64,000 nt of DNA from an uncultured Bacilli bacterium (GCA_934101495.1 CAKORG010000002.1:510-64509); one strand, 5' to 3'. Counted from the first letter of the stretch, positions 1-64,000 are shown. Notes: a model not told the origin generated them from the letters alone. Made by a program: numbers and translations.

Positions 1-96
1 ATGAAAATTGAACAAATTTGTGTTTGTTCTTTTTTTTCGACAAATTTTACACTTTCTTTGTGTTATGATAACAAATTAATGAAGGAGGTGCTCATT

Positions 97-519
97 TTGT
101 TTAAAATTGATAAGGAAGTTCTTATGATTGATTATGATGGGCTTAATACAAATGTTACAACTACTTATGGGGATGTAGTTTTTAGGGGAAATAATATTAA
201 AAATATTTTAATTGAGAGCTGCATTAGTTTTGGAAGTAGTTTAAATGGCAGAATAAAGGGAAGTAAATGGGCTTTAAAAAGTAAATATAAGCTGCCAATT
301 GTAGTTAGTGAGAAAGAAAAATTAGTGTTTTTCCCTGTTAAAGAGATGGGAAGAGAAATATGGGTTAATTTTGATATGATAAAAGAAGTAAAAAAGAATA
401 AAAATGTGGTAAAAGTAGAGTTTAAAAATGGTTTAAAAGTGGATATAAATGTAAGTTATACAATTTTTAATAACCAAGTTTTGAAAGCTAGTAGATTGTG
501 GATAATTTTTTTAACATAA
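97..519 (+). CDS. comK: ComK-family (competence transcription factor-like) protein
   Basis: Frame +1 ORF. AGGAGG at 83-88 is followed by TTG at 97, so the ATG at 1 is probably upstream read-through. ComK-like core: SCISFGSSLNGRIKGSKWALKSKYKLPIVV...LVFFPVKEMGREIWVNFDMI (compare ComK SC..GSS..GR / K.PI / FFPT...W). Start uncertain (79, 97 or 124). Confidence 0.55.
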   Translation: MFKIDKEVLMIDYDGLNTNVTTTYGDVVFRGNNIKNILIESCISFGSSLNGRIKGSKWALKSKYKLPIVVSEKEKLVFFPVKEMGREIWVNFDMIKEVKKNKNVVKVEFKNGLKVDINVSYTIFNNQVLKASRLWIIFLT

Positions 520-543
520 ATGTGAAAAAAAAGTAACTTTTTC

Positions 544-572
544 TTTAAAATGGGGCTAGATTGTGATATAAT
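544..572 (+). promoter_or_regulatory. candidate sigma-A promoter upstream of recF (extended -10)
   Basis: TGATATAAT (TGnTATAAT) at 564-572, with a weak -35 TTTAAA at 544-549 and a 17-nt spacer. Confidence 0.35.
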
Positions 573-640
573 TAGTATGTGTATAGGTATACCAAAATAG
601 CTTTAATTTTTAATATAGGGCTACTTAAGGGGGTAAATTA

Positions 641-1729
641 ATGAAAATCGATAGTTTAAGTTTGATGAACTTTAGAAATTATGAAACATTAAATATCTCT
701 TTTGGAAACCTTAATATTATATATGGGTTAAATGGCAGTGGAAAAACTAACATTGTGGAAGCTATATATATGCTAGCACTAACTAAATCATTTAGAATAA
801 ATAATGATAAGATTATGATTAAGAAAGGAAAAATAAAGGCTAAAATTAAGGGAAATGTTTTAAAAAAAAATGATGAAAATGAATTTGGTGTAGAAATAAG
901 TAATGATGGAAAAATTGTTGCCATTAATGGAGAAAAGCAAGATAAAGTAAGTGATTATGTATCTAGAATTAATGTTATTTTGTTTAATCCAAGTGATACA
1001 AGATTAATAGATGATGCACCAAGTGAAAGAAGAAAAATGCTTAATATTGAAATAAGTCAGATTTATAAGGAATATTTATTGGTTCTAACAAATTATCAAC
1101 GTATTTTAAAACAGAGAAACTTTTATATTAGGGGAATGTATATTAATGGAAGTTATACTAGTGAATATTTAGATATTTTAACTAAAAAGCTGGTTGAATA
1201 TGGGAAAGTTATTTGTAAATATAGACAAGATTTTATAGATAATATAAATAAATATATTAAAAGCAATTATGAGAAAATATTTGGTAGTGGAACTTTAAAA
1301 ATAAGATATGTTTCAACATTTAAAAATAAAAGTGAAGATGATTTAATTAAGAGATTTAAAGATAATTATCAAAAAGAACTTAGTGTAGGTAAGACTTTAG
1401 AAGGAATTCATCATGATGATATTATGTTTATTCTTGATAACAATAATTTGAAAGAATGGGGAAGTGAAGGCCAAAGAAAGAATGCTATTATTTCCTTTAA
1501 ACTTGCAGAAATTAATGTTATTAATGAGATAAAAGGTTATTATCCAATACTTATTTTAGATGATTTGTTTAGTGAACTTGATAAAGAAAAGATTACTAAT
1601 TTACTGGGTATGCTTGATAGGAATGTTCAGACGTTTATAACGACGACGGATTTAAAGAATATTAGTAAAAAAGTAATTAAAGATGCAAAAAAAATTAAAG
1701 TTTGTGATGGTGCAATTGAGGAGGAGTAA
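641..1729 (+). CDS. recF: DNA replication and repair protein RecF
   Basis: N-terminus L.L.NFRNY and Walker A GLNGSGKTN. C-terminal LILDDLFSELD. Conserved position before gyrB. RBS AAGGGGG. Confidence 0.95.
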   Translation: MKIDSLSLMNFRNYETLNISFGNLNIIYGLNGSGKTNIVEAIYMLALTKSFRINNDKIMIKKGKIKAKIKGNVLKKNDENEFGVEISNDGKIVAINGEKQDKVSDYVSRINVILFNPSDTRLIDDAPSERRKMLNIEISQIYKEYLLVLTNYQRILKQRNFYIRGMYINGSYTSEYLDILTKKLVEYGKVICKYRQDFIDNINKYIKSNYEKIFGSGTLKIRYVSTFKNKSEDDLIKRFKDNYQKELSVGKTLEGIHHDDIMFILDNNNLKEWGSEGQRKNAIISFKLAEINVINEIKGYYPILILDDLFSELDKEKITNLLGMLDRNVQTFITTTDLKNISKKVIKDAKKIKVCDGAIEEE

Positions 1730-1732
1730 AAA

Positions 1733-3655
1733 ATGAAAGAAACACATTATACTGATAATGATATACAGGTTTTGGAAGGGCTTGAAGCTGTTCGTAAAAG
1801 ACCTGGGATGTATATAGGTTCAACAGGAGAAAGAGGGCTTCATCATTTAGTTTGGGAAATTGTAGATAATGCAGTTGATGAAGCTTTAGCTGGGTTTTGT
1901 GATGATATTGAGGTTATGATAGATAAAGGTGATATCATTGAGGTTAGAGACGATGGTAGAGGTATGCCAACTGGTATAAATGCTAAGACAGGTTTATCAA
2001 CAGTTGAGACAATATTTACTGTACTGCATGCTGGTGGTAAATTTGGCGGTGAAGGTTATAAGGTTTCTGGAGGTCTTCATGGTGTTGGTGCTAGTGTTGT
2101 TAATGCTTTATCAAAATGGTTAGAAGTTAAAGTTTATCGTGATGGAAATGTATACTATCAAAGATTTGAAAATGGTGGAAAACCTGTTGAAGATTTAAAA
2201 ATAATTGATAGTTGTGATGCAGAGAGGACTGGAACTACAGTTAGATTTAAACCTGATGAAGAAATATTTACGGAAACAACTGTATATAACTATGATACTT
2301 TATATAAAAGATTACAAGAAATTGCATTTTTAAATAAAGGACTTAGAATTAATCTATATGATTTAAGAGAAACTGTAGAAAAACATGATACTTTCCTTTA
2401 TAATGGAGGAATTATTGAATATGTTGCAATGCTTAATAAGAGTAAGACACCAATTCATGATGACATTATATACATGGATGGTTCTGAAAATGGGATTGAA
2501 CTTGAAGTAGCTTGTCAATATAATGAAACTTATTCACCAAGTATTTATTCATTTACAAATAATATTAATACTTATGAAGGTGGTACTCATGAAGATGGAG
2601 TTAAAGCTGCCCTAACTAAAGTTATTAACAATTATGCTAAGAATGCTAAGATTTTAAAGGAAAATGATGCTGCTTTAATTGGGGAAGATTGCCGTGAAGG
2701 TTTAACAATGATTATTAGTTGTAAACATCCTGATCCTCAATTTGAAGGACAAACTAAGACTAAACTTGGTAATACTGAAGTAAGAAAAATAGCAAGTGAT
2801 GTATTTTCTCAAGGTTTTGAAAGATTTTTAATGGAAAATCCTAATGAAGCTAGAATAATTGTTGAAAAATGTATTAGTGCTTCACGTGGAAGAATTGCGG
2901 CAAAGAAAGCAAGAGAAGCCACAAGAAGAAAAAGTGACTTAGATATAGTTAATTTTGGTGGAAAACTTGTTGATTGTAAAGAAAAAGACCCAAGTGTTTG
3001 TGAAATATTCCTAGTCGAAGGGGACAGTGCCGGTGGTTCTGCGATTAAGGGAAGAAATAGTATGACTCAAGCTATACTTCCACTTAAAGGTAAAGTTTTA
3101 AATGTTGAAAAAGCAAGACTTGATAGAGCTTTAAGTAATGATGAAATTAAAACAATTATTACGGCTTTTGGTACTGGTATTGGACAAGAATTTGATTTAA
3201 GTAAAATGAGATATCATAAAGTTATTATCATGAGTGATGCCGATGTCGATGGTTCTCACATTAGAGTACTTCTTTTAACATTATTTTATCGTTTCTTTAA
3301 ACCAATTGTGGAAGCTGGTTATGTTTATGCTGCTCAACCACCATTATATTGTATTAAACATGGACAAACTATTAAATATGTTTTAAATGATGATGAAAGA
3401 GATGAATATATTAAAGGCTTAAATGAAAAAAATATTAGATATGATATAGCAAGAATGAAAGGTTTAGGGGAAATGGATGCTGAAGAATTAAATGAAACAA
3501 CTATGGATATTGATCATAGAATTCTTCGTAAAATAACTGTGGAAGATGCTATTAGTGCAGATGCTGCATTTAGTAAATTAATGGGTGAAGAAGTTGAACC
3601 TAGACGTAAGTTTATTGAAGAAAATGCAACTTATGCAAAGAATTTGGATTTTTAG
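1733..3655 (+). CDS. gyrB: DNA gyrase subunit B
   Basis: [50 protein letters not shown]. 640 aa. Confidence 0.98.
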
Positions 3656-3664
3656 GAGGTTAAT

Positions 3665-6178
3665 ATGGATCATAGTAGAGATAGATTACAAGAAAATAAT
3701 ATTGTAAGTGAAATTGAATCGTCTTTTATTGAATATTCAATGAGTGTTATTATTTCCAGAGCTTTGCCGGATTTAAGAGATGGTTTAAAGCCAGTTCATA
3801 GAAGAATTATCTATGACATGTTAGAAAATGGTTTGACACCAGATAAAAAACATCGTAAAAGTGCTACGATAGTTGGGGATGTTATGGGGAAATATCACCC
3901 ACATGGTGACTCATCAATATATGATGCTATGGTAAGAATGGCACAAGACTTTAATTATCGTTATTTACTTGTTGATGGACATGGTAACTTTGGTAATATT
4001 GAATATCCTAGAGCTGCTGCTTATCGTTATACTGAAAGTAAGCTTGCTAAGATTTCAATGGAACTTTTAAGAGATATCAACAAAAACACTGTTAATTTTG
4101 TACCAAATTATGATGATTCTACGGTAGAACCTGAAGTTTTACCTTCAAGATTTCCAAATATTTTAGTAAATGGAACAATGGGTATTGCTGTTGGTATGGC
4201 CACAAATATTCCACCACATAATTTAGGTGAAGTTGTTGATGGTTGTATTGCTTATATTGATAACCCTGATATTACTACGGAAGAGTTAATGCAACATATT
4301 AAAGGACCTGATTTTCCAACTGGTGGTATTATTTTAGGTAATTCTGGAATAAAGAAAGCTTATGAAACTGGTAGAGGTTCTATAACTATTAGGAGTAAAG
4401 CCACAATTGAAGAAAAAAATGGAAGACATTATATTGTTATTGAAGAAGTTCCTTATGGTGTTAATACATTAGATTTAAAACAAAAAGTAGCTGATTTAGT
4501 ACATAGCAAAGTACTTGAAGGTATTACTGATTATCATACTGATTTAAAAGATGGTATTAAAATAACTATAACACTTAAGAAAGATGCTAATCCTCAAGTA
4601 GTTTTAAATAATTTATATAAGCATACGGCTTTTCAAACAACTTTTGGTATTATTTTCTTGATGCTTGATAAAGGTGTACCTAGAACTTTAGGTTTAAAAG
4701 ATATAATTAGTAAATATGTAGATTATCAACAAGAAGTTATTATTAGAAGAACTCAATTTGAATTAGATAAAGCTGAAAAGAGAGTACATATCTTAGAAGG
4801 TTACCAAATTGTATTTGATAATATCGATGAGGTTATTAAAATTATTAAAGAGTCTAAGGCTGATGGTGAAGCAAAGCTTAAGTTAATGGAACGTTTTGGA
4901 TTAACTGAAGCTCAAACTGATAATATTCTAGAAATGAAATTACGTCGTTTAACGGGTCTAGAACGTGAAAAGATTGAAGAAGAACTAAATGCATTAAGAA
5001 TCGAAATAGAACGCTTACGTGGCATTTTAGCTGATAATAATAAGGTGTTAGGCATCATTAAAGATGAAATGACTGAAATTAAAAATAAATATGGTGACGA
5101 AAGACGTACTAAGATTGATATGACTGCGGTTGATTATATTGAAGATGAGTCATTAATTCCAGAAGAAAATATATTGGTAGTACTTACTAACAAAGGTTAT
5201 ATTAAGAGAACTACTGCTGATACATTTAAGTCACAAAATAGAGGTGGTGTTGGAATTAAGGGAATGTCTACGAATGATGAAGACTTTGTTGAACACATGA
5301 TTAACTTATCAACACATGATTATATCTTGTTCTTCACTGATAAAGGTAAGGTTTATAGACTTAAAGGTTATGAAATTCCTGAGTTTTCACGTCAATCTAA
5401 GGGTATTCCAATTGTTAACTTACTTCAAGTTGAAAAAGATGAAAGAGTAAATGCTGTTATTCAAATAAGTCGAAATGAGGATAGTAAATACTTGTTATTT
5501 GCAACCGAAGCTGGGGTAGTTAAGAAAACATTAATAAGTGAATTTGATAACATTAGAAATAGTGGTAAGATTTGTATTTCTTTAAGAGAAAATGATAAAC
5601 TTATTGGTGTTAAAAAGACAACAGGTAATGAATTGGTACTTCTTGGTAGTGATAGTGGTAGAATGGTTAAGTTTAATGAAGATGAAATTAGAGTTATGGG
5701 ACGTACTGCTTCCGGTGTTCGTGGTATTTCATTAGATGGAAGTAAGTGTATTTGTTCTGAAATTGTTAAAGAAGAAGATACTATACTTCTTGTAACTGAA
5801 AAGGGTTATGGAAAACAAACTAAGGTTAGCGAATACCGTCAAACTAGAAGAGGTTCTAAAGGTGTTAAAGCTATGAATATTACTGAAAAGAACGGTAATT
5901 TAGTAAGTGTTAAGATTGTTCATGAAGGTAAAGAACTCGTTATCATGACAAACTCTGGTATGACAATGAGAATGCCACTTGATCAAATATCTATTCTTGG
6001 TAGAGTTACGCAAGGTTTAAGACTTATTAATTTAAAAGATAATCAAAAGGTATCTACGATTAGTTTAGTAGATAAGACAGAGGAAGAAACTTCTGAAGAA
6101 AACACAGAACAATGTGAAAATGTTGCTCAAAATGAACCAAAAGTAACCGAAAATATTCAAAATACTGAGGCTGAATAA
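3665..6178 (+). CDS. gyrA: DNA gyrase subunit A
   Basis: [38 protein letters not shown], and the active-site AAYRYTE region. C-terminal beta-pinwheel repeats and an acidic tail. Confidence 0.98.
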
Positions 6179-6360
6179 GCCTTTTTATTTTGAATTATTG
6201 CGTATATACAATGTATAATTCAATAATTTTTATAATAAAAATCCATTATTTTGGCTGAAATATGCCAAATATTTTTTATCTTTATTATCTAATGTATGAG
6301 TTATCAACATAATTTTTGATTTGAATAAAACCGGTTATTTAATTTTTTATTTCATATTTA

Positions 6361-6376
6361 TGTTTCACGTGAAACA
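6361..6376. promoter_or_regulatory. parS: parS site 1 (perfect TGTTTCACGTGAAACA)
   Basis: Exact match to the universal parS palindrome, flanked by A/T to give the 18-bp palindrome ATGTTTCACGTGAAACAT. Confidence 0.9.
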
Positions 6377-6491
6377 TTTATTTAACATTGTTTAATTATC
6401 CTATTGTTTATTTTTTCACTTAATTATTTTAATTTACTTTTAAATTATATTATATCATTTTATGAAGTTATTTATTTATAATATGTCTGAA

Positions 6492-6507
6492 TGTTTCACG
6501 TGAAACG
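6492..6507. promoter_or_regulatory. parS: parS site 2 (TGTTTCACGTGAAACG, 1 mismatch)
   Basis: 15/16 match to consensus; the last base is A>G. Confidence 0.8.
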
Positions 6508-6649
6508 TTTAGTTATAACATTTTAATATTTTAATAGTTTTGTTATATTTTTATAATAATTAATAATTTTTAATTAATATTATAATTATAATTACTATTA
6601 TTTTATTATTTTATTTATAACATTGTTATTATTTACTATGATATTTTAA

Positions 6650-6665
6650 TGTTTCACGTGAAACA
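6650..6665. promoter_or_regulatory. parS: parS site 3 (perfect)
   Basis: Exact TGTTTCACGTGAAACA, followed by TGTTGATAA at 6669-6677. Confidence 0.9.
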
Positions 6666-6741
6666 TCGTGTTGATAACATGTTAATTTTTACATTTTTAT
6701 ATAATAATTATTATTTATAATTATTTTTACGATTATATTTA

Positions 6742-6757
6742 TGTTTCACGTGGAACA
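6742..6757. promoter_or_regulatory. parS: parS site 4 (TGTTTCACGTGGAACA)
   Basis: 15/16 match. Its reverse complement is TGTTCCACGTGAAACA, which fits TGTTNCACGTGAAACA. Followed by TGTTGATAA at 6759-6767. Confidence 0.85.
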
Positions 6758-6826
6758 TTGTTGATAATCGGTTATTAATTATATAATAAGCTAATTATTA
6801 TAGTAAAATAATTCTATATTTCATGA

Positions 6827-6842
6827 TGTTTCACGTGAAACA
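6827..6842. promoter_or_regulatory. parS: parS site 5 (perfect)
   Basis: Exact TGTTTCACGTGAAACA. Confidence 0.9.
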
Positions 6843-6928
6843 TCTGTTAGTAACTTGTTTGTATTCTATAATTGGTTTTATCTTGATAAAACTTTTATTT
6901 TTTATATCATTTGTAATAAACAATTTTA

Positions 6929-6944
6929 TGTTTCACGTGAAACA
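6929..6944. promoter_or_regulatory. parS: parS site 6 (perfect)
   Basis: Exact TGTTTCACGTGAAACA, followed by CGTTGATAA. Confidence 0.9.
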
Positions 6945-7033
6945 TTACGTTGATAATTAGTTACTAAGTACTTAATTAAGATTTACTTATGACATAATCA
7001 TCTTTTACAATTAATATATATAGCTAAAATATA

Positions 7034-7049
7034 TGTTTCACGTGGAACA
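7034..7049. promoter_or_regulatory. parS: parS site 7 (TGTTTCACGTGGAACA)
   Basis: 15/16 match, the same variant as site 4. Confidence 0.85.
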
Positions 7050-7103
7050 TATATTATTTTGTGTTGATAGTTCGATGATAATAAGGTTTATAATGTGTTT
7101 TAA

Positions 7104-7119
7104 TGTTTCACGTGAAACG
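7104..7119. promoter_or_regulatory. parS: parS site 8 (TGTTTCACGTGAAACG)
   Basis: 15/16 match, the same variant as site 2. Confidence 0.8.
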
Positions 7120-7254
7120 TTGTTAATTTACTAATAAATACCGCAATATTTTATTCGAATAAACGTATGTAACAACAAACAAATGTTTATTTAAAAACTT
7201 TTTTATTATATAACTATTATTTTGAAAGATTTTTATATATAATATAGCTTATAT

Positions 7255-7270
7255 TATTTCCCGGGAAATA
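7255..7270. promoter_or_regulatory. Noc-binding site (NBS) 1, perfect TATTTCCCGGGAAATA
   Basis: Exact 16-bp NBS palindrome (core ATTTCCCGGGAAAT). It lies inside the 32-bp repeat TTATTTCCCGGGAAATAATTGGTTAACATAAT at 7254-7285. Confidence 0.8.
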
Positions 7271-7411
7271 ATTGGTTAACATAATGTTATATTAAAAAGT
7301 ATAAAAAAATAAATTTTTAAAATGTCACGATGTAAGTAATTAACTAGGACTGATGAGAGTTATAAATTTAAAATTTTTATAAAAATAATAAAAGTTATGT
7401 CTTATCAAATT

Positions 7412-7427
7412 TATTTCCCGGGAAATA
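7412..7427. promoter_or_regulatory. Noc-binding site (NBS) 2, perfect TATTTCCCGGGAAATA
   Basis: Second exact copy, inside an identical 32-bp repeat at 7411-7442, 157 bp downstream of copy 1. Confidence 0.8.
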
Positions 7428-7550
7428 ATTGGTTAACATAATATTTAAAATAAGACAAAATTTTAATAAAGTTAGTATTTATCGAAGGATATTTTGTATT
7501 TTTAAATTAGTTTTCTTAGTTATTAACATTATTTTTGTGCTTGATTATAC

Positions 7551-7579
7551 TTGACTTATTGATTATAATTTGATACTAT
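7551..7579 (+). promoter_or_regulatory. sigma-A promoter for the SRP RNA
   Basis: -35 TTGACT at 7551-7556, 17-nt spacer, extended -10 TGaTACTAT at 7571-7579. Confidence 0.6.
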
Positions 7580-7583
7580 TTAG

Positions 7584-7667
7584 ACGTGCAACAAATATGC
7601 TGTAACCTGGTCAGAATTGGAAAATAGCAGCCACATCAGCCTATGTTTGTGTGCACATTTTTTTTGG
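7584..7667 (+). ncRNA. ffs: small (4.5S-type) signal recognition particle RNA
   Basis: CCUGGUCAGAAUUGGAAAAUAGCAGCCA matches SRP domain IV (GGUCAG..GGAA tetraloop..AGCAGCC). The 5' GUGCAACAAA pairs with the 3' UUUGUGUGCAC, and a U-run follows. In B. subtilis the scRNA gene also lies in the tadA/dnaX neighbourhood. Confidence 0.8.
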
Positions 7668-7675
7668 AGGAAAAC

Positions 7676-8104
7676 ATGGATATAGAAATATTTAATATTT
7701 TAATGGAAAATACTAATAAATCACTTGAAAATAACGACGTACCTGTTGGTGCAGTTATTGTTAAAGATGGACAAGTTCTTGCGTTTGGATACAATACGCG
7801 TGAAAAAGTTCAAAATGTTCTAGGACATGCTGAAATAAATGCTATATTGGAAGCTCAAAAAGTTTTAAAAAATTGGAATTTAAGTGGTTGTGATTTATAT
7901 GTTACATTAGTTCCTTGTTCCATGTGTTTAGAAATAATTAAACAAAGTAGAATAGATAATATTTATTATTTGCTTGATAAACCAACATTTAAAAGAGAAT
8001 TTTATAAAACAAAGTTACAAAAAATTAACGATACTAATTATGAAAATAAATATGCAGAAATATTAAGTAATTTTTTTAAAAAATTAAGAGAAAAAAATAA
8101 ATAA
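7676..8104 (+). CDS. tadA: tRNA-specific adenosine deaminase TadA
   Basis: HAEINAI...PCSMCLEIIKQSRI (CDA-fold zinc motifs). GGAGG at 7666-7670 precedes ATG 7676. The track start at 7643 would overlap the SRP RNA 3' stem. Confidence 0.9.
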   Translation: MDIEIFNILMENTNKSLENNDVPVGAVIVKDGQVLAFGYNTREKVQNVLGHAEINAILEAQKVLKNWNLSGCDLYVTLVPCSMCLEIIKQSRIDNIYYLLDKPTFKREFYKTKLQKINDTNYENKYAEILSNFFKKLREKNK

Positions 8105-8136
8105 CTGTGGTATAATTATTAGGTAAGGAGGTTTTC

Positions 8137-9744
8137 ATGAATTACAAAGTTTTATATCGTAAATATCGACCAGATGGTTTTGATAATTTAGTTGGTCAAA
8201 AACATGTTGTGGATATTCTTAAAAACTCAATAAAAGAAAAAAGAATAGCACATGCTTACCTTTTTTCAGGACCTAGGGGAACTGGTAAAACATCAACAGC
8301 AAGAATACTTGCTAAATCAGTTAATTGTTTAAATAATAAAGATGGTGTTGCTTGCGGAGAATGTGAAAGCTGTTTATCCTTTAACGGAAATCCTGATATT
8401 ATAGAAATAGATGCAGCATCTAATAATGGTGTTGAAGAAATACGTGAACTTATTAATAATGTTAAGATTATGCCTACGAGTTTAAAATACAAGGTTTATA
8501 TAATAGATGAAGTTCATATGCTAAGTCAAAGTGCTTTTAATGCGTTACTTCTTACTTTGGAAGAACCACCTGAACATGTTTTGTTTATTTTGGCAACAAC
8601 AAACTTAGAAAGTGTGCCAATTACAATTGTATCAAGATGTCAAAGATTTGAATTTCATAGAATTACCGAAAATGATATAATTGATAGACTTAAATTTGTA
8701 TGTGATGAAGAAAAAATTGCTTATGAAGATGATGGACTTAAAGAAATTGCTACTTTAGCTGATGGGGGACTTCGTGATGCCCTTAGTATATTAGATCAAC
8801 TTTCTAAAAATGATGAAGTTATTACAAGTAAGCTAGTTTCTGAAGAAATAGGGAGTATTTCAAATAAAAAAATAGATGATTTAATTAAATATTTAGATAA
8901 AAATGATATTCAAGGTGTTGAAGAAATATTTAATCATCTTCAAAGCGTTAATTTAAATTATAAAGTATTTGTTAAAAAGTTAGTTTATGCTTTAAGTGAT
9001 GTTGGAGTTAAACTACTTAATAGTCCAGATGGATGGAGACTCGGCTTTGATGATTGTAAAAATTTAATCCTTGAACTTAATAATATACTTATGAAAATTA
9101 ATATAAGTGTTAATCCATATCTTATAATAAAAATGTTAGTTTTAAGTTATATGGATGGTGCAAAAAAAGATGTTCAAATTGATAAAAATTTTGAAAAAAT
9201 AAATGATGTTCAATCAAGGGATGAACAGGAAAAAACTGTAGTAGAAAGTAAAAAAATAATTCCAAAAATTGAAAGTACAAAAATACAAGAAAACGAAAAT
9301 AAAAATGTAGATATAAGAATTAATAATTGTTTTGCAGAAGCTACCAGAAACGATTTACTTAATTTAAAAGAAAAATGGAATAATTTTGTAGGTAGTACTG
9401 ATGATGCTTCTTTCAAAGGACTTCTTAGTGATACAAGTGTTGTGGCAGCATCACAAAGTTATGCAATTATTCAAGTTACAATACCTCATAAAGATAAAGA
9501 ATTAATGGCAAAATTAGAAACTATAGAAAAAAGGTTTAATGATTTTGCAAATGTTAATTATAAATTAATATTTTTAGAAGATACAAAATGGAATTATGAA
9601 AAAAATGAATACGTGAAAAAACTTAAGAGTGGGTATAAATATGCTATTCTTGAGGAAAAAGTAGAAAAAAAAGATAAGCAAAATGACATGGATGTGTCGG
9701 ATGTATCTGACATATTTGATATAAATAAAATAGAAGTTGAATAA
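8137..9744 (+). CDS. dnaX: DNA polymerase III subunit gamma/tau
   Basis: YRKYRP..F..LVGQ, GPRGTGKTS, zinc module CGECESC, IIDEVHMLS, SRCQRFEF. Confidence 0.95.
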   Translation: MNYKVLYRKYRPDGFDNLVGQKHVVDILKNSIKEKRIAHAYLFSGPRGTGKTSTARILAKSVNCLNNKDGVACGECESCLSFNGNPDIIEIDAASNNGVEEIRELINNVKIMPTSLKYKVYIIDEVHMLSQSAFNALLLTLEEPPEHVLFILATTNLESVPITIVSRCQRFEFHRITENDIIDRLKFVCDEEKIAYEDDGLKEIATLADGGLRDALSILDQLSKNDEVITSKLVSEEIGSISNKKIDDLIKYLDKNDIQGVEEIFNHLQSVNLNYKVFVKKLVYALSDVGVKLLNSPDGWRLGFDDCKNLILELNNILMKINISVNPYLIIKMLVLSYMDGAKKDVQIDKNFEKINDVQSRDEQEKTVVESKKIIPKIESTKIQENENKNVDIRINNCFAEATRNDLLNLKEKWNNFVGSTDDASFKGLLSDTSVVAASQSYAIIQVTIPHKDKELMAKLETIEKRFNDFANVNYKLIFLEDTKWNYEKNEYVKKLKSGYKYAILEEKVEKKDKQNDMDVSDVSDIFDINKIEVE

Positions 9745-9761
9745 GAAAGGAAGATTAATTT

Positions 9762-10058
9762 ATGAATATGCAACAAATTATGCAACAAGCACAAAGAATG
9801 CAAAGGGATATTACAAAGAAAAAAGAAGAAATTGATGCTATGGAATTTACTGGCAAATCTGAATGGGTTGAAATAGTTTTTAATGGTAAAAAAGAAATTA
9901 AATCGTTTAAATTATTAAATGAAGGAACTATTGATGCTGATGATAAAGAAATGCTTGAGGATATGATTATGATAGCAATTAGGGATGCATTTACAAAAAT
10001 TGATAAAGAAACTGAAAATAAACTTGGAAGTTATGCATCTATGAGTGGACTTTTCTAA
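9762..10058 (+). CDS. ybaB: YbaB/EbfC nucleoid-associated protein
   Basis: MNMQQIMQQAQRMQ... N-terminus, about 98 aa, in the conserved dnaX-ybaB-recR position. Confidence 0.9.
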   Translation: MNMQQIMQQAQRMQRDITKKKEEIDAMEFTGKSEWVEIVFNGKKEIKSFKLLNEGTIDADDKEMLEDMIMIAIRDAFTKIDKETENKLGSYASMSGLF

Positions 10059-10059
10059 A

Positions 10060-10659
10060 ATGATATATCCAGAGTCACTAGAAAAATTAATTAATTATTA
10101 TAAGAAATTACCAGGTATCGGGGAAAAGAATGCTGAAAGACTCGCTCTTTCAACTTTGAATTTCAAAGAAGAAGATTTAGATAAATTTTCAGATGCAATT
10201 AAAAGTGTAAAAAAAATACATAAGTGTAGTATTTGTGGACATTTAACTGAAGGAGATATTTGCAATATTTGTGCAGATCCTTCACGTGATAAGAATTTAA
10301 TATGTGTTATTGAAGACTATAAAAGTGTATTTTCATTTGAAAAAGCTGGTAATTTCCGTGGTGTTTATCATGTTTTAAATGGTCTTATTAGTCCCGCAGA
10401 TAATATTGGTCCTGATAATATTAATTTATCTAGTTTAGTTAAAAGAGTTGAAGCATCAAAGAAACCTGAACTGATACTAGCATTAAAATCAACAGTTGAA
10501 GGTGAAACAACAACACTTTATATAAAGAAAATATTTGAAAAGAAAAATGTGCTTATATCTAGACTTTCTTATGGAATACCTATGGGTGCAGAAATAGATT
10601 ATTTAGATATAATTACTTTAGATAAAGCTCTTGAAGATAGAAAAAAAATAAGTGATTAA
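10060..10659 (+). CDS. recR: recombination protein RecR
   Basis: KLPGIGEKNAERLA helix-hairpin-helix, C4 zinc finger CSICGHLTEGDICNIC, Toprim VIEDYKSVFSFE. ATG 10060 preferred over the in-frame GTG at 10045. Confidence 0.93.
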   Translation: MIYPESLEKLINYYKKLPGIGEKNAERLALSTLNFKEEDLDKFSDAIKSVKKIHKCSICGHLTEGDICNICADPSRDKNLICVIEDYKSVFSFEKAGNFRGVYHVLNGLISPADNIGPDNINLSSLVKRVEASKKPELILALKSTVEGETTTLYIKKIFEKKNVLISRLSYGIPMGAEIDYLDIITLDKALEDRKKISD

Positions 10660-10696
10660 AAAATAAATTTTTCATATAGTTTTAGTGGAGATACTT

Positions 10697-10885
10697 ATGA
10701 AAAAAGTTATATTTGTTGTAGTAAAAAAAATAGTACTTGCAATATGCTTAGTATATGCCTTTAATTTACTAGCATCTGGTTTAAAAGTCTTTATTCCAAT
10801 TAATGTTGTAACAGTAAGTGTTGTTGCATCACTTGGGATGAGTGGACTTTTGGCTTTGGTAGCAATATATTTTGTTTTACTCTAG
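10697..10885 (+). CDS. small two-TM membrane protein, BofA-like (pro-sigma-K processing inhibitor family)
   Basis: 62 aa with two hydrophobic helices. IPINVVTVSVVASLGMSGLLALVAI resembles the BofA C-terminal motif. Sits in the recR-...-bofA syntenic slot. GGAG lies 6 nt before the ATG. Confidence 0.5.
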   Translation: MKKVIFVVVKKIVLAICLVYAFNLLASGLKVFIPINVVTVSVVASLGMSGLLALVAIYFVLL

Positions 10886-10894
10886 GAGGCAGAA

Positions 10895-11764
10895 GTGGAA
10901 GCAAAAGCATTAGAAAAATTAGTAAAATATTACCATGAGAATAAAATATCTCATGCTTATTTGCTTGAAACAAATAATTTAGAAAAATGCTTTTTGGAAC
11001 TTAAAACAGTGATAAAACAAATATTTTGTCAAAATGAATACAGTGAAAAGTGTTCTAAATGTAATTTATGTAATTTGGTAGAACAAAATTATTTACCATC
11101 ACTTGTAATTATTGAACCAGATGGAGTGAATATTAAAAAAGAACAGGTACTTGAGCTAAAGAAACAATTTAGTATGGTACCAATTTATACTAAAGATAAT
11201 ATTTACGTTATAAAGAATGCTGAAAAGTTAAATGGAGCTTCTGCGAATACAATGCTTAAGTTTTTGGAAGAACCTGAACCAAATATTATAGGTTTTTTTA
11301 TAACTGATAATGCAAATAATGTTATATCTACGATTAAAAGTAGATGTGAAACTGTAAAAGTTTATTATGATAATCATGAACTGGACATAAATTCAATCAA
11401 TAATGATACTTATAAGGATTATACGGATGTAGCAATTAATTATTTATATAAATTAGAAGTAGAAAAAAAAGATGTAATAATGTATAATAAAGATGTAATT
11501 TTGTGTAAGTTTAAAGAAAGAGAAGAAATTAAAACTATTTTTAAGATAATTCTTATTATTTATGAAGAATTATTAAATAAAGCATTGGGACTTGAAAATA
11601 AGTTTAATTTTGATAATTTGAATAGCTTATGTGAATTAGATTATAAAGATATATTAAAAAGAATAAATTTAACTATTAAATTTGTTGATGATATAGATAG
11701 CAATGTTAATATTGAATTATTACTTGATAAATTTGTTATAGAATTAGGTGATTATAGTGAGTAA
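10895..11764 (+). CDS. holB: DNA polymerase III subunit delta'
   Basis: ISHAYLLE..., NTMLKFLEEPEPN, TIKSRCE. GTG start. Confidence 0.85.
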   Translation: MEAKALEKLVKYYHENKISHAYLLETNNLEKCFLELKTVIKQIFCQNEYSEKCSKCNLCNLVEQNYLPSLVIIEPDGVNIKKEQVLELKKQFSMVPIYTKDNIYVIKNAEKLNGASANTMLKFLEEPEPNIIGFFITDNANNVISTIKSRCETVKVYYDNHELDINSINNDTYKDYTDVAINYLYKLEVEKKDVIMYNKDVILCKFKEREEIKTIFKIILIIYEELLNKALGLENKFNFDNLNSLCELDYKDILKRINLTIKFVDDIDSNVNIELLLDKFVIELGDYSE

Positions 11765-12530
11765 AGTTTATGGTGTAGTATTTAATGGATTAAATAAAAA
11801 ATATTATTATGAAAGTGATGAAGATTTGGCGTTAGATACACTTGTAATTGTTAATACTGACAGAGGTCTTCAACTTGTTAAAGTTGCTGAAGTTTTAGAT
11901 AAAAATCTTGAAGAAGATTTAGATAAAATAGAAAGAGTTGCAACTGATGAAGAATATGATGATTATTTAAATAATTTGAAAGATGCAGATCGGGCTTTGA
12001 AGAAATGTATTGAGTTTGCTCGTGAACTTGAACTTGATATGAATGTTGTTAATGCACAATTTAATTTAGATAGGAGTCAGCTTTTATTTAATTTTACAGC
12101 TGATGCTAGAGTAGATTTTCGAGAACTTGCTAAAAGACTTGCTTCAATTTATCACACTAGAATTGAATTAAGACAAATAGGAGCACGTGATAAGGCTAAA
12201 GAAATTGGTGGTATAGGTGTTTGTGGTGGAGAATTATGTTGTCTTAGATTTTTAAAAAAAATTGATACCATAAGCATGAATATGGCAAAAGATCAAAATT
12301 TAGCATTAAATCCATCAAAGATAAATGGAGCATGTGGAAGACTTTTGTGTTGTCTTGCATACGAAGATGAAATTTATATTGAAGCCGCTAAGAAATTACC
12401 TAATGTTGGTGAAACAATTAAAACTAAAAATGGTGAAGCATTGGTTGTTAGTGTTGATATTATAAATCATCGTGGAAAGATTATGCTTAATGGAGAAAAA
12501 GTAGATTATGATTTCGAAAGTGAAGAATGA
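11748..12530 (+). CDS. ricT: PSP1-domain protein YaaT/RicT (stage 0 sporulation/RNA maturation)
   Basis: VYGVVFNGLNKKYYYESD, and Cys-rich GVCGGELCCLRF...GACGRLLCCLAYE typical of PSP1/YaaT. Alternative GTG start at 11757. Confidence 0.88.
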   Translation: MIIVSKVYGVVFNGLNKKYYYESDEDLALDTLVIVNTDRGLQLVKVAEVLDKNLEEDLDKIERVATDEEYDDYLNNLKDADRALKKCIEFARELELDMNVVNAQFNLDRSQLLFNFTADARVDFRELAKRLASIYHTRIELRQIGARDKAKEIGGIGVCGGELCCLRFLKKIDTISMNMAKDQNLALNPSKINGACGRLLCCLAYEDEIYIEAAKKLPNVGETIKTKNGEALVVSVDIINHRGKIMLNGEKVDYDFESEE

Positions 12531-13230
12531 TTTATTTGATTATCCAAATAGATATATTATGCAAATCAAAGATGGGTTTAAGTTTTCCTTGGACTCACTT
12601 TTACTCGCGGAATTTGCTAAATTACGTCAAAGTGATAAACTGATTTTAGATATGTGTACTGGTAATGCTCCGGTTCCTTTGGTGTTGAGTTTGAAAACTG
12701 ATGCTAAAATTATAGGTTTTGAATTACAAAAGGATATTGCAGAACTTGCCTGGGAGTCTATATCTATAAATGGACTTGATAAACAAATAAAAGTTATTAA
12801 TGATGATGTTAAAAATATTGGTGAATTTTTCAAAACCAATACATTTGATGTAATAACATGTAATCCACCTTATTTTAAAATAAATGATGATGGATGTAAA
12901 AATAAAAATGATTACTTAACACTTGCAAGACATGAAATTGCTATAGATTTAGAAACTATTTTTAAGCTTGTTAATAGATTTTTAAAAGATAATGGTGTGT
13001 TTTACATGGTACATAGAGCTGAAAGACTTGATGAAATTATAATTTTGGCAAATAAATATAAGTTAAATGCTAAAGAAATTCAGTTTATTTCCACTAAAAA
13101 GAATAATAATCCAAGTACTATTTTAGTTAAATGTGTAAAAAACAGTAAGCTTGGTGTTAAAATAAGAAAAGAAATTTGTGTTGATAACCTAACTACTTAT
13201 CAACATTTATTTGAAGGGAGTAGAAAATAA
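12508..13230 (+). CDS. SAM-dependent methyltransferase, YabB/TrmN6-like (tRNA m6A37)
   Basis: DMCTGNAPVPL SAM pocket and the ITCNPPYF (NPPY) catalytic motif, in the syntenic yabB position. Confidence 0.8.
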   Translation: MISKVKNDLFDYPNRYIMQIKDGFKFSLDSLLLAEFAKLRQSDKLILDMCTGNAPVPLVLSLKTDAKIIGFELQKDIAELAWESISINGLDKQIKVINDDVKNIGEFFKTNTFDVITCNPPYFKINDDGCKNKNDYLTLARHEIAIDLETIFKLVNRFLKDNGVFYMVHRAERLDEIIILANKYKLNAKEIQFISTKKNNNPSTILVKCVKNSKLGVKIRKEICVDNLTTYQHLFEGSRK

Positions 13231-13781
13231 TGATACTTATTGTGGGTCTTGGAAATCCAGGGAAAGAATATGAAAATACTAGACATAATGTAGGTTTTAT
13301 GATTTTAGATGATTATTTAGGTAATGTTAAATGGTCAAATAAATTTAATGCCCTATATTATGAAATTGTTATTGGAACTGAAAAAGTAATCTTTGTAAAA
13401 CCTTTAACTTATATGAATAATTCTGGTAATGCTGTTGGTGAGTTTGTTAGATATTATAATATTGATATGAAAGATATTTTGATTATTCAAGACGATTTAG
13501 ATGAAGAAATTGGTTTATATAAATTAAAGATAAATTCATCTAGTGGTGGTCACAATGGTATTAAATCAATTATTAGTTCTCTTGGAACTCAAAGTTTTCC
13601 TAGATTAAAGGTAGGAATTGGAAGTGTTAAAAAAGATGCGGTTATAGATTATGTACTTGGAAAATTTAGTAAGAAAGAAATGGAAATATTAAATAATGAA
13701 TTTAGTATTTTTAGAAAAATAATTGAATCATTTGTAGATGTAGGAATAGATAAAACAATGAATGTTTATAATACTAAATAA
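13230..13781 (+). CDS. pth: peptidyl-tRNA hydrolase
   Basis: LIVGLGNPGKEYENTRHNVGF, GGHNGIKS. Confidence 0.95.
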   Translation: MILIVGLGNPGKEYENTRHNVGFMILDDYLGNVKWSNKFNALYYEIVIGTEKVIFVKPLTYMNNSGNAVGEFVRYYNIDMKDILIIQDDLDEEIGLYKLKINSSSGGHNGIKSIISSLGTQSFPRLKVGIGSVKKDAVIDYVLGKFSKKEMEILNNEFSIFRKIIESFVDVGIDKTMNVYNTK

Positions 13782-13790
13782 AGAGGAAAT

Positions 13791-16700
13791 ATGAAGTTTT
13801 TGGATGAATATTTTAAATATGAAATTGGAACGGAAATATCTGGTTTAACTAATGAGTTAAACGTTTTTTACGTTGATAAATTAAGTGAAAAGTATAATAG
13901 AAATATAATTGTTCTTACAAGTTCTTTATTTGAAGCTAATAAAATTTATGATAATTTAGTTAAAATACATGATAATACTTTACTCTTTCCAATGGATGAT
14001 TTTTTGTCATCAATGTTAGTGGCAAGTAGTCCTGAACTTAAGTATAAAAGACTTGAAACTTTAGATAAATTAAAAAGTGGCAATAAATATATTGTAGTTA
14101 CAAACTTAATGGGATATTTAAAATATTTACCTAGTGCTAGTATTAAAAATTATATTGATATTAAGAAAAATGATATTATTAAACGTGATGATTTAGTTAA
14201 AGAAATAGATGCCTTAGGTTATCATCGTGAGTCTTTAGTTACAATGTCCGGTGAATATGCTGTTCGTGGATTTATTTTAGACTTATATCCGATTGACTAT
14301 GTTCATCCGGTTAGAATTGAATTTGATGGTAATGTAATCGATAATATTAAATACTTTGATGAAAATACGCAGATGTCGAATGATGATATTCATGATATTA
14401 AAATTAAAGCTATTGATGAAATGGTATCAAGTGATAAAAATTCTTTATTTGATTATGCTAATAATCCATTGGTAGTTTATGTAGATAAATCTCAGATTGA
14501 AGCCTCATATTCTAAGTTATTTGATGATATATCTGAATATAAAGAGGCAAATGAAATTAATGAAGATTTGATGTATTCCTTAGATGATATTCATGATAAT
14601 GATAGAATATATGTAAATTTGTTTTCAAGTGGAAGTTTAAATTTAAAAGCTCAAAGTATTATAAATTACAAGGAAAATTTTGAAAAATTAGCTGCTGATT
14701 ATGATGCTTGGATTGCGAGTGGAAAAATAGTATATTTTTATTTAAGTAAATTGGAAGAAAAGAAAAAGCTACTTAAGATTATACCTAGTGCTCATGTAGT
14801 AATGAAAGAATTATCTCATGGTTTTATACTGGATAAATATGTAGTTATTTCTGAAAATGATATTGAAGATGTAAAATCAAGTAATGGAGTTTATAAAAAT
14901 AATTTCCATGTTGGTAAAAGAATAAAGGATTTTAATCAACTTGAAAAAGGAGATTATGTTGTACATATTTCTCATGGTATTGGTGTTTATCAAGGAATTA
15001 CCACGCTTTCTGTTCGCGGTGTTGAAAAAGATTTTTTAACAATATTTTATGAGGGCTCAGATAAGATTTATGTTCCGGTTGAAAAAATTAATTTAATTTA
15101 TAAATATACTGGTAAGGATGGAATAAAACCAAAGCTTAATAAACTTGGAAGTACAAATTGGGAAAAGACAAAAAAATATATTTCTGAAAAAGTAAAAGAT
15201 ATTTCTAGAGAACTTATTATTCTTTATAAAAAAAGATTAGAACTTAAAAAGAAACCATATAAAGATTATCCTGAAGAAGATGTGTTTGCTAGTGAATTTA
15301 AGTATGTCTTGACGGTAGACCAAGCTAAAGCAGTGTTAGAAATTAATAATGACTTAAAAAAGGATAATCCAATGGATAGATTATTATGTGGAGATGTAGG
15401 TTTTGGTAAAACCGAAGTTGCAATGAGAGCAATGTTTAAGGCAGTTTTAAATAATGAACAAGTACTTTATTTGTGTCCCACTACAATACTTTCAAAACAA
15501 CAATATAATGTAGCAAAAGAAAGGTTTAAAAATTGGCCTGTAGAAATAGCGCTTTTAAATCGACATGTAAGTGTTCGAGAAACTCATAGAATACTTGAAG
15601 ATTTAAAAAAAGGGAAAATAGATATATTATTTGGTACTCATAGAATACTTAGTGATGATATCGTTTGTAAGAATTTAGGGATGCTTGTGGTTGATGAAGA
15701 GCAAAGATTTGGTGTTACTCACAAAGAAAAAATTAAAACTATGAAAAGTGATGTTAATGTTTTAACTTTAAGTGCAACTCCGATACCTAGAACTTTAAAG
15801 ATGGCGATGTCTGGTCTTAGAGATTTATCAGTTATTGATACACCACCAGTTAATAGATATCCAGTTCAGACTTATGTAGCAGTTGAAGATGATTTTCTAA
15901 TTAAAGATGCTATTTATAAGGAACTAGCTAGAAAAGGACAAATATTTATTCTTTATAATAGAGTGGAAACTATTGAAAAATATATGAACCATATTCATGA
16001 GTTAGTGCCTGATGCTAAAATAAATTTTGCCCATGGTAAAATGGAAAAAGATGAACTTGATAATATAATGACATCTTTTATAAATAATGAGTTTGATATT
16101 TTAATTTGTACAACAATAATTGAAAGTGGAATTGATATACCAAATGTAAATACATTAATTATTCATGATGCTGATAATTTTGGTTTAAGTCAACTATATC
16201 AAATACGTGGTCGTGTTGGTCGTAGTGATAAAGTTGCTTATGCTTATTTAATGTATGAAAAAAATAAAATGCTTAATGATATTGCTATTAAAAGACTTAA
16301 TACAATTAAGGAATTTACGGAACTTGGTAGTGGATATAGAATAGCAATGAGGGATTTAAGTTTGAGAGGTGCAGGTGATGTATTTGGAGCTTCTCAGGCA
16401 GGTTTTGTTGATAGTGTTGGAATTTCACTTTATATGAAAATGGTTGAAGATGAAATTAAACGTCAACGTGGAGAAACTGTGGAAGAGGAAGATACTGATA
16501 CTCAAACTTTAATTAATGTAAATACTCATATTAGTGATACTTATGTTACTGATGAAGATATTAAAATTGAAATACATCAAAAGATTAATGAAATTGACTC
16601 TTACGAAAAGATGTTAAAAATTAAAAATGAGTTAGAAGATAGATTTGGTAAAGTTACTCCAGATATGCTTGTTTATATGTACGAGGAATGGTTTGAAAAA

Positions 16701-16940
16701 CTTGCTAAAAAATATAACATTAAACAAGTTGTTCAAACAGATAGAAGTATTGAAATTACATTACCTGAAGAAATATCAAGTAATATTAAAGGTGATAAGC
16801 TTTTAATCGAGGCTATGAACTTATCAAGAAGTTTTAATATAAAATATGTTAATAAGAAAATTAGTATTTTACTTTATACAAAAGATTTACCTAAACATTT
16901 TATATTTTATATAGTAACTTTACTTGAAAAAATACTTTAA
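13791..16940 (+). CDS. mfd: transcription-repair coupling factor Mfd
   Basis: 1049 aa. CarD-like GDYVVHISHGIG, helicase motifs GDVGFGKTEVA, DEEQRFGV, QLYQIRGRVGRS, and a TRCF C-terminal domain. Confidence 0.97.
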   Translation: MKFLDEYFKYEIGTEISGLTNELNVFYVDKLSEKYNRNIIVLTSSLFEANKIYDNLVKIHDNTLLFPMDDFLSSMLVASSPELKYKRLETLDKLKSGNKYIVVTNLMGYLKYLPSASIKNYIDIKKNDIIKRDDLVKEIDALGYHRESLVTMSGEYAVRGFILDLYPIDYVHPVRIEFDGNVIDNIKYFDENTQMSNDDIHDIKIKAIDEMVSSDKNSLFDYANNPLVVYVDKSQIEASYSKLFDDISEYKEANEINEDLMYSLDDIHDNDRIYVNLFSSGSLNLKAQSIINYKENFEKLAADYDAWIASGKIVYFYLSKLEEKKKLLKIIPSAHVVMKELSHGFILDKYVVISENDIEDVKSSNGVYKNNFHVGKRIKDFNQLEKGDYVVHISHGIGVYQGITTLSVRGVEKDFLTIFYEGSDKIYVPVEKINLIYKYTGKDGIKPKLNKLGSTNWEKTKKYISEKVKDISRELIILYKKRLELKKKPYKDYPEEDVFASEFKYVLTVDQAKAVLEINNDLKKDNPMDRLLCGDVGFGKTEVAMRAMFKAVLNNEQVLYLCPTTILSKQQYNVAKERFKNWPVEIALLNRHVSVRETHRILEDLKKGKIDILFGTHRILSDDIVCKNLGMLVVDEEQRFGVTHKEKIKTMKSDVNVLTLSATPIPRTLKMAMSGLRDLSVIDTPPVNRYPVQTYVAVEDDFLIKDAIYKELARKGQIFILYNRVETIEKYMNHIHELVPDAKINFAHGKMEKDELDNIMTSFINNEFDILICTTIIESGIDIPNVNTLIIHDADNFGLSQLYQIRGRVGRSDKVAYAYLMYEKNKMLNDIAIKRLNTIKEFTELGSGYRIAMRDLSLRGAGDVFGASQAGFVDSVGISLYMKMVEDEIKRQRGETVEEEDTDTQTLINVNTHISDTYVTDEDIKIEIHQKINEIDSYEKMLKIKNELEDRFGKVTPDMLVYMYEEWFEKLAKKYNIKQVVQTDRSIEITLPEEISSNIKGDKLLIEAMNLSRSFNIKYVNKKISILLYTKDLPKHFIFYIVTLLEKIL

Positions 16941-16993
16941 TACATAAAAAAAATAATTTGTTCCACAATAAGTAATGAAGTGGAGTGAATTTT

Positions 16994-17506
16994 TTGAAAC
17001 AAACTGGTGTAACAAGAAAAATAGATGAACTTGGAAGAATAGTTATTCCAAAAGAAATTAGAAAAAACTTAGGTATTAGGGATGGTGAGGCTTTAGAAAT
17101 ATTTACTAGTGAAGATAGTATAATATTAAAAAAATATTTTGAAGTTAGAAAGTATGAAGATTTAAGTAGTAAATTATGTGAACTAATTAAGAATATTTAT
17201 AATGTTGATTTAGTAATTACGGATAGAGAAAAGGTTATTACTTCTTCGAATAAGGATATTGTGGAAAACATTAAACTTAATAACAAATTTTTAGAGCTTA
17301 TTGATAATAGAGAAATGTTTATAAGTAAAGAGTTATTAACAATAAATTTAGGTATTGATATAAGTGGATATTTTACAGTTATACCTATTATTGTATCAAG
17401 TGACTCATTGGGGCTTGTTATAATTATAAGTGATAATGCTAATGATTATAATTCTTTGGGAAAATTACTTGCAAAAATTATTGCTGATAAAATTGATATA
17501 TTTTAA
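16994..17506 (+). CDS. spoVT: stage V sporulation protein T (AbrB-family regulator with GAF-like C-domain)
   Basis: KQTGVTRKIDELGRIVIPKEIRKNLGIRDGEALEIF is a SpoVT/AbrB swapped-hairpin N-domain. About 170 aa, located after mfd as in B. subtilis. TTG 16994 preferred over GTG 16985. Confidence 0.85.
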   Translation: MKQTGVTRKIDELGRIVIPKEIRKNLGIRDGEALEIFTSEDSIILKKYFEVRKYEDLSSKLCELIKNIYNVDLVITDREKVITSSNKDIVENIKLNNKFLELIDNREMFISKELLTINLGIDISGYFTVIPIIVSSDSLGLVIIISDNANDYNSLGKLLAKIIADKIDIF

Positions 17507-17544
17507 CTTGAATTAAACTAAGATTTATGATAAACTAGTTTTAA

Positions 17545-17745
17545 TTAACGAAGAAGGAAAGAGTAGATATCATTCATTTCATAGAGATTTCTTGGTTGGT
17601 GAAAAAGAAAAAATGAAGATATTCGAACATGGCTCTGGAGTTAAAATCGGGTAATTACGTTATAGATTTTAAGTTGCATGATAAATCATGAATTAAGGTG
17701 GTACCGCGGGTTATACTCGTCCTTAGTTTGTGATTTTTTTTTGGA
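17545..17745 (+). promoter_or_regulatory. T-box leader (tRNA-Met specifier) upstream of dut-metG
   Basis: Stem I elements: GAAGGAAAGAGTA, AGAGA at 17583-17587, distal GGTGAAA. Candidate specifier AUG at 17613-17615 is followed by A. T-box AATTAAGGTGGTACCGCG at 17691-17708, then a U-run at about 17733-17741 before the RBS. Confidence 0.85.
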
Positions 17746-17752
17746 GGTAAAT

Positions 17753-18250
17753 ATGAGAAAGTTTGAAAAAATAAGTTATCCTGAATTTGTTAAAGTTTTT
17801 GGTAATAATAAAACTTTATATGATGATTATATGCTCCCTTTAAGAGGGACAAAATGTAGTGCAGGTTATGATTTTTTTGCCATAAAAGATTATGTTATTA
17901 AACCAAATGAGATTGTAAAGATACCAACTGGTTATAAAGCTACATTTGAAAGTGATGAAATGCTTATGATCGTGGTAAGAAGTAGCATGGGTTTTAAATA
18001 TAATGTTAGACTTACTAATCAGGTGGGAATTATAGAAAGTGATTATTATAATAATCCAGATAATGAAGGTCATATGTGGGTATGCTTACAAAATCATAGT
18101 GATAAAGAATATATAATAAATAAAGGAGATGCTTATGCCCAAGGGATTTTTGTTAAATTTTTAATAACTGATGATGATAAAGCTGATGCAGTTAGAACTG
18201 GTGGCATAGGTAGTACAAATAAAAAGAAAGAAGGAAATAAAAATGAATAA
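17753..18250 (+). CDS. dut: dUTP diphosphatase (trimeric dUTPase family)
   Basis: GTKCSAGYDFFA, VRSSMGFK, GIIESDYY, C-terminal GGIGSTN. GGAGG precedes ATG 17753. The track start at 17678 overlaps the T-box. Confidence 0.85.
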   Translation: MRKFEKISYPEFVKVFGNNKTLYDDYMLPLRGTKCSAGYDFFAIKDYVIKPNEIVKIPTGYKATFESDEMLMIVVRSSMGFKYNVRLTNQVGIIESDYYNNPDNEGHMWVCLQNHSDKEYIINKGDAYAQGIFVKFLITDDDKADAVRTGGIGSTNKKKEGNKNE

Positions 18251-19775
18251 AAAATATTACATAACAACACCAATATATTATCCAAGTGCAAATTTTCATA
18301 TTGGTCATTGTTATACAACTATAATAGCGGATGCTATTGCAAGATATAAAAGATTAAATGGATATGATGTGTTTTTTCAAACAGGAACAGATGAACATGG
18401 TCAAAAAATTGAACAAAAAGCTAAGGAAGCTGGTGTAACACCAAAAGAATATGTTGATGTTATAATTGAAAATGCTAAAGATTTATGGAAAAGTTTAAAT
18501 ATATCTTACGATTATTTTATTAGAACAACTGATGAAAATCATGTTAAAGCTGTGCAAAAAATATTTAAAAAATTATATGACCAAGGGGATATTTATAAAG
18601 GTTCTTATGAAGGGCTATATTGTGTTCCCTGTGAGTCCTTTTGGACTGAAACTCAGCTTATAGATGGTAAATGTCCAGATTGTGGTCGTGAAGTTAAAAC
18701 TGTTACTGAAGAAGCATACTTTTTTAGATTATCAAAATACCAAGATAAATTAATTGAATTATATGAAAAAAATCCTGAATTTATTTTACCTGTTTCAAGA
18801 AAGAATGAGCTTGTAAATAACTTTATTAAACCAGGACTTGAAGATTTATGTGTTTCAAGAACTTCAGTTAAATGGGGAATTCCTGTAGATTTTGATCCAA
18901 AACATGTAATTTATGTATGGATTGATGCTTTATCAAACTATATCACATCTCTAGGTTATCCAGATGAAAATGCTCCATTATTTAAAAAATATTGGCCTGC
19001 TGATTTACACTTAGTTGGTAAGGAAATAACAAGATTTCATGCTATCATTTGGCCAGCACTTCTTATGGCTTTAGATTTACCACTTCCAAAACAAGTATTT
19101 GGTCATGGATGGCTTGTTATAAATGGTGGTAAGATTTCTAAGTCACTAGGCAATTATAAAGACCCAAGAGAATATATTGATGCTTATGGCGTTGATGCAG
19201 TTAGATATTTTGCTTTAAGGGAAGTTTCTTTTGGAAGTGATGGTGCTTTCTCTGAAGAAGCTTTGATTAATAGAACAAATGCAGATTTGGTAAATAACTT
19301 AGGAAATTTAGTTAATAGAACAATAAGCATGAGTCATAAATATTTTGATGGTGTGGTTGAAAATTCAAAAGTTAATGAAGAAATTGATAATGACTTAATT
19401 AGTGCTGTTACAAGTTTAAAAGCAAAAGTTGATGAAAAAATGGATGGCTTAAAAGTTAATGAAGCTTTAGAAGAAATATTTGAAGTTTTAAAAAGATGTA
19501 ATAAATATATTGATGAAACTACACCATGGATACTTGCTAAAGATGAGACTAAACAAGATAGATTAAAAACTGTTTTATATAATATTTTAGAAAGTATCAG
19601 AGTATGTGCTATACTTCTTGAACCATTTATTAATGTAACAAGTGAAAAAATATTAAATGAACTTAATACAAATGAAAGAAGCATTGAAAGTATAAGTGAA
19701 TTTGGTAATTTAGAATGTGGAATTACATTAAATAAACCTGAAATATTATTTAATAGGATTGAAATAAATGAATAA
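18243..19775 (+). CDS. metG: methionine--tRNA ligase (short form)
   Basis: ANFHIGHCY (HIGH), zinc knuckle CVPCE...CPDCG, KISKSLGN (KMSKS). 510 aa. Overlaps the dut stop by 8 nt. Confidence 0.96.
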   Translation: MNKKYYITTPIYYPSANFHIGHCYTTIIADAIARYKRLNGYDVFFQTGTDEHGQKIEQKAKEAGVTPKEYVDVIIENAKDLWKSLNISYDYFIRTTDENHVKAVQKIFKKLYDQGDIYKGSYEGLYCVPCESFWTETQLIDGKCPDCGREVKTVTEEAYFFRLSKYQDKLIELYEKNPEFILPVSRKNELVNNFIKPGLEDLCVSRTSVKWGIPVDFDPKHVIYVWIDALSNYITSLGYPDENAPLFKKYWPADLHLVGKEITRFHAIIWPALLMALDLPLPKQVFGHGWLVINGGKISKSLGNYKDPREYIDAYGVDAVRYFALREVSFGSDGAFSEEALINRTNADLVNNLGNLVNRTISMSHKYFDGVVENSKVNEEIDNDLISAVTSLKAKVDEKMDGLKVNEALEEIFEVLKRCNKYIDETTPWILAKDETKQDRLKTVLYNILESIRVCAILLEPFINVTSEKILNELNTNERSIESISEFGNLECGITLNKPEILFNRIEINE

Positions 19776-20538
19776 TTATTTTGTTGATACACATTGTCAT
19801 GTATTTAAATCTGATTATGAAAATATAGATGAAGTTTTAGAAAATGCAAGTAATAATCATATAAAATATGTTATTAATAATGGTAGTAATGATAAATCTA
19901 ATAAAGAAGTACTTAAGCTTGTAGAAAAATATCCATATATGTATGGAGCAATTGGTATTCATCCGGAGGATGTTGATGGTGTAACACAAGAAGATGTCAA
20001 ATTTATAGAAGATAATTTAGATAATAAAAAAATTGTTGCTATTGGTGAAATTGGTTTAGATTATCACTATACAAAAGAAAATAAAGATGAACAAATTAAA
20101 TTATTTGAAATGCAACTTTCTTTAGCTGAAAAATATGATATACCTGTTATTGTGCATTCAAGAGATGCTACAGAAGATACAATTAATTCTCTCAAAAAAT
20201 TTAATTGTAAAGGTGTTATTCATTCTTTTTCTGGAAGTTTAGAAACTGCTAGAATATATATTAAAATGGGATATATGCTTGGTGTTAATGGGGTTATAAC
20301 TTTTAAAAATGCTAAGATAAAAGATGTTATTAAAGAAGTTGGACTTGAGCATATTGTTTTAGAAACTGATAGTCCATATCTTGCTCCAGAACCATTTAGA
20401 GGAAAACAAAATAATCCTGGACATGTGCTAGAAGTAGCTAAATTTGTAGCTAATTTGTATGATATTTCTTTAGAAGAACTTGCTGTTCAAACTAATAAAA
20501 ACGTTACGGATATGTATAAAAAGATGAAGTTAGATTAA
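19768..20538 (+). CDS. tatD: TatD-family metal-dependent DNase/hydrolase (YabD)
   Basis: FVDTHCHV, GEIGLDYHY, VIVHSRDA, ETDSPYLAP. Confidence 0.92.
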   Translation: MNNYFVDTHCHVFKSDYENIDEVLENASNNHIKYVINNGSNDKSNKEVLKLVEKYPYMYGAIGIHPEDVDGVTQEDVKFIEDNLDNKKIVAIGEIGLDYHYTKENKDEQIKLFEMQLSLAEKYDIPVIVHSRDATEDTINSLKKFNCKGVIHSFSGSLETARIYIKMGYMLGVNGVITFKNAKIKDVIKEVGLEHIVLETDSPYLAPEPFRGKQNNPGHVLEVAKFVANLYDISLEELAVQTNKNVTDMYKKMKLD

Positions 20539-20689
20539 TTTTAACTTTATCTTTTTTTGACTAATTTAAAGTTACTAGTACTATATCATCTGTTATTAAT
20601 ATTACAAATAAATATGTAAAATATTGTCAATTGCTTTATTGGGTTATTAATGTTATAATTTAGTTATCCAAGAAGGAGTGGATATTTAT

Positions 20690-21217
20690 ATGAAAGTAGT
20701 AAATTACTTTATTAGAATGTCAATTGTTATATTTATGTTTATAATTGCTAAAAGTAGTTCTGATACAAAAATTGCTACAGTTGAAAATAATAATGTTAAT
20801 AAAACAGTTAATTTAACTACGATGGCTATGAAAATAATTGAAGTTGAAGATACAATAAAATATACACCAGTTGCTACATATACTGGAGATTTGACTGGTT
20901 ATGCTTATAATTGTCCGTTATGTAATGGCACACTTGGTTGTATGCCAAAATATAATATTAAAGATGGTACAACAACTTATAAGGATTATGAATATGGAGA
21001 AGTTAAAATTGTGGCTTCAAGTAAAAATATAGCTTGTGGTTCAATTATTAGATTTAAAAGTGATAGAGTTGGTGAAGGAGAACAATTTGCTATAGTTTTG
21101 GATCGTGGTGTTGGCGGCTATGCACTTGATTTGCTTACACCAAGTGAAGAATATGCTTCTAAATATATTGGAAGAAGTAAAATAACATATGATGTTTTAA
21201 GGAGCGGGTGGGAATAA
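20690..21217 (+). CDS. membrane-anchored 3D-domain (RlpA/MltA-like double-psi barrel) protein, YabE-like
   Basis: N-terminal TM helix. The C-terminal region (IVASSKNIACGSIIRF...FAIVLDRGVGGYALDLL) resembles the 3D domain. Syntenic with yabE after yabD. Confidence 0.55.
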   Translation: MKVVNYFIRMSIVIFMFIIAKSSSDTKIATVENNNVNKTVNLTTMAMKIIEVEDTIKYTPVATYTGDLTGYAYNCPLCNGTLGCMPKYNIKDGTTTYKDYEYGEVKIVASSKNIACGSIIRFKSDRVGEGEQFAIVLDRGVGGYALDLLTPSEEYASKYIGRSKITYDVLRSGWE

Positions 21218-21237
21218 AACCCTACCCGAATTTTTTT

Positions 21238-22017
21238 ATGAAGGCAAAGAAAAGTTTAGGACAAAATTTTTTAATTGATAACAATGTAATCAATAAAATT
21301 ATTGATGAAGTTTCAGCATGTGAAGATGATTTAATTGTTGAAATAGGGCCTGGAAGGGGTGCTCTTACAAGTAAGCTTAAGAATAAAGGTTGTAATGTAA
21401 TTGCTTACGAACTTGATAGAGATTTAAGTAATATATTAAGTAAATTAGAAGATGATAAATTACATATAATATATGGGGATTTTTTAAAAAGTGATATAAA
21501 GGAAGATATAAAAAATATTAAATATGATAATTTATATTTAGTTGGTAATCTTCCTTACTATATAACTACACCAATTATTGAACATATTATTGATGAAAAT
21601 CTTGAGTTTAGTAAATTTACTATTATGATACAAAAAGAAGTAGCTGATAGATTTATGGCTGAAGCTGGTACAAAAGATTATGGCTATATTACTTTAGTAC
21701 TTAAATATTACTTTAATATTAGTAAAGTTTGTGATGTATCTAAATATGCTTTTTCTCCAGTACCTAAGGTTGAAAGTAGTGTTGTAAGTTTTGTGCCACG
21801 AAAAGATAAGCTAGATGTAGGTGCTGATGGTTACTTTAAGTTTTTGAAAAATGCATTTAGACAAAAAAGAAAGAATTTAAGAAACAATTTAAATGGTTTA
21901 TATGATTTAGATATGGTCTTGCAGGTGTTAAATAAATATGACTTGGATTTAAGTGTTAGAGCAGAATGCTTAAGTGAAGAAATACTTGCAGATATCTATA
22001 AAAGTGTTACCCTATAA
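21238..22017 (+). CDS. rsmA: 16S rRNA (adenine1518/1519-N6)-dimethyltransferase RsmA/KsgA
   Basis: KKSLGQNFLID, VEIGPGRGALT, VGNLPYYITTPI. Confidence 0.95.
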   Translation: MKAKKSLGQNFLIDNNVINKIIDEVSACEDDLIVEIGPGRGALTSKLKNKGCNVIAYELDRDLSNILSKLEDDKLHIIYGDFLKSDIKEDIKNIKYDNLYLVGNLPYYITTPIIEHIIDENLEFSKFTIMIQKEVADRFMAEAGTKDYGYITLVLKYYFNISKVCDVSKYAFSPVPKVESSVVSFVPRKDKLDVGADGYFKFLKNAFRQKRKNLRNNLNGLYDLDMVLQVLNKYDLDLSVRAECLSEEILADIYKSVTL

Positions 22018-22031
22018 GGGTAATTTTTTTT
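22007..22031 (+). terminator. intrinsic terminator after rsmA
   Basis: TTACCC-tataa-GGGTAA hairpin overlapping the stop codon, followed by a run of 9 T. Confidence 0.6.
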
Positions 22032-22052
22032 TGATAATTTTCATATACTTTA

Positions 22053-22844
22053 TTGGTGATAATTATTTTGAATATAGAAAAAGGTGATTATGTAACTAGA
22101 AATAGTTATGGTAATGATACTGTATTTAGAGTTATTAATATAAAAGATGGAATATACTATCTAAAAGGTGTTGAAGTTAGATTAGTAGCTGATGCTGAAG
22201 CTTTAGATTTAAGAAAAGAAGAAAACATTCATGAAGATGATGTAATTGATGATATTGATTTACTTGATGATAATTTAGACCGAGGTGAGTTCTTTTATTT
22301 GCCTGCGAAAGCACTGCATATAGATTCTGATGAAGAATATCTTGCAAGATGCCTAAAGTTTTATAAAAGAAATGGCATAATGGCTGTTGGTAAAAAAATA
22401 AATGAAAAGAATGTTTATGAGCAGTTACCTACGTTATTAAAAGAATTTAGACCAGATATTGTGGTTATTACTGGACACGATGCTTATTATAGAAAAAAAG
22501 GTGACGCTAAAGATATTAAAAATTATAAGAATTCAGCATATTTTGTTAAAGCAGTTAAGGCAGCAAGAAATTATGAAAAAAGTCATGAGAAATTAGTTAT
22601 AATTGCTGGAGCTTGTCAAAGTGATTATGAAGAATTAATTAAGGCTGGTGCTAATTTTGCATCAAGTCCAAAGAGAGTTAATATACATGCCTTAGATCCA
22701 GCGATTATTGCTAGTACTGTTGCACTAACTGAGAGAAATAAAGAAATAGATTTAAAAAAGTTACTCGATAAAACAAAATATAAAGAAGATGGTATGGGTG
22801 GACTTATATGTAATGGGCTTATGTATGTAGGTTATCCTAGATAA
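22053..22844 (+). CDS. yabG: sporulation-specific protease YabG
   Basis: PDIVVITGHDAY...IIAGACQS...ASSPKRVNIHALDP is characteristic of YabG (peptidase U57). ksgA-yabG-veg synteny. Non-ATG start, exact start uncertain. Confidence 0.88.
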   Translation: MVIIILNIEKGDYVTRNSYGNDTVFRVINIKDGIYYLKGVEVRLVADAEALDLRKEENIHEDDVIDDIDLLDDNLDRGEFFYLPAKALHIDSDEEYLARCLKFYKRNGIMAVGKKINEKNVYEQLPTLLKEFRPDIVVITGHDAYYRKKGDAKDIKNYKNSAYFVKAVKAARNYEKSHEKLVIIAGACQSDYEELIKAGANFASSPKRVNIHALDPAIIASTVALTERNKEIDLKKLLDKTKYKEDGMGGLICNGLMYVGYPR

Positions 22845-22853
22845 GGGGGAATA

Positions 22854-23066
22854 ATGAATATTAATTTAGTTAAAGAAGAAATAAGTAAAAAGCTTAATAG
22901 TAAAGTAATGGTTTCTGTTTATGGTATGCGTAATAGAGTTAGTAGACTGGAGGGCATACTTTATAAAATTTATCCAAATTTGTTTACGATTTTGGTTAAT
23001 GGAGAAGAAAAAAGTTTTTGTTATAGGGATGTAATAACTGGTGATGTCAAAATAAAATATTTATAA
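22854..23066 (+). CDS. veg: Veg protein
   Basis: 70 aa. Y(G)MRNRVSRLEGILYKIYPNLFTI matches the Veg family. Syntenic. Confidence 0.88.
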   Translation: MNINLVKEEISKKLNSKVMVSVYGMRNRVSRLEGILYKIYPNLFTILVNGEEKSFCYRDVITGDVKIKYL

Positions 23067-23143
23067 AATAAAAAAATATATTGCAAAAAATTTAATTATG
23101 CTTTAAAATAAAATTATGTAATACATCATAAGGAGGTAATGTT

Positions 23144-23416
23144 ATGGAAATTACAAAACTAGAAATTTATAGGAGAGAAAAAGAAGGCTCAAGATTAAAA
23201 GCTTTTGTTGATTTTACTTTGGATGATTGCTTAGCAATTCGTGGAGCTAAGATTATTGATGGTAATTCAAGGATGTTTGTTTCTATGCCAGGAAGAATCA
23301 ATAAGGATGGTAAAGAAGAAAATGTTGTATTCCCAACAAATAAAGAAACAAGAGATAAACTTGAAAAAGTTATTCTTGATGCATATAGTAAAAAAATTGA
23401 AGAAGAAGCTGAATAA
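23144..23416 (+). CDS. spoVG: septation/sporulation regulator SpoVG
   Basis: MEITKLEIYR...LKAFVDFTLDDCLAIRGAKIIDGNSRMFVSMP. Confidence 0.93.
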   Translation: MEITKLEIYRREKEGSRLKAFVDFTLDDCLAIRGAKIIDGNSRMFVSMPGRINKDGKEENVVFPTNKETRDKLEKVILDAYSKKIEEEAE

Positions 23417-23431
23417 AAGCTTCTTTTTTTT
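23403..23431 (+). terminator. intrinsic terminator after spoVG
   Basis: AGAAGCT-gaataaa-AGCTTCT hairpin followed by a T-run. Confidence 0.7.
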
Positions 23432-23432
23432 C

Positions 23433-23460
23433 TTGACATATAATAAATATGTGATATAAT
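23433..23460 (+). promoter_or_regulatory. near-consensus sigma-A promoter
   Basis: TTGACA at 23433-23438, 16-nt spacer, extended -10 TGaTATAAT at 23452-23460. Confidence 0.7.
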
Positions 23461-23491
23461 CAAAGAACACTACTTGAAAGGAGTCGAATTT

Positions 23492-23974
23492 ATGTTATAT
23501 AATATAGAATACGTTTATGGTAAAGATTCCGAAGGGAATAACACTTTAATTGGTGCTAAAGTATTTAGTTATGATGGAGAAACAACTTATAAACAAGAAA
23601 TTTATGTAGGTTTAAAGTATTCACTACAAGATGTACTTAGTAATAAATCTTTAGCTGAGTTTATTGGTGTAGATAGTTTAGCAATGTTTAAGGCTAAATA
23701 TCAAAAATTCAATGCAACTGGAGTTATATATTTTCCGCAATTAAAATGTTATGAATTTCTTGAAAAAGATGATATTGTTTTACCTTGGATTTCTGATGAA
23801 CTGGCAATTGCTGATCTAGAAGCAGCTTTAGAATTATATAAAAGAAAAGAAATAAATAATTCTGTAGCAAAAAAACTAGCTGATAAAAAGATGTATTTAG
23901 AAAGTTTAGATCCAGAAGATCCAATGGCAGAATGGTTAGGCGTTTCTTTTCAAAGACGTGTATCAAACAGATAG
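23492..23974 (+). CDS. hypothetical protein (160 aa, no recognisable domain)
   Basis: AAAGGAG RBS lies 8 nt before ATG 23492. Flanked by its own promoter and terminator. Confidence 0.6.
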   Translation: MLYNIEYVYGKDSEGNNTLIGAKVFSYDGETTYKQEIYVGLKYSLQDVLSNKSLAEFIGVDSLAMFKAKYQKFNATGVIYFPQLKCYEFLEKDDIVLPWISDELAIADLEAALELYKRKEINNSVAKKLADKKMYLESLDPEDPMAEWLGVSFQRRVSNR

Positions 23975-23997
23975 TTATAAATTATCTGTTTTTTTCA
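23965..23997 (+). terminator. intrinsic terminator
   Basis: AAACAGATA-n9-TATCTGTTT hairpin followed by a T-run. Confidence 0.7.
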
Positions 23998-24017
23998 TAT
24001 AATTAATTGGTGATAAT

Positions 24018-24293
24018 ATGGATAATACTTATGGTACTCAAGAAGTAAAAATTGTTGACAGAAGTAGTATAAGTTTAAATGGAGTTAATAAAATAGTAAG
24101 TTTTGATGATGAGGAATTTTTAATGGAAACTGTAATGGGAAATTTAAGAATACTTGGTAGTAGTCTTGAACTTTTAAAACTTGATACTATTGATGGAAAT
24201 GTAAAGATAAAAGGAAAGATTAATTCATTTATGTATATTGATGGTAAAACTAAAAATAAAGAAGATAGTATTATAAGTAAATTATTTAAATGA
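24018..24293 (+). CDS. yabP: sporulation protein YabP
   Basis: 91 aa. The S..GV..I.SFDDEEF..ET..G.L.I.G..L.....D...G...I.G.I pattern is typical of YabP, and it is followed by a yabQ-like gene. Confidence 0.8.
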   Translation: MDNTYGTQEVKIVDRSSISLNGVNKIVSFDDEEFLMETVMGNLRILGSSLELLKLDTIDGNVKIKGKINSFMYIDGKTKNKEDSIISKLFK

Positions 24294-24589
24294 ATAGTTA
24301 TGTACAAGTACTTTCTTTCTTAGTATCTTTTGTTTATGGAATAGTATTTTATTTGTTTGCAAGATTTAATAGATTTATGCTTAGTAATAAAAATAATGTT
24401 ATTAAGTTGTTGGTAACACTTGTTTTTGTTATAGATATGGTTATTTTATATATTTATTTAATGTATAAAATTAATTTTGGAATTATTCATCCATATTTTG
24501 TAATGGTAGTTGTTTTAGGCTTTTTCTTTATGCTAAAAATGTATAGTAAATGTAAAAATTGTGTCAAAAAAATTAAATTTCAAAAATAA
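24290..24589 (+). CDS. yabQ: spore cortex biosynthesis membrane protein YabQ-like
   Basis: 99-aa polytopic membrane protein, overlapping the yabP stop by 4 nt (ATGA). Call rests on synteny. Confidence 0.6.
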   Translation: MNSYVQVLSFLVSFVYGIVFYLFARFNRFMLSNKNNVIKLLVTLVFVIDMVILYIYLMYKINFGIIHPYFVMVVVLGFFFMLKMYSKCKNCVKKIKFQK

Positions 24590-24648
24590 TAGTTTATATT
24601 TTTGAATTTTTTTTGTATAATCTGGGTGAAGAATGAGGAGGATCCGGT

Positions 24649-24933
24649 ATGAAGAAAACAAAAAAAGAAAAAAAACGGCTTTTTGTAATATCTGCCGTGA
24701 TTATTCTGCTTATTATTTCTTTGGTTAGTTCTGTTGCAGGAGATTGGACTAAAATTATGGAAAATAAAAGTAAGATTACAAGTTTAAATAAAAAATATAA
24801 TAATTTACTAAGTGAAGAAGAAAAATTAATTAGTGAAGTTACTAAACTTCAAGATGATGATTATGTTCTAAGATATGCAAAAGAAAAATTTTTGTATTCT
24901 GAAGATGGAGAAGTTATAATTAGAATGAATTAG
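24649..24933 (+). CDS. divIC: septum formation initiator DivIC/FtsB family
   Basis: N-terminal TM helix, coiled coil, then C-terminal [13 protein letters not shown]. yabP-yabQ-divIC synteny. Confidence 0.8.
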
Positions 24934-24948
24934 AATTCATTCTTTTTT
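24922..24948. terminator. bidirectional hairpin shared by the convergent divIC and clpP 3' ends
   Basis: AGAATGAATT-ag-AATTCATTCT palindrome spans both stop codons, with a T-run on the + strand side. Confidence 0.5.
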
Positions 24949-25508
24949 ATGATATCATCAATTAGTCCATATTCTTTGGCTTCGGTAGCACTTAGGAAAT
25001 TATCTCTTTCTGTGTCTTCATATATTTTTTCTAGTGGTTGATGAGTATTGTTAGCTAAAATTTTGTTTAATTTTTCTTTTAATTTAATTATGCGTTCAGC
25101 TGCTATTTTAATGTCTGTTGCTTGACCTTGAGCACCTCCGAGTGGTTGATGGATCATGACTTCAGCATTTGGAAGTACATATCTTTCGTCTCCGCTTGAA
25201 AGTAAAAATGCTGCCATGCTAGCACACATACCGACTCCGATGGTTATAACTTTGCTTTCAATAAATCTCATTGTGTCGTAAATTCCCATTCCAGAAGTTA
25301 TGGCACCACCCGGAGAGTTTATATACAAATATATATTTTCATGATTAATATTATCTAAATAAAGAAGCTCACTTATAATAATATTAGACATAGCATCATC
25401 AATTTCACCAGTTAAAAATATAATTCTGTCTTGAAGAAGTCTAGAATATAAATCATATGCATATTCTTTATTGTTACTCTTTGTAATTACTGTTGGAATT
25501 ATGTTCAA
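24930..25508 (-). CDS. clpP: ATP-dependent Clp protease proteolytic subunit
   Basis: [48 protein letters not shown]. Confidence 0.97.
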
Positions 25509-25604
25509 AATATATCACCTACATAAATAATAGTAAAATATGTTATTTTTTATTCACAAATAGTAAAAAAATTGATATAATTAATAAGAATAGAGGGAGA
25601 TTAG

Positions 25605-27251
25605 ATGGATATAGTTAAAGTTACATTTAATGATAATACTGTTCACGAGTACAAAAAAGGTACTTTGTTTTATGATGCTAGTAAAGATTTTGATATGGAA
25701 AATATTGTTGGTTATAAGATAAATAACGAAGTATTTTCTTTAGATAATAAAATACTTGAAGAAGTAAAAATTGATTTTATAAATACTGATGATTTAATTG
25801 GTAATAGGATTTATAAAGCAGGTCTAAAGTTTTTGTTTTTAGTTGCTTTACAAGAAGTTTTTAATGGTTTTGATGTTTCGTTTGAACATAGTGTTCCAAG
25901 AGGTATGTTAGGAATTATTGAAGGTCCACGAATACTTACACAAGAAGATATTTCCTTTATTAAGGAGAAAATGTGTAAAATAATTAATGATGATGAAATA
26001 ATAACTAAGTTAAATGTTTCTCCGAAAGATGCAATTAAGTATTATAAAGATAAAAATGAGTATGAAAAAGCAAATAATATCCAAAATATAAGTGATAAGG
26101 TTGTTAATTTGTATAAACTTAAGAATAAACTTAATTATTTTTATTCATTAATGCCTTATAGTACCGGGGCTTTAAATAAGTTTGAGCTTGTTTATTTAGG
26201 AAATAATAAGGTAATACTTTTGTTTCCAACAACCCGAAGTCATGGTAATGTTCCTGAGTATGTTCATTATGATAAAATTATTGAAAGTTTTGCAAGTGGA
26301 AAAAAATGGCTTGAAAACTTAAATATGCCATATGTCACGGATTTAAATAAAGATGTTGGAACTGGCAAAATAATTAATTTTATTAAATCAAGTGAGCTTA
26401 TGTTTAATTTAAATATTGCAGAAGTTGCTAAAGAAATTGAGAGGAATAAAGATATTAAGTTTATACTTATTGCAGGTCCATCATCAAGTGGAAAGACAAC
26501 AACAACAAGTAGGTTAGCATCATATTTCGAAACTTTGGGTTATAATCCAATAAACATAAGTTTAGATGATTATTTTGTTAATAGAGATGATACTCCGAAA
26601 GATGAAAATGGTAAATTTGATTTTGAATGTTTAGAAGCTTTGGATGTTAAATTATTTAATGAAAACTTAGGTAAGCTACTTGCTGGTGAAAGTATTAAAT
26701 TACCTAAATATAATTTTATGACTGGACTTAGAGAATACTATAAGGGTGAAGTTAAAATGACTAATAAAAGTATTTTCTTAATTGAAGGGTTGCATGCTTT
26801 AAATGATGAACTTACTAAGGAAATTGATAAAAAGTTTAAATATAAAATTTATTTAAGTCCATTTATTCCTTTAAGTATAGATAAATATAATTATGTGTCA
26901 ACATTAGATTTAAGATTACTTAGAAGAATAGTCAGGGATAATAGAACACGTGGATATGATGTTATAAAAACTATTGATAATTGGCAAAGTGTTAGAAATG
27001 GAGAAGAAAAATATATATTTCCATATATACATCAAGCTAATTCAATAGTTAATACAGCACTTCCATATGAGGTTGGGGTTTTGAAGGTTTATGTTGAGCC
27101 ACTTCTTTTGTCAGTAAGTGTGGATAGCATTTATTACGAAGAAGCTAGAAGATTAGTGGATTTTTTGAAACAATTCTTTCCCATACCGGGAGAATATGTT
27201 AATGATGAATCAATATTGCGTGAATTTATAGGAGGAAGATATAATGATTAA
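25605..27251 (+). CDS. nucleoside/uridine kinase-family P-loop protein with N-terminal TGS-like domain
   Basis: Walker A IAGPSSSGKTTT. The C-terminal half resembles the uridine kinase/PRK family. The N-terminal about 60 aa is TGS-like. Confidence 0.7.
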   Translation: MDIVKVTFNDNTVHEYKKGTLFYDASKDFDMENIVGYKINNEVFSLDNKILEEVKIDFINTDDLIGNRIYKAGLKFLFLVALQEVFNGFDVSFEHSVPRGMLGIIEGPRILTQEDISFIKEKMCKIINDDEIITKLNVSPKDAIKYYKDKNEYEKANNIQNISDKVVNLYKLKNKLNYFYSLMPYSTGALNKFELVYLGNNKVILLFPTTRSHGNVPEYVHYDKIIESFASGKKWLENLNMPYVTDLNKDVGTGKIINFIKSSELMFNLNIAEVAKEIERNKDIKFILIAGPSSSGKTTTTSRLASYFETLGYNPINISLDDYFVNRDDTPKDENGKFDFECLEALDVKLFNENLGKLLAGESIKLPKYNFMTGLREYYKGEVKMTNKSIFLIEGLHALNDELTKEIDKKFKYKIYLSPFIPLSIDKYNYVSTLDLRLLRRIVRDNRTRGYDVIKTIDNWQSVRNGEEKYIFPYIHQANSIVNTALPYEVGVLKVYVEPLLLSVSVDSIYYEEARRLVDFLKQFFPIPGEYVNDESILREFIGGRYND

Positions 27252-28248
27252 AGTAGCAATTAATGGTTTTGGTAGAATAGGCAGACTAGCCTTTAGACAA
27301 ATAGTTACACAAACAGATTTTGATATTGTAGCTATTAATGATTTAACAAGTGCGGAGGATTTAGCATATTTAGTTAAATATGATACAGTGCATGGTTCAT
27401 TTCATGAAGATGAAATTAAAGCAGAAGGTAATGAAATAGTAGTTGCAGGTGTTAAGAGAATTAAAGTTTATAGTGAAACTGACCCAGCTAATTTACCTTG
27501 GGGGGAACTTGGAGTTGATTTAGTTCTTGAATGTACTGGTAAGTTTACTCAAAAAGAAGATGCAATGAAACATATTACTGCTGGTGCTAAAAAAGTATTA
27601 ATTAGTGCTCCAGGTAAAGGTGAAATGAAGACAGTTGTTTATAATGTTAATGATAGCATTTTAACAAATGATGATGTTATTGTTAGTGCAGCAAGTTGTA
27701 CAACAAATTGTTTAGCTCCAGTTCTTAATATTTTGCAAAAAAATATTGGTATTAAAAAAGGATTTATGACAACTGTTCATGCTTATACAAATGATCAAGC
27801 AACACTTGATATAGCTCATAAAAAAGGTATTAAATCAAGACGTGGTAGAGCATGTGCTCAAAATATTGTTCCATCTAGTACAGGAGCAGCAAAAGCTATT
27901 GGTTTGGTTATTCCTGAACTTCTTGGTAAGCTTGATGGTAATGCTTTAAGGGTTCCAACTGCGGATGGTTCTGCTCTAGATTTAACTTTAGAACTAAATA
28001 GAAATACAAATGTAGAAGAAATTAATAAATTATTTAGTGAAAATCAAAATGAAACAATTAAATTTACAATGGATCCAATTGTTTCAAGTGATTGTCTAGG
28101 CAAAAAGGTTGGGGCAATAGTTGATGGCCTTTCTACAAGCATTGTGGAAGCTGATGGTTCTCAACTTGTTAAAGTACTAGCTTGGTATGATAATGAGTAT
28201 GGTTATACTGCTCAAATGCTTAGAACTGCTAAAAAAATGTTTCAATAA
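27244..28248 (+). CDS. gap: type I glyceraldehyde-3-phosphate dehydrogenase
   Basis: KVAINGFGRIGRLAFR, ASCTTNCLAP, WYDNEYGY. Confidence 0.97.
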   Translation: MIKVAINGFGRIGRLAFRQIVTQTDFDIVAINDLTSAEDLAYLVKYDTVHGSFHEDEIKAEGNEIVVAGVKRIKVYSETDPANLPWGELGVDLVLECTGKFTQKEDAMKHITAGAKKVLISAPGKGEMKTVVYNVNDSILTNDDVIVSAASCTTNCLAPVLNILQKNIGIKKGFMTTVHAYTNDQATLDIAHKKGIKSRRGRACAQNIVPSSTGAAKAIGLVIPELLGKLDGNALRVPTADGSALDLTLELNRNTNVEEINKLFSENQNETIKFTMDPIVSSDCLGKKVGAIVDGLSTSIVEADGSQLVKVLAWYDNEYGYTAQMLRTAKKMFQ

Positions 28249-28258
28249 AATAAAAAAG

Positions 28259-28279
28259 CTCTCAGAAATGAGGGTTTTT
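28259..28279 (+). terminator. intrinsic terminator after gap
   Basis: CTCTCA-gaaa-TGAGGG hairpin followed by TTTTT. Confidence 0.5.
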
Positions 28280-28349
28280 AAAAATAGACTAGCAAAATTC
28301 TTAAAAATGGTATATTAAATTTTAAATTGAAGGGAGAATTGATAATTAA

Positions 28350-28886
28350 ATGGATACTATAGTTGGAATATTATTTGTTTCTATATTTGGAACTTTACTT
28401 CATTTTATGTATGAGTGGAGTGGACATAAAAGTTTTGTTTCAATATTTGCTGCGGTTAATGAAAGTACATGGGAGCATATTAAAATAGCTTTGACTCCAA
28501 GTTTTATATGGATGTTATATGACGGAGCAAAATATGGCTTAGAACCTAATTATTTTGTAGCTAAGACCGTTAGTTTACTTGCAATAATAATTATTATACC
28601 CGTACTTTTTTACACATATCAAATATTTACTAAGAAAACTATGTTACCAATTGATATAATAATATTTTATATAGCTATTATTGTTAGTAATTTGTTATTT
28701 AAATATTTAATTCTTTTGGATCCAACTAATTTCTTTATTACTTATTTTGCAGTAATATTATTATTTATTATATTTGGATTTTATATGGTACTTACATTAA
28801 TGCCATTTGAAAACTTTATATTTAAAGATCCAATAACTAATAAGTATGGAGTAAAAGGACATTCTCATCATGAACATAAGAAATAA
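28350..28886 (+). CDS. polytopic membrane protein of unknown function
   Basis: Five or six hydrophobic helices, NESTWEHIK motif, His-rich C-terminus. Confidence 0.6.
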   Translation: MDTIVGILFVSIFGTLLHFMYEWSGHKSFVSIFAAVNESTWEHIKIALTPSFIWMLYDGAKYGLEPNYFVAKTVSLLAIIIIIPVLFYTYQIFTKKTMLPIDIIIFYIAIIVSNLLFKYLILLDPTNFFITYFAVILLFIIFGFYMVLTLMPFENFIFKDPITNKYGVKGHSHHEHKK

Positions 28887-28894
28887 CTAAGAAA

Positions 28895-29152
28895 TTAGTT
28901 GTTTTTTTTAATTAATTTAACATTAGTTAATATTGACTTTTTATATGGCTTCCTTTCATCAGTTCTTCCCACTAAGTAGTCTAGTGAAGTGTTATAAAAT
29001 TCAGCTAAGTCATATAGATAATTAATTGGAATTAATCTTTTACCAATTTCATATTCACTATATTGTTGTTGTTTTATACCTAATGCTTTAGCAACATCTA
29101 TTTGTTTTAAATCTTTATCTTCGCGTATTTCTTTTAATCTTGATATATCCAT
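28895..29152 (-). CDS. XRE-family helix-turn-helix transcriptional regulator
   Basis: 85 aa. LKQIDVAKALGIKQQQYSEYEIGKRLIPINYLYDLAEFYNTSLDYLVGRTD is a canonical HTH_3 domain. Confidence 0.9.
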   Translation of the reverse strand: MDISRLKEIREDKDLKQIDVAKALGIKQQQYSEYEIGKRLIPINYLYDLAEFYNTSLDYLVGRTDERKPYKKSILTNVKLIKKNN

Positions 29153-29179
29153 GAGACACCTCTATCAACATTTTGACAG

Positions 29180-29220
29180 ACAAAGGATGTTTTGTATTGA
29201 TTTTACAAGACATCTTTTGT
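29180..29220. promoter_or_regulatory. operator-like inverted repeat overlapping the island promoter
   Basis: ACAAAGGATGT (29180-29190) and ACATCTTTTGT (29210-29220) are complementary at 10 of 11 positions, 19 nt apart. Confidence 0.5.
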
Positions 29221-29225
29221 ATAAT
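29197..29225 (+). promoter_or_regulatory. sigma-A promoter of the accessory operon
   Basis: TTGATT at 29197-29202, 17-nt spacer, TATAAT at 29220-29225. Confidence 0.6.
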
Positions 29226-29267
29226 GTTTGTAGAATAGTAATGTTCTTGATTACTTAGGAGGTATTT

Positions 29268-29804
29268 ATGGATCAACTAGAAGAAAAAGAAATAGAAATT
29301 AGTAGAGAGTATGATTATTCTAATTCTGTTCCTGAAGTACAAAACATTTTGTTTTTAGCTAAATACTGCTATTCTTACTATGTTCAATTAATTAAAATGT
29401 GTGAAGAAGATGAAGAAAAAAACCGAATTTTAAAATCTGAATATAAAGATTTTCTATATAAAAAATCATTTAGTTCTAAATACGAAGTTGCCATTAGAGA
29501 AAAAGACGTTTTTTCAAGTCTGTCATGCAAAACATACGATTCTTTAGTTGAAGCGGCTAATTCTGGACATCTTAAAAATGTAGAAAGTGTGGTAATAACT
29601 TTAGATTTATCGTTTAGAAGAGGAAGAGATATGGCTACAAAAGAACATGAAAATTTATTTAAAATATCTTTTAAACCATATAATATTGTTTTTATTCGCA
29701 AATCTAATTATGCGGATTCTAGTATGGATAATATAGAAAATGTTATAAATGAGATTTTAAAAAAGTTTAGAGTGCAAAATACTATATTCTGTACCAAGGA
29801 ATAA
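29268..29804 (+). CDS. hypothetical soluble protein (178 aa), paralogous to the N-domain of the next ORF
   Basis: GGAGG RBS. By eye it shares the pattern E(D/E)E.KNR.L.S.Y...(S)K..V.I......YDS... with the product of 29829-30773. Confidence 0.65.
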   Translation: MDQLEEKEIEISREYDYSNSVPEVQNILFLAKYCYSYYVQLIKMCEEDEEKNRILKSEYKDFLYKKSFSSKYEVAIREKDVFSSLSCKTYDSLVEAANSGHLKNVESVVITLDLSFRRGRDMATKEHENLFKISFKPYNIVFIRKSNYADSSMDNIENVINEILKKFRVQNTIFCTKE

Positions 29805-29828
29805 ATTATAGTGGACGGAGGTAAAAAA

Positions 29829-30773
29829 ATGTATAACGATACAATTAAAGCTGAAAATAAAATAATAAGTAGTGATGATTTGGCACAAATATTTCAATTG
29901 ATGGGAGAAACATTAAAAAAGTATCTTAGAGTTTCTGAGCAAGAAGAAATGAAAAATAGAATGTTAGATAGTTCTTATCAAAGCTATACTTTTAAGGATG
30001 AAGGTAGTAAAATAAAAGTGATTGTTGATTTTTATGATAATACAAATATTACTTTTGATAACTATGATAGTTTTATGGGTATATTTTATAGTAGAATAAA
30101 TGAAATAAAGACTATGGACGTTTATTATTCATTAAATTATACTGTCATGAATCCCGAACCAAATAGAAGTAGAAGTTATTATACTCAATCAATTCAAATG
30201 CATATTAATGAAAATAAATTATCTATAGAATTAAACTTAAAAAGTGAAGATCCTAAACTAGATGATGTATATAAGTTTATAAAAAACAAAATACTTAATG
30301 CTCCAGAGAAATATGATGATATAATTAAAAATAAAAACAAAATTATGAATACGATTACCTTTGCTACTGGGTTAATACCTGGTATGGTTATGGCAGCTTT
30401 ATTATTATTTGTTCCATATGTTAATAATATAATTTTTAAGGGTTTTGTTGTTTATCCGTTAATTGTTTTATTCATTGCTTATCTAATTGGTAGTATGATT
30501 GCTTCATCTAAACTAGATAACTATTATGAGCCAATAATACCTAGTAAAAAATACGTTGGGTATGATTCAACAAATAATGAAAGAATTTATAAAGACGATA
30601 TAGATTCATTTGTAAGTTCTAGTGAAATTTTGATAGGTAAAAAAGTTAATAATTTAGATTATCGCAGAATAATTAAAAAAGAATATGAAAAGTATAAAGA
30701 TTTGATTCCAAAGGAATTAGTTGCATTATTGATTGTAACCATTATTATCATTATTATCGGGATATTTATTTAA
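29829..30773 (+). CDS. hypothetical membrane protein (cytoplasmic N-domain plus 3 TM helices)
   Basis: GGAGG lies 7 nt before ATG 29829. TM helices: ITFATGLIPGMVMAALLLFVPYV, GFVVYPLIVLFIAYLIGSMIASS and C-terminal LVALLIVTIIIIIIGIFI. Confidence 0.65.
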   Translation: MYNDTIKAENKIISSDDLAQIFQLMGETLKKYLRVSEQEEMKNRMLDSSYQSYTFKDEGSKIKVIVDFYDNTNITFDNYDSFMGIFYSRINEIKTMDVYYSLNYTVMNPEPNRSRSYYTQSIQMHINENKLSIELNLKSEDPKLDDVYKFIKNKILNAPEKYDDIIKNKNKIMNTITFATGLIPGMVMAALLLFVPYVNNIIFKGFVVYPLIVLFIAYLIGSMIASSKLDNYYEPIIPSKKYVGYDSTNNERIYKDDIDSFVSSSEILIGKKVNNLDYRRIIKKEYEKYKDLIPKELVALLIVTIIIIIIGIFI

Positions 30774-30804
30774 AAATTGTATAAAGTAAAAGGAAGAAGT
30801 AAAA

Positions 30805-31587
30805 ATGGATGGAAAAATAAGAGAAATTATTGACGAGTATAAAAAAAGAACTGAGAAGGAATGTTGTTTTATAAATTATGCTTTTGAATTTCCAACTATA
30901 TTAGACGACAAGATTGGAGGAAAACCCTATTTACCTGTGGGAGAAGAGTATCCAAAAGATAAGTATGGAAATCCAATGGCTTTATTCATGCAAGTGAATT
31001 TGACAAAGTTAGATTTAGAAGGTTATCCAAAAGGAATTTTAGAATTGTTTGTTACAACAAATGAAGATGATCTTTTTGACTTTGAAATAGCAGAAGGTAG
31101 CTTTGAAATAAAGCTTTTTGAAGAAGATTTAGAATACCAAACAATACTACCTGATGTGAAATTAGAAACATTTTTAGTAAGTGGTCCAATAAAAATAGAG
31201 TTTAATAAAGGGAAAATGAGCATGCCATATAATATGGGAGATAATAAAGCTGTAAATTTATTGTTAGATTTATTTGAAGAAAAATTTGATGTAAAAATAA
31301 ATTATCCAAGTGATTTGGAAAAATTATTTGGTATAGATTATTATGATTTACAAGATAAATTAGATGATGGTAGTGGTTTTGCTTCACATGTAGGGGCTTA
31401 TGCGGCTTTTATAAATGACCCATATATTGATTATTATGATAAAGAAGAATGCTTAATTTTTATTGGATCAAATTTAAGTGAAATGTTTGATTTGGGTAAC
31501 GCCTCTAGCTTTTATGTGTTAATATCAAGAAAAGATTTGTTAAATAAAGATTTTTCAAATGTTACTTGTAATTTTGAATGGTCATAA
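30805..31587 (+). CDS. YwqG/DUF1963-family protein
   Basis: GGKPYLPVGEEYPKDKYGNPMALFMQVNL, and C-terminal FYVLISRKDLLNKDFSNV, typical of the YwqG family. Confidence 0.7.
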   Translation: MDGKIREIIDEYKKRTEKECCFINYAFEFPTILDDKIGGKPYLPVGEEYPKDKYGNPMALFMQVNLTKLDLEGYPKGILELFVTTNEDDLFDFEIAEGSFEIKLFEEDLEYQTILPDVKLETFLVSGPIKIEFNKGKMSMPYNMGDNKAVNLLLDLFEEKFDVKINYPSDLEKLFGIDYYDLQDKLDDGSGFASHVGAYAAFINDPYIDYYDKEECLIFIGSNLSEMFDLGNASSFYVLISRKDLLNKDFSNVTCNFEWS

Positions 31588-31601
31588 AAAGGAGAAATCA
31601 T

Positions 31602-31853
31602 ATGGAAGAAGAGAGAAAAGATAATAAAGTAATAATCAATGGCAAAGAATATGAAATTATTTCTTATATTGCTATTGATAGTGGAAATTTCATTGTTTAT
31701 ACGGATGGAAAACAATTAGAAAATGGAAAAATTGTGTTATATGTTAATCGTGTTTCTCAAGAAAATGAAGAAATAGTATTTGATGAAGTAGAAGATACTG
31801 AAGTAATGCAAGTAATTGATGCATTAAGAGAAAGGTTGATAACTAATGAATAA
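31602..31853 (+). CDS. DUF1292-like small acidic protein
   Basis: NGKEYEIISYIAIDSGNFIVY...IVLYVNRV...EIVFDEVEDTEVMQVIDAL follows the DUF1292/YrzB pattern. GGAG lies 7 nt before the ATG. Confidence 0.5.
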   Translation: MEEERKDNKVIINGKEYEIISYIAIDSGNFIVYTDGKQLENGKIVLYVNRVSQENEEIVFDEVEDTEVMQVIDALRERLITNE

Positions 31854-33192
31854 TAAATATGATAGTTTAGTTGATTATTCTATAGAACTTAGAAAGAGCA
31901 TAGAAAAAGTTGATACTGTTATACTTTGGTCGAAACCTCCGAAACAAATGGGAAGTTTAAAAGTTACACTACGAGGTATTTCTGAGATTTTTGAAAATAT
32001 TAAAAAAGTGCAAGAATTGCGAGAAAAAATGAGAAAATTTCCTAGTATGGATAATGAAGCTAAGCAAGAAAATAAAAGTGCTAGAAAGGCTGCGGACCAA
32101 ATAAGTTCTATAAGAGAAGAACTAGCTGAAAGTTTTTCTAAAATGCGAGATGAATTTTCAAAACAAATGAAAATTGCAGGAAAACAGTGTAGAGAAGTAA
32201 GTAGTTCAATAACTGATAAACGAGATAAAGAAACATTTAAATCCTCATGTAAAAACTTTGAGAGAATGGCTTATGAAGCTGAATATGAAAAACATAGAAT
32301 ACCTTTTGTTGAAAAACAGACTACAGAAGAAAGAATACAAGACCCAATAAGAAGAGAACATAAGGAAAAAGAGGAAAAAATAAATAGACTTTCAGAGTTT
32401 GAATTAGAGAATAACGATAAATTAGAGGTGGCTTTAAGTGAACTTACTACAATATTAGCATTAACTCCGATGGATAATTTATCAAAAGAAATTAGAAGTG
32501 AAGTTGCTCAGATTAGGAAAGCTTTGCCACCTAAAACTATGTCTATAACTAAAGAAAATTTAGAAAAACTACGACATTCTTCGCATTTGTTGCTAGACTT
32601 AGACCAAATAAGTGATATCTTGAAAACTACTTATGGTTTTGATGGAAAAGATGGAAGATTACAAAAAATAAATAAAAGATTAGAAAACTTAAAAACATTA
32701 TTAACACAAGCAATAAAAGAAGAAAAAGAAAATAGAGTAGACCTTAAACAAGAACAAGATAGTCTTCAAAGTAAGGTTGATTATGCAACTGAAGCTGTTA
32801 AAACTTATGGTGATATATTAGATGGAAATCAAAGACTTGAACAGGAACAGATACGAATTAGTAATGAAACTCATGGACTAAATGCTGAAAACGAAAGATT
32901 AAAAGCTGATGAGAAAAAAGCAAGTGAAGAGATGCATGAAATACAAAAGAAACCCGTTGATAGACAAGATTGGAAAGATGAACTAAAAGTTGATCAATTA
33001 CATGAACGGGCAAAAAATGATCGTGAAATGATAAAAGATAATGAAACTTATATGGCTGATAAAATGTACGAAAAACCTGTAGTTACTTTGCCGCCGGAAT
33101 ACACTAACATGAAAAAGAAACTTCAAAGTATGAGTTCTTTATATCAAAAGCAAATGACTCAACAACTATCTAATGGAGGTGCTTCAAGATAA
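31846..33192 (+). CDS. hypothetical 448-aa highly charged coiled-coil protein
   Basis: Long ORF overlapping the upstream stop by 8 nt. K/E-rich with heptad-like stretches. No enzymatic motif recognised. Confidence 0.6.
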   Translation: MNNKYDSLVDYSIELRKSIEKVDTVILWSKPPKQMGSLKVTLRGISEIFENIKKVQELREKMRKFPSMDNEAKQENKSARKAADQISSIREELAESFSKMRDEFSKQMKIAGKQCREVSSSITDKRDKETFKSSCKNFERMAYEAEYEKHRIPFVEKQTTEERIQDPIRREHKEKEEKINRLSEFELENNDKLEVALSELTTILALTPMDNLSKEIRSEVAQIRKALPPKTMSITKENLEKLRHSSHLLLDLDQISDILKTTYGFDGKDGRLQKINKRLENLKTLLTQAIKEEKENRVDLKQEQDSLQSKVDYATEAVKTYGDILDGNQRLEQEQIRISNETHGLNAENERLKADEKKASEEMHEIQKKPVDRQDWKDELKVDQLHERAKNDREMIKDNETYMADKMYEKPVVTLPPEYTNMKKKLQSMSSLYQKQMTQQLSNGGASR

Positions 33193-33473
33193 TGGAAGAT
33201 AAGCAAAAAGTTTTTGCATCTTTTATGGATGAATTTGTTAAACTAGATATTAGTCAAAAAAACAATGAAATAGTTGAAAAACAAAAGTTAATATTAGCTT
33301 TTTTAATTAAATTTGCAACAGAACATGGAATTAGCTTTGAATTTTTAAAAAGCAAGGAAATAAGTGATATAGAGGGAAACAATGGAACTAATGAAGATTA
33401 TTTAGAAGCTATGATGGTTTATACTCAAAATATTGAAGAGTTAATAGGAATTATATTAGGAAATATACAATAA
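33192..33473 (+). CDS. hypothetical small helical protein (93 aa)
   Basis: The start overlaps the upstream stop by 1 nt (TAATG). Confidence 0.5.
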   Translation: MEDKQKVFASFMDEFVKLDISQKNNEIVEKQKLILAFLIKFATEHGISFEFLKSKEISDIEGNNGTNEDYLEAMMVYTQNIEELIGIILGNIQ

Positions 33474-33498
33474 ATTGTTTAAGAAAGAAGGAAAAATT

Positions 33499-33765
33499 AT
33501 GAATGAAGAAGAAACCAAAAGAATTATTGAAACGTTTAAAAGTTCGAGAGAAAAAATTGGCGAACAATATGAAACACTAATTAAAGAAGTAGATAACGAT
33601 TTAAAAAAGATATTAACTGAAGAAGAATATAATGTTTGGAATGCAGTAAATGGTGATAGAGATAAAGAACAAGAGTTAATAAATAAGATTGGTAAAGAAA
33701 GATATAAGGTATTATTAAGTAAAATAAGTGATAAAATATCAGATAAAATGAAAAATGTTAATTAA
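33499..33765 (+). CDS. hypothetical small helical protein (88 aa)
   Basis: ATG 33499 is preceded by GAAGGA. Charged and predicted helical. Confidence 0.5.
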   Translation: MNEEETKRIIETFKSSREKIGEQYETLIKEVDNDLKKILTEEEYNVWNAVNGDRDKEQELINKIGKERYKVLLSKISDKISDKMKNVN

Positions 33766-34438
33766 AGTGGTTGCAGTTATGATGGAAATAAATAGATTAA
33801 AAAGAAAAGATATAAGAGAAAAATTACTTGGTATTAATCATAGTTCAGAAGATTTTGAAATTAATTTTGTTAGTGTTGTTGAAGATTATATCTCAAATCA
33901 TGAATTTGAATCAGATGATGATTTTCTATTTTGTGGAAGAAAAAAATTTCTATATGATGAGTTTTATGAATATTTAGATAATAAAGAAAAATACGAAAAT
34001 CCTATACACTTTGCTATTATTAATTTAGAGGAATTTATTTGTGATGATAATTTTATTTCTTTAACTATGGATATTGATAAACAGTATTGGAAAAATGAAG
34101 AAAAACTAGATGGAAGTGTTGTTGCAAAATTAAGGAATAGAAATGATAAATATTCTGCATCGGGATACATTTGTCTAGAAGAAAAAGAATATATTGTAGA
34201 AATGCTTAATAGAATTAAAAAAGAAATGTTTAGAACCGATAAATTTACTTATCATGAGGGCGAGATTAAAATAGTTGATTGTCAATGTGAATTATGTAAT
34301 CATTATAATAATGGAAAAAGAAGTGATGTATGTCCAGTTGAATTATTAGATAAAATAATTATTAATGAAATTAGTTGTCCCGTTTCTGCTGAAGAAAATT
34401 CATTTGAAAACATTATGAAGAGGATTGATTCGAATTAA
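33755..34438 (+). CDS. hypothetical protein with C-terminal Cys cluster
   Basis: CQCELCNHYNNGKRSDVCPVE...ISCP near the C-terminus. Alternative start at 33779. Confidence 0.5.
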   Translation: MLIKVVAVMMEINRLKRKDIREKLLGINHSSEDFEINFVSVVEDYISNHEFESDDDFLFCGRKKFLYDEFYEYLDNKEKYENPIHFAIINLEEFICDDNFISLTMDIDKQYWKNEEKLDGSVVAKLRNRNDKYSASGYICLEEKEYIVEMLNRIKKEMFRTDKFTYHEGEIKIVDCQCELCNHYNNGKRSDVCPVELLDKIIINEISCPVSAEENSFENIMKRIDSN

Positions 34439-34517
34439 ACTGATCTAAAAATTATGATTTATCTTTACGCTGATTTTAAAATAACCATTTAATAAGTAAG
34501 AAAGGAATGAAATTTAA

Positions 34518-35564
34518 ATGAATAATAATATAGTCTTATATAAATCAACTGGTGAGGGTTATGAAATAACTACTATTAAAGAAAATGGAAATGTTGAATA
34601 CAAAAGTAATTCAAGTGATAAAAAAATAGTTCATATAGATTTTTTTAATGATTTAGTGAATGAATTAAATGGTGCTTTTGAAAAAATGCAATACGTTTAT
34701 GATAATGAAAAAAGTGAAACATTTTGTGTTAGATATAGAAATTATGATTTTTATAGTTTTGATTTATATTTAGATATTATATTAATGATTAGAAATAACA
34801 AATTAAAAAAGCTATCTGTTTATGAAAAATATAAAAAATTAAAAAAAACGCAAGAAAAGCAAAAAATTTCAACAATTTTAAACAAATTAGAAAACGAAAA
34901 AAATAAAATTGATATAATAGATGTTGATTCAACATTAAATGATGAAAGAAATATTATATTATTTGATTTAATTAATAAAAATGAGTTTCGAGTTGGAGAA
35001 ACAAAGTTTTTTTCAAATACTGTTGATGTAAATGAAAATGTAGAGATACCAGAATATTTAATATTTGTTGGACAAATAAATTTGGAAGAAGTGTCAAAGT
35101 ATGATATAAATAAACTATTACCTAAAAAGGGAATGCTGTATTTTTATATAAGCCCATTATTCTATAATGATAAAATGTATGACTTTGGAAAAGTTATTTA
35201 TGTTCCTTCAGCTGAAGATTTAGTAAGAAAAAAAGTAACTATGTCAGAAGAAGAAACAATGGATTCTTTTGGAATAAACAATATTAAAAATTGCAATGAG
35301 AAATTTAGTGATAGATATTATTTTGAAAAAGGAAAAAAAACATATTCACATTTTTATGGAGAAAAACTTAATAAAATATTTGGATTTTATACTGATTGTC
35401 AAATGGATGAGGGAGATATAAGGAAAGTATCTAATAAATATATAGTGTTATTACAATTAGGAACGCAGATATATGGAGAAGGAGTTACTACATTTTTAAT
35501 AACAGAGGAAGATTTGAAAAATAAGAATTTTGATAATGTTATTTATCAATATGTTCAATCATAA
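34518..35564 (+). CDS. YwqG/DUF1963-family protein with about 170-aa N-terminal extension
   Basis: IPEYLIFVGQINLEEVSKYDINKLLPKKGMLYFYIS, and C-terminal YIVLLQLGTQIYGEGVTTFLITEEDLKNKNFDNV. Confidence 0.65.
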   Translation: MNNNIVLYKSTGEGYEITTIKENGNVEYKSNSSDKKIVHIDFFNDLVNELNGAFEKMQYVYDNEKSETFCVRYRNYDFYSFDLYLDIILMIRNNKLKKLSVYEKYKKLKKTQEKQKISTILNKLENEKNKIDIIDVDSTLNDERNIILFDLINKNEFRVGETKFFSNTVDVNENVEIPEYLIFVGQINLEEVSKYDINKLLPKKGMLYFYISPLFYNDKMYDFGKVIYVPSAEDLVRKKVTMSEEETMDSFGINNIKNCNEKFSDRYYFEKGKKTYSHFYGEKLNKIFGFYTDCQMDEGDIRKVSNKYIVLLQLGTQIYGEGVTTFLITEEDLKNKNFDNVIYQYVQS

Positions 35565-35627
35565 ATTCTTATTAAATTGATTTTACTATAATAAAATAAT
35601 TAAATATTATATGAGGAGGATTAAAAA

Positions 35628-35930
35628 ATAGAAATAGTTGTACAAGGAAAAGGAGTAGAATATTTTACGCCTGATGAGGTAATTTTAAATATAAGTTTTA
35701 ATACAAAAGATCAAAGTTATGAAGAAGCGGTTGGAAAAAGTTTAAAACAATGTGTAAAAGTTGATTTCAAGCCATTTACTATAGATTGTATATCACAAAG
35801 TGCCATTAACTCAGATATGATGTATGCTAAAGATACAAGATTTGATGCAGCACCAACAATTATTAATACATTTACACCAGAAGATATTGAATTATCTGAA
35901 ACATTGTATTGTTTGTGGATAACAGAGTAA
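35628..35930 (+). pseudogene. decayed SIMPL/DUF541-like gene remnant
   Basis: A 100-codon open frame with GAGGAGGA about 8 nt upstream, but ATA where ATG is expected. Translation: IEIVVQGKGVEYFTPDEVILNISF...EEAV ... PTIINTFTPEDIELSETLYCLWI, which resembles the SIMPL N- and C-termini without the middle. Absent from the ORF track because it has no start codon. Confidence 0.4.
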
Positions 35931-35933
35931 ATG

Positions 35934-35982
35934 AAAAGACCATTAGTAAATTAAACAAATAATTTATAGATGGTCTTTTTTT
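35934..35982. terminator. bidirectional terminator between the island and the flippase gene
   Basis: AAAAGACCAT...ATGGTCTTTT arms with an AT-rich inner stem, an A-run upstream and a T-run downstream. Confidence 0.55.
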
Positions 35983-35986
35983 AAAA

Positions 35987-37597
35987 TTATTTTTTTCTTT
36001 TAAATTTATTTAATAATCTATCTCCGAGGAGTTTGTTAAGTAAGTCTTTATTCATTAAATAATAAAGTATTAAACAAATAAGACCTATAAATCCTAGAGC
36101 TAGTAACATATATAATTTGCCTGTAATATGATTAAATATAAGTGGCTTTATAATTAGACATATTGCTATTAATATTGCTATTGTTAATATAAGTTTGGGT
36201 ATTGATTTAACTGTTTCTTTATAACTAAAGTTGTATTTATGATGCAATGTATAAAGTGGGATTATTAATGATAATATATAACCAATTGTTGTTGCAAGTA
36301 TTGCTCCGTAGAATGGATATGTACCAAGTTTATTAAATAAAAATATTAATGGGATATCTAATATTGTTTTAGTAATTAGTCCAGTTCCACATGATATGTA
36401 AATTAGTTTGGTTTTTGATAAGCCTTGAAGAGCACTACATATCATTATGTAAGCTGAGTCTAATATGGCAAGTAATATTGTATATTTAAATATTAATGGA
36501 CCATAGAAGCTTTCACCATAAAATATTGTCCATACTTCTTTTGAAAAGATACTTAAGAATATTGAAAGTGGCAATATAACATATAAAAGTACTTGAAGTG
36601 TTTTGTTAAATTGTGAATTTACTTCTTTCATATCTTTTTTTGTGTAAGATTCAACTATTGTTGGGATTAAACTTATTACAAGTCCCGTTGCAATTGCTGT
36701 TACTACACTTACAAGTTTACTTCCCCAGGTGGTAAATACTGAGGATATTGTTTCAATGTCTGCGGCTGGGTAACCTATCCAATTTAATCCTTTAATAACT
36801 AATATCATATCAACAGTATTATAAATACTATTGGCAACGTTAATAACAATAAATGGAATGCAATAGCCAATTAGTTTTTTAAATATTGTTTTCTTTTCAT
36901 CTTTAGATACTTCTTCGTATGGAACAAATAAATCTTTTTTTACTTTATTTGTTTTAATAAGTAGGTAAAGATATGAAACTAAGGCTCCTGCACACGCTCC
37001 GAATACAGCGATACCTACGGCTTGTGCAGTTGATAAGTGAAATACTTTTAGTGCTAAGTAAGAACCAACTATAATTACTAGGACCCTTACAAATTGTTCA
37101 ATTACTTGCCCAATTGATGGTGCTGCAATGTAGTGATGGCCTTGTAAGTATCCTCTGAAAATACTTAATAGTGGTACAACTAAAATGGCAAATGATACAC
37201 ATCTGATTACAAATGCAACATCTGATACTGTGTTTCCTCCAGTTAAATCACCAACTATAGTATTTGCTATTAAATTTGCTCCGAAGAAACAAATACAAAA
37301 TGATACAATTGAGAATATTCTTATTATTTTTTGTGAATATTTAAACATGTAAGTTTTTTCTTTCATTTTGCCTAATGTATTATATTCACTGGTGATTTTA
37401 CTTATAGCAAGGGGAATACCTGCGGATGATATAATTAAAAAGAAATTGTATATATTGTAAGCATAACCATATAAGGAACCACCATTTTCACCGATTATAT
37501 TATAAAATGGAATTACATAAAGTACTCCGAGTATTTTAGATAAAATTATAGCTATAGTTGCTATCAACGCACCTTCGATAAATTCGTTTTTTTTCAA
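35987..37597 (-). CDS. MOP-superfamily flippase (MurJ/SpoVB/YtgP-like polysaccharide biosynthesis protein)
   Basis: 536 aa, about 14 TM helices. N-terminal GALIATIAIILSKILGVLYVIPF is typical of the family. Confidence 0.8.
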   Translation of the reverse strand: MKKNEFIEGALIATIAIILSKILGVLYVIPFYNIIGENGGSLYGYAYNIYNFFLIISSAGIPLAISKITSEYNTLGKMKEKTYMFKYSQKIIRIFSIVSFCICFFGANLIANTIVGDLTGGNTVSDVAFVIRCVSFAILVVPLLSIFRGYLQGHHYIAAPSIGQVIEQFVRVLVIIVGSYLALKVFHLSTAQAVGIAVFGACAGALVSYLYLLIKTNKVKKDLFVPYEEVSKDEKKTIFKKLIGYCIPFIVINVANSIYNTVDMILVIKGLNWIGYPAADIETISSVFTTWGSKLVSVVTAIATGLVISLIPTIVESYTKKDMKEVNSQFNKTLQVLLYVILPLSIFLSIFSKEVWTIFYGESFYGPLIFKYTILLAILDSAYIMICSALQGLSKTKLIYISCGTGLITKTILDIPLIFLFNKLGTYPFYGAILATTIGYILSLIIPLYTLHHKYNFSYKETVKSIPKLILTIAILIAICLIIKPLIFNHITGKLYMLLALGFIGLICLILYYLMNKDLLNKLLGDRLLNKFKRKK

Positions 37598-37737
37598 AAA
37601 ATATCATCTCCGTATGTAGTTATTATATTAAAATTATGTACTTGTTTCAAGTAAACATGAGTTAAATCCATGTAAATTACATAAATTTGGCATTTATTTG
37701 ATGCATAAATCATGGTATAATTATGATGGAGGACCAT

Positions 37738-38439
37738 ATGAAGTTTATAGAATTAAAAAATGTTAATAAAACTTATAAAAATGGAATTACTGCTGTGGCA
37801 GATATGACAGTTAGTGTAGCTAAGGGTGAATTTGTTTTTGTTATTGGTCTAACTGCAAGTGGTAAATCAACATTTATTAAGATGCTTTATAGAGAAGAAA
37901 AACCAACAAGTGGTACAGTTTTTGTTGGGGGGGTAAATGTTGGAAAACTTAGAAATGGAAAAGTTTATAAATTAAGAAGAAAAGTTGGTATTGTATTCCA
38001 GGATTTTAAATTATTACCTAGACTAACAGTATATGAAAATGTAGCATTTGCTTTGGAGTGTATTGGTATGAAAGGTTCTGAGATAAGGCCTCAGGTTTTG
38101 AGTGCTTTAGAAAGAGTTGGGCTTAAAGAAAAAGTACGTTCTTTTCCTGGGGAACTTTCTGGTGGGGAACAACAAAGAGTTTGTATTGCAAGAGCAATTG
38201 TTAATGAACCAAAATTATTAATTTGTGATGAACCAACGGGAAATTTAGACCCTGAAACTAGTAAAGAAATAATGAAAGTTATTGAGAATATTAATAAGGA
38301 ATTGGGAACTACTATAATTATGGCTACTCATGATAAAGATATTGTTAATAGAATGAAGAAAAGGGTACTAGTTATTAATCATGGTGTTTTGACTCATGAT
38401 TATGCGAAAGGAAGTTATAAGACAAATGAGAGCATGTAG
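37738..38439 (+). CDS. ftsE: cell division ATP-binding protein FtsE
   Basis: Degenerate Walker A GLTASGKST, LSGGEQQRVCIARA, LICDEPTGNLD. Followed by ftsX. GGAGG precedes ATG 37738. Confidence 0.9.
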   Translation: MKFIELKNVNKTYKNGITAVADMTVSVAKGEFVFVIGLTASGKSTFIKMLYREEKPTSGTVFVGGVNVGKLRNGKVYKLRRKVGIVFQDFKLLPRLTVYENVAFALECIGMKGSEIRPQVLSALERVGLKEKVRSFPGELSGGEQQRVCIARAIVNEPKLLICDEPTGNLDPETSKEIMKVIENINKELGTTIIMATHDKDIVNRMKKRVLVINHGVLTHDYAKGSYKTNESM

Positions 38440-39319
38440 AATATTTTTTAGAAGTATAAGAGATGCTTTCAAGAGCGTCGTTAGAAATTTTTCTTTGAGT
38501 TTTGCATCCATTATGTGTACAACAATTACTCTTATTTTGGTGGCTGTTGCTATTGTGGCTGCTGCTAATGTTCAAAATGCAACTAAGTTAATTGAAGATG
38601 AACTTACAATTGTTACATATCTTAAAAAGGATGTAACTGAAGACCAAATTGAAAATATTAAAACTGAGTTGAAAAGTTATAAATACATTGATGAAGTGGA
38701 ATTTAAAAGCAAAGATGAATGGAAGCTTGAAATGAGTAATTATGATGACTCATTTAAGACAGTTCTGGATTATTTGGATGAAAATCCTTTGAAAGACTCT
38801 TTTGTTTTGAAGGTAAATAATGTTAAAAAATTAAGCGAAACAAGTGAATATGTTAAGGCCATAACTGGAGTTGATACTGTTAAGTATGGTGAAGGTATGG
38901 TTGAACAAGTAATATCTGTATTTGATGTTGTTCAAAAAATTGTTGTAGTTGTTGTAATAGCTTTAATTTTAGTAACAGGTTTTTTAATTAGTAATACGAT
39001 TAAACTTACAATATTTAGTAGAAGAAGTGAAATTGAAATTATGAGGCTAGTTGGTGCTAGTAATATTTCTATTAAACTACCTTTCTTATTTGAAGGGTTA
39101 ATTATTGGCTTGATTGGTTCTGTTATTCCAATATGTGTTACCATTTATGGATATGTTATTCTTTATTCAAGACTTCATGGTAAATTATTTTCAAATATGA
39201 TTATGCTTATTAAGCCTTATCCATTTGTGTTCTATGTATCATTTATTGTAGTTGCAATTGGTGCTTTGGTTGGTATGTATGGCAGTATTAAAGCTGTTAG
39301 AAAGTATTTGAAGGTGTAA
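38426..39319 (+). CDS. ftsX: cell division permease FtsX
   Basis: Four TM helices with an extracellular domain between TM1 and TM2. EIEIMRLVGAS motif. The start overlaps the ftsE end. Confidence 0.88.
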   Translation: MRACRIFFRSIRDAFKSVVRNFSLSFASIMCTTITLILVAVAIVAAANVQNATKLIEDELTIVTYLKKDVTEDQIENIKTELKSYKYIDEVEFKSKDEWKLEMSNYDDSFKTVLDYLDENPLKDSFVLKVNNVKKLSETSEYVKAITGVDTVKYGEGMVEQVISVFDVVQKIVVVVVIALILVTGFLISNTIKLTIFSRRSEIEIMRLVGASNISIKLPFLFEGLIIGLIGSVIPICVTIYGYVILYSRLHGKLFSNMIMLIKPYPFVFYVSFIVVAIGALVGMYGSIKAVRKYLKV

Positions 39320-39321
39320 CT

Positions 39322-40560
39322 ATGTGTGTAAAAAAAATAAGTGGATATTTTGTTAGATATATTTTAGCAATATTTATATTTGTATCTTGTTTTGTATTTA
39401 AACCAGCGGATACATATGCAAAAGCAAATACTTTTGGAGAGTTAAAACAAGAACTTGCAGATTTAAAAGCTAAACAACGAGCTAATAATAATAAAAAGAA
39501 TTTGACTAAAAACCAAATTGCATCTAAGAATAATGATATTAATAATGCAGAAAAAGAGATTGATAGTGGAAGACAAAAGATTGAAGACGCTAAACAATTA
39601 ATTAAAGATACTCAGGTAAAGATACAAGAACTTGAAGATAAAACTAATCAGTTAATGGAAGCATATCAAGTTATGATGAGCAATAATTCATATATCGAAT
39701 TTGTTACTAGTTCTTCATCAATGACAGATTTAATCATGAGAATTGATGCTGTTAAAGAGTTATCAAATTATAATAAAGAAAAATTAACTGAATTTGAGGA
39801 ATTAATTAATACTAATAAACAAACTCAAGTTGATTTAGCTAATTATGAAAAAACTTTGGAAGCTAATATAGAAACCTATAAAAATAATATTCAATCTCTT
39901 CAAAATGATTTAGCAAGTCTTAATGAAATTGGAATGGACTTAGTTGATGAGATTAATTCTAAACAACAACTTGTTGACTATTATAATAAAATAGGTTGTA
40001 AAAGTGAACAAACTTTAGAGGATTGTTCTAGAATTGCTGGTAATGATGCGTGGCTTAAACCTTTAAATAAAGGTAGGGTTAATAGTAAATTTGGACAAAG
40101 AATTGACCCAATTAGTGGCAAGCTTAAAATACATAAAGCTGTTGATTTAGGTGGTAATGCAGAAGGTACAAATGTGTATTCTATCGGTAATGGTGTTGTT
40201 GTTGGCATTGTTGATGCTAAAAAAACCATGGCTAGAACTGGTAGAAAAGTATGTGGTGGTAATCAAGTTTATATTCAATACGTTATTAAGGGTCAATATT
40301 ATACTATTTTGTATGCTCATTTGCTTACTTTAAATGTTTCAGTATCTCAGAAAGTAACTTCGGAAACTGTAATTGGAAAACAAGGCGGAGGTACACAAAC
40401 TAGATCTTGGGAAAGCTGTTCAACTGGCACACATTTGCATTTTCAAGTAAGTAAACATCAATACGAAGGTTATAATACATTTATGGCTTATAGTATCGTG
40501 CCACCAGGATATCCGGGAGGTGGAGGCTGGTTCTATTCAAGGACTCAGTACTTTAATTAA
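39322..40560 (+). CDS. coiled-coil M23 peptidase (PcsB/EnvC-like, FtsEX-associated murein hydrolase)
   Basis: Signal/anchor sequence, a long coiled coil, and a C-terminal M23 domain (HKAVDL...ILYAHL...GTHLHFQV). Confidence 0.85.
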   Translation: MCVKKISGYFVRYILAIFIFVSCFVFKPADTYAKANTFGELKQELADLKAKQRANNNKKNLTKNQIASKNNDINNAEKEIDSGRQKIEDAKQLIKDTQVKIQELEDKTNQLMEAYQVMMSNNSYIEFVTSSSSMTDLIMRIDAVKELSNYNKEKLTEFEELINTNKQTQVDLANYEKTLEANIETYKNNIQSLQNDLASLNEIGMDLVDEINSKQQLVDYYNKIGCKSEQTLEDCSRIAGNDAWLKPLNKGRVNSKFGQRIDPISGKLKIHKAVDLGGNAEGTNVYSIGNGVVVGIVDAKKTMARTGRKVCGGNQVYIQYVIKGQYYTILYAHLLTLNVSVSQKVTSETVIGKQGGGTQTRSWESCSTGTHLHFQVSKHQYEGYNTFMAYSIVPPGYPGGGGWFYSRTQYFN

Positions 40561-40561
40561 T

Positions 40562-41059
40562 ATGAAGATAGATATATTAGTTGTTGGTTCTTTGCAAGAA
40601 AATTGTTATATTGTAACTATTGGAAATAATTCTTTTATTGTTGATCCAGGTGATGAAGCAGAAAGAATAATTAGCGCTTGTAAAGATAAAAATATAAAGG
40701 AAATACTTGTTACTCATCATCATTTTGACCATGTTGGAGCTTTAAAAAAGGTTGAAGAATATTTTGGATTAAAAGAAAATGTTAAAAGTGGTTTATTTGA
40801 TTATGAAGTAATTAAAACACCGGGACATACGGATGATAGTTTGACTTATTATTTTTCAAATGAAAAAGTAATGTTTACTGGTGATTTTCTCTTTTATCAT
40901 ACAATTGGTAGATGTGATTTGCCAACTGGTAGTGAAGAAGATATGGTAAAAAGTCTTGAACTAATAAGTAAGTATCCAGATAATATAGAAATATATCCTG
41001 GACATGGGCCTAAGACAAGTTTAGGTAAAGAAAAACAAAACTTTAAATATTATTTTTGA
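40562..41059 (+). CDS. MBL-fold metallo-hydrolase (glyoxalase II-like)
   Basis: VTHHHFDHVGA, TPGHTDDS, GHG. Confidence 0.85.
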   Translation: MKIDILVVGSLQENCYIVTIGNNSFIVDPGDEAERIISACKDKNIKEILVTHHHFDHVGALKKVEEYFGLKENVKSGLFDYEVIKTPGHTDDSLTYYFSNEKVMFTGDFLFYHTIGRCDLPTGSEEDMVKSLELISKYPDNIEIYPGHGPKTSLGKEKQNFKYYF

Positions 41060-41155
41060 ATATGTAAAAGGCACGCTGTGTCTTTTTTAGTGTTGTCATC
41101 TATATCTTTTTGTGATATCATTATTTTAGAAATAAATAGGAAAAGGTGAAAATGA

Positions 41156-41800
41156 GTGAAGAAAAATGTTAATTTTAAAGTTATTCAAATATGTTTGTTA
41201 ATTGTGATGATAGTATTGCTTTTAATGTTGTGTTTTATGAACTTAAAATATAAAAGAAATGAAAATATAGATGGTACATCAAAGTTGTGGGATATATATG
41301 ATTTAAATTTAACTGAAATGAAATATAATCTTGATAAAACGATGGATAAACCGAAGGAAAATGTCACTTGTGGTAATTTAAAAGGAATAACATTAAAAAA
41401 TGACTCTTATGAAGCTTTGCTCAATAATTTAGGTTGTTATATTACTTTATATTATTATGGATTAATTGAATATAATGAAACATATCATAATTCTATAGCT
41501 GATTATAGAAATAAGCATGAAGTTACAAAAAAAGATATTTTGAATTTAAATCAGGATTTGAAAAGTGATACAAGTTTATACTCTAATTTAAAAGGTATGT
41601 TAACGTTAAAAATTGATAAGGAAGATTCTGGAAAAGATTTATATAATGTTGTATCTGAATTTATTGATAAATTTGATGGTGTATTTTATGATAGTAATAA
41701 AACATATCAAGAAATTTTTTCATATAAACTTGCTGAAATTTCTTATGTTACTTATTTGTCTGATTGGTTAAAAAATGAATATTATAATTTAGTGAAATAA
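41156..41800 (+). CDS. hypothetical membrane-anchored protein
   Basis: N-terminal TM helix (ICLLIVMIVLLLMLCFM), no recognised domain. GTG start after AAAGGTGA. Confidence 0.5.
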   Translation: MKKNVNFKVIQICLLIVMIVLLLMLCFMNLKYKRNENIDGTSKLWDIYDLNLTEMKYNLDKTMDKPKENVTCGNLKGITLKNDSYEALLNNLGCYITLYYYGLIEYNETYHNSIADYRNKHEVTKKDILNLNQDLKSDTSLYSNLKGMLTLKIDKEDSGKDLYNVVSEFIDKFDGVFYDSNKTYQEIFSYKLAEISYVTYLSDWLKNEYYNLVK

Positions 41801-41809
41801 TAAAAAATA

Positions 41810-41840
41810 CCTCTGCAAAATTGATTGCTGCAGAGGTTTT
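41810..41840 (+). terminator. intrinsic terminator
   Basis: CCTCTGCA-n11-TGCAGAGG hairpin followed by TTTT. Confidence 0.7.
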
Positions 41841-41932
41841 AAAATAGCTGAAAAGTCGAGTTATCGACAAAAAATTCCAGTAAATGTAGTAAAATATGTC
41901 GATAACTGACAATTTCTCGATAGTTTGTTTTT

Positions 41933-42301
41933 TTAGTATGTTTTTTCTGAGAAACTGTGAGAATAGATAATTGGTTCCATGAACTCAACATAGTTTAAAT
42001 AAATTATTCTAATTAAGTACCAAATATTATTTGTGTTATCTCTGATTATAAGATGATCTCTGCCTGCTTCTTCAATTATACCTTCATATACCTTGTTTTG
42101 CCATGCGCTACTGTCTGGGTAAGAAACATAAGCTTTAATCTTTCTTCCTTTGTTAAGTCTTAGAATATTTTCTATATAACTCTGTTCTTCTGGCAATTTA
42201 TTATTTACCTCAGTTACTGACATATTTCCTGGTGGAGTTTGAAAACTTTGACTAGGAAATGTTGGATTTTGATAGAAATTACCATTCATTTTTAAATTCA
42301 C
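41933..42301 (-). CDS. gerQ: spore coat protein GerQ
   Basis: EQSYIENILRLNKGRKIKAYV...YEGIIEEAGRDHLIIRD...YLNYVEF matches GerQ (YwdL). Confidence 0.8.
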   Translation of the reverse strand: MNLKMNGNFYQNPTFPSQSFQTPPGNMSVTEVNNKLPEEQSYIENILRLNKGRKIKAYVSYPDSSAWQNKVYEGIIEEAGRDHLIIRDNTNNIWYLIRIIYLNYVEFMEPIIYSHSFSEKTY

Positions 42302-42388
42302 CTCTAAAACAATATATGTTTTTTAATATTAATAATTGCTAAAAAGTTAATAATCGTTTATAATTAATATAGAAAAGTGGTTGAAGAA

Positions 42389-43264
42389 ATGGAAAAGATA
42401 AATTATAAAGAAATTATATTTGACGGATGTTCTTTGGTTTTTGGATTATTCTTTTATGCTCTTTGTTTTAATTTGTTTTTAACTCCGAATGATTTAGTTG
42501 TATCTGGTTTTAGTGGTATTGCTATTGTTATGCAAAAATTATTTGGGTGGACACCATCAATATTTTTGTTATGTGCCAATGTGATTTTACTTATTATTTG
42601 TTATATATTTTTAGGATGGAGTACAACAAAGAAAAATATTGTGGGTTCATTATTGTACCCATTAATGGTTACAATTTCTCTCCCTATGGCAACTTTCTTA
42701 AGTAAGTATCTTATAACTGAGGATTTTTATTTAACTTTGTTATTTGCATTAATTTTATATGGCGTAAGTAGTGGGTTTATTTATAGAAGTGGATTTACTG
42801 CGGGTGGTTCTGATATTATAATGCAAATTATTAATAAGTATTGTAAAGTTAGTGAATCAAAAGCAATGATATTTGCTAATGGTTTAATTATTGTTTCAGG
42901 TATGTTTGTATTTGGGTTTACTAAAGGTGTTTATTCATTTATTATTTTGTATTGTTCAACATTCTTTGTTGATAAAATTATGTTTGGTATTTCTGATAGT
43001 AAGTTATTTTATATTTACACTAGAAAAACTAGAAAAATAAAGAAATTAATTTTAGAAGAATTTCAAACTGGCTTTACTACAATACCTGGTACTGGTGGAT
43101 ATTCACATAAAAATGGAATTATGATTATGTGTGCCGTTTCTAATAATGATTATTATAATTTAAAAAAAAGAATTTTAGAAATAGATCCTAGTGCTTTTAT
43201 GATTATTGATAAATGTTATGAAGTTAATGGAGGAGTTAAACGAAGTAATATTCCATTTTTGTAA
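42389..43264 (+). CDS. YitT-family membrane protein (DUF2179 C-domain)
   Basis: Polytopic N-terminal part with GFTAGGSDI, and C-terminal GFTTIPGTGGYS...IIDKCYEVNG. Confidence 0.85.
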   Translation: MEKINYKEIIFDGCSLVFGLFFYALCFNLFLTPNDLVVSGFSGIAIVMQKLFGWTPSIFLLCANVILLIICYIFLGWSTTKKNIVGSLLYPLMVTISLPMATFLSKYLITEDFYLTLLFALILYGVSSGFIYRSGFTAGGSDIIMQIINKYCKVSESKAMIFANGLIIVSGMFVFGFTKGVYSFIILYCSTFFVDKIMFGISDSKLFYIYTRKTRKIKKLILEEFQTGFTTIPGTGGYSHKNGIMIMCAVSNNDYYNLKKRILEIDPSAFMIIDKCYEVNGGVKRSNIPFL

Positions 43265-43295
43265 TATTTGTGATATAGTAATTACGTGATTAATT

Positions 43296-44252
43296 ATGAA
43301 AAAAATTGTTATATTTGGTGGAGGAAGTGGTCTTTCTCAACTTTTAAAAGGTATTAAACTTTTTCCCGTAGAAATAACTGCGGTTGTTTCTGTTGCAGAT
43401 AATGGGGGAAGTACAGGGTTACTTAGAAGGGAACTTAATATTCCAGCAGTTGGTGATATTACAAAAGTTATGCTTAGTATGGCTGATACTAATCAAGATA
43501 TAATTGATTTAATGAACTATAGATTTACCAAGTCTAAATCTTTAAAAATTCATTCTGTTAAAAACCTGCTTTTAATTGCTCTAATGGATTTGAAAGGTAG
43601 TTTTGCTGATGCTATGCCTGTTATGGAAAAGTTACTTGATGTTAGGGGTAATGTTTTGCCTTTAACTGAAGATAATGTTAATTTGGTTGGTATTACTTCG
43701 AGTGGTAAAAAAGTTTGTGGAGAACATCAACTTACAGAATGTGCAAATAAAATTGTAGAAGTTAAATATGATAAGGAAATTGAGGTTAATCCTAAGGTTA
43801 TTCGTGCAGTTGAAGAAGCGGATTTGATTATTTTTTCATCTGGTAGTTTACTTACAAGTATTGTGCCACATTTAATTAATAAAAAGTTAGTTCATACAAT
43901 TAATAAAGCTAAGGCTGATAAGGTATATATTTGTAATTTGTTTACTCAACCTGGAGAAACTGATGATTTTACTGTAAAAGATCATATTGATTATTTGGAA
44001 AAATATTTAGGTAAAGGTAGTATAGATGTTGTTATTGCTAATAATGAAGTTATTAATAGTGATTTAGCTAATAAATATGCTACCGAAGAACAAAAAGATC
44101 CAGTTATTTTGGATATACATGAACTTGATAAAAGTAATATTTATGTTATTTCTGATAAACTTTTTACTATTGAAGACGGCTGGTATAGACATGATGCACT
44201 CAAAACTGGATATTTGTTATTCTCATACTTAATGGATGGTAAAAGAAAATGA
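43296..44252 (+). CDS. yvcK: gluconeogenesis factor YvcK (CofD-like)
   Basis: IVIFGGGSGLSQLLKG, VADNGGSTG, GDITKV. Followed by whiA. Confidence 0.92.
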   Translation: MKKIVIFGGGSGLSQLLKGIKLFPVEITAVVSVADNGGSTGLLRRELNIPAVGDITKVMLSMADTNQDIIDLMNYRFTKSKSLKIHSVKNLLLIALMDLKGSFADAMPVMEKLLDVRGNVLPLTEDNVNLVGITSSGKKVCGEHQLTECANKIVEVKYDKEIEVNPKVIRAVEEADLIIFSSGSLLTSIVPHLINKKLVHTINKAKADKVYICNLFTQPGETDDFTVKDHIDYLEKYLGKGSIDVVIANNEVINSDLANKYATEEQKDPVILDIHELDKSNIYVISDKLFTIEDGWYRHDALKTGYLLFSYLMDGKRK

Positions 44253-45175
44253 CGTTTACTACGAGTTTAAAAGAAGAAATAACTAAAAATGATATAAATT
44301 CTATGGAAGCTAGATATGAGTTAATGGCATTTTTAAATAGTGTTGCTAAGTTTAATAAAGAAGAAATAAGTATTACCTTAGAAAATGCTAGTATAGCTAG
44401 AAGAATTTATAAAGAAATAAAAGAAATATATGATGTTAATCCAAGTATTGTTATAAGATTGCAAAAAAGATTTAAAGTAAAACAAATATATATTCTTAAT
44501 ATAAAAGAAAGAATAGATTTTATTAAAAAGGATATAAGTGTTGGAATAAAAATAGAAGTTGATGATTTAGTTAGTGATGAAGAAAAAATAGCTTTTTTGG
44601 AAGGCGCTTTTCTTGCAGTTGGGAATGTTTCTAATCCAAGCACAAGTGGTTATCATTTGGAATTTATTTTTACTAAGGAAAGATTAGCTAAACAAGTTCT
44701 TAATTTACTTATATATTTTAAACTTAATGCTAAGCTTATTAAAAGAGGTTATAAAACTGTGGTATATATTAAGGCTAGTGAAGATATAAGTGATTTAATA
44801 AAAAGATTTAAAGCCACTAATTCATTATTTTATTTTGAGGATATAAGAATATATAGAGATCATAAAAATATGGTTAATAGATTAAATAATTGTGAAATTG
44901 CTAATCAAGAAAAGACTTTTAGAACAGGGCAAATGCAACTAGAAAATATTAATTATTTAAAGACACATGATTTGTTTAATTTGCTTGAGGAAAATACTCG
45001 AATTGTTGCAGATGCAAGAGTAAAGTATCCTGAAGTTTCCATGCAAGAACTTGCAGATATAATAACGCTTGAAAATGGTTATAAAATAGGTAAATCTGGT
45101 GTTAATCATCATTTTATTAAGATAAAAACCCTAGTTAAAAGACATAAAGAAAGAAGTGAAGAAAATGATAGTTAG
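44249..45175 (+). CDS. whiA: DNA-binding protein WhiA
   Basis: FTTSLKEEI N-terminus, LAGLIDADG-derived domains, C-terminal HTH (MQELADII...KSGVNHHF). Confidence 0.92.
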   Translation: MTFTTSLKEEITKNDINSMEARYELMAFLNSVAKFNKEEISITLENASIARRIYKEIKEIYDVNPSIVIRLQKRFKVKQIYILNIKERIDFIKKDISVGIKIEVDDLVSDEEKIAFLEGAFLAVGNVSNPSTSGYHLEFIFTKERLAKQVLNLLIYFKLNAKLIKRGYKTVVYIKASEDISDLIKRFKATNSLFYFEDIRIYRDHKNMVNRLNNCEIANQEKTFRTGQMQLENINYLKTHDLFNLLEENTRIVADARVKYPEVSMQELADIITLENGYKIGKSGVNHHFIKIKTLVKRHKERSEENDS

Positions 45176-45662
45176 ACTTGCTGCAGATATTCAGCCTGAT
45201 AGTATTTTGGATGGTTCTGGTATTAGAACGGTTATTTGGTTTCAAGGTTGTTTACATAACTGTGAAGGATGCCAAAATCCTGAAACTCATGATATGTTTG
45301 GTGGGTTTGAAATCGATACTAAAGATATTTGTGAAAAACTAAAAAATTTAAAATATCAAACTGGTATTACATTATCTGGTGGGGATCCATTTTTTCAAGC
45401 TAATGGAGCTTTGGAAATAGCTAAGTTTGCTAAAAGTATTGGACTTAATGTTTGGGCTTATACAGGCTTTACTTATGAAGCTTTACTTGCTGGTGATAAG
45501 GATAGGTTAGAACTTTTAAAAAATGTTGATGTTTTAGTAGATGGTAAATTTGTACTTGCCAAAAAGAGTTTAAATTGTAAGTTTAGAGGAAGTGCTAATC
45601 AAAGACTTATCGATGTGAAAAAAAGTATGGAAGAAGGAGATATTGTTTTATATGGAGTTTAG
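45156..45662 (+). CDS. nrdG: anaerobic ribonucleoside-triphosphate reductase activating protein
   Basis: DGSGIRTVIWFQGCLHNCEGCQNPETH (radical SAM CxxxCxxC), LSGGDPF. Start possibly at 45165. Confidence 0.88.
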   Translation: MKKMIVRLAADIQPDSILDGSGIRTVIWFQGCLHNCEGCQNPETHDMFGGFEIDTKDICEKLKNLKYQTGITLSGGDPFFQANGALEIAKFAKSIGLNVWAYTGFTYEALLAGDKDRLELLKNVDVLVDGKFVLAKKSLNCKFRGSANQRLIDVKKSMEEGDIVLYGV

Positions 45663-46125
45663 TGATAATGTAAATTATGTTGTGCTTTCAAATAATGCTG
45701 ATAAAAAGTTTATGTCTAAGTTTGGGATATATCAAATAATTGATGTTTTACCCTTTGAAAAACTAAAAAATAATTTAGAAATGTTTCCAAGTAAAAGGGT
45801 AATATTTAATGAAAGTTTGAGCTCATTAAGTAATAAAGAGAAAGAAGAAATATTTGATTTATTAGATAAACAAAATATTAATTATGTGAGTGTTACTAGT
45901 AATATAGAGGATGCTTTATTTGGTGACTATATAATTGTGTATGATGAAGATATGAAGGTTCTTGAAGGTAATAAAGAAATGGTTTTAAAGAATGAAAAAT
46001 TACTAAAAAAATTAGGCTTTGGTGTACCATTTGTCGTTGATTTATCTATTCAACTTATGTATTATGATATTTTAGATAGAGTTTATTTTGATGTTGATAA
46101 CTTGTTGGAGGCTTTATGGAATTAA
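45643..46125 (+). CDS. degenerate EcfA-like (ABC ATPase-derived) protein lacking nucleotide-binding motifs
   Basis: The C-terminal part aligns by eye with the EcfA C-terminus (..VTSNIEDALFGDYIIVYDEDMKVLEGNKEMV...LKKLGFGVPFVVDL). No Walker A, signature or Walker B motif. Confidence 0.5.
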   Translation: MFYMEFSDNVNYVVLSNNADKKFMSKFGIYQIIDVLPFEKLKNNLEMFPSKRVIFNESLSSLSNKEKEEIFDLLDKQNINYVSVTSNIEDALFGDYIIVYDEDMKVLEGNKEMVLKNEKLLKKLGFGVPFVVDLSIQLMYYDILDRVYFDVDNLLEALWN

Positions 46126-46670
46126 GCAGTTTAGAAGGAAATATTGTTGGTGTAATCAGTAATGACTACAAAAATGAAGACTATAGTGATAAAGTTGTTA
46201 AAGATATTGTTTTAAATAGAGCAAGTGATGCATTAAAAATGGTTGGTCTTAGTGAAAGTGCTTTGGAATGTAAGTTTGATGATTTAAGTCATGGTAATCA
46301 AAATAGAGTAGTTCTTGCTAGTAAACTTCAAGATAAATGTATTATTTTGAATAATTTTAGTATTGGTCTAACAAATAAGGATATTGAATTTTTTAAAAAA
46401 TTATTTAAAAGAGTATCTAGTTATGGAAGAAAAATAGTATTAGTAGATACAAATAGTAATTTGTTTTTTAATCTTGTTGATAAAGTTTATGTTATAAGCA
46501 AAGAAATAATATATGAAACAAGTGATATGTTTGATAAAGTTTTGAGTGAAAATATTGATTTGCCAAAGATAGTGGAATTTTCTAACAAAAGTGAAAATAA
46601 AGGTATAAAAATAAACCATTATAAGGAATTAGATGAGCTTTTAAAAGCTATTTATAGGATTAAATCATGA
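46116..46670 (+). CDS. degenerate EcfA-like (ABC ATPase-derived) protein lacking nucleotide-binding motifs
   Basis: LSHGNQNRVVLASKL replaces LSGGQ.RRVAIA, and CIILNNFSIGL replaces Walker B hhhhDEPTxGL. No P-loop. Sits immediately upstream of truA. Confidence 0.55.
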   Translation: MELSSLEGNIVGVISNDYKNEDYSDKVVKDIVLNRASDALKMVGLSESALECKFDDLSHGNQNRVVLASKLQDKCIILNNFSIGLTNKDIEFFKKLFKRVSSYGRKIVLVDTNSNLFFNLVDKVYVISKEIIYETSDMFDKVLSENIDLPKIVEFSNKSENKGIKINHYKELDELLKAIYRIKS

Positions 46671-47392
46671 GATATTTAATTAAGTTTAGTTATGATGGGA
46701 CAAAGTTTCATGGTTTTCAAAGGCAAAATGATGTTAAAAGTGTGCAAAAAACTTTGGAAGATGATTTAAGTAAGCTTTTAGCTACTGAAATAGTTATAAA
46801 GGGAAGTGGAAGAACTGATGCTGGTGTTCATGCCTTAGGTCAATGTGCTCATTTTGATTACGATGGTAAGTTTACTAGTAAAGAAGTTTATGAATTAAAT
46901 AAAATATTAAATAATGAAATAGTAATAAAAAATTGTAAAAAAGTAGGGAATAATTTTCATGCAAGACATAGTGTGAAGAAAAAGACTTATGTGTATAAAA
47001 TCAATAATGGTAACTATAGAAAAGATTATGAAGGTTATTATTTTCAATGTAGGTATCCTTTGGATATAAGAAAAATGAGAAAAGCAAGTAAGTTGTTTGT
47101 TGGTGTTCATGATTTTCATAATTTTGTAAGTGGATTTAGAGTTGATTATACTACATGTATTTATAAAATTAATATTAAGAAATATGGTGATATCGTTCTT
47201 TTAAAATTTGTTGGTGCAGGATTTTATCGTTATATGGTGCGCCATTTAGTTGGAGCTTTAATAGATGTTGGTAGAGGTAAAGTAGATATTAATGTGATAC
47301 AAAATATGCTTGAAAATGAAAAATTAAATAAAAAATTAAGTATTGTGCCTGCAGATGGGCTTTATCTAAAAAAAATTGAATTTATAATGTAA
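46667..47392 (+). CDS. truA: tRNA pseudouridine(38-40) synthase TruA
   Basis: YDGTKFHGFQRQ, GSGRTDAGVHALGQ, FYRYMVRHLVG. Confidence 0.95.
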   Translation: MRYLIKFSYDGTKFHGFQRQNDVKSVQKTLEDDLSKLLATEIVIKGSGRTDAGVHALGQCAHFDYDGKFTSKEVYELNKILNNEIVIKNCKKVGNNFHARHSVKKKTYVYKINNGNYRKDYEGYYFQCRYPLDIRKMRKASKLFVGVHDFHNFVSGFRVDYTTCIYKINIKKYGDIVLLKFVGAGFYRYMVRHLVGALIDVGRGKVDINVIQNMLENEKLNKKLSIVPADGLYLKKIEFIM

Positions 47393-47447
47393 AATGTTGT
47401 TTTTTTTAATGAAATTAACAAAAAAAAGTAAAAATGACCAAAAACAT

Positions 47448-47476
47448 TTGACTTTTGGCCATTTTTTTCATATAAT
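47448..47476 (+). promoter_or_regulatory. sigma-A promoter of rplM-rpsI
   Basis: TTGACT at 47448-47453, 17-nt spacer, TATAAT at 47471-47476. An approximately 80-nt leader follows, so an L13 leader is possible. Confidence 0.65.
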
Positions 47477-47555
47477 TTTAATCGGTACATTTTATTTATG
47501 TGATTTGTTTAGTCGTGGGAAAATTAAACAGAAAACATGATGAAAGGATTAATAT

Positions 47556-47987
47556 ATGAAAACATTTATGCAAAAAAAAGAAAATATCGAAAGAAATTGG
47601 TATGTTATTGATGCTGAAGGTCAAACTTTAGGTCGAATTGCTACTAAAGCTGCTCACGTTTTACGTGGAAAACACAAAGTTATTTACACTCCATATGTTG
47701 ATTGTGGTGACTATGTAATCATCGTTAATGCTGAAAAGGTTGTTCTAACTGGAAATAAGCTAGAAGATAAGAAATATTATAATCATAGTGGATTCCCAGG
47801 AGGACTTAGAGAAAGAACTGCTAAAGAAATGATTAGTAATTATCCAGAAGAAATGGTTGAAAGAGCTGTTAAAGGAATGCTTCCTCATAATAGACTTGGT
47901 AATGCTATGGGTAAGAAATTGTTTGTTTATAGCGGACCTGATCATAAACATGAAGCTCAAAAGCCTAAGGCTTTGGAAGTTAAATAG
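47556..47987 (+). CDS. rplM: 50S ribosomal protein L13
   Basis: [33 protein letters not shown]. Confidence 0.98.
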
Positions 47988-47995
47988 GAGGAATT

Positions 47996-48415
47996 ATGGC
48001 TAAGAAACAAGAATGGACAGCAACTGGTAGAAGAAAAAGAAGTGTAGCGAGAGTTAGACTTGTTGGTGGTACTGGTAATATTATTGTTAATGGTGTTGAT
48101 GTTAATGAATATATGCCATTTGCAACACTAGTTATGGATTTAAAACAACCATTAGTTGCAACAGGTAATGAAAACAGATTTGACATTGACGTTAATGTAA
48201 CTGGTGGTGGATTTTCTGGACAAACTGGTGCAATCCGTCTAGGTATTACTAGAGCACTTTTAGCATTTGATGCTAATACAGATCAAACTAGAGAAGATAG
48301 TTATAGACATATTCTTAAAAATGCTGGATTTGTTACAAGAGATCCAAGAGTTAAAGAACGTAAGAAATATGGTCTTAAGAAAGCAAGAAGAGCTCCACAA
48401 TTTAGTAAACGTTAG
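47996..48415 (+). CDS. rpsI: 30S ribosomal protein S9
   Basis: [55 protein letters not shown]. Confidence 0.98.
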
Positions 48416-48434
48416 TAGATATTTTGATTTTAAT

Positions 48435-48466
48435 CCTCATGAACCTTTGGTTTGTGAGGTTTTTTG
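48435..48466 (+). terminator. intrinsic terminator after rpsI
   Basis: An 11-bp stem, CCTCATGAACC-ttt-GGTTTGTGAGG (two G-U pairs), followed by TTTTTT. Confidence 0.75.
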
Positions 48467-48549
48467 ATAAAATAATATTGCTTTTTTAATGACTTTTTAT
48501 AATAAATTTGGTAAAATATTCATGAAATGACTGAGATGGGTGGTTAGTT

Positions 48550-49416
48550 ATGAGAATTAGTAATGAATGGAAAGATTATGAATGTTTGGATGCTGGTAAT
48601 GGTGAAAAGTTAGAACGTTGGGGTAATATTGTTCTTAGAAGACCAGAACCTCTTGCTATGTGGCCAATTGAGATGGATAATGCTTGGAAAAAAGTTGATG
48701 GAGTTTATTATAGATTTGTTGATGGTGGTGGACACTGGGAATTTAATAAAAAATTACCTGATTTTTGGACTGTAAATTATAAAGATTTAAAGTTTAAAGT
48801 TAGTCCAACTAATTTTAAACATACTGGTTTATTTCCTGAACAAGCTTGCAATTGGGATTTTATGATGGATAAAATTAAAAATGCTAATAGACCTATTAAA
48901 GTTCTTAATTTATTTGGCTACACAGGTGGTGCAACTGTTGCATGTAGTAAAGCTGGTGCAGAACTTGTTGTTCATGTTGATGCTGCACGTGGAATGGTTG
49001 AATGGGCTAAAGAAAATGCAAAACTTTCTGGAATAGAAAATAATTATATTAGATTTTTAGTTGATGATTGTTTAAAATTTGTGGAAAGAGAAATAAGGCG
49101 TGGTAATAAGTATGATGCTATTGTTATGGATCCTCCATCATATGGAAGAGGTCCAAGTGGTGAAGTATGGAAACTTGAAAAAAACTTAGAAGAACTTGTT
49201 AGTAGATGCACTCTGCTTCTAAGTGATAAACCATTATTTTTCCTTATAAATGCTTATACTACAGGTGTTTCTAGTACTGTTTTACATAATATTTTAAAAT
49301 TAACTGTTGGTAAAACTTATGGCGGTATTGTTGATGCTGGAGAAATTGGCCTTCCAATAAGCAAGAATGATTTAGTACTTCCATGTGGTATTTATGGTAG
49401 ATGGCAAGATGAATAA
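48550..49416 (+). CDS. class I SAM-dependent (rRNA large-subunit RlmI/K-type) methyltransferase
   Basis: LNLFGYTGGATVA, VVHVDAA, IVMDPPSYGRG. Confidence 0.8.
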   Translation: MRISNEWKDYECLDAGNGEKLERWGNIVLRRPEPLAMWPIEMDNAWKKVDGVYYRFVDGGGHWEFNKKLPDFWTVNYKDLKFKVSPTNFKHTGLFPEQACNWDFMMDKIKNANRPIKVLNLFGYTGGATVACSKAGAELVVHVDAARGMVEWAKENAKLSGIENNYIRFLVDDCLKFVEREIRRGNKYDAIVMDPPSYGRGPSGEVWKLEKNLEELVSRCTLLLSDKPLFFLINAYTTGVSSTVLHNILKLTVGKTYGGIVDAGEIGLPISKNDLVLPCGIYGRWQDE

Positions 49417-50080
49417 AATTATTTATGAAGATAATCATTTATTGGTCGTAGAAAAACCTCAGAATGTACTTGTGCAAGCAGATAATACGAATGATTTAGA
49501 TTTGCTTACTAGCTTAAAAAAGTATATTAAAGAAAAATATAATAAACCTGGTGAAGTTTATTTGGGCCTTGTGCATAGACTTGATAGACCTGTTGGTGGT
49601 GTTATGGTGTTTGCAAGAACTAGTAAGGCAGCATCAAGACTAAGTAATATGATAAGACTTAAAGAATTTGAAAAAACTTATTTAGCTGTTGTTGAAGGTA
49701 AAGTTCCAGATGAAGGTGTATTTGAAGATTATTTGTTAAAAATAGAAAATGAAAATAGAACTATTGTGGATAAGAATGGAAAATATTCTAAACTTAGTTA
49801 TAAATTATTAAGCTATAAAGACGGACTTAGTTTGGTTAGAATAAAACTTGATACTGGAAGATCACATCAAATTAGAGTACAATTTTCATCTCGCGGGTAT
49901 GCTTTGTGGGGTGATCAAAAATATAATTCTAAGGCAAAAGTGGGAAATCAAATTGCTTTGTGGGCTTATGAGATAAAGTTTAAACATCCTGTTCGTGATG
50001 AGATTGTGGACTTTAAATGTAATCCACCGATGAATGCCCCTTGGAACTTATTTGGAGATGTTTTGAATGGAAAGATATAA
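49409..50080 (+). CDS. RluA-family pseudouridine synthase
   Basis: LLVVEKP, HRLDRPVGGVMVFA (catalytic Asp), GRSHQIRVQ. Confidence 0.88.
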   Translation: MNKIIYEDNHLLVVEKPQNVLVQADNTNDLDLLTSLKKYIKEKYNKPGEVYLGLVHRLDRPVGGVMVFARTSKAASRLSNMIRLKEFEKTYLAVVEGKVPDEGVFEDYLLKIENENRTIVDKNGKYSKLSYKLLSYKDGLSLVRIKLDTGRSHQIRVQFSSRGYALWGDQKYNSKAKVGNQIALWAYEIKFKHPVRDEIVDFKCNPPMNAPWNLFGDVLNGKI

Positions 50081-50894
50081 AGAAATAGAAAAAAGTATTA
50101 TAAAAAGATTTAGAAAGGAGATATGGGCTAAGTTTGTAAAAGCTGTTAAAGATTATAAACTTATTAACGAAGGCGATAAAGTTATGGTTTGTATTTCTGG
50201 TGGTAAAGATTCCTTTTTGCTTGCTAAGTGTGTGGAAGAATTAAAGAAACATGGCAAAGTTAATTTTGATGCTTGTTATGTTTGTATGAATCCAGGTTAT
50301 AATGAAATAAATAAACAAATGATACTCAGAAATGCTAAAATATTAAATGTAGATTTAGAGATGTTTGAAAGCGATATATTTGATGTTGCTAATATTTTAA
50401 ATGAAAAAAGCCCTTGTTATATGTGTGCTAGAATGAGAAGAGGATATCTTTATAATAGAGCTAAGGAACTTGGTTGTAATAAAATTGCTTTAGGACATCA
50501 TTTTGATGATGTAATTGAAACAACACTTTTATCTATGTTTTATGGAAGTGAAATAAAAACTATGCTTCCTAAGTTACATAGTGAAAACTTTGAAGGACTA
50601 GAGCTTATTAGACCACTTTATTTGGTAAAAGAAGCAAATGTACTTGCTTGGTGTAAATATAATGATTTAACTTTTATTAATTGTGCGTGTAAATTTACTG
50701 ATAGAGTAAGTAAAAGTGATGAACATATTAGTAAGAGAAAAGAAATGAAAGAACTTATTAAGAATCTTAGAGAAATAAATCCAGATATTGATTATAATAT
50801 ATTTAAATCTATGGATAATGTTAATTTGAATTGTGTGCTTGGCATACGAAAAGATGGAGTACATAAAAGTTTTATGGAGGATTATGATAAATAA
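50067..50894 (+). CDS. PP-loop ATPase, TtcA-like tRNA 2-thiocytidine biosynthesis protein
   Basis: CISGGKDS PP-loop, CYMCARMRRG, GHHFDD. Confidence 0.8.
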   Translation: MERYKEIEKSIIKRFRKEIWAKFVKAVKDYKLINEGDKVMVCISGGKDSFLLAKCVEELKKHGKVNFDACYVCMNPGYNEINKQMILRNAKILNVDLEMFESDIFDVANILNEKSPCYMCARMRRGYLYNRAKELGCNKIALGHHFDDVIETTLLSMFYGSEIKTMLPKLHSENFEGLELIRPLYLVKEANVLAWCKYNDLTFINCACKFTDRVSKSDEHISKRKEMKELIKNLREINPDIDYNIFKSMDNVNLNCVLGIRKDGVHKSFMEDYDK

Positions 50895-50921
50895 TTCTTC
50901 TTTTTTATAATATAATTTATT

Positions 50922-51572
50922 ATGAAAAGTTATTATGTTAAAATTATTTCTGTTTTTTTAGGTTTATTTATACTTATGTATGGTTATCCAGTAAAGGCTG
51001 ATTTACCACTTCAAGGTAAAGTGATTGTTGTTGATAGTGGTCATGGTGGTCTTGATCCTGGCGCTCTTTATAATGATATTTATGAAAAAGATATAACTCT
51101 TGCAATTGGTAAATATTTGGAAGAAGATTTGAGTAAAATGGGTGCCACAGTTATTATGACAAGAAATAATGATAATGATTTAAGTAATGGTGCTAAAAAT
51201 CATCGTAAAAGAGCTGATTTTGATGAAAGAATTAAAATTATAAATCAAAAATATATTGATATGTATGTTTCTGTGCATTTAAATTATTTAACTGATTCAA
51301 GGTATTATGGTGCTCAAGTTTTTTATAATAAAGATAATAAAAAGTTGGCTGAAAGTGTGCAAGAATATTTAAATATAAATACGAATAGTGATAGAAATGT
51401 AAAAAAAATACCTACCTCAACATATATGTATGATAAGTTAAAAACTAAAGGTATTTTAGTAGAATGTGGTTTCTTATCAAATTCTATGGAAAGAAGTAAG
51501 CTTGTAACTAAAGAATATCAAAGGGAATTTGCGGAAGTTCTTGCAGAAGCTATAAGTCATTATTATAATTAA
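50922..51572 (+). CDS. cwlD: N-acetylmuramoyl-L-alanine amidase CwlD (germination-specific)
   Basis: VVDSGHGGLDPGA, VSVHLN, VECGFLSN. N-terminal anchor. Located downstream of rpsI as in B. subtilis. Confidence 0.85.
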   Translation: MKSYYVKIISVFLGLFILMYGYPVKADLPLQGKVIVVDSGHGGLDPGALYNDIYEKDITLAIGKYLEEDLSKMGATVIMTRNNDNDLSNGAKNHRKRADFDERIKIINQKYIDMYVSVHLNYLTDSRYYGAQVFYNKDNKKLAESVQEYLNINTNSDRNVKKIPTSTYMYDKLKTKGILVECGFLSNSMERSKLVTKEYQREFAEVLAEAISHYYN

Positions 51573-51789
51573 TGTAGAATAGTTTTAAAAAATTTGCCAT
51601 AATTATGACAGTTTTAGATTGGGAGTTTTAAATATCCTTAAACATGTATATGAAAAGTTAATAAGTGCTGAAAGTAAAAAAATTAGATTTTCACTTTTTT
51701 TTCACAAGTTTTTTACATTATATCCATTAATTAGGTATATATTTATTTTGTCAGTTGTGATATAATGTTTAAAGTAAAGGCGGTATAGT

Positions 51790-52725
51790 GTGAAATCAAA
51801 AACATTTAAAACATTAGATGAACAAATTGACATACTAACTAAAAAAGGATTAGTGGTTGAAGATTTTGAAACTGCTAAAACTGTTTTGTTACGTGAAAAT
51901 TACTTTTTCTTAAGTGGTTACCGTCATTTATTTATGAGACCCGATGATAACAAGACTTATCTTGAAGGTACAACATTTAATGAATTGTATTCAATGTTTC
52001 TTTTTGATAGACAAATAAGAAATATAATTTTTAAAAATATTTTAATAGTAGAAAATAATTTAAAAAGTATACTTGCTTATATTATGAGTAAAAATCATGG
52101 GTTTAAAGAAAATAATTATTTAAATCCAAATAACTTTGTGAGAGATTCAAGAAGAAATAGACAAATTAATGATTTAATCAGAAAAATGAAAAGACAGATA
52201 AGTGTTAATGGTAAACAACATAGTGCAACAGCTCATTACATCATAAATTATGGTTATATTCCTCTTTGGGTTGTTGTTAAAGTTTTATCGTTTGGAATAG
52301 TAGGTGAACTTTATACTGTACTTCAATATCAAGACCAAAAGGAAATTGCTGATGTTTTTGGGGTTAGTATTGATAGTATGGTTGATTATTTACCAATTGT
52401 AGCTAATTATCGTAATTTGTGTGCTCATGAAGATATTTGTTATGTTAATAGAACTCAAAAGGCTATTGATGATACAAAATATCATAAACTATTGTATATT
52501 CCTAAGATAAATGAAGAATATATATATGGGAAGAATGATTTGTTTGCACTTATAATTATTTTAAAACAGTTATTAGATGAAGATAATTTTAACTTATTTA
52601 TTAGCGAAATCAGTTATGAATTTGATAGACTTTCTGGTAAATTAAAGGTAATTAAGATAGAAAAAGTATTACATGAAATGGGATTTCCAAATAATTTTAA
52701 AGAAATAGTGAGGTTAGAAAAATGA
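51790..52725 (+). CDS. Abi_2 family (AbiD/AbiF-like) abortive-infection protein
   Basis: The N-terminus FKTLDEQIDILTKKGLVVEDFETAKTVLLRENYFFLSGYRHLF is the hallmark Abi_2 opening. HEDICY follows near RNLCAHE. GTG start after AAAGGCGG. Confidence 0.8.
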   Translation: MKSKTFKTLDEQIDILTKKGLVVEDFETAKTVLLRENYFFLSGYRHLFMRPDDNKTYLEGTTFNELYSMFLFDRQIRNIIFKNILIVENNLKSILAYIMSKNHGFKENNYLNPNNFVRDSRRNRQINDLIRKMKRQISVNGKQHSATAHYIINYGYIPLWVVVKVLSFGIVGELYTVLQYQDQKEIADVFGVSIDSMVDYLPIVANYRNLCAHEDICYVNRTQKAIDDTKYHKLLYIPKINEEYIYGKNDLFALIIILKQLLDEDNFNLFISEISYEFDRLSGKLKVIKIEKVLHEMGFPNNFKEIVRLEK

Positions 52726-53834
52726 ATGAAGAACAAAACAAACAAAGAAGAAAGATAGTTTATTATTTAATTGCATTTTTTGTAGGATGCTTAGCTATGT
52801 ATGCTGTTGTGTACTTTTTCCCGACTAGTATAACTGAAAGTATTACTAAACTTGAAAAAGATGTTACGGTTACTGATACAGGTATTGCAGATGCTGTGGA
52901 AAAGGTTTATGATGCTGTAGTGGTTGTATCTACTTATAAAGATCAAACTTTGATATCATCTGGTACTGGCTTTGTTTATAAAAAAGATGGTAATAAATAT
53001 TATATTTTAACAAATCATCATGTTATTGATGGTGGTAATAAAGTTACAGTTACATTTACAAGTAAAGAGGTTGAAGAAACTAAAATTGTTGGTTCAGACC
53101 AATATGCTGATATTGCAGTTTTAAGTTTAGAAAGTTCAAAAGATTTAGCTGTTGCTGAGCTTGGTAAGAGTGAAGCTTTAAGAGTTGGTGATACTGCATT
53201 TGCGGTTGGGGCACCACTTGATACTGCTTATTCTTGGACTGTTACGAGAGGCATTGTTTCTGGCAAAGAAAGAGAAGTGGCTGTTTCATTAAATAATTCT
53301 AGAAGTAATGATTACGTTATGAAAGTATTACAAACTGATGCAGCAATTAATTCAGGTAACAGTGGTGGACCTTTATGTAATAGTAATGGTGAAGTAATTG
53401 GTATTACATCACTTAAACTTGTAAGTAGTGGTGTTGAAGGTATGGGATTTGCTATTCCAATTGAAAATGCTGTTACTAAAGCAGAACAAATTATAAGTGG
53501 TGATGCATATGAATATCCTTATTTAGGTATTCAAATGCTAGATATTACAGATGCTTATAGTTTATATCAATATTATGATTTAATTAAGTCTTCGGGTCTT
53601 TCTGGTGGGGTTCTTGTTGCAAGTATAGAAAAAGGTAGTCCAGCTAGTAAAGCTAAATTTGAAAAAAATGATATAATTACTAAAATAGATGGTAATGATA
53701 TTAAGAATCTAGCTTATTTAAGATATTATTTGTATCAACATAAAGTAGGCGATACTATTAAAGTTACAGTTTATAGAGATGGAAAAACTAAAGAATTAAG
53801 TGTTACTTTAGGAACAAATAAGCAAACAACATAG
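52722..53834 (+). CDS. htrA: membrane-anchored HtrA/DegP-family serine protease with PDZ domain
   Basis: TM anchor, catalytic triad regions TNHHVI, DIAVL, GNSGGPL, and a C-terminal PDZ domain (GVLVASIEKGSPASKA). Confidence 0.93.
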   Translation: MNEEQNKQRRKIVYYLIAFFVGCLAMYAVVYFFPTSITESITKLEKDVTVTDTGIADAVEKVYDAVVVVSTYKDQTLISSGTGFVYKKDGNKYYILTNHHVIDGGNKVTVTFTSKEVEETKIVGSDQYADIAVLSLESSKDLAVAELGKSEALRVGDTAFAVGAPLDTAYSWTVTRGIVSGKEREVAVSLNNSRSNDYVMKVLQTDAAINSGNSGGPLCNSNGEVIGITSLKLVSSGVEGMGFAIPIENAVTKAEQIISGDAYEYPYLGIQMLDITDAYSLYQYYDLIKSSGLSGGVLVASIEKGSPASKAKFEKNDIITKIDGNDIKNLAYLRYYLYQHKVGDTIKVTVYRDGKTKELSVTLGTNKQTT

Positions 53835-53862
53835 TTTGCTTATTTAACTTTTTGGAGGGTAT

Positions 53863-54474
53863 ATGAAATTAAAAAGATTTGTGGCATATTTAATTGATAT
53901 TTTACTTGTGGGATTTATTGCATCAGCTATTGCAAGTATTGATGTATTAAATCCTTATTATGATGATTATTTGGATGCTTATGAAAATTTTAATGAAACT
54001 ATTGATAGTATAGATGAAAGTAATGTAGTAGAAATAGTTACAAGTAGTGATTTTACTGATGAATATAGAAGTGTTTTAAAGTATGGAGCATGTGCTTCGA
54101 TTATTTCTGTTTCTTGTTATTTGCTTTATTTTGTTGGTTTTCAAAAATGGAATAAAAATCAAACTATTGGTAAGAAACTTATGAAAATTAAGGTTGTTAA
54201 TAAAGATGGTAGTGATAATGTAAACGTTTTGAGATATATTGCAAGAACAATGGTTGCTTATAATTTGTTTTTTAATAGTTTAGGCATTTGTATAGCATTT
54301 TATTTTAGTGGAAAATCTTTTTTAATAATATTTATGGTTGTTAGTTTGCTGGGATATTTGATTACTTATGCTGGTTATTTAATGGTTTTATTTAAGAAAG
54401 ATGGAAGAGGTATTCATGATATAGTTGGTGCTACTAAAGTTGTGGAGGTAGAAAATGTCACTTGTGAAAGTTAA
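53863..54474 (+). CDS. RDD-family membrane protein
   Basis: KRFVAYLIDILLVGF..., ...RGIHDIVGATKVV. Confidence 0.8.
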   Translation: MKLKRFVAYLIDILLVGFIASAIASIDVLNPYYDDYLDAYENFNETIDSIDESNVVEIVTSSDFTDEYRSVLKYGACASIISVSCYLLYFVGFQKWNKNQTIGKKLMKIKVVNKDGSDNVNVLRYIARTMVAYNLFFNSLGICIAFYFSGKSFLIIFMVVSLLGYLITYAGYLMVLFKKDGRGIHDIVGATKVVEVENVTCES

Positions 54475-54916
54475 AGAATATTTAAAACAATATGGAAAAG
54501 ATAAAGAAATAATAGAATTTAATGAATCTAGTGCAACAGTTAGTGAAGCTGCTCATGCTATTGGATGTGGTGAAGCAGATATTGCAAAAACTTTATCATA
54601 TATAGTTGATGGTAAACCTATTTTAATTGTCATGGCTGGTGATAAAAGATGTGATAATCATAAATATAAAGTATATTTTCATGAAAAAGCTCATATGATA
54701 CCAAAAGAAAATTTAGTGGAATTAATTGGCCATGAAGCTGGTGGTGTATGTCCATTCGGAGTAAATGAAAATGTGGATATATATCTTGATGTATCCTTGA
54801 AGGAACATGAATTTGTGTATCCTGCTTGCGGAAGTACTAATAGTGCTATTAAGCTTTCCATTAAGGAGTTAGAAAATCTATCCATGTATAAAGAATGGAT
54901 AGATGTAACAAACTAA
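54455..54916 (+). CDS. YbaK/EbsC-family aminoacyl-tRNA deacylase
   Basis: KTLSYIVDGKPILIVMAGDKRCDNHK...GGVCPFG. Confidence 0.85.
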   Translation: MSLVKVKEYLKQYGKDKEIIEFNESSATVSEAAHAIGCGEADIAKTLSYIVDGKPILIVMAGDKRCDNHKYKVYFHEKAHMIPKENLVELIGHEAGGVCPFGVNENVDIYLDVSLKEHEFVYPACGSTNSAIKLSIKELENLSMYKEWIDVTN

Positions 54917-54936
54917 TTACAATAAAACCAGCAAGT

Positions 54937-55500
54937 TTAAATACTTGCTGGTTTTAGTCTTATTCTTGCTTTACCTAAATCTTCTTCGGGTGTTTCTATT
55001 GTGTAATCTAAATGTGCAACACTTAATGCGTAGCTAAATCTGGTTTTTAGTTCATTTACCATGTTTATGTAAACTTGAACTGCACTTTCATAACGATTTT
55101 GCTTAATTAAATCATAACATGGTAGTATGTATTTATGTGCTAAGACTATTGAATCAATTACTGGACACTTTGCTAATTCATTACTTATTACAGGCCCAAT
55201 AATGTCATATTCTTGTAGTAAAGCTTTACCTGAATTAGTTTTCTTTAAATAATTTTCTCTGATAAATCTCAGTGTTTGTAAGACATCGCAATTGTCTTCA
55301 TATCCAAGAATCTCACAAACTATTGTAGTTATAAAGCAACCAGATGGTTGGTATCCTCCCTCAGGTCTTTTTACATAGCTATAGCATGCTTTTTCACTTG
55401 CATCTTTATATTTACAAGTTTCTGTGCAGTAATACCTATCTCCCCAATATTCTTTTTGATTTTTGTCAAAATGTGCACAATTTCCGCAGTAATCTGCCAT
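54937..55500 (-). CDS. hypothetical Cys-rich protein
   Basis: N-terminal CGNC...C..TC zinc-ribbon-like motif, followed by GCFITTIVCEILGYEDNCDVLQTLRFIRENYL. Confidence 0.55.
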   Translation of the reverse strand: MADYCGNCAHFDKNQKEYWGDRYYCTETCKYKDASEKACYSYVKRPEGGYQPSGCFITTIVCEILGYEDNCDVLQTLRFIRENYLKKTNSGKALLQEYDIIGPVISNELAKCPVIDSIVLAHKYILPCYDLIKQNRYESAVQVYINMVNELKTRFSYALSVAHLDYTIETPEEDLGKARIRLKPASI

Positions 55501-55624
55501 TTTACTATTCCCCCTTTTTGAGTAATATATATTATAGTCATTTTTTAGAAAAAGTCAAGTTTTTAATTGTAAGGCACTTGACAATTTTTAATTAATGTAT
55601 TAATATTGTGTAGCGGTGGTGGAT

Positions 55625-56077
55625 ATGGAAGATAGATTGCTTTATAATCTAAATTTGTTAAATAAGCTTATTGCGAGAGAATTTATCTGTAATAATAAGG
55701 ATTTGTTTAATGGTGAACCCAGTGCAACTCAGATGATTATTATGGATTATATTTTAAACCATCAAAATGAAGATATTTATCAAAGAGATTTAGAAGAAGT
55801 GCTTCACTTAAGAAGAGCCACTGTTTCTGGAGTTCTTCAAACTATGGAAAAACATGGATTAGTTGAAAGAGTTTTGTGTGAGAAAGATGTTAGATGTAAG
55901 AAAATTATTTTAAAAGAAAAAGCTAAGAAAATGTTTGATATGAAAAGAATGGAATTCTATAAAATGGAAGAGGTTATTAAAAAAGGCTTAAGTGAAGAAG
56001 AAATTGAAATATTTTGTCATATAATAAAAAGTATGCAAGATAATATAAACGAGTATGCAAATAGAAGAAAGGATTAA
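55625..56077 (+). CDS. MarR-family transcriptional regulator
   Basis: Winged HTH: QRDLEEVLHLRRATVSGVLQTMEKHGLVER. Promoter TTGACA-17-TAATAT lies upstream. Confidence 0.88.
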   Translation: MEDRLLYNLNLLNKLIAREFICNNKDLFNGEPSATQMIIMDYILNHQNEDIYQRDLEEVLHLRRATVSGVLQTMEKHGLVERVLCEKDVRCKKIILKEKAKKMFDMKRMEFYKMEEVIKKGLSEEEIEIFCHIIKSMQDNINEYANRRKD

Positions 56078-56079
56078 TT

Positions 56080-57843
56080 ATGTTTAAATTATTAAGAAGT
56101 TTTAGAAAAAAAGAGTGGTTAATTACTATAGTTAGTGTTTGTTTAATAGTTATGCAAGTATGGCTTGAACTTAAGATGCCTGATTACATGTCAAAAGTTA
56201 CTATTTTAGTGCAAACTGAAGGAAGTAAAATGTCTGATATCTTAATAAATGGTGGATATATGCTTTTATGTGCATTTGGAAGTTTAGTTGGTGCTGTTAT
56301 TGTTGGATATTTAATTGCGTTGTTATCAGCTGGATTTTCTAAGAAACTTAGAGGTAAATTGTTTAGAAAAGTAGAAGAAATGTCTATGAGTGAAGTAAAA
56401 GTTTTTTCTACGAATAGTTTGATTACGAGAACTACGAATGATATTACACAAGTTGAAATGTTTGTAGGCTTTGGGTTGCAATTATTAATTAAAGCTCCGG
56501 TTACTGCAGTTTGGGCTATAACTAAAATTCTTAATAAAAGTTGGGAATGGAGCGTGGTAACATCTGTTGCTGTTGTTATTTTACTAGTAGTTATTGGTGT
56601 TTTAACTATTATTGTGCTTCCTAAATTTAAGATTGTACAAAAGTTAACAGATAAATTAAATGAGGTTATAAGAGAAAATTTAACTGGTATAAGAGTGGTT
56701 AGAGCTTTTAATGCGGAAGACTATCAAGAAAAGAAGTTTAAAAATGTAAATGATGATTTAACTAATTTACAATTGTTTAATCAAAAATCAATGTTAATTA
56801 TGTCACCAGTTATGTATTTAATTATGCATATGTTAACACTTATTATATATTTTATTGGGGCTTACCTTATTAAAGATGCCATGATGGTAGATAAAATAGC
56901 ATTATTTGGTGATATGGTAGTGTTTTCATCTTATGCAATGCAGATTATAATGTCTTTTTTGATGCTTGCTATGATTTTTATGATTTTACCAAGAGCAGAG
57001 GTTTCTGCATCTAGAATTAATGAAGTTCTTGATACTGATATTAGTGTTAGGGATGGTAATGTTGAAACTAAAAATGAAGTTGGTACAATTGAATTTAAAA
57101 ATGTTTCATTTAAGTATCCAGATGCAGAAGAATATGTTTTAAAAAATATATCGTTTAAGGCAAATAAAGGAGATACAGTGGCATTTATTGGTTCAACTGG
57201 TTCAGGTAAATCAACTTTGGTTAATTTAATTGTAAGATTTTATGATGTAACTGAAGGCGAAATACTTATTGATGGAAGAGATATTAAAGATTATAAACTT
57301 GAGTATTTATATAAGTTAATTGGTTATGTTCCTCAGAAAGCAGTTATGTTTAATGGAACAGTTAATTCTAATATTGCTTATGGGGAAGCTAAAGAAGTAA
57401 TAACTGATAGTAGAATAATGGAAGCAGCAAAAGTTGCACAAGCAGATGATTTTGTGTCAAAAATGGATGATGGATATGCATCTCATATAGCTCAAGGCGG
57501 CACGAATGTTTCTGGAGGTCAAAAACAAAGAATTGCAATTGCACGTGCTATAGCTAAAAATCCTGAAATATATATTTTTGATGATTCATTTTCAGCATTA
57601 GACTATAAAACTGATGCTATTCTTCGGAAAGAATTAAAGAAATATACAAAAGATGCAACTAGTTTAATAGTTGCTCAAAGAATTGGTACAATAATGAATG
57701 CTGATAAAATAATAGTTCTAGATAATGGAACATCTGTAGGTGTTGGTACACATGAAGAATTATTAAAAAGTTGTGAAGTTTATAGAGAAATTGCTTTATC
57801 ACAGCTTTCAAAGGAGGAATTAGATAATGCCAAGACCAAATAG
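56080..57843 (+). CDS. ABC exporter permease/ATPase fusion (heterodimer half 1)
   Basis: Six TM helices plus NBD: GSTGSGKST, VSGGQKQRIAIARA, IFDDSFSALD. Confidence 0.92.
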   Translation: MFKLLRSFRKKEWLITIVSVCLIVMQVWLELKMPDYMSKVTILVQTEGSKMSDILINGGYMLLCAFGSLVGAVIVGYLIALLSAGFSKKLRGKLFRKVEEMSMSEVKVFSTNSLITRTTNDITQVEMFVGFGLQLLIKAPVTAVWAITKILNKSWEWSVVTSVAVVILLVVIGVLTIIVLPKFKIVQKLTDKLNEVIRENLTGIRVVRAFNAEDYQEKKFKNVNDDLTNLQLFNQKSMLIMSPVMYLIMHMLTLIIYFIGAYLIKDAMMVDKIALFGDMVVFSSYAMQIIMSFLMLAMIFMILPRAEVSASRINEVLDTDISVRDGNVETKNEVGTIEFKNVSFKYPDAEEYVLKNISFKANKGDTVAFIGSTGSGKSTLVNLIVRFYDVTEGEILIDGRDIKDYKLEYLYKLIGYVPQKAVMFNGTVNSNIAYGEAKEVITDSRIMEAAKVAQADDFVSKMDDGYASHIAQGGTNVSGGQKQRIAIARAIAKNPEIYIFDDSFSALDYKTDAILRKELKKYTKDATSLIVAQRIGTIMNADKIIVLDNGTSVGVGTHEELLKSCEVYREIALSQLSKEELDNAKTK

Positions 57844-60091
57844 AAAAGTAGAAAAAGCTAAAGACTTTAAGAGCGCTATTAAAAGGTTAATTAATGAATT
57901 ATCAGGATTTAAAAAATTAACTATAATTGCATTAGTTCTAGCGGCTTTAGGTTCTATTCTTACTATAGTAACTCCAGATATTTTGTCTAATTTAACTGAT
58001 GAAATATCAAATGGTTTAGTTATGAATAAAGATAATTTTGAAAAAATTATAAAAGAAGTAACTGGTAGTTTAAATGAAGAAAATATTAGTAAAGTTGTTA
58101 AAATAGACTTTAGTGAAAAAAATATAACAAGTATTATGATGGATAATGGTATTTCTTCAGAAGATAAGGAAAGATTTCGTAAATTACTTGGAGAAATGCA
58201 AAGTAATTCTGGTAATAAAGTTAAGTTAATTGCTAATATGCCAGATAGTATTTTATATAAACTCGTTGTAAGCAATAAGGAAGATACCATTAAATTTATT
58301 AAGAGTTTGAATGGTAATGTAGTAGTTCCAGACAGTATTGCTAAAGAAATATTTAAAGAATTTGAAATTGATGGTGTTAAAATAAGTGTAAGTGATCAGA
58401 AAGAATTTTTGGAAATAGTTACTGGTATGAATGAAAATATGGATGCAACTAGTATATATGCAAAAGTAGATGAAATGCCTAGTTCTATAAAAACACTTGT
58501 TGAGCCATATATGAATATTGATAAAATAAAAAATATGGCTATAGTTTTAGTTGCTATTTACTTGATTAGTGCAATATTTACTTATTTTGAATCTATACTT
58601 ATGTGTGATGTCTCAAATAATTTTGCTAGAAAATTACGTAGTAATATTTCAGGTAAAATAAATAAATTGCCACTTAAATATTTTGATAAACATGCAATTG
58701 GGGATACTTTATCAAGAATAACAAATGATGTTGATACAATTGCTCAATCAATGAACCAATCATTATCAACTTTGGTTAGTGCAATTACATTATTTGTGGG
58801 AACTACAATTATGATGTTTGTAACAAATTGGGTTATGGCAATTACTGCAATAGTTGCAAGTTTATTTGGGTTTGCATTTATGGCATCAATTTTAGGTAAA
58901 TCTCAAAAATACTTTGTGGCTAAACAAAAAGAACTTGGTGATTTAAATGGACATATTGAAGAGGTATATTCAGGACTTAATGTAGTTAAAACATATAATG
59001 GTCAAAAAATATCAAACGAAAAGTTTGATGAATTAAATGATAAATTATATAAAGCTAATTGGAAGAGCGTTTTTTTATCTGGACTTATGATGCCTATGAT
59101 GAATTTTATTGGTAACTTTGGTTATGTTGCAGTATGTGTTGTTGGGGCGCTACTTGCATTAAATGGCCATATTAGCTTTGGGGTAATTGTTGCATTTATT
59201 GTTTATGTAAGATTATTTGTTTCTCCACTTTCTCAAATTGCTCAAGCTATGACTAGCTTACAATCAACTGCAGCAGCTAGTGAAAGAGTATTTGAATTTT
59301 TAGATGAAAAAGAAATGCTTGATGAAAGCAAATTAACAAAAATCTTAGATAAAAAAGAAGTAAAAGGCAATATTGAATTTAAAAATGTTGAATTTAAATA
59401 TGATGGTAATGAAACTCCAACAATTAAGAACTTTAGTGCTAAAGCAAAAGCTGGTCAAAAAATAGCTATTGTTGGTCCTACAGGTGCTGGTAAGACTACG
59501 ATGGTAAATTTACTTATGAAGTTCTATGATATTAATAGTGGAGAAATACTTATTGATGGTGTTTCTACCAAAGAATTAACAAGGAATAATATTCATAGGC
59601 TGTTTACTATGGTTCTTCAAGATACTTGGGTATTTAATGGTACTGTTAGGGATAATATTGTTTATAATGCTGAAAATATAACTGATAAAGAAGTTGAAAC
59701 TGTTTGTAAAACTGTTGGACTTGACCATTTCATTAAAACCTTACCTGATGGATATAATACTATATTAAGTGATAATGATTCTGTTTCTGCAGGTCAAAGA
59801 CAGCTTTTAACTATTGCCCGAGGTATGTTGCAAGATGCACCATTCTTAATTTTGGATGAAGCTACTAGTAATGTTGATACGAGAACTGAAGAATTAGTGC
59901 AAAAAGCAATGGATAAATTAACTCATGGTAAAACTTCATTTATAATTGCCCACAGATTATCAACAATAAAAAATGCTGATTTAATACTTGTTATGAATAA
60001 TGGTAATATAATTGAACAAGGAAATCATGAAGAACTTATGAAACAAAAAGGTTTTTATGCGGATTTGTATAATTCCCAATTTAAGTTATAA
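57827..60091 (+). CDS. ABC exporter permease/ATPase fusion (heterodimer half 2) with enlarged TM1-TM2 loop
   Basis: GPTGAGKTT, VSAGQRQLLTIARG, LILDEATSNVD. About 180 residues separate TM1 and TM2. Confidence 0.92.
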   Translation: MPRPNRKVEKAKDFKSAIKRLINELSGFKKLTIIALVLAALGSILTIVTPDILSNLTDEISNGLVMNKDNFEKIIKEVTGSLNEENISKVVKIDFSEKNITSIMMDNGISSEDKERFRKLLGEMQSNSGNKVKLIANMPDSILYKLVVSNKEDTIKFIKSLNGNVVVPDSIAKEIFKEFEIDGVKISVSDQKEFLEIVTGMNENMDATSIYAKVDEMPSSIKTLVEPYMNIDKIKNMAIVLVAIYLISAIFTYFESILMCDVSNNFARKLRSNISGKINKLPLKYFDKHAIGDTLSRITNDVDTIAQSMNQSLSTLVSAITLFVGTTIMMFVTNWVMAITAIVASLFGFAFMASILGKSQKYFVAKQKELGDLNGHIEEVYSGLNVVKTYNGQKISNEKFDELNDKLYKANWKSVFLSGLMMPMMNFIGNFGYVAVCVVGALLALNGHISFGVIVAFIVYVRLFVSPLSQIAQAMTSLQSTAAASERVFEFLDEKEMLDESKLTKILDKKEVKGNIEFKNVEFKYDGNETPTIKNFSAKAKAGQKIAIVGPTGAGKTTMVNLLMKFYDINSGEILIDGVSTKELTRNNIHRLFTMVLQDTWVFNGTVRDNIVYNAENITDKEVETVCKTVGLDHFIKTLPDGYNTILSDNDSVSAGQRQLLTIARGMLQDAPFLILDEATSNVDTRTEELVQKAMDKLTHGKTSFIIAHRLSTIKNADLILVMNNGNIIEQGNHEELMKQKGFYADLYNSQFKL

Positions 60092-60243
60092 AGAGTGCTT
60101 AGGCATTCTTTTTTTGAAAATGTAATAATTTATTTTTTACATAATGAAAGCATTTAAAACTAAGTATTTTTATGATATACTGGAGTTGAATTTAAATTTG
60201 AAAAAACTATATATAGGTGTTATAATAATTCCTGATTTAGGAG

Positions 60244-60954
60244 GTGACTTTTTTGCATAATAAAATTTTGGTAGCAGAAGATGATACGGATATAGTAGAA
60301 CTTCTTAAACTTTATTTAGAAAGTAATGGTTTTGAAGTGACATCAACATATGATGGACTTGAAGCTTTGGATGCTTTTAAAAAAGGTAATTACGATATTA
60401 TAATTGCAGATTTAATGATGCCCGGTTTAAATGGTTATGAACTTATTAAAATTGTAAGAGAAACAAGTAATGTTCCTATAATTATTGTATCTGCTAAAAA
60501 TATGGATAGTGATAAAGTTCTAGGACTTGATATAGGTGCTGATGCTTATATAACTAAACCATTTAATCCTTTGGAATTAGTTGCTTATGTTAAAGCACTT
60601 CTTCGTAGATATTATGAATTCAAAAGTTCTAATAATGAAATTAATACCTTAAATGTTGGTGAACTTTCTCTTGATTTAAATAAATATATTTTTATGAAAA
60701 ATAATAAAATTGTGCCTCTTACATCAACGGAAATTAAAATACTGGCAATGATGATGAAGTCACCTGGCAAAGTATTTACGAGGAGCCAAATTTATGAATG
60801 TATTAATGGAGATTTTTATGATACTGATGATAATACTATGATGGTTCATATTTCAAATATAAGGGGGAAAATTGAGAATAATCCTGCAAAACCAGAGTAT
60901 ATAAAAACAGTTAGGGGGTTAGGTTATAAACTTGAAAATAAAGAAGAATTATAG
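60244..60954 (+). CDS. OmpR-family response regulator
   Basis: ILVAEDD, phospho-acceptor IIADLMMPGLNG, and a C-terminal winged helix (..TVRGLGYKL). The start is probably TTG 60253, after AGGAGG. Confidence 0.93.
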   Translation: MTFLHNKILVAEDDTDIVELLKLYLESNGFEVTSTYDGLEALDAFKKGNYDIIIADLMMPGLNGYELIKIVRETSNVPIIIVSAKNMDSDKVLGLDIGADAYITKPFNPLELVAYVKALLRRYYEFKSSNNEINTLNVGELSLDLNKYIFMKNNKIVPLTSTEIKILAMMMKSPGKVFTRSQIYECINGDFYDTDDNTMMVHISNIRGKIENNPAKPEYIKTVRGLGYKLENKEEL

Positions 60955-62506
60955 TTTTAGCAAATATATTATTATTCAATTTGCTATTTACACCTTAATT
61001 ATTTTAGGGGTTGCTTTATTAACATACTTATCAATTAATTGGAGGCTTAACAATAGTTTTTTAGTATTGGATGATTTTCTCCTTTATAAAGAAAAACTTG
61101 AGTATGAAGATTATGATGGTATTCCAATGTCTAAGTTTCCTGGCTGCGATTTTGCCCTATATGATGAAAATAATGAACTTATTTATACTACAGATGGTGA
61201 TGTAAATGACATTGTTGATGGTGATGACTTAGAGTTTGTTAACGATTATAGTGGAATTTATTATTATAATATTTTTAATTACAAAGAAAAAAATAGAGAT
61301 AAAATATATAAAATATATAAAACCACATATGATGCTGAAATTGATGATGAAATAGTTATTGGTAATGCTAAATTAAATGAAGACTTGGAAATAGTTGATG
61401 GCAATCTTTTTAATGAGAAAAATAGCTTAACTGAAAGAGAACTTGATTTACTAAATGGTTATTATAATGATGAACAAATGGTAGAAAAGTATGAATATGT
61501 AACATCTGGTAATGGATTAAAGAGAACTTTGCTTTTTATGTCGCCGATATTTACTGCGGAAAGCTATGATTCTGCGGTTTCTGATTCTAGTAACGTGTGG
61601 TTTATTTCTATTCCAATTTTGATAATTATTATTATAATTGAAACTTATATATTTAATCGTAGAGTTAAAAAAATCTTAAAAGAATTAAATAAAGTTATTT
61701 CATCTTATGAAAATGAAGAAATTATTGTAAATGATACGAATTTACCAAAGGAATTTGATGAAGTTGCAGAAAGTTTTGAAAATTTAATGGAAAAATTAAA
61801 AAAATCAAATGCAGAAAAAATTAAAATTTATGAAGATAAACAAAAATCTATTGCTAATTTATCTCATGATTTGAAAACTCCCCTTACAGTTATTAGTGGG
61901 TACTCAAAAGCATTTTTAGATGATTTGGTTCCTGATAATAAGAAAAGACAATATATGGAGAGTATCAATAAGAAAGCGTGCGTTGCAACAGATGCTATTG
62001 ATTCATTGTTTTTATATACACATATGAATAATTCGGAGTATAGTTTATGTAGAGAAAAAATAGATATAGTAACATTTACTAAGGAATATTTAGCGGAAAA
62101 ATATAATGAAATTGAGTCTGCTGGTATGGATTTAGAATTAGATATTGAAGAGAATAAAATAATGTTTGATGCTGATAAAAACGCTTTCAGAAGAATATAT
62201 GAGAATATAATAAATAATTCTATTAAATATAATAAAAAAGGAACTAAGATATATTTTAAAATGTGGAAAGATAAAACATTAAATATAGTAATCGGAGATG
62301 ATGGCATTGGAATTGATAAAGAAATAAAAGATAGATTATTTGAACCATTTGTTACAAGTAATAAAGCTAGGACATCTGGTGAAGGTACTGGACTAGGACT
62401 TGCAATTGTTAAAAACTTTGTGGAACTTCACGATGGTGAAATAGTTTTAGTAAGTAAAACACATAGAAAAATGAAGACTGAATTCTTAATGAAATTCAAA
62501 ATTTAA
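60932..62506 (+). CDS. sensor histidine kinase
   Basis: Two TM helices flank an approximately 180-aa extracytoplasmic domain. H-box SIANLSHDLKTPLT, N-box IINNSIKYN, G-boxes GDDGIGI and GTGLGLAIV. Confidence 0.92.
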   Translation: MKIKKNYSFSKYIIIQFAIYTLIILGVALLTYLSINWRLNNSFLVLDDFLLYKEKLEYEDYDGIPMSKFPGCDFALYDENNELIYTTDGDVNDIVDGDDLEFVNDYSGIYYYNIFNYKEKNRDKIYKIYKTTYDAEIDDEIVIGNAKLNEDLEIVDGNLFNEKNSLTERELDLLNGYYNDEQMVEKYEYVTSGNGLKRTLLFMSPIFTAESYDSAVSDSSNVWFISIPILIIIIIIETYIFNRRVKKILKELNKVISSYENEEIIVNDTNLPKEFDEVAESFENLMEKLKKSNAEKIKIYEDKQKSIANLSHDLKTPLTVISGYSKAFLDDLVPDNKKRQYMESINKKACVATDAIDSLFLYTHMNNSEYSLCREKIDIVTFTKEYLAEKYNEIESAGMDLELDIEENKIMFDADKNAFRRIYENIINNSIKYNKKGTKIYFKMWKDKTLNIVIGDDGIGIDKEIKDRLFEPFVTSNKARTSGEGTGLGLAIVKNFVELHDGEIVLVSKTHRKMKTEFLMKFKI

Positions 62507-62527
62507 TAAATAATTTGTTGCTAAAAC

Positions 62528-62562
62528 AAAGCAAGCATATACACGTATATGCTTGCTTTTGT
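62528..62562 (+). terminator. intrinsic terminator after the kinase gene
   Basis: A 13-bp stem, AAAGCAAGCATAT-acacgt-ATATGCTTGCTTT. Confidence 0.65.
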
Positions 62563-62600
62563 ACTGTAATAAGCAAATTTTATAAAGTGGCTTAAATTTC

Positions 62601-62629
62601 TTGCTTTTAAAACGTATTTGTAATATAAT
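62601..62629 (+). promoter_or_regulatory. sigma-A promoter
   Basis: TTGCTT at 62601-62606, 17-nt spacer, TATAAT at 62624-62629. The track ORF start at 62601 coincides with the -35 element. Confidence 0.55.
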
Positions 62630-62696
62630 TAATTTATGGAATATCCAGTTTGATTGGATGTTACCTCTTCAAGTTCAATGGAATGGAAAAGGGGTG

Positions 62697-62789
62697 ATGC
62701 CTATGAAGGCCAGAGAAGACTTAATAAAACTTCTTTTGATAATTATTTTATTACAATTATTTGCCATTTTGGCGTTAATTATAAAATAA
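62697..62789 (+). CDS. candidate 30-aa hydrophobic peptide (MPMKAREDLIKLLLIIILLQLFAILALIIK)
   Basis: AAAGGGGTGA RBS directly before ATG 62697. Single TM helix. Lies upstream of the dltA-like gene. Confidence 0.35.
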   Translation: MPMKAREDLIKLLLIIILLQLFAILALIIK

Positions 62790-63017
62790 GAAAAGCATCT
62801 AAATCAACGGGGTTGGTTTAGATGCAAACCACTAAATTGGTAGCATCCAATCTCGACAAAAACTGGATGTTCCTTTTATTATATGCAAATCTTCTTTGCT
62901 AAATACATAATAACATAAATGTGGCTAAAAGTCAAATTCAATTTCTTAATAAAAATTAAGATTTGGTTAAGAAATAATTTATTATATTAATGTATAATTG
63001 TTTTGAGGTAAAAATAT

Positions 63018-64000
63018 ATGAAAAACGTATTGGAATATTTAGAAAATATTAGTAATGATAATAAAGTAATTGATAAAAATGGAAGTATTACTTATAAAGA
63101 CTTGCAAGTGGTTAGTAAAAAAATAGGTAGTGGACTTGCAAAGTATGTTAAAAATAATGACCCCGTTCCAGTTTATATGGAAAAAGGAACTTCTTGTCTT
63201 GAAGTTTTTATGGGAAGTTTATATGCTGGTGGCTTTTATAGTTTACTTAATGCTGGACTTCCAAAAATGAGACTTGAACAAATAATTAGTGTTTTAGATG
63301 TAGATTATGTAGTAACTGATAAAGAACATTTGGAAAATGCTAAAGAATTTTTTCCTGATAAGGAGTTAGTACTTTATGAAGACTTGGTTGATAGTGAAAT
63401 AGATGATGAATTGCTTTCTAATATTAGAGCTAAAAAACTTGATGTTGATCCTGTTTATGCAAATTTTACAAGTGGTTCAACAGGTGTACCTAAAGGAGTT
63501 GTGGTTGGAAATCGTTCAATAATTGATTTTATAGATAATTTTACAAGTACCTTTGGGATTAATGAAACTGATATTATTGCTAACCAAGCCCCATTTGATT
63601 TTGATGTTTCTGTTAAAGATATATATCCAGCTTTAAAAACAGGAGCAACACTTGTTATTGTTCCTAAAGAATTGTTTTCAAGACCTGCGGAACTTATTGA
63701 TTTTTTGGTAGAACATAAGGTTACAACGATGACTTGGGCAGTGTCTGCACTTTGCTTAATTTCGACATTTCATGGTTTAGATTATAAAGTGCCTGAAACA
63801 GTAAAAAGAGTTATGTTTAGTGGTGAAGTTATGCCAATGAAGCATTTGAAAGAATGGATGAAACACTTACCAAATGCAACTTTTGTTAATTTGTACGGAC
63901 CAACTGAAATTACATGTAATTGTACTTATCATATTATTGATAGAAATCGTGAATATGAAAAAATACCTGTTGGTATACCATTTAATAATGAAGATGTTTT
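63018..64000 (+). CDS. dltA: DltA-like adenylation enzyme (D-alanine--D-alanyl carrier protein ligase family), 5' partial
   Basis: Open frame from ATG 63018 (GAGGT RBS) to the window end, and not in the track because it has no stop. Motifs: YANFTSGSTGVPKGV, ANQAPFDFDVSVKDIYPALKTGATL (compare DltA NQAPFSFDLSVMDLYP), NLYGPTEIT. Confidence 0.7.
   Translation, partial: MKNVLEYLENISNDNKVIDKNGSITYKDLQVVSKKIGSGLAKYVKNNDPVPVYMEKGTSCLEVFMGSLYAGGFYSLLNAGLPKMRLEQIISVLDVDYVVTDKEHLENAKEFFPDKELVLYEDLVDSEIDDELLSNIRAKKLDVDPVYANFTSGSTGVPKGVVVGNRSIIDFIDNFTSTFGINETDIIANQAPFDFDVSVKDIYPALKTGATLVIVPKELFSRPAELIDFLVEHKVTTMTWAVSALCLISTFHGLDYKVPETVKRVMFSGEVMPMKHLKEWMKHLPNATFVNLYGPTEITCNCTYHIIDRNREYEKIPVGIPFNNEDV

What the first reader, a model, noticed from the sequence alone, without database searches (positions are those of the whole stretch)
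30805..35564. Two divergent YwqG/DUF1963 paralogues bracket a seven-gene string of mostly uncharacterised genes
The first and last genes of this string both carry YwqG-family hallmarks: the N-terminal GGxPxxP/...QINL block and the C-terminal ...LxxxDLxNKxFxNV block. They are highly diverged from each other, and the second has an extra N-terminal extension of about 170 aa. In B. subtilis, ywqG lies in the ywq locus that encodes the LXG toxin YwqJ, so this family is associated with polymorphic-toxin and immunity neighbourhoods. Between the two paralogues lie five closely spaced or overlapping genes: a gap of 14 nt, an overlap of 8 nt, an overlap of 1 nt, then a short gap. None has a clear function. 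The whole string could be an orphan immunity-gene island or a new effector/immunity or defence cassette.
Basis: partly seen in the sequence, partly recalled or inferred. Interest (0 to 1): 0.65.

Follow-up and report, generated by a model that had tools for sequence, protein, structure and literature searches.

The report
Mosaic accessory island with YwqG genes

Summary
Observation confirmed. ORFs 30805-31587 and 34518-35564 both pass the Pfam DUF1963 cut-off (92.9 and 69.1 bits against 23). The second has an N-terminal extension of about 175 aa. Five ORFs of no confirmed family lie between them.

The string is not one unit. It belongs to a 6.8-kb island (about 29198-35986) that starts two genes earlier (g1, g2). 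A species with 92-96% identical flanks lacks it.

Comparison of more than 15 related loci separates these parts:
- A frame of g1-g2 ... g8-SIMPL. g2-g8-SIMPL lies contiguous, with no cargo, inside a complete provirus.
- An autonomous three-gene module: DUF1292-like 83 aa, helical 448 aa, 93 aa. It stands alone elsewhere.
- Facultative cargo: TYPPa, TYPPb and orphan g7. Relatives carry ADP-ribosylglycohydrolase, a 959-aa protein, isochorismatase or an MBL-type ORF instead.

TYPPb has dS 0.03 against 0.5-1.25 for its neighbours, so it arrived recently. DUF1963 occurs in 2 of 56 species of the genus. LXG occurs in 0 of 19 DUF1963-bearing genomes of the class.

Function is unresolved. The most likely reading is conflict-related cargo, with the TYPP proteins acting as stand-alone binders. 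Interest is moderate.

The parts
28895..29152 (-). XRE/Cro-type HTH regulator (85 aa), divergent from the island. It is kept in G069 without the island.
   Evidence: NCBIfam RstR-type repressor E 5.8e-15; phrog_8 E 3.5e-20. 89% identical DNA in G069.
29180..29225 (+). Probable operator (inverted repeat with 17-nt arms) overlapping a sigma-70-like promoter, TTGATT-17-TATAAT, upstream of g1
   Evidence: Consensus scan only. A similar element is kept in G069 and G004.
29268..29804 (+). g1, 178-aa cytoplasmic protein with no family. It is weakly similar to the N-terminal part of g2.
   Evidence: BLASTP against g2: E 6e-4 over 53 aa. Always found next to g2 in relatives.
29811..30773 (+). g2, about 314-320-aa membrane protein (likely start 29829). 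It has a cytoplasmic N-domain, a hydrophobic region at residues 181-235 and a C-terminal TM helix.
   Evidence: Hydropathy. No family hit. Found in 4 of 56 species of the genus. 62% identical copy in provirus G454.
30805..31587 (+). g3 = TYPPa, a canonical YwqG/DUF1963 protein (260 aa)
   Evidence: Pfam 92.9 bits. PDB 1PV5 E 6.9e-16. GGxP and the first Q are present; the second-repeat Q is N. Absent from G031, L010 and L036.
31602..31853 (+). g4, 83-aa DUF1292-like protein, first gene of the conserved three-gene module (the ORF could start at 31578)
   Evidence: Pfam DUF1292 E 0.0027, below cut-off. 7 of 9 family members match DUF1292, best E 3.3e-5.
31846..33192 (+). g5, 448-aa all-helical hydrophilic protein, centre of the module. 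It evolves fast, with a conserved C-terminal motif (P416, Y419, M422, K423, L426, S430).
   Evidence: 40 cluster representatives at E <= 1e-3 among 1.84 billion. AF2 pLDDT 87.8, pTM 0.71. No significant structural match. Alignment A1.
33192..33473 (+). g6, 93-aa acidic helical protein, the most conserved member of the module
   Evidence: 50-84% identity across loci in which g5 is 23-64% identical.
33475..33765 (+). g7, orphan ORF of 88-96 aa on a roughly 316-bp insertion unique to this genome
   Evidence: No DNA match in G014, G031 or L034. Not found in 120 other genomes of the family.
33779..34438 (+). g8, about 219 aa: a conserved helical N-domain of about 150 aa plus a Cys-rich tail. It is part of the frame.
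   Evidence: 35 homologues, all unnamed. Alignment A2. AF2 N-domain confident. Only weak likeness to the ArgRS anticodon-binding domain, Z 5.5-6.3.
34518..35564 (+). g9 = TYPPb, a DUF1963 protein with a 175-aa N-terminal extension. It is a recently exchanged single-gene cassette.
   Evidence: Pfam 69.1 bits. 98.4% DNA identity to G014 against 72-85% for the other genes. dS 0.033 against 0.47-1.25. Replaced by an unrelated 207-aa ORF in G031.
35595..35931 (+). SIMPL/DUF541 pseudogene. The 5' and 3' ends are retained, with an internal deletion of about 350 bp.
   Evidence: The two pieces match the two ends of the intact 218-aa SIMPL gene of G014 and G031.
35934..35986 (+). Hairpin with 20-nt arms plus a T-run, a probable terminator at the right edge of the island
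   Evidence: Inverted repeat I22, sequence. The island ends here relative to G069, G005 and G004.

Best explanation
The string is the cargo of a mosaic, horizontally mobile accessory island of 6.8 kb (about 29198-35986). It sits in a variable site between a DUF6512 gene and a flippase gene of an uncultured, low-GC gut Bacilli MAG. It is not a single multi-protein system bracketed by YwqG genes.

SHOWN:
- A backbone of g1-g2 ... g8-SIMPL recurs in relatives. g2-g8(N-domain)-SIMPL lies contiguous inside a complete provirus.
- Between g2 and g8, and between g8 and SIMPL, different genomes hold different passengers.
- In this window the passengers are TYPPa, an autonomous three-gene module (DUF1292-like g4, helical g5, small g6), the orphan g7, and TYPPb.
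- The module is always linked and tightly coupled, and it stands alone in distant genomes.
- TYPPb is a single-gene cassette exchanged recently between species.

INFERRED:
- One promoter, overlapping a palindrome next to a divergent XRE repressor, drives g1 through g9.
- The products act as separate units.
- TYPPa and TYPPb are stand-alone cytoplasmic binding proteins. They would clamp an extended peptide of a target that is not encoded here, as the eukaryotic TYPP proteins PDCD2/Tsr4 clamp ribosomal protein uS5. They would serve in a conflict role: neutralising an incoming toxin or a phage protein.
- g4-g5-g6 form a cytoplasmic helical complex of unknown activity.

I give about 0.85 to the mosaic, independent-cargo architecture. 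I give about 0.4 to the conflict-related, stand-alone-binder role of the TYPP proteins.
For: Island status: G069 shares 24093-28877 (96%) and 35987-41916 (92%), but holds 475 unrelated bp where the island sits. G005 and G004 hold 275 and 459 bp there.

Sporadic parts in 56 species of the genus: g5 was found in 3 of 36 species sampled, g2 in 4 of 56, g6 in 4 of 56, DUF1963 in 2 of 56.

Architectures:
- G014 and L034: g1, g2, sX, ARH, TYPPa, module, g8, TYPPb, SIMPL.
- G031: no TYPP gene; a 90-aa ORF and a 207-aa ORF take those places.
- L013: a divergent TYPP-like 229-aa gene.
- L010: ARH, a 959-aa protein and a 101-aa protein instead of the module.
- L037: isochorismatase, an HExxH ORF and an MBL-motif ORF.
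- L036: module plus SIMPL only.

The module stands alone next to topA, ABC transporter, corA or Wadjet genes.

Provirus G454 has portal, major head and tail proteins. It carries ARH ... g2, g8N, SIMPL, followed by a Cro-type HTH gene and a DNA methylase.

TYPPb: 98.4% DNA identity and dS 0.033, against 72-85% and dS 0.47-1.25 for its neighbours.

TYPP homologues occur singly in unrelated neighbourhoods, some of them defence-like (TIR, Fic, a serine recombinase).

The TYPP family is predicted to mediate protein-protein interactions in a chaperone-like way, possibly binding extended peptides (PMC4275035).
Against: No function was shown for any of the nine genes. PADLOC, PHROGs and NCBIfam gave no matches. 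Structural searches for g5 and g8 gave nothing above the background expected for helical proteins.

A TYPP or TYPP-like gene sits directly upstream of the central module in five cassettes (window, G014, L034, L013, L024). That could mean a functional pairing rather than a shared insertion slot.

The shared promoter and the overlapping or closely spaced reading frames fit co-function equally well.

The provirus copy shows only that the frame can travel on a phage. It does not show that this island came from one.

The genome is a 64%-complete MAG, so partners could lie in unassembled DNA.
Confidence: 0.6

Rival explanations
1. Orphan immunity-gene island. TYPPa, TYPPb and the small ORFs are antidotes to polymorphic toxins delivered by neighbouring cells through T7SSb/LXG or another route, kept without the toxin.
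For: The slots are hypervariable and filled with unrelated small cytoplasmic proteins. Relatives carry a DraG-like ADP-ribosylglycohydrolase in the slot next to TYPPa, and Tri1 is a DraG-like immunity protein (PMC8120803). WXG100 genes exist in 10-14 of 56 species of the genus, so T7SS attackers are present in this lineage. An unchecked earlier scan note (e1-4089629) reports YwqG-like genes directly behind a toxin elsewhere.
Against: No Pfam Imm or SUKH family hits g1-g9. No LXG or WXG100 was found in the own genome. LXG was found in 0 of 19 DUF1963-bearing genomes of the class. None of six TYPP neighbourhoods sampled has a recognisable toxin or T7SS gene. The inner three-gene module is an autonomous conserved operon, not an array of immunity genes. 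ywqG is not part of the described ywqHIJKL toxin operon.
Confidence: 0.2
2. One nine-gene system. All products work together, with the two TYPP proteins as dedicated chaperones or adaptors for the helical module (TYPPa for g4/g5) and for g8 (TYPPb).
For: There is a single promoter-like site, the genes are co-directional, and the reading frames overlap or are closely spaced. A TYPP or TYPP-like gene lies directly upstream of the central module in the window, G014, L034, L013 and L024. Burroughs and Aravind noted multi-copy YwqG operons and proposed a chaperone-like role. An earlier scan note (e1-4609437) describes a conserved multi-gene TYPP cassette in another lineage (unchecked).
Against: The module occurs without any TYPP gene in G031, G028, L036, L020, L021, L022, L032 and L040. 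TYPPa and TYPPb relatives occur without the module. TYPPb has a different evolutionary history from its neighbours. g7 is unique to this genome.
Confidence: 0.1
3. Anti-phage defence hotspot. The g2|g8 junction of a phage-borne frame collects new defence (or counter-defence) systems. The three-gene module and the 959-aa plus 101-aa pair are such systems, and the TYPP proteins are accessory sensors or inhibitors.
For: The frame lies in the accessory arm of a complete provirus. L010 places the cassette between a serine recombinase and RT, Abi_2 and type I R-M genes. In G028 the module lies next to Wadjet JetA and an MBL-fold nuclease. A TYPPb relative lies next to TIR, Fic and Band_7 genes. Alternative cargo occupies one and the same slot.
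Against: There is no PADLOC hit. The three distant copies of the module whose neighbourhoods were looked up (L020-L022) lie among housekeeping-type genes. The module is not in GenBank phages or IMG/VR contigs. No enzymatic effector domain is recognisable in g4-g6. The association with defence genes rests on a handful of loci.
Confidence: 0.25

Closest known systems
YwqG family of the TYPP superfamily (Pfam DUF1963, PDB 1PV5; Burroughs and Aravind 2014, PMC4275035)
   Same: g3 aligns over its full length with B. subtilis YwqG and keeps GGxP and the first-repeat Q. g9 keeps both conserved Q residues and the C-terminal block. Like other bacterial members, both are cytoplasmic, patchily distributed and of untested function. 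More than one copy in an operon was already noted in 2014.
   Different: g3 and a quarter of its close relatives have N in place of the second-repeat Q. g9 belongs to a subfamily that lacks GGxP and carries an unassigned 175-aa N-terminal extension. Here the two copies are independent acquisitions, not a tandem duplication.
B. subtilis ywqHIJKL T7SSb LXG toxin operon (PMC13648612)
   Same: Only the gene name: ywqG lies next to this operon on the B. subtilis chromosome.
   Different: No LXG, WXG100 or Lap-type helical hairpin family is detectable in the island. g5 has no LXG domain and no C-terminal toxin domain. The described operon does not include ywqG.
Prophage and satellite hotspots that carry variable defence or moron cargo between conserved genes (own knowledge: the P2/P4 hotspots of Rousset et al. 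2022)
   Same: Conserved flanking genes (g2, g8-SIMPL) surround interchangeable, unrelated cargo. One copy of the frame lies inside a complete provirus, and some copies lie next to recombinase, Abi and R-M genes.
   Different: The island in the window is not inside a prophage. None of the cargo matches a known defence system. The frame genes themselves have no known phage function.
DUF1292 / UPF0473 (B. subtilis YrzB type)
   Same: g4 and 6 of 8 relatives give sub-threshold to moderate matches over almost the whole 75-position profile.
   Different: The window protein scores below the curated cut-off (19 against 24 bits). The canonical family sits in the ireB-ruvX housekeeping operon, not next to a long helical protein.

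Membership tests
YwqG / DUF1963 (PF09234): g3 | Pfam score above the gathering cut-off over both repeats | tested here: met
   92.9 bits against 23, profile positions 2-214 of 216. PDB 1PV5 E 6.9e-16, residues 16-258.
YwqG / DUF1963 (PF09234): g3 | GGxP motif and conserved Q of the first repeat (PMC4275035) | tested here: met
   G38-G39-K-P41 and Q63. These are conserved in 74-77 of 77 relatives.
YwqG / DUF1963 (PF09234): g3 | Nearly invariant Q of the second repeat, at the base of the pocket | tested here: not met
   N aligns with the Q of 1PV5. 18 of 77 relatives share N and 54 have Q.
YwqG / DUF1963 (PF09234): g9 | Pfam score above the gathering cut-off | tested here: met
   69.1 bits against 23, but only profile positions 22-214, residues 179-345. 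No PDB sequence match at E <= 0.01.
YwqG / DUF1963 (PF09234): g9 | GGxP motif | tested here: not met
   The aligned columns are I-N-K-N in g9 and variable across 39 subfamily members. Both Q positions are kept in 38-39 of 39.
Polymorphic-toxin immunity island | Linked, or at least genomic, toxin with a trafficking domain (LXG/WXG100/T7SSb) | tested here: inconclusive
   No LXG or WXG100 match in the own genome, but it is only 64% complete. LXG in 0 of 19 DUF1963-bearing genomes of the class. WXG100 in 10-14 of 56 species of the genus.
Polymorphic-toxin immunity island | Members belong to known immunity families (Imm, SUKH and others) | tested here: not met
   No such Pfam or NCBIfam hit for g1-g9. 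ARH is present only in relatives.
Polymorphic-toxin immunity island | Content varies between related genomes | tested here: met
T7SSb LXG substrate operon | LXG domain protein flanked by small helical WXG100/Lap partners | tested here: not met
   No PF04740 or PF06013 match in g4-g7 or in the own genome. g4 is a DUF1292-like protein, not a helical hairpin family.
DUF1292 (PF06949): g4 | Pfam score above the gathering cut-off | tested here: inconclusive
   Window protein: 19 bits against 24, E 0.0027. 7 of 9 family members match, best E 3.3e-5.
Known anti-phage defence systems (PADLOC 2.0) | A match of any island protein to a system component | tested here: not met
   Only the XRE regulator matches generic HTH models. 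g1-g9 give nothing better than E 0.0016.
Prophage-borne accessory (moron) cassette | Frame genes located inside a bona fide phage genome | tested here: met
   G454 is a provirus that CheckV rates 100% complete. Portal phrog_156 E 3e-33, major head phrog_1357 E 1e-70, tail phrog_9116 E 2e-36. g2-g8N-SIMPL lies at 34.9-37.1 kb, followed by a Cro-type HTH gene and a DNA methylase.
Prophage-borne accessory (moron) cassette | The island in this window is flanked by phage or integrase genes | tested here: not met
   The flanks are GAPDH, DUF6512, a flippase, FtsEX and PcsB. There are no att-like repeats at the edges.

The most novel reading that the evidence does not exclude
The g2|g8-SIMPL frame is a previously undescribed, phage-transmissible hotspot in uncultured gut Bacilli that collects new conflict systems. 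Under this reading, the DUF1292-like/helical/93-aa three-gene module and the 959-aa plus 101-aa pair are new anti-phage (or counter-defence) systems. The bacterial YwqG/TYPP proteins, whose function has been unknown since the 1PV5 structure, are single-gene neutralisers (immunity-type binders) that move between species as cassettes.
Probability: 0.2. Interest if true: 0.65.

Novelty: new member of a known kind. Interest (0 to 1): 0.4.

Why it matters
Bacterial YwqG/TYPP proteins are widespread and have a solved structure, but no known function. This locus gives a clean natural experiment. One TYPP gene has moved as a 1.1-kb single-gene cassette between species whose neighbouring genes are saturated with synonymous changes. 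Both TYPP genes sit in slots that other genomes fill with an ADP-ribosylglycohydrolase and other unrelated genes. That pattern argues that these proteins act alone and are selected for something transferable, which narrows the experiments worth doing.

The work also delimits two uncharacterised units in uncultured gut Bacilli that can be tested separately. One is a rare, tightly coupled three-gene module. The other is a phage-transmissible frame. The work removes an attractive but unsupported link to T7SS/LXG toxins. No function is established, so the finding is a lead rather than a discovery.

Tried and rejected
- Family scans of g1-g9 against Pfam, NCBIfam, PADLOC and PHROGs gave only the two DUF1963 hits and a weak DUF1292 hit.
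- ESM Atlas feature searches for g5 and g8 gave nothing usable. For g2 they returned only unnamed clusters.
- The AF2 model of g5 is confident (pLDDT 88). Foldseek against PDB gave a best E of 0.17 (ClyA-type tripartite pore-forming toxins, TM below 0.25). VIA-align gave Z up to 10.8, all generic four-helix bundles and below the background of about 13 for helical proteins. The Atlas gave TM below 0.3. g5 has no hydrophobic segment, so I rejected a pore-forming-toxin reading.
- For the AF2 model of g8, the best matches are ArgRS anticodon-binding domains at Z 5.5-6.3, below the noise level. I keep this only as a lead.
- Profile searches of the g5 and g8 families and of the 959-aa protein against PDB sequences found nothing.
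- g5, g2 and g8 have no match in GenBank phages. The g6 family has no match in IMG/VR.
- A repeat search found no att-like or cassette-boundary repeats, only AT-rich chance matches.
- The search for related loci with the g5 alignment failed because no block was conserved enough.
No binding or expression test was therefore possible.
- g6 and the 101-aa partner of the 959-aa protein are not detectably related.
- The ORF upstream of g2 in the provirus is not detectably g1.

Full report
1. WHAT IS THERE

The window is contig C2 of a 1.04-Mb MAG with about 25% GC, estimated 64% complete. Related contigs are titled 'uncultured Bacilli bacterium' from rabbit and Hadza gut metagenomes.

On the + strand, nine ORFs run from 29268 to 35564. 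I call them g1 to g9.
- g3 (30805-31587) and g9 (34518-35564) pass the Pfam DUF1963 cut-off: 92.9 and 69.1 bits against 23.
- g3 aligns over its full length with B. subtilis YwqG (1PV5, E 6.9e-16).
- g9 matches only from residue 179, so it has an N-terminal extension of about 175 aa.
- The two are barely alignable with each other.

In an alignment of 116 relatives:
- The g3 subfamily keeps GGxP and the first-repeat Q. g3 has N at the second-repeat Q, as do 18 of 77 relatives.
- The g9 subfamily lacks GGxP and keeps both Q residues.

The five ORFs between them have no family above threshold in Pfam, NCBIfam, PADLOC or PHROGs. Only g2 has hydrophobic segments; the rest are cytoplasmic. Two points need extending: the string starts two genes earlier, and g9 lacks one of the claimed motifs.

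2. IT IS AN ISLAND

The species with the most similar flanks, G069, matches the window at 24093-28877 (96%) and 35987-41916 (92%). It also keeps the divergent XRE gene and its palindrome (28954-29197, 89%). It has 475 unrelated bp where the window has 29198-35986. G005 and G004 have 275 and 459 bp at the same place. The site between the DUF6512 gene and the flippase gene is therefore a variable spot, and the island is 6.8 kb.

A sigma-70-like promoter (TTGATT-17-TATAAT, 29197-29225) overlaps an inverted repeat with 17-nt arms next to the XRE gene. A hairpin plus T-run closes the island at 35934-35986. I infer one XRE-controlled transcript. This was not tested.

3. IT IS A MOSAIC

I compared the island with more than 15 loci from relatives and metagenomes. 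Four kinds of part separate.

(a) A frame: g1-g2 on the left and g8-SIMPL on the right. In the window, SIMPL is a pseudogene with an internal deletion of about 350 bp.

(b) A three-gene module: g4 (83 aa), g5 (448 aa) and g6 (93 aa).
- 7 of 9 members of the g4 family match DUF1292, best E 3.3e-5.
- The three genes are together, in this order and with overlapping or abutting frames, in the intact loci. These include loci where the module stands alone next to topA, an ABC transporter, corA-holA or a Wadjet system.
- Decayed remnants also exist (L037, L039).
- G028 carries a second, divergent copy of 89/560/97 aa.
- g6 is the most conserved (50-84% identity) and g5 the least (23-64%).
- The g5 family is small: 40 cluster representatives at E <= 1e-3 among 1.84 billion.

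(c) Alternative centres. L010 and L024 have a 959-aa protein plus a 92-101-aa protein. L037 has an isochorismatase, an HExxH ORF, an MBL-motif ORF and a truncated g6.

(d) Facultative single genes:
- TYPPa is present in the window, G014 and L034, absent in G031, L010 and L036, and replaced by a divergent 229-aa TYPP-like gene in L013.
- TYPPb is present in the window, G014 and L034. G031 has an unrelated 207-aa ORF in its place.
- An ADP-ribosylglycohydrolase occurs in G014, L034, L013 and L010.
- An 86-91-aa ORF occurs in several loci.
- g7 lies on a 316-bp insertion found only here.

4. THE TWO TYPP GENES HAVE DIFFERENT HISTORIES

Against G014, synonymous divergence is 0.47-1.25 for g1, g2, TYPPa, g4, g5, g6 and g8. 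For TYPPb it is 0.033. The TYPPb gene and the 79-bp spacer before it are 96-98% identical in DNA, against 72-85% for the other genes. TYPPb was therefore exchanged recently as a cassette of about 1.1 kb.

dN/dS is 0.08-0.27 for the other genes and 0.40 for TYPPb, on very few substitutions. All are selected genes.

DUF1963 occurs in 2 of 56 species of the genus, both times in this island, and in 31 of 401 genomes of the class. Relatives of TYPPa and TYPPb elsewhere are solitary genes in unrelated neighbourhoods:
- next to def;
- next to the 959-aa protein;
- between unknown large proteins;
- next to TIR, Fic and Band_7 genes;
- next to a serine recombinase;
- among housekeeping genes.

5. THE FRAME TRAVELS ON A PHAGE

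An IMG/VR provirus, G454 (41.2 kb), is rated 100% complete by CheckV. It has a portal, a major head protein and tail proteins by PHROGs. At 34.9-37.1 kb it carries g2 (62-63% identical), a 165-aa g8 consisting of the N-domain only, and SIMPL, directly adjacent and with no cargo. An ADP-ribosylglycohydrolase, an HD-domain protein and a DUF6882 protein lie upstream. A Cro-type HTH gene and a DNA methylase lie downstream. L010 places the cassette beside a large serine recombinase and RT, Abi_2 and type I R-M genes. G031 has an IS66 transposase beside it. The island in the window has no phage or integrase gene next to it and no boundary repeats.

6. THE T7SS/LXG IDEA

- The own genome has no WXG100 or LXG match, though it is only 64% complete.
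- WXG100 is present in 10-14 of 56 species of the genus. It does not track the island: G031 and G028 have none, and G014 has only a sub-threshold hit.
- None of 19 DUF1963-bearing genomes of the class, all at least 91% complete, has an LXG match.
- A 2026 preprint defines the B. subtilis operon as ywqHIJKL and never mentions ywqG.
- The only published analysis of the family (Burroughs and Aravind 2014) proposes a chaperone-like, protein-protein interaction role, possibly binding extended peptides. It notes multi-copy operons and finds no specific bacterial pathway.

It is not a family property that I could reproduce.

7. WHAT THE INNER PROTEINS LOOK LIKE

The g5 model is confident (pLDDT 87.8, pTM 0.71) and entirely helical. 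It has an N-terminal four-helix bundle and long hairpins. No structural match rises above the background for helical proteins. The g5 family has a conserved C-terminal motif (P416, Y419, M422, K423, L426, S430) next to the strongly conserved g6. I take this, as inference, to be a docking site within the module.

g8 has a confident helical N-domain of about 150 aa with invariant polar residues (R9, G53-R54-K56, E61, E85, N91, N122, Y125, E135). Its tail is poorly modelled and Cys-rich. Its best structural matches are arginyl-tRNA synthetase anticodon-binding domains at Z 5.5-6.3, which is within noise. Separately, the ORF before g2 in the provirus gives a sub-threshold Anticodon_2 hit (E 4.8e-4). 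Two weak hints do not make a finding, and I list them only as a lead.

8. MECHANISM I COMMIT TO

- Architecture (shown): independent modules in a mobile, partly phage-borne frame.
- Expression (inferred): one XRE-gated transcript.
- TYPPa and TYPPb (inferred, about 0.4): stand-alone cytoplasmic binders of an extended peptide of a protein not encoded here. They would serve a conflict function, neutralising an incoming toxin or a phage protein. The grounds are that they move alone, are patchy, share slots with a DraG-like hydrolase of the kind used as immunity protein Tri1 (PMC8120803), and sometimes sit in defence-like islands.
- g4-g5-g6 (inferred): a cytoplasmic helical complex of unknown activity.

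The rivals are a pure orphan-immunity island (0.2), one nine-gene system with TYPP chaperones (0.1), and a defence hotspot in which the module itself is a new system (0.25). These overlap in part with the functional half of my explanation.

9. EARLIER NOTES OF THIS SCAN (unchecked leads)

- Several notes report DUF1292-like small proteins paired with long helical proteins in gut Bacilli (e1-4396283, e1-4552419).
- One follow-up found no support for an LXG link of another TYPP protein (e1-098996).
- One reports YwqG-like genes behind a toxin (e1-4089629).
- One reports a conserved multi-gene TYPP cassette (e1-4609437).

The scan has therefore met both the module and TYPP cassettes before, on other DNA.

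10. VERDICT

The TYPP genes are new members of a known, uncharacterised family. The three-gene module and the frame are undescribed but functionless so far. Interest is 0.4.

Noticed in passing
window 35595-35931: SIMPL/DUF541 pseudogene. The 5' 134 bp and the 3' 208 bp match the two ends of the intact 218-aa gene of relatives, with about 350 bp deleted between them.
   Followed up: yes
window 28908-29198 and L043 4803-5519 (G069): The site between the DUF6512 gene and the flippase gene is variable in its own right. G069 keeps the XRE gene and palindrome but has a different small hydrophobic ORF in place of the island. G004 has a similar palindrome and another small ORF.
   Followed up: partly
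L030 5680-8038 (G028:C1 about 66180-68540): G028 has a second, strongly diverged copy of the three-gene module (89/560/97 aa), about 15 kb from the first.
   Followed up: partly
L009 12663-14126 and upstream 2749-5607: In G028 the module lies between a 952-aa MBL-fold/RMMBL protein and a Wadjet JetA (DUF2397) gene.
   Followed up: no
L010 6796-9987; L024 8840-11999: A 959-aa protein of no known family, followed by a 92-101-aa protein, takes the place of the three-gene module in two cassettes. In L024 it sits directly after a TYPP gene.
   Followed up: partly
L010 12708-21137: Downstream of one cassette lie a reverse-transcriptase gene (weak RVT_1 hit), Metallophos, Abi_2 and a type I restriction-modification system. 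A large serine recombinase lies upstream.
   Followed up: no
window 33779-34240 (g8 N-domain); L046 9540-9968: Two weak hints of anticodon-binding-like helical domains in the frame. The g8 model's best matches are ArgRS DALR domains (Z 5.5-6.3). The ORF before g2 in the provirus has a sub-threshold Anticodon_2 hit (E 4.8e-4).
   Followed up: no
L039 7817-8273: A decayed copy of the module: only the last 59 codons of g5 and a g6 with two in-frame stops remain.
   Followed up: partly
L034, L035 record titles: Contigs carrying the same cassette are titled 'uncultured Clostridium sp.' and 'Agathobacter sp.', while their sequence is Bacilli-MAG-like. These are probably mislabelled or mis-binned records.
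   Followed up: no
L046 4374-5090: The provirus accessory arm also carries a DUF6882 protein (E 8e-20), an HD-domain protein, and several unassigned ORFs in one co-directional array.
   Followed up: no
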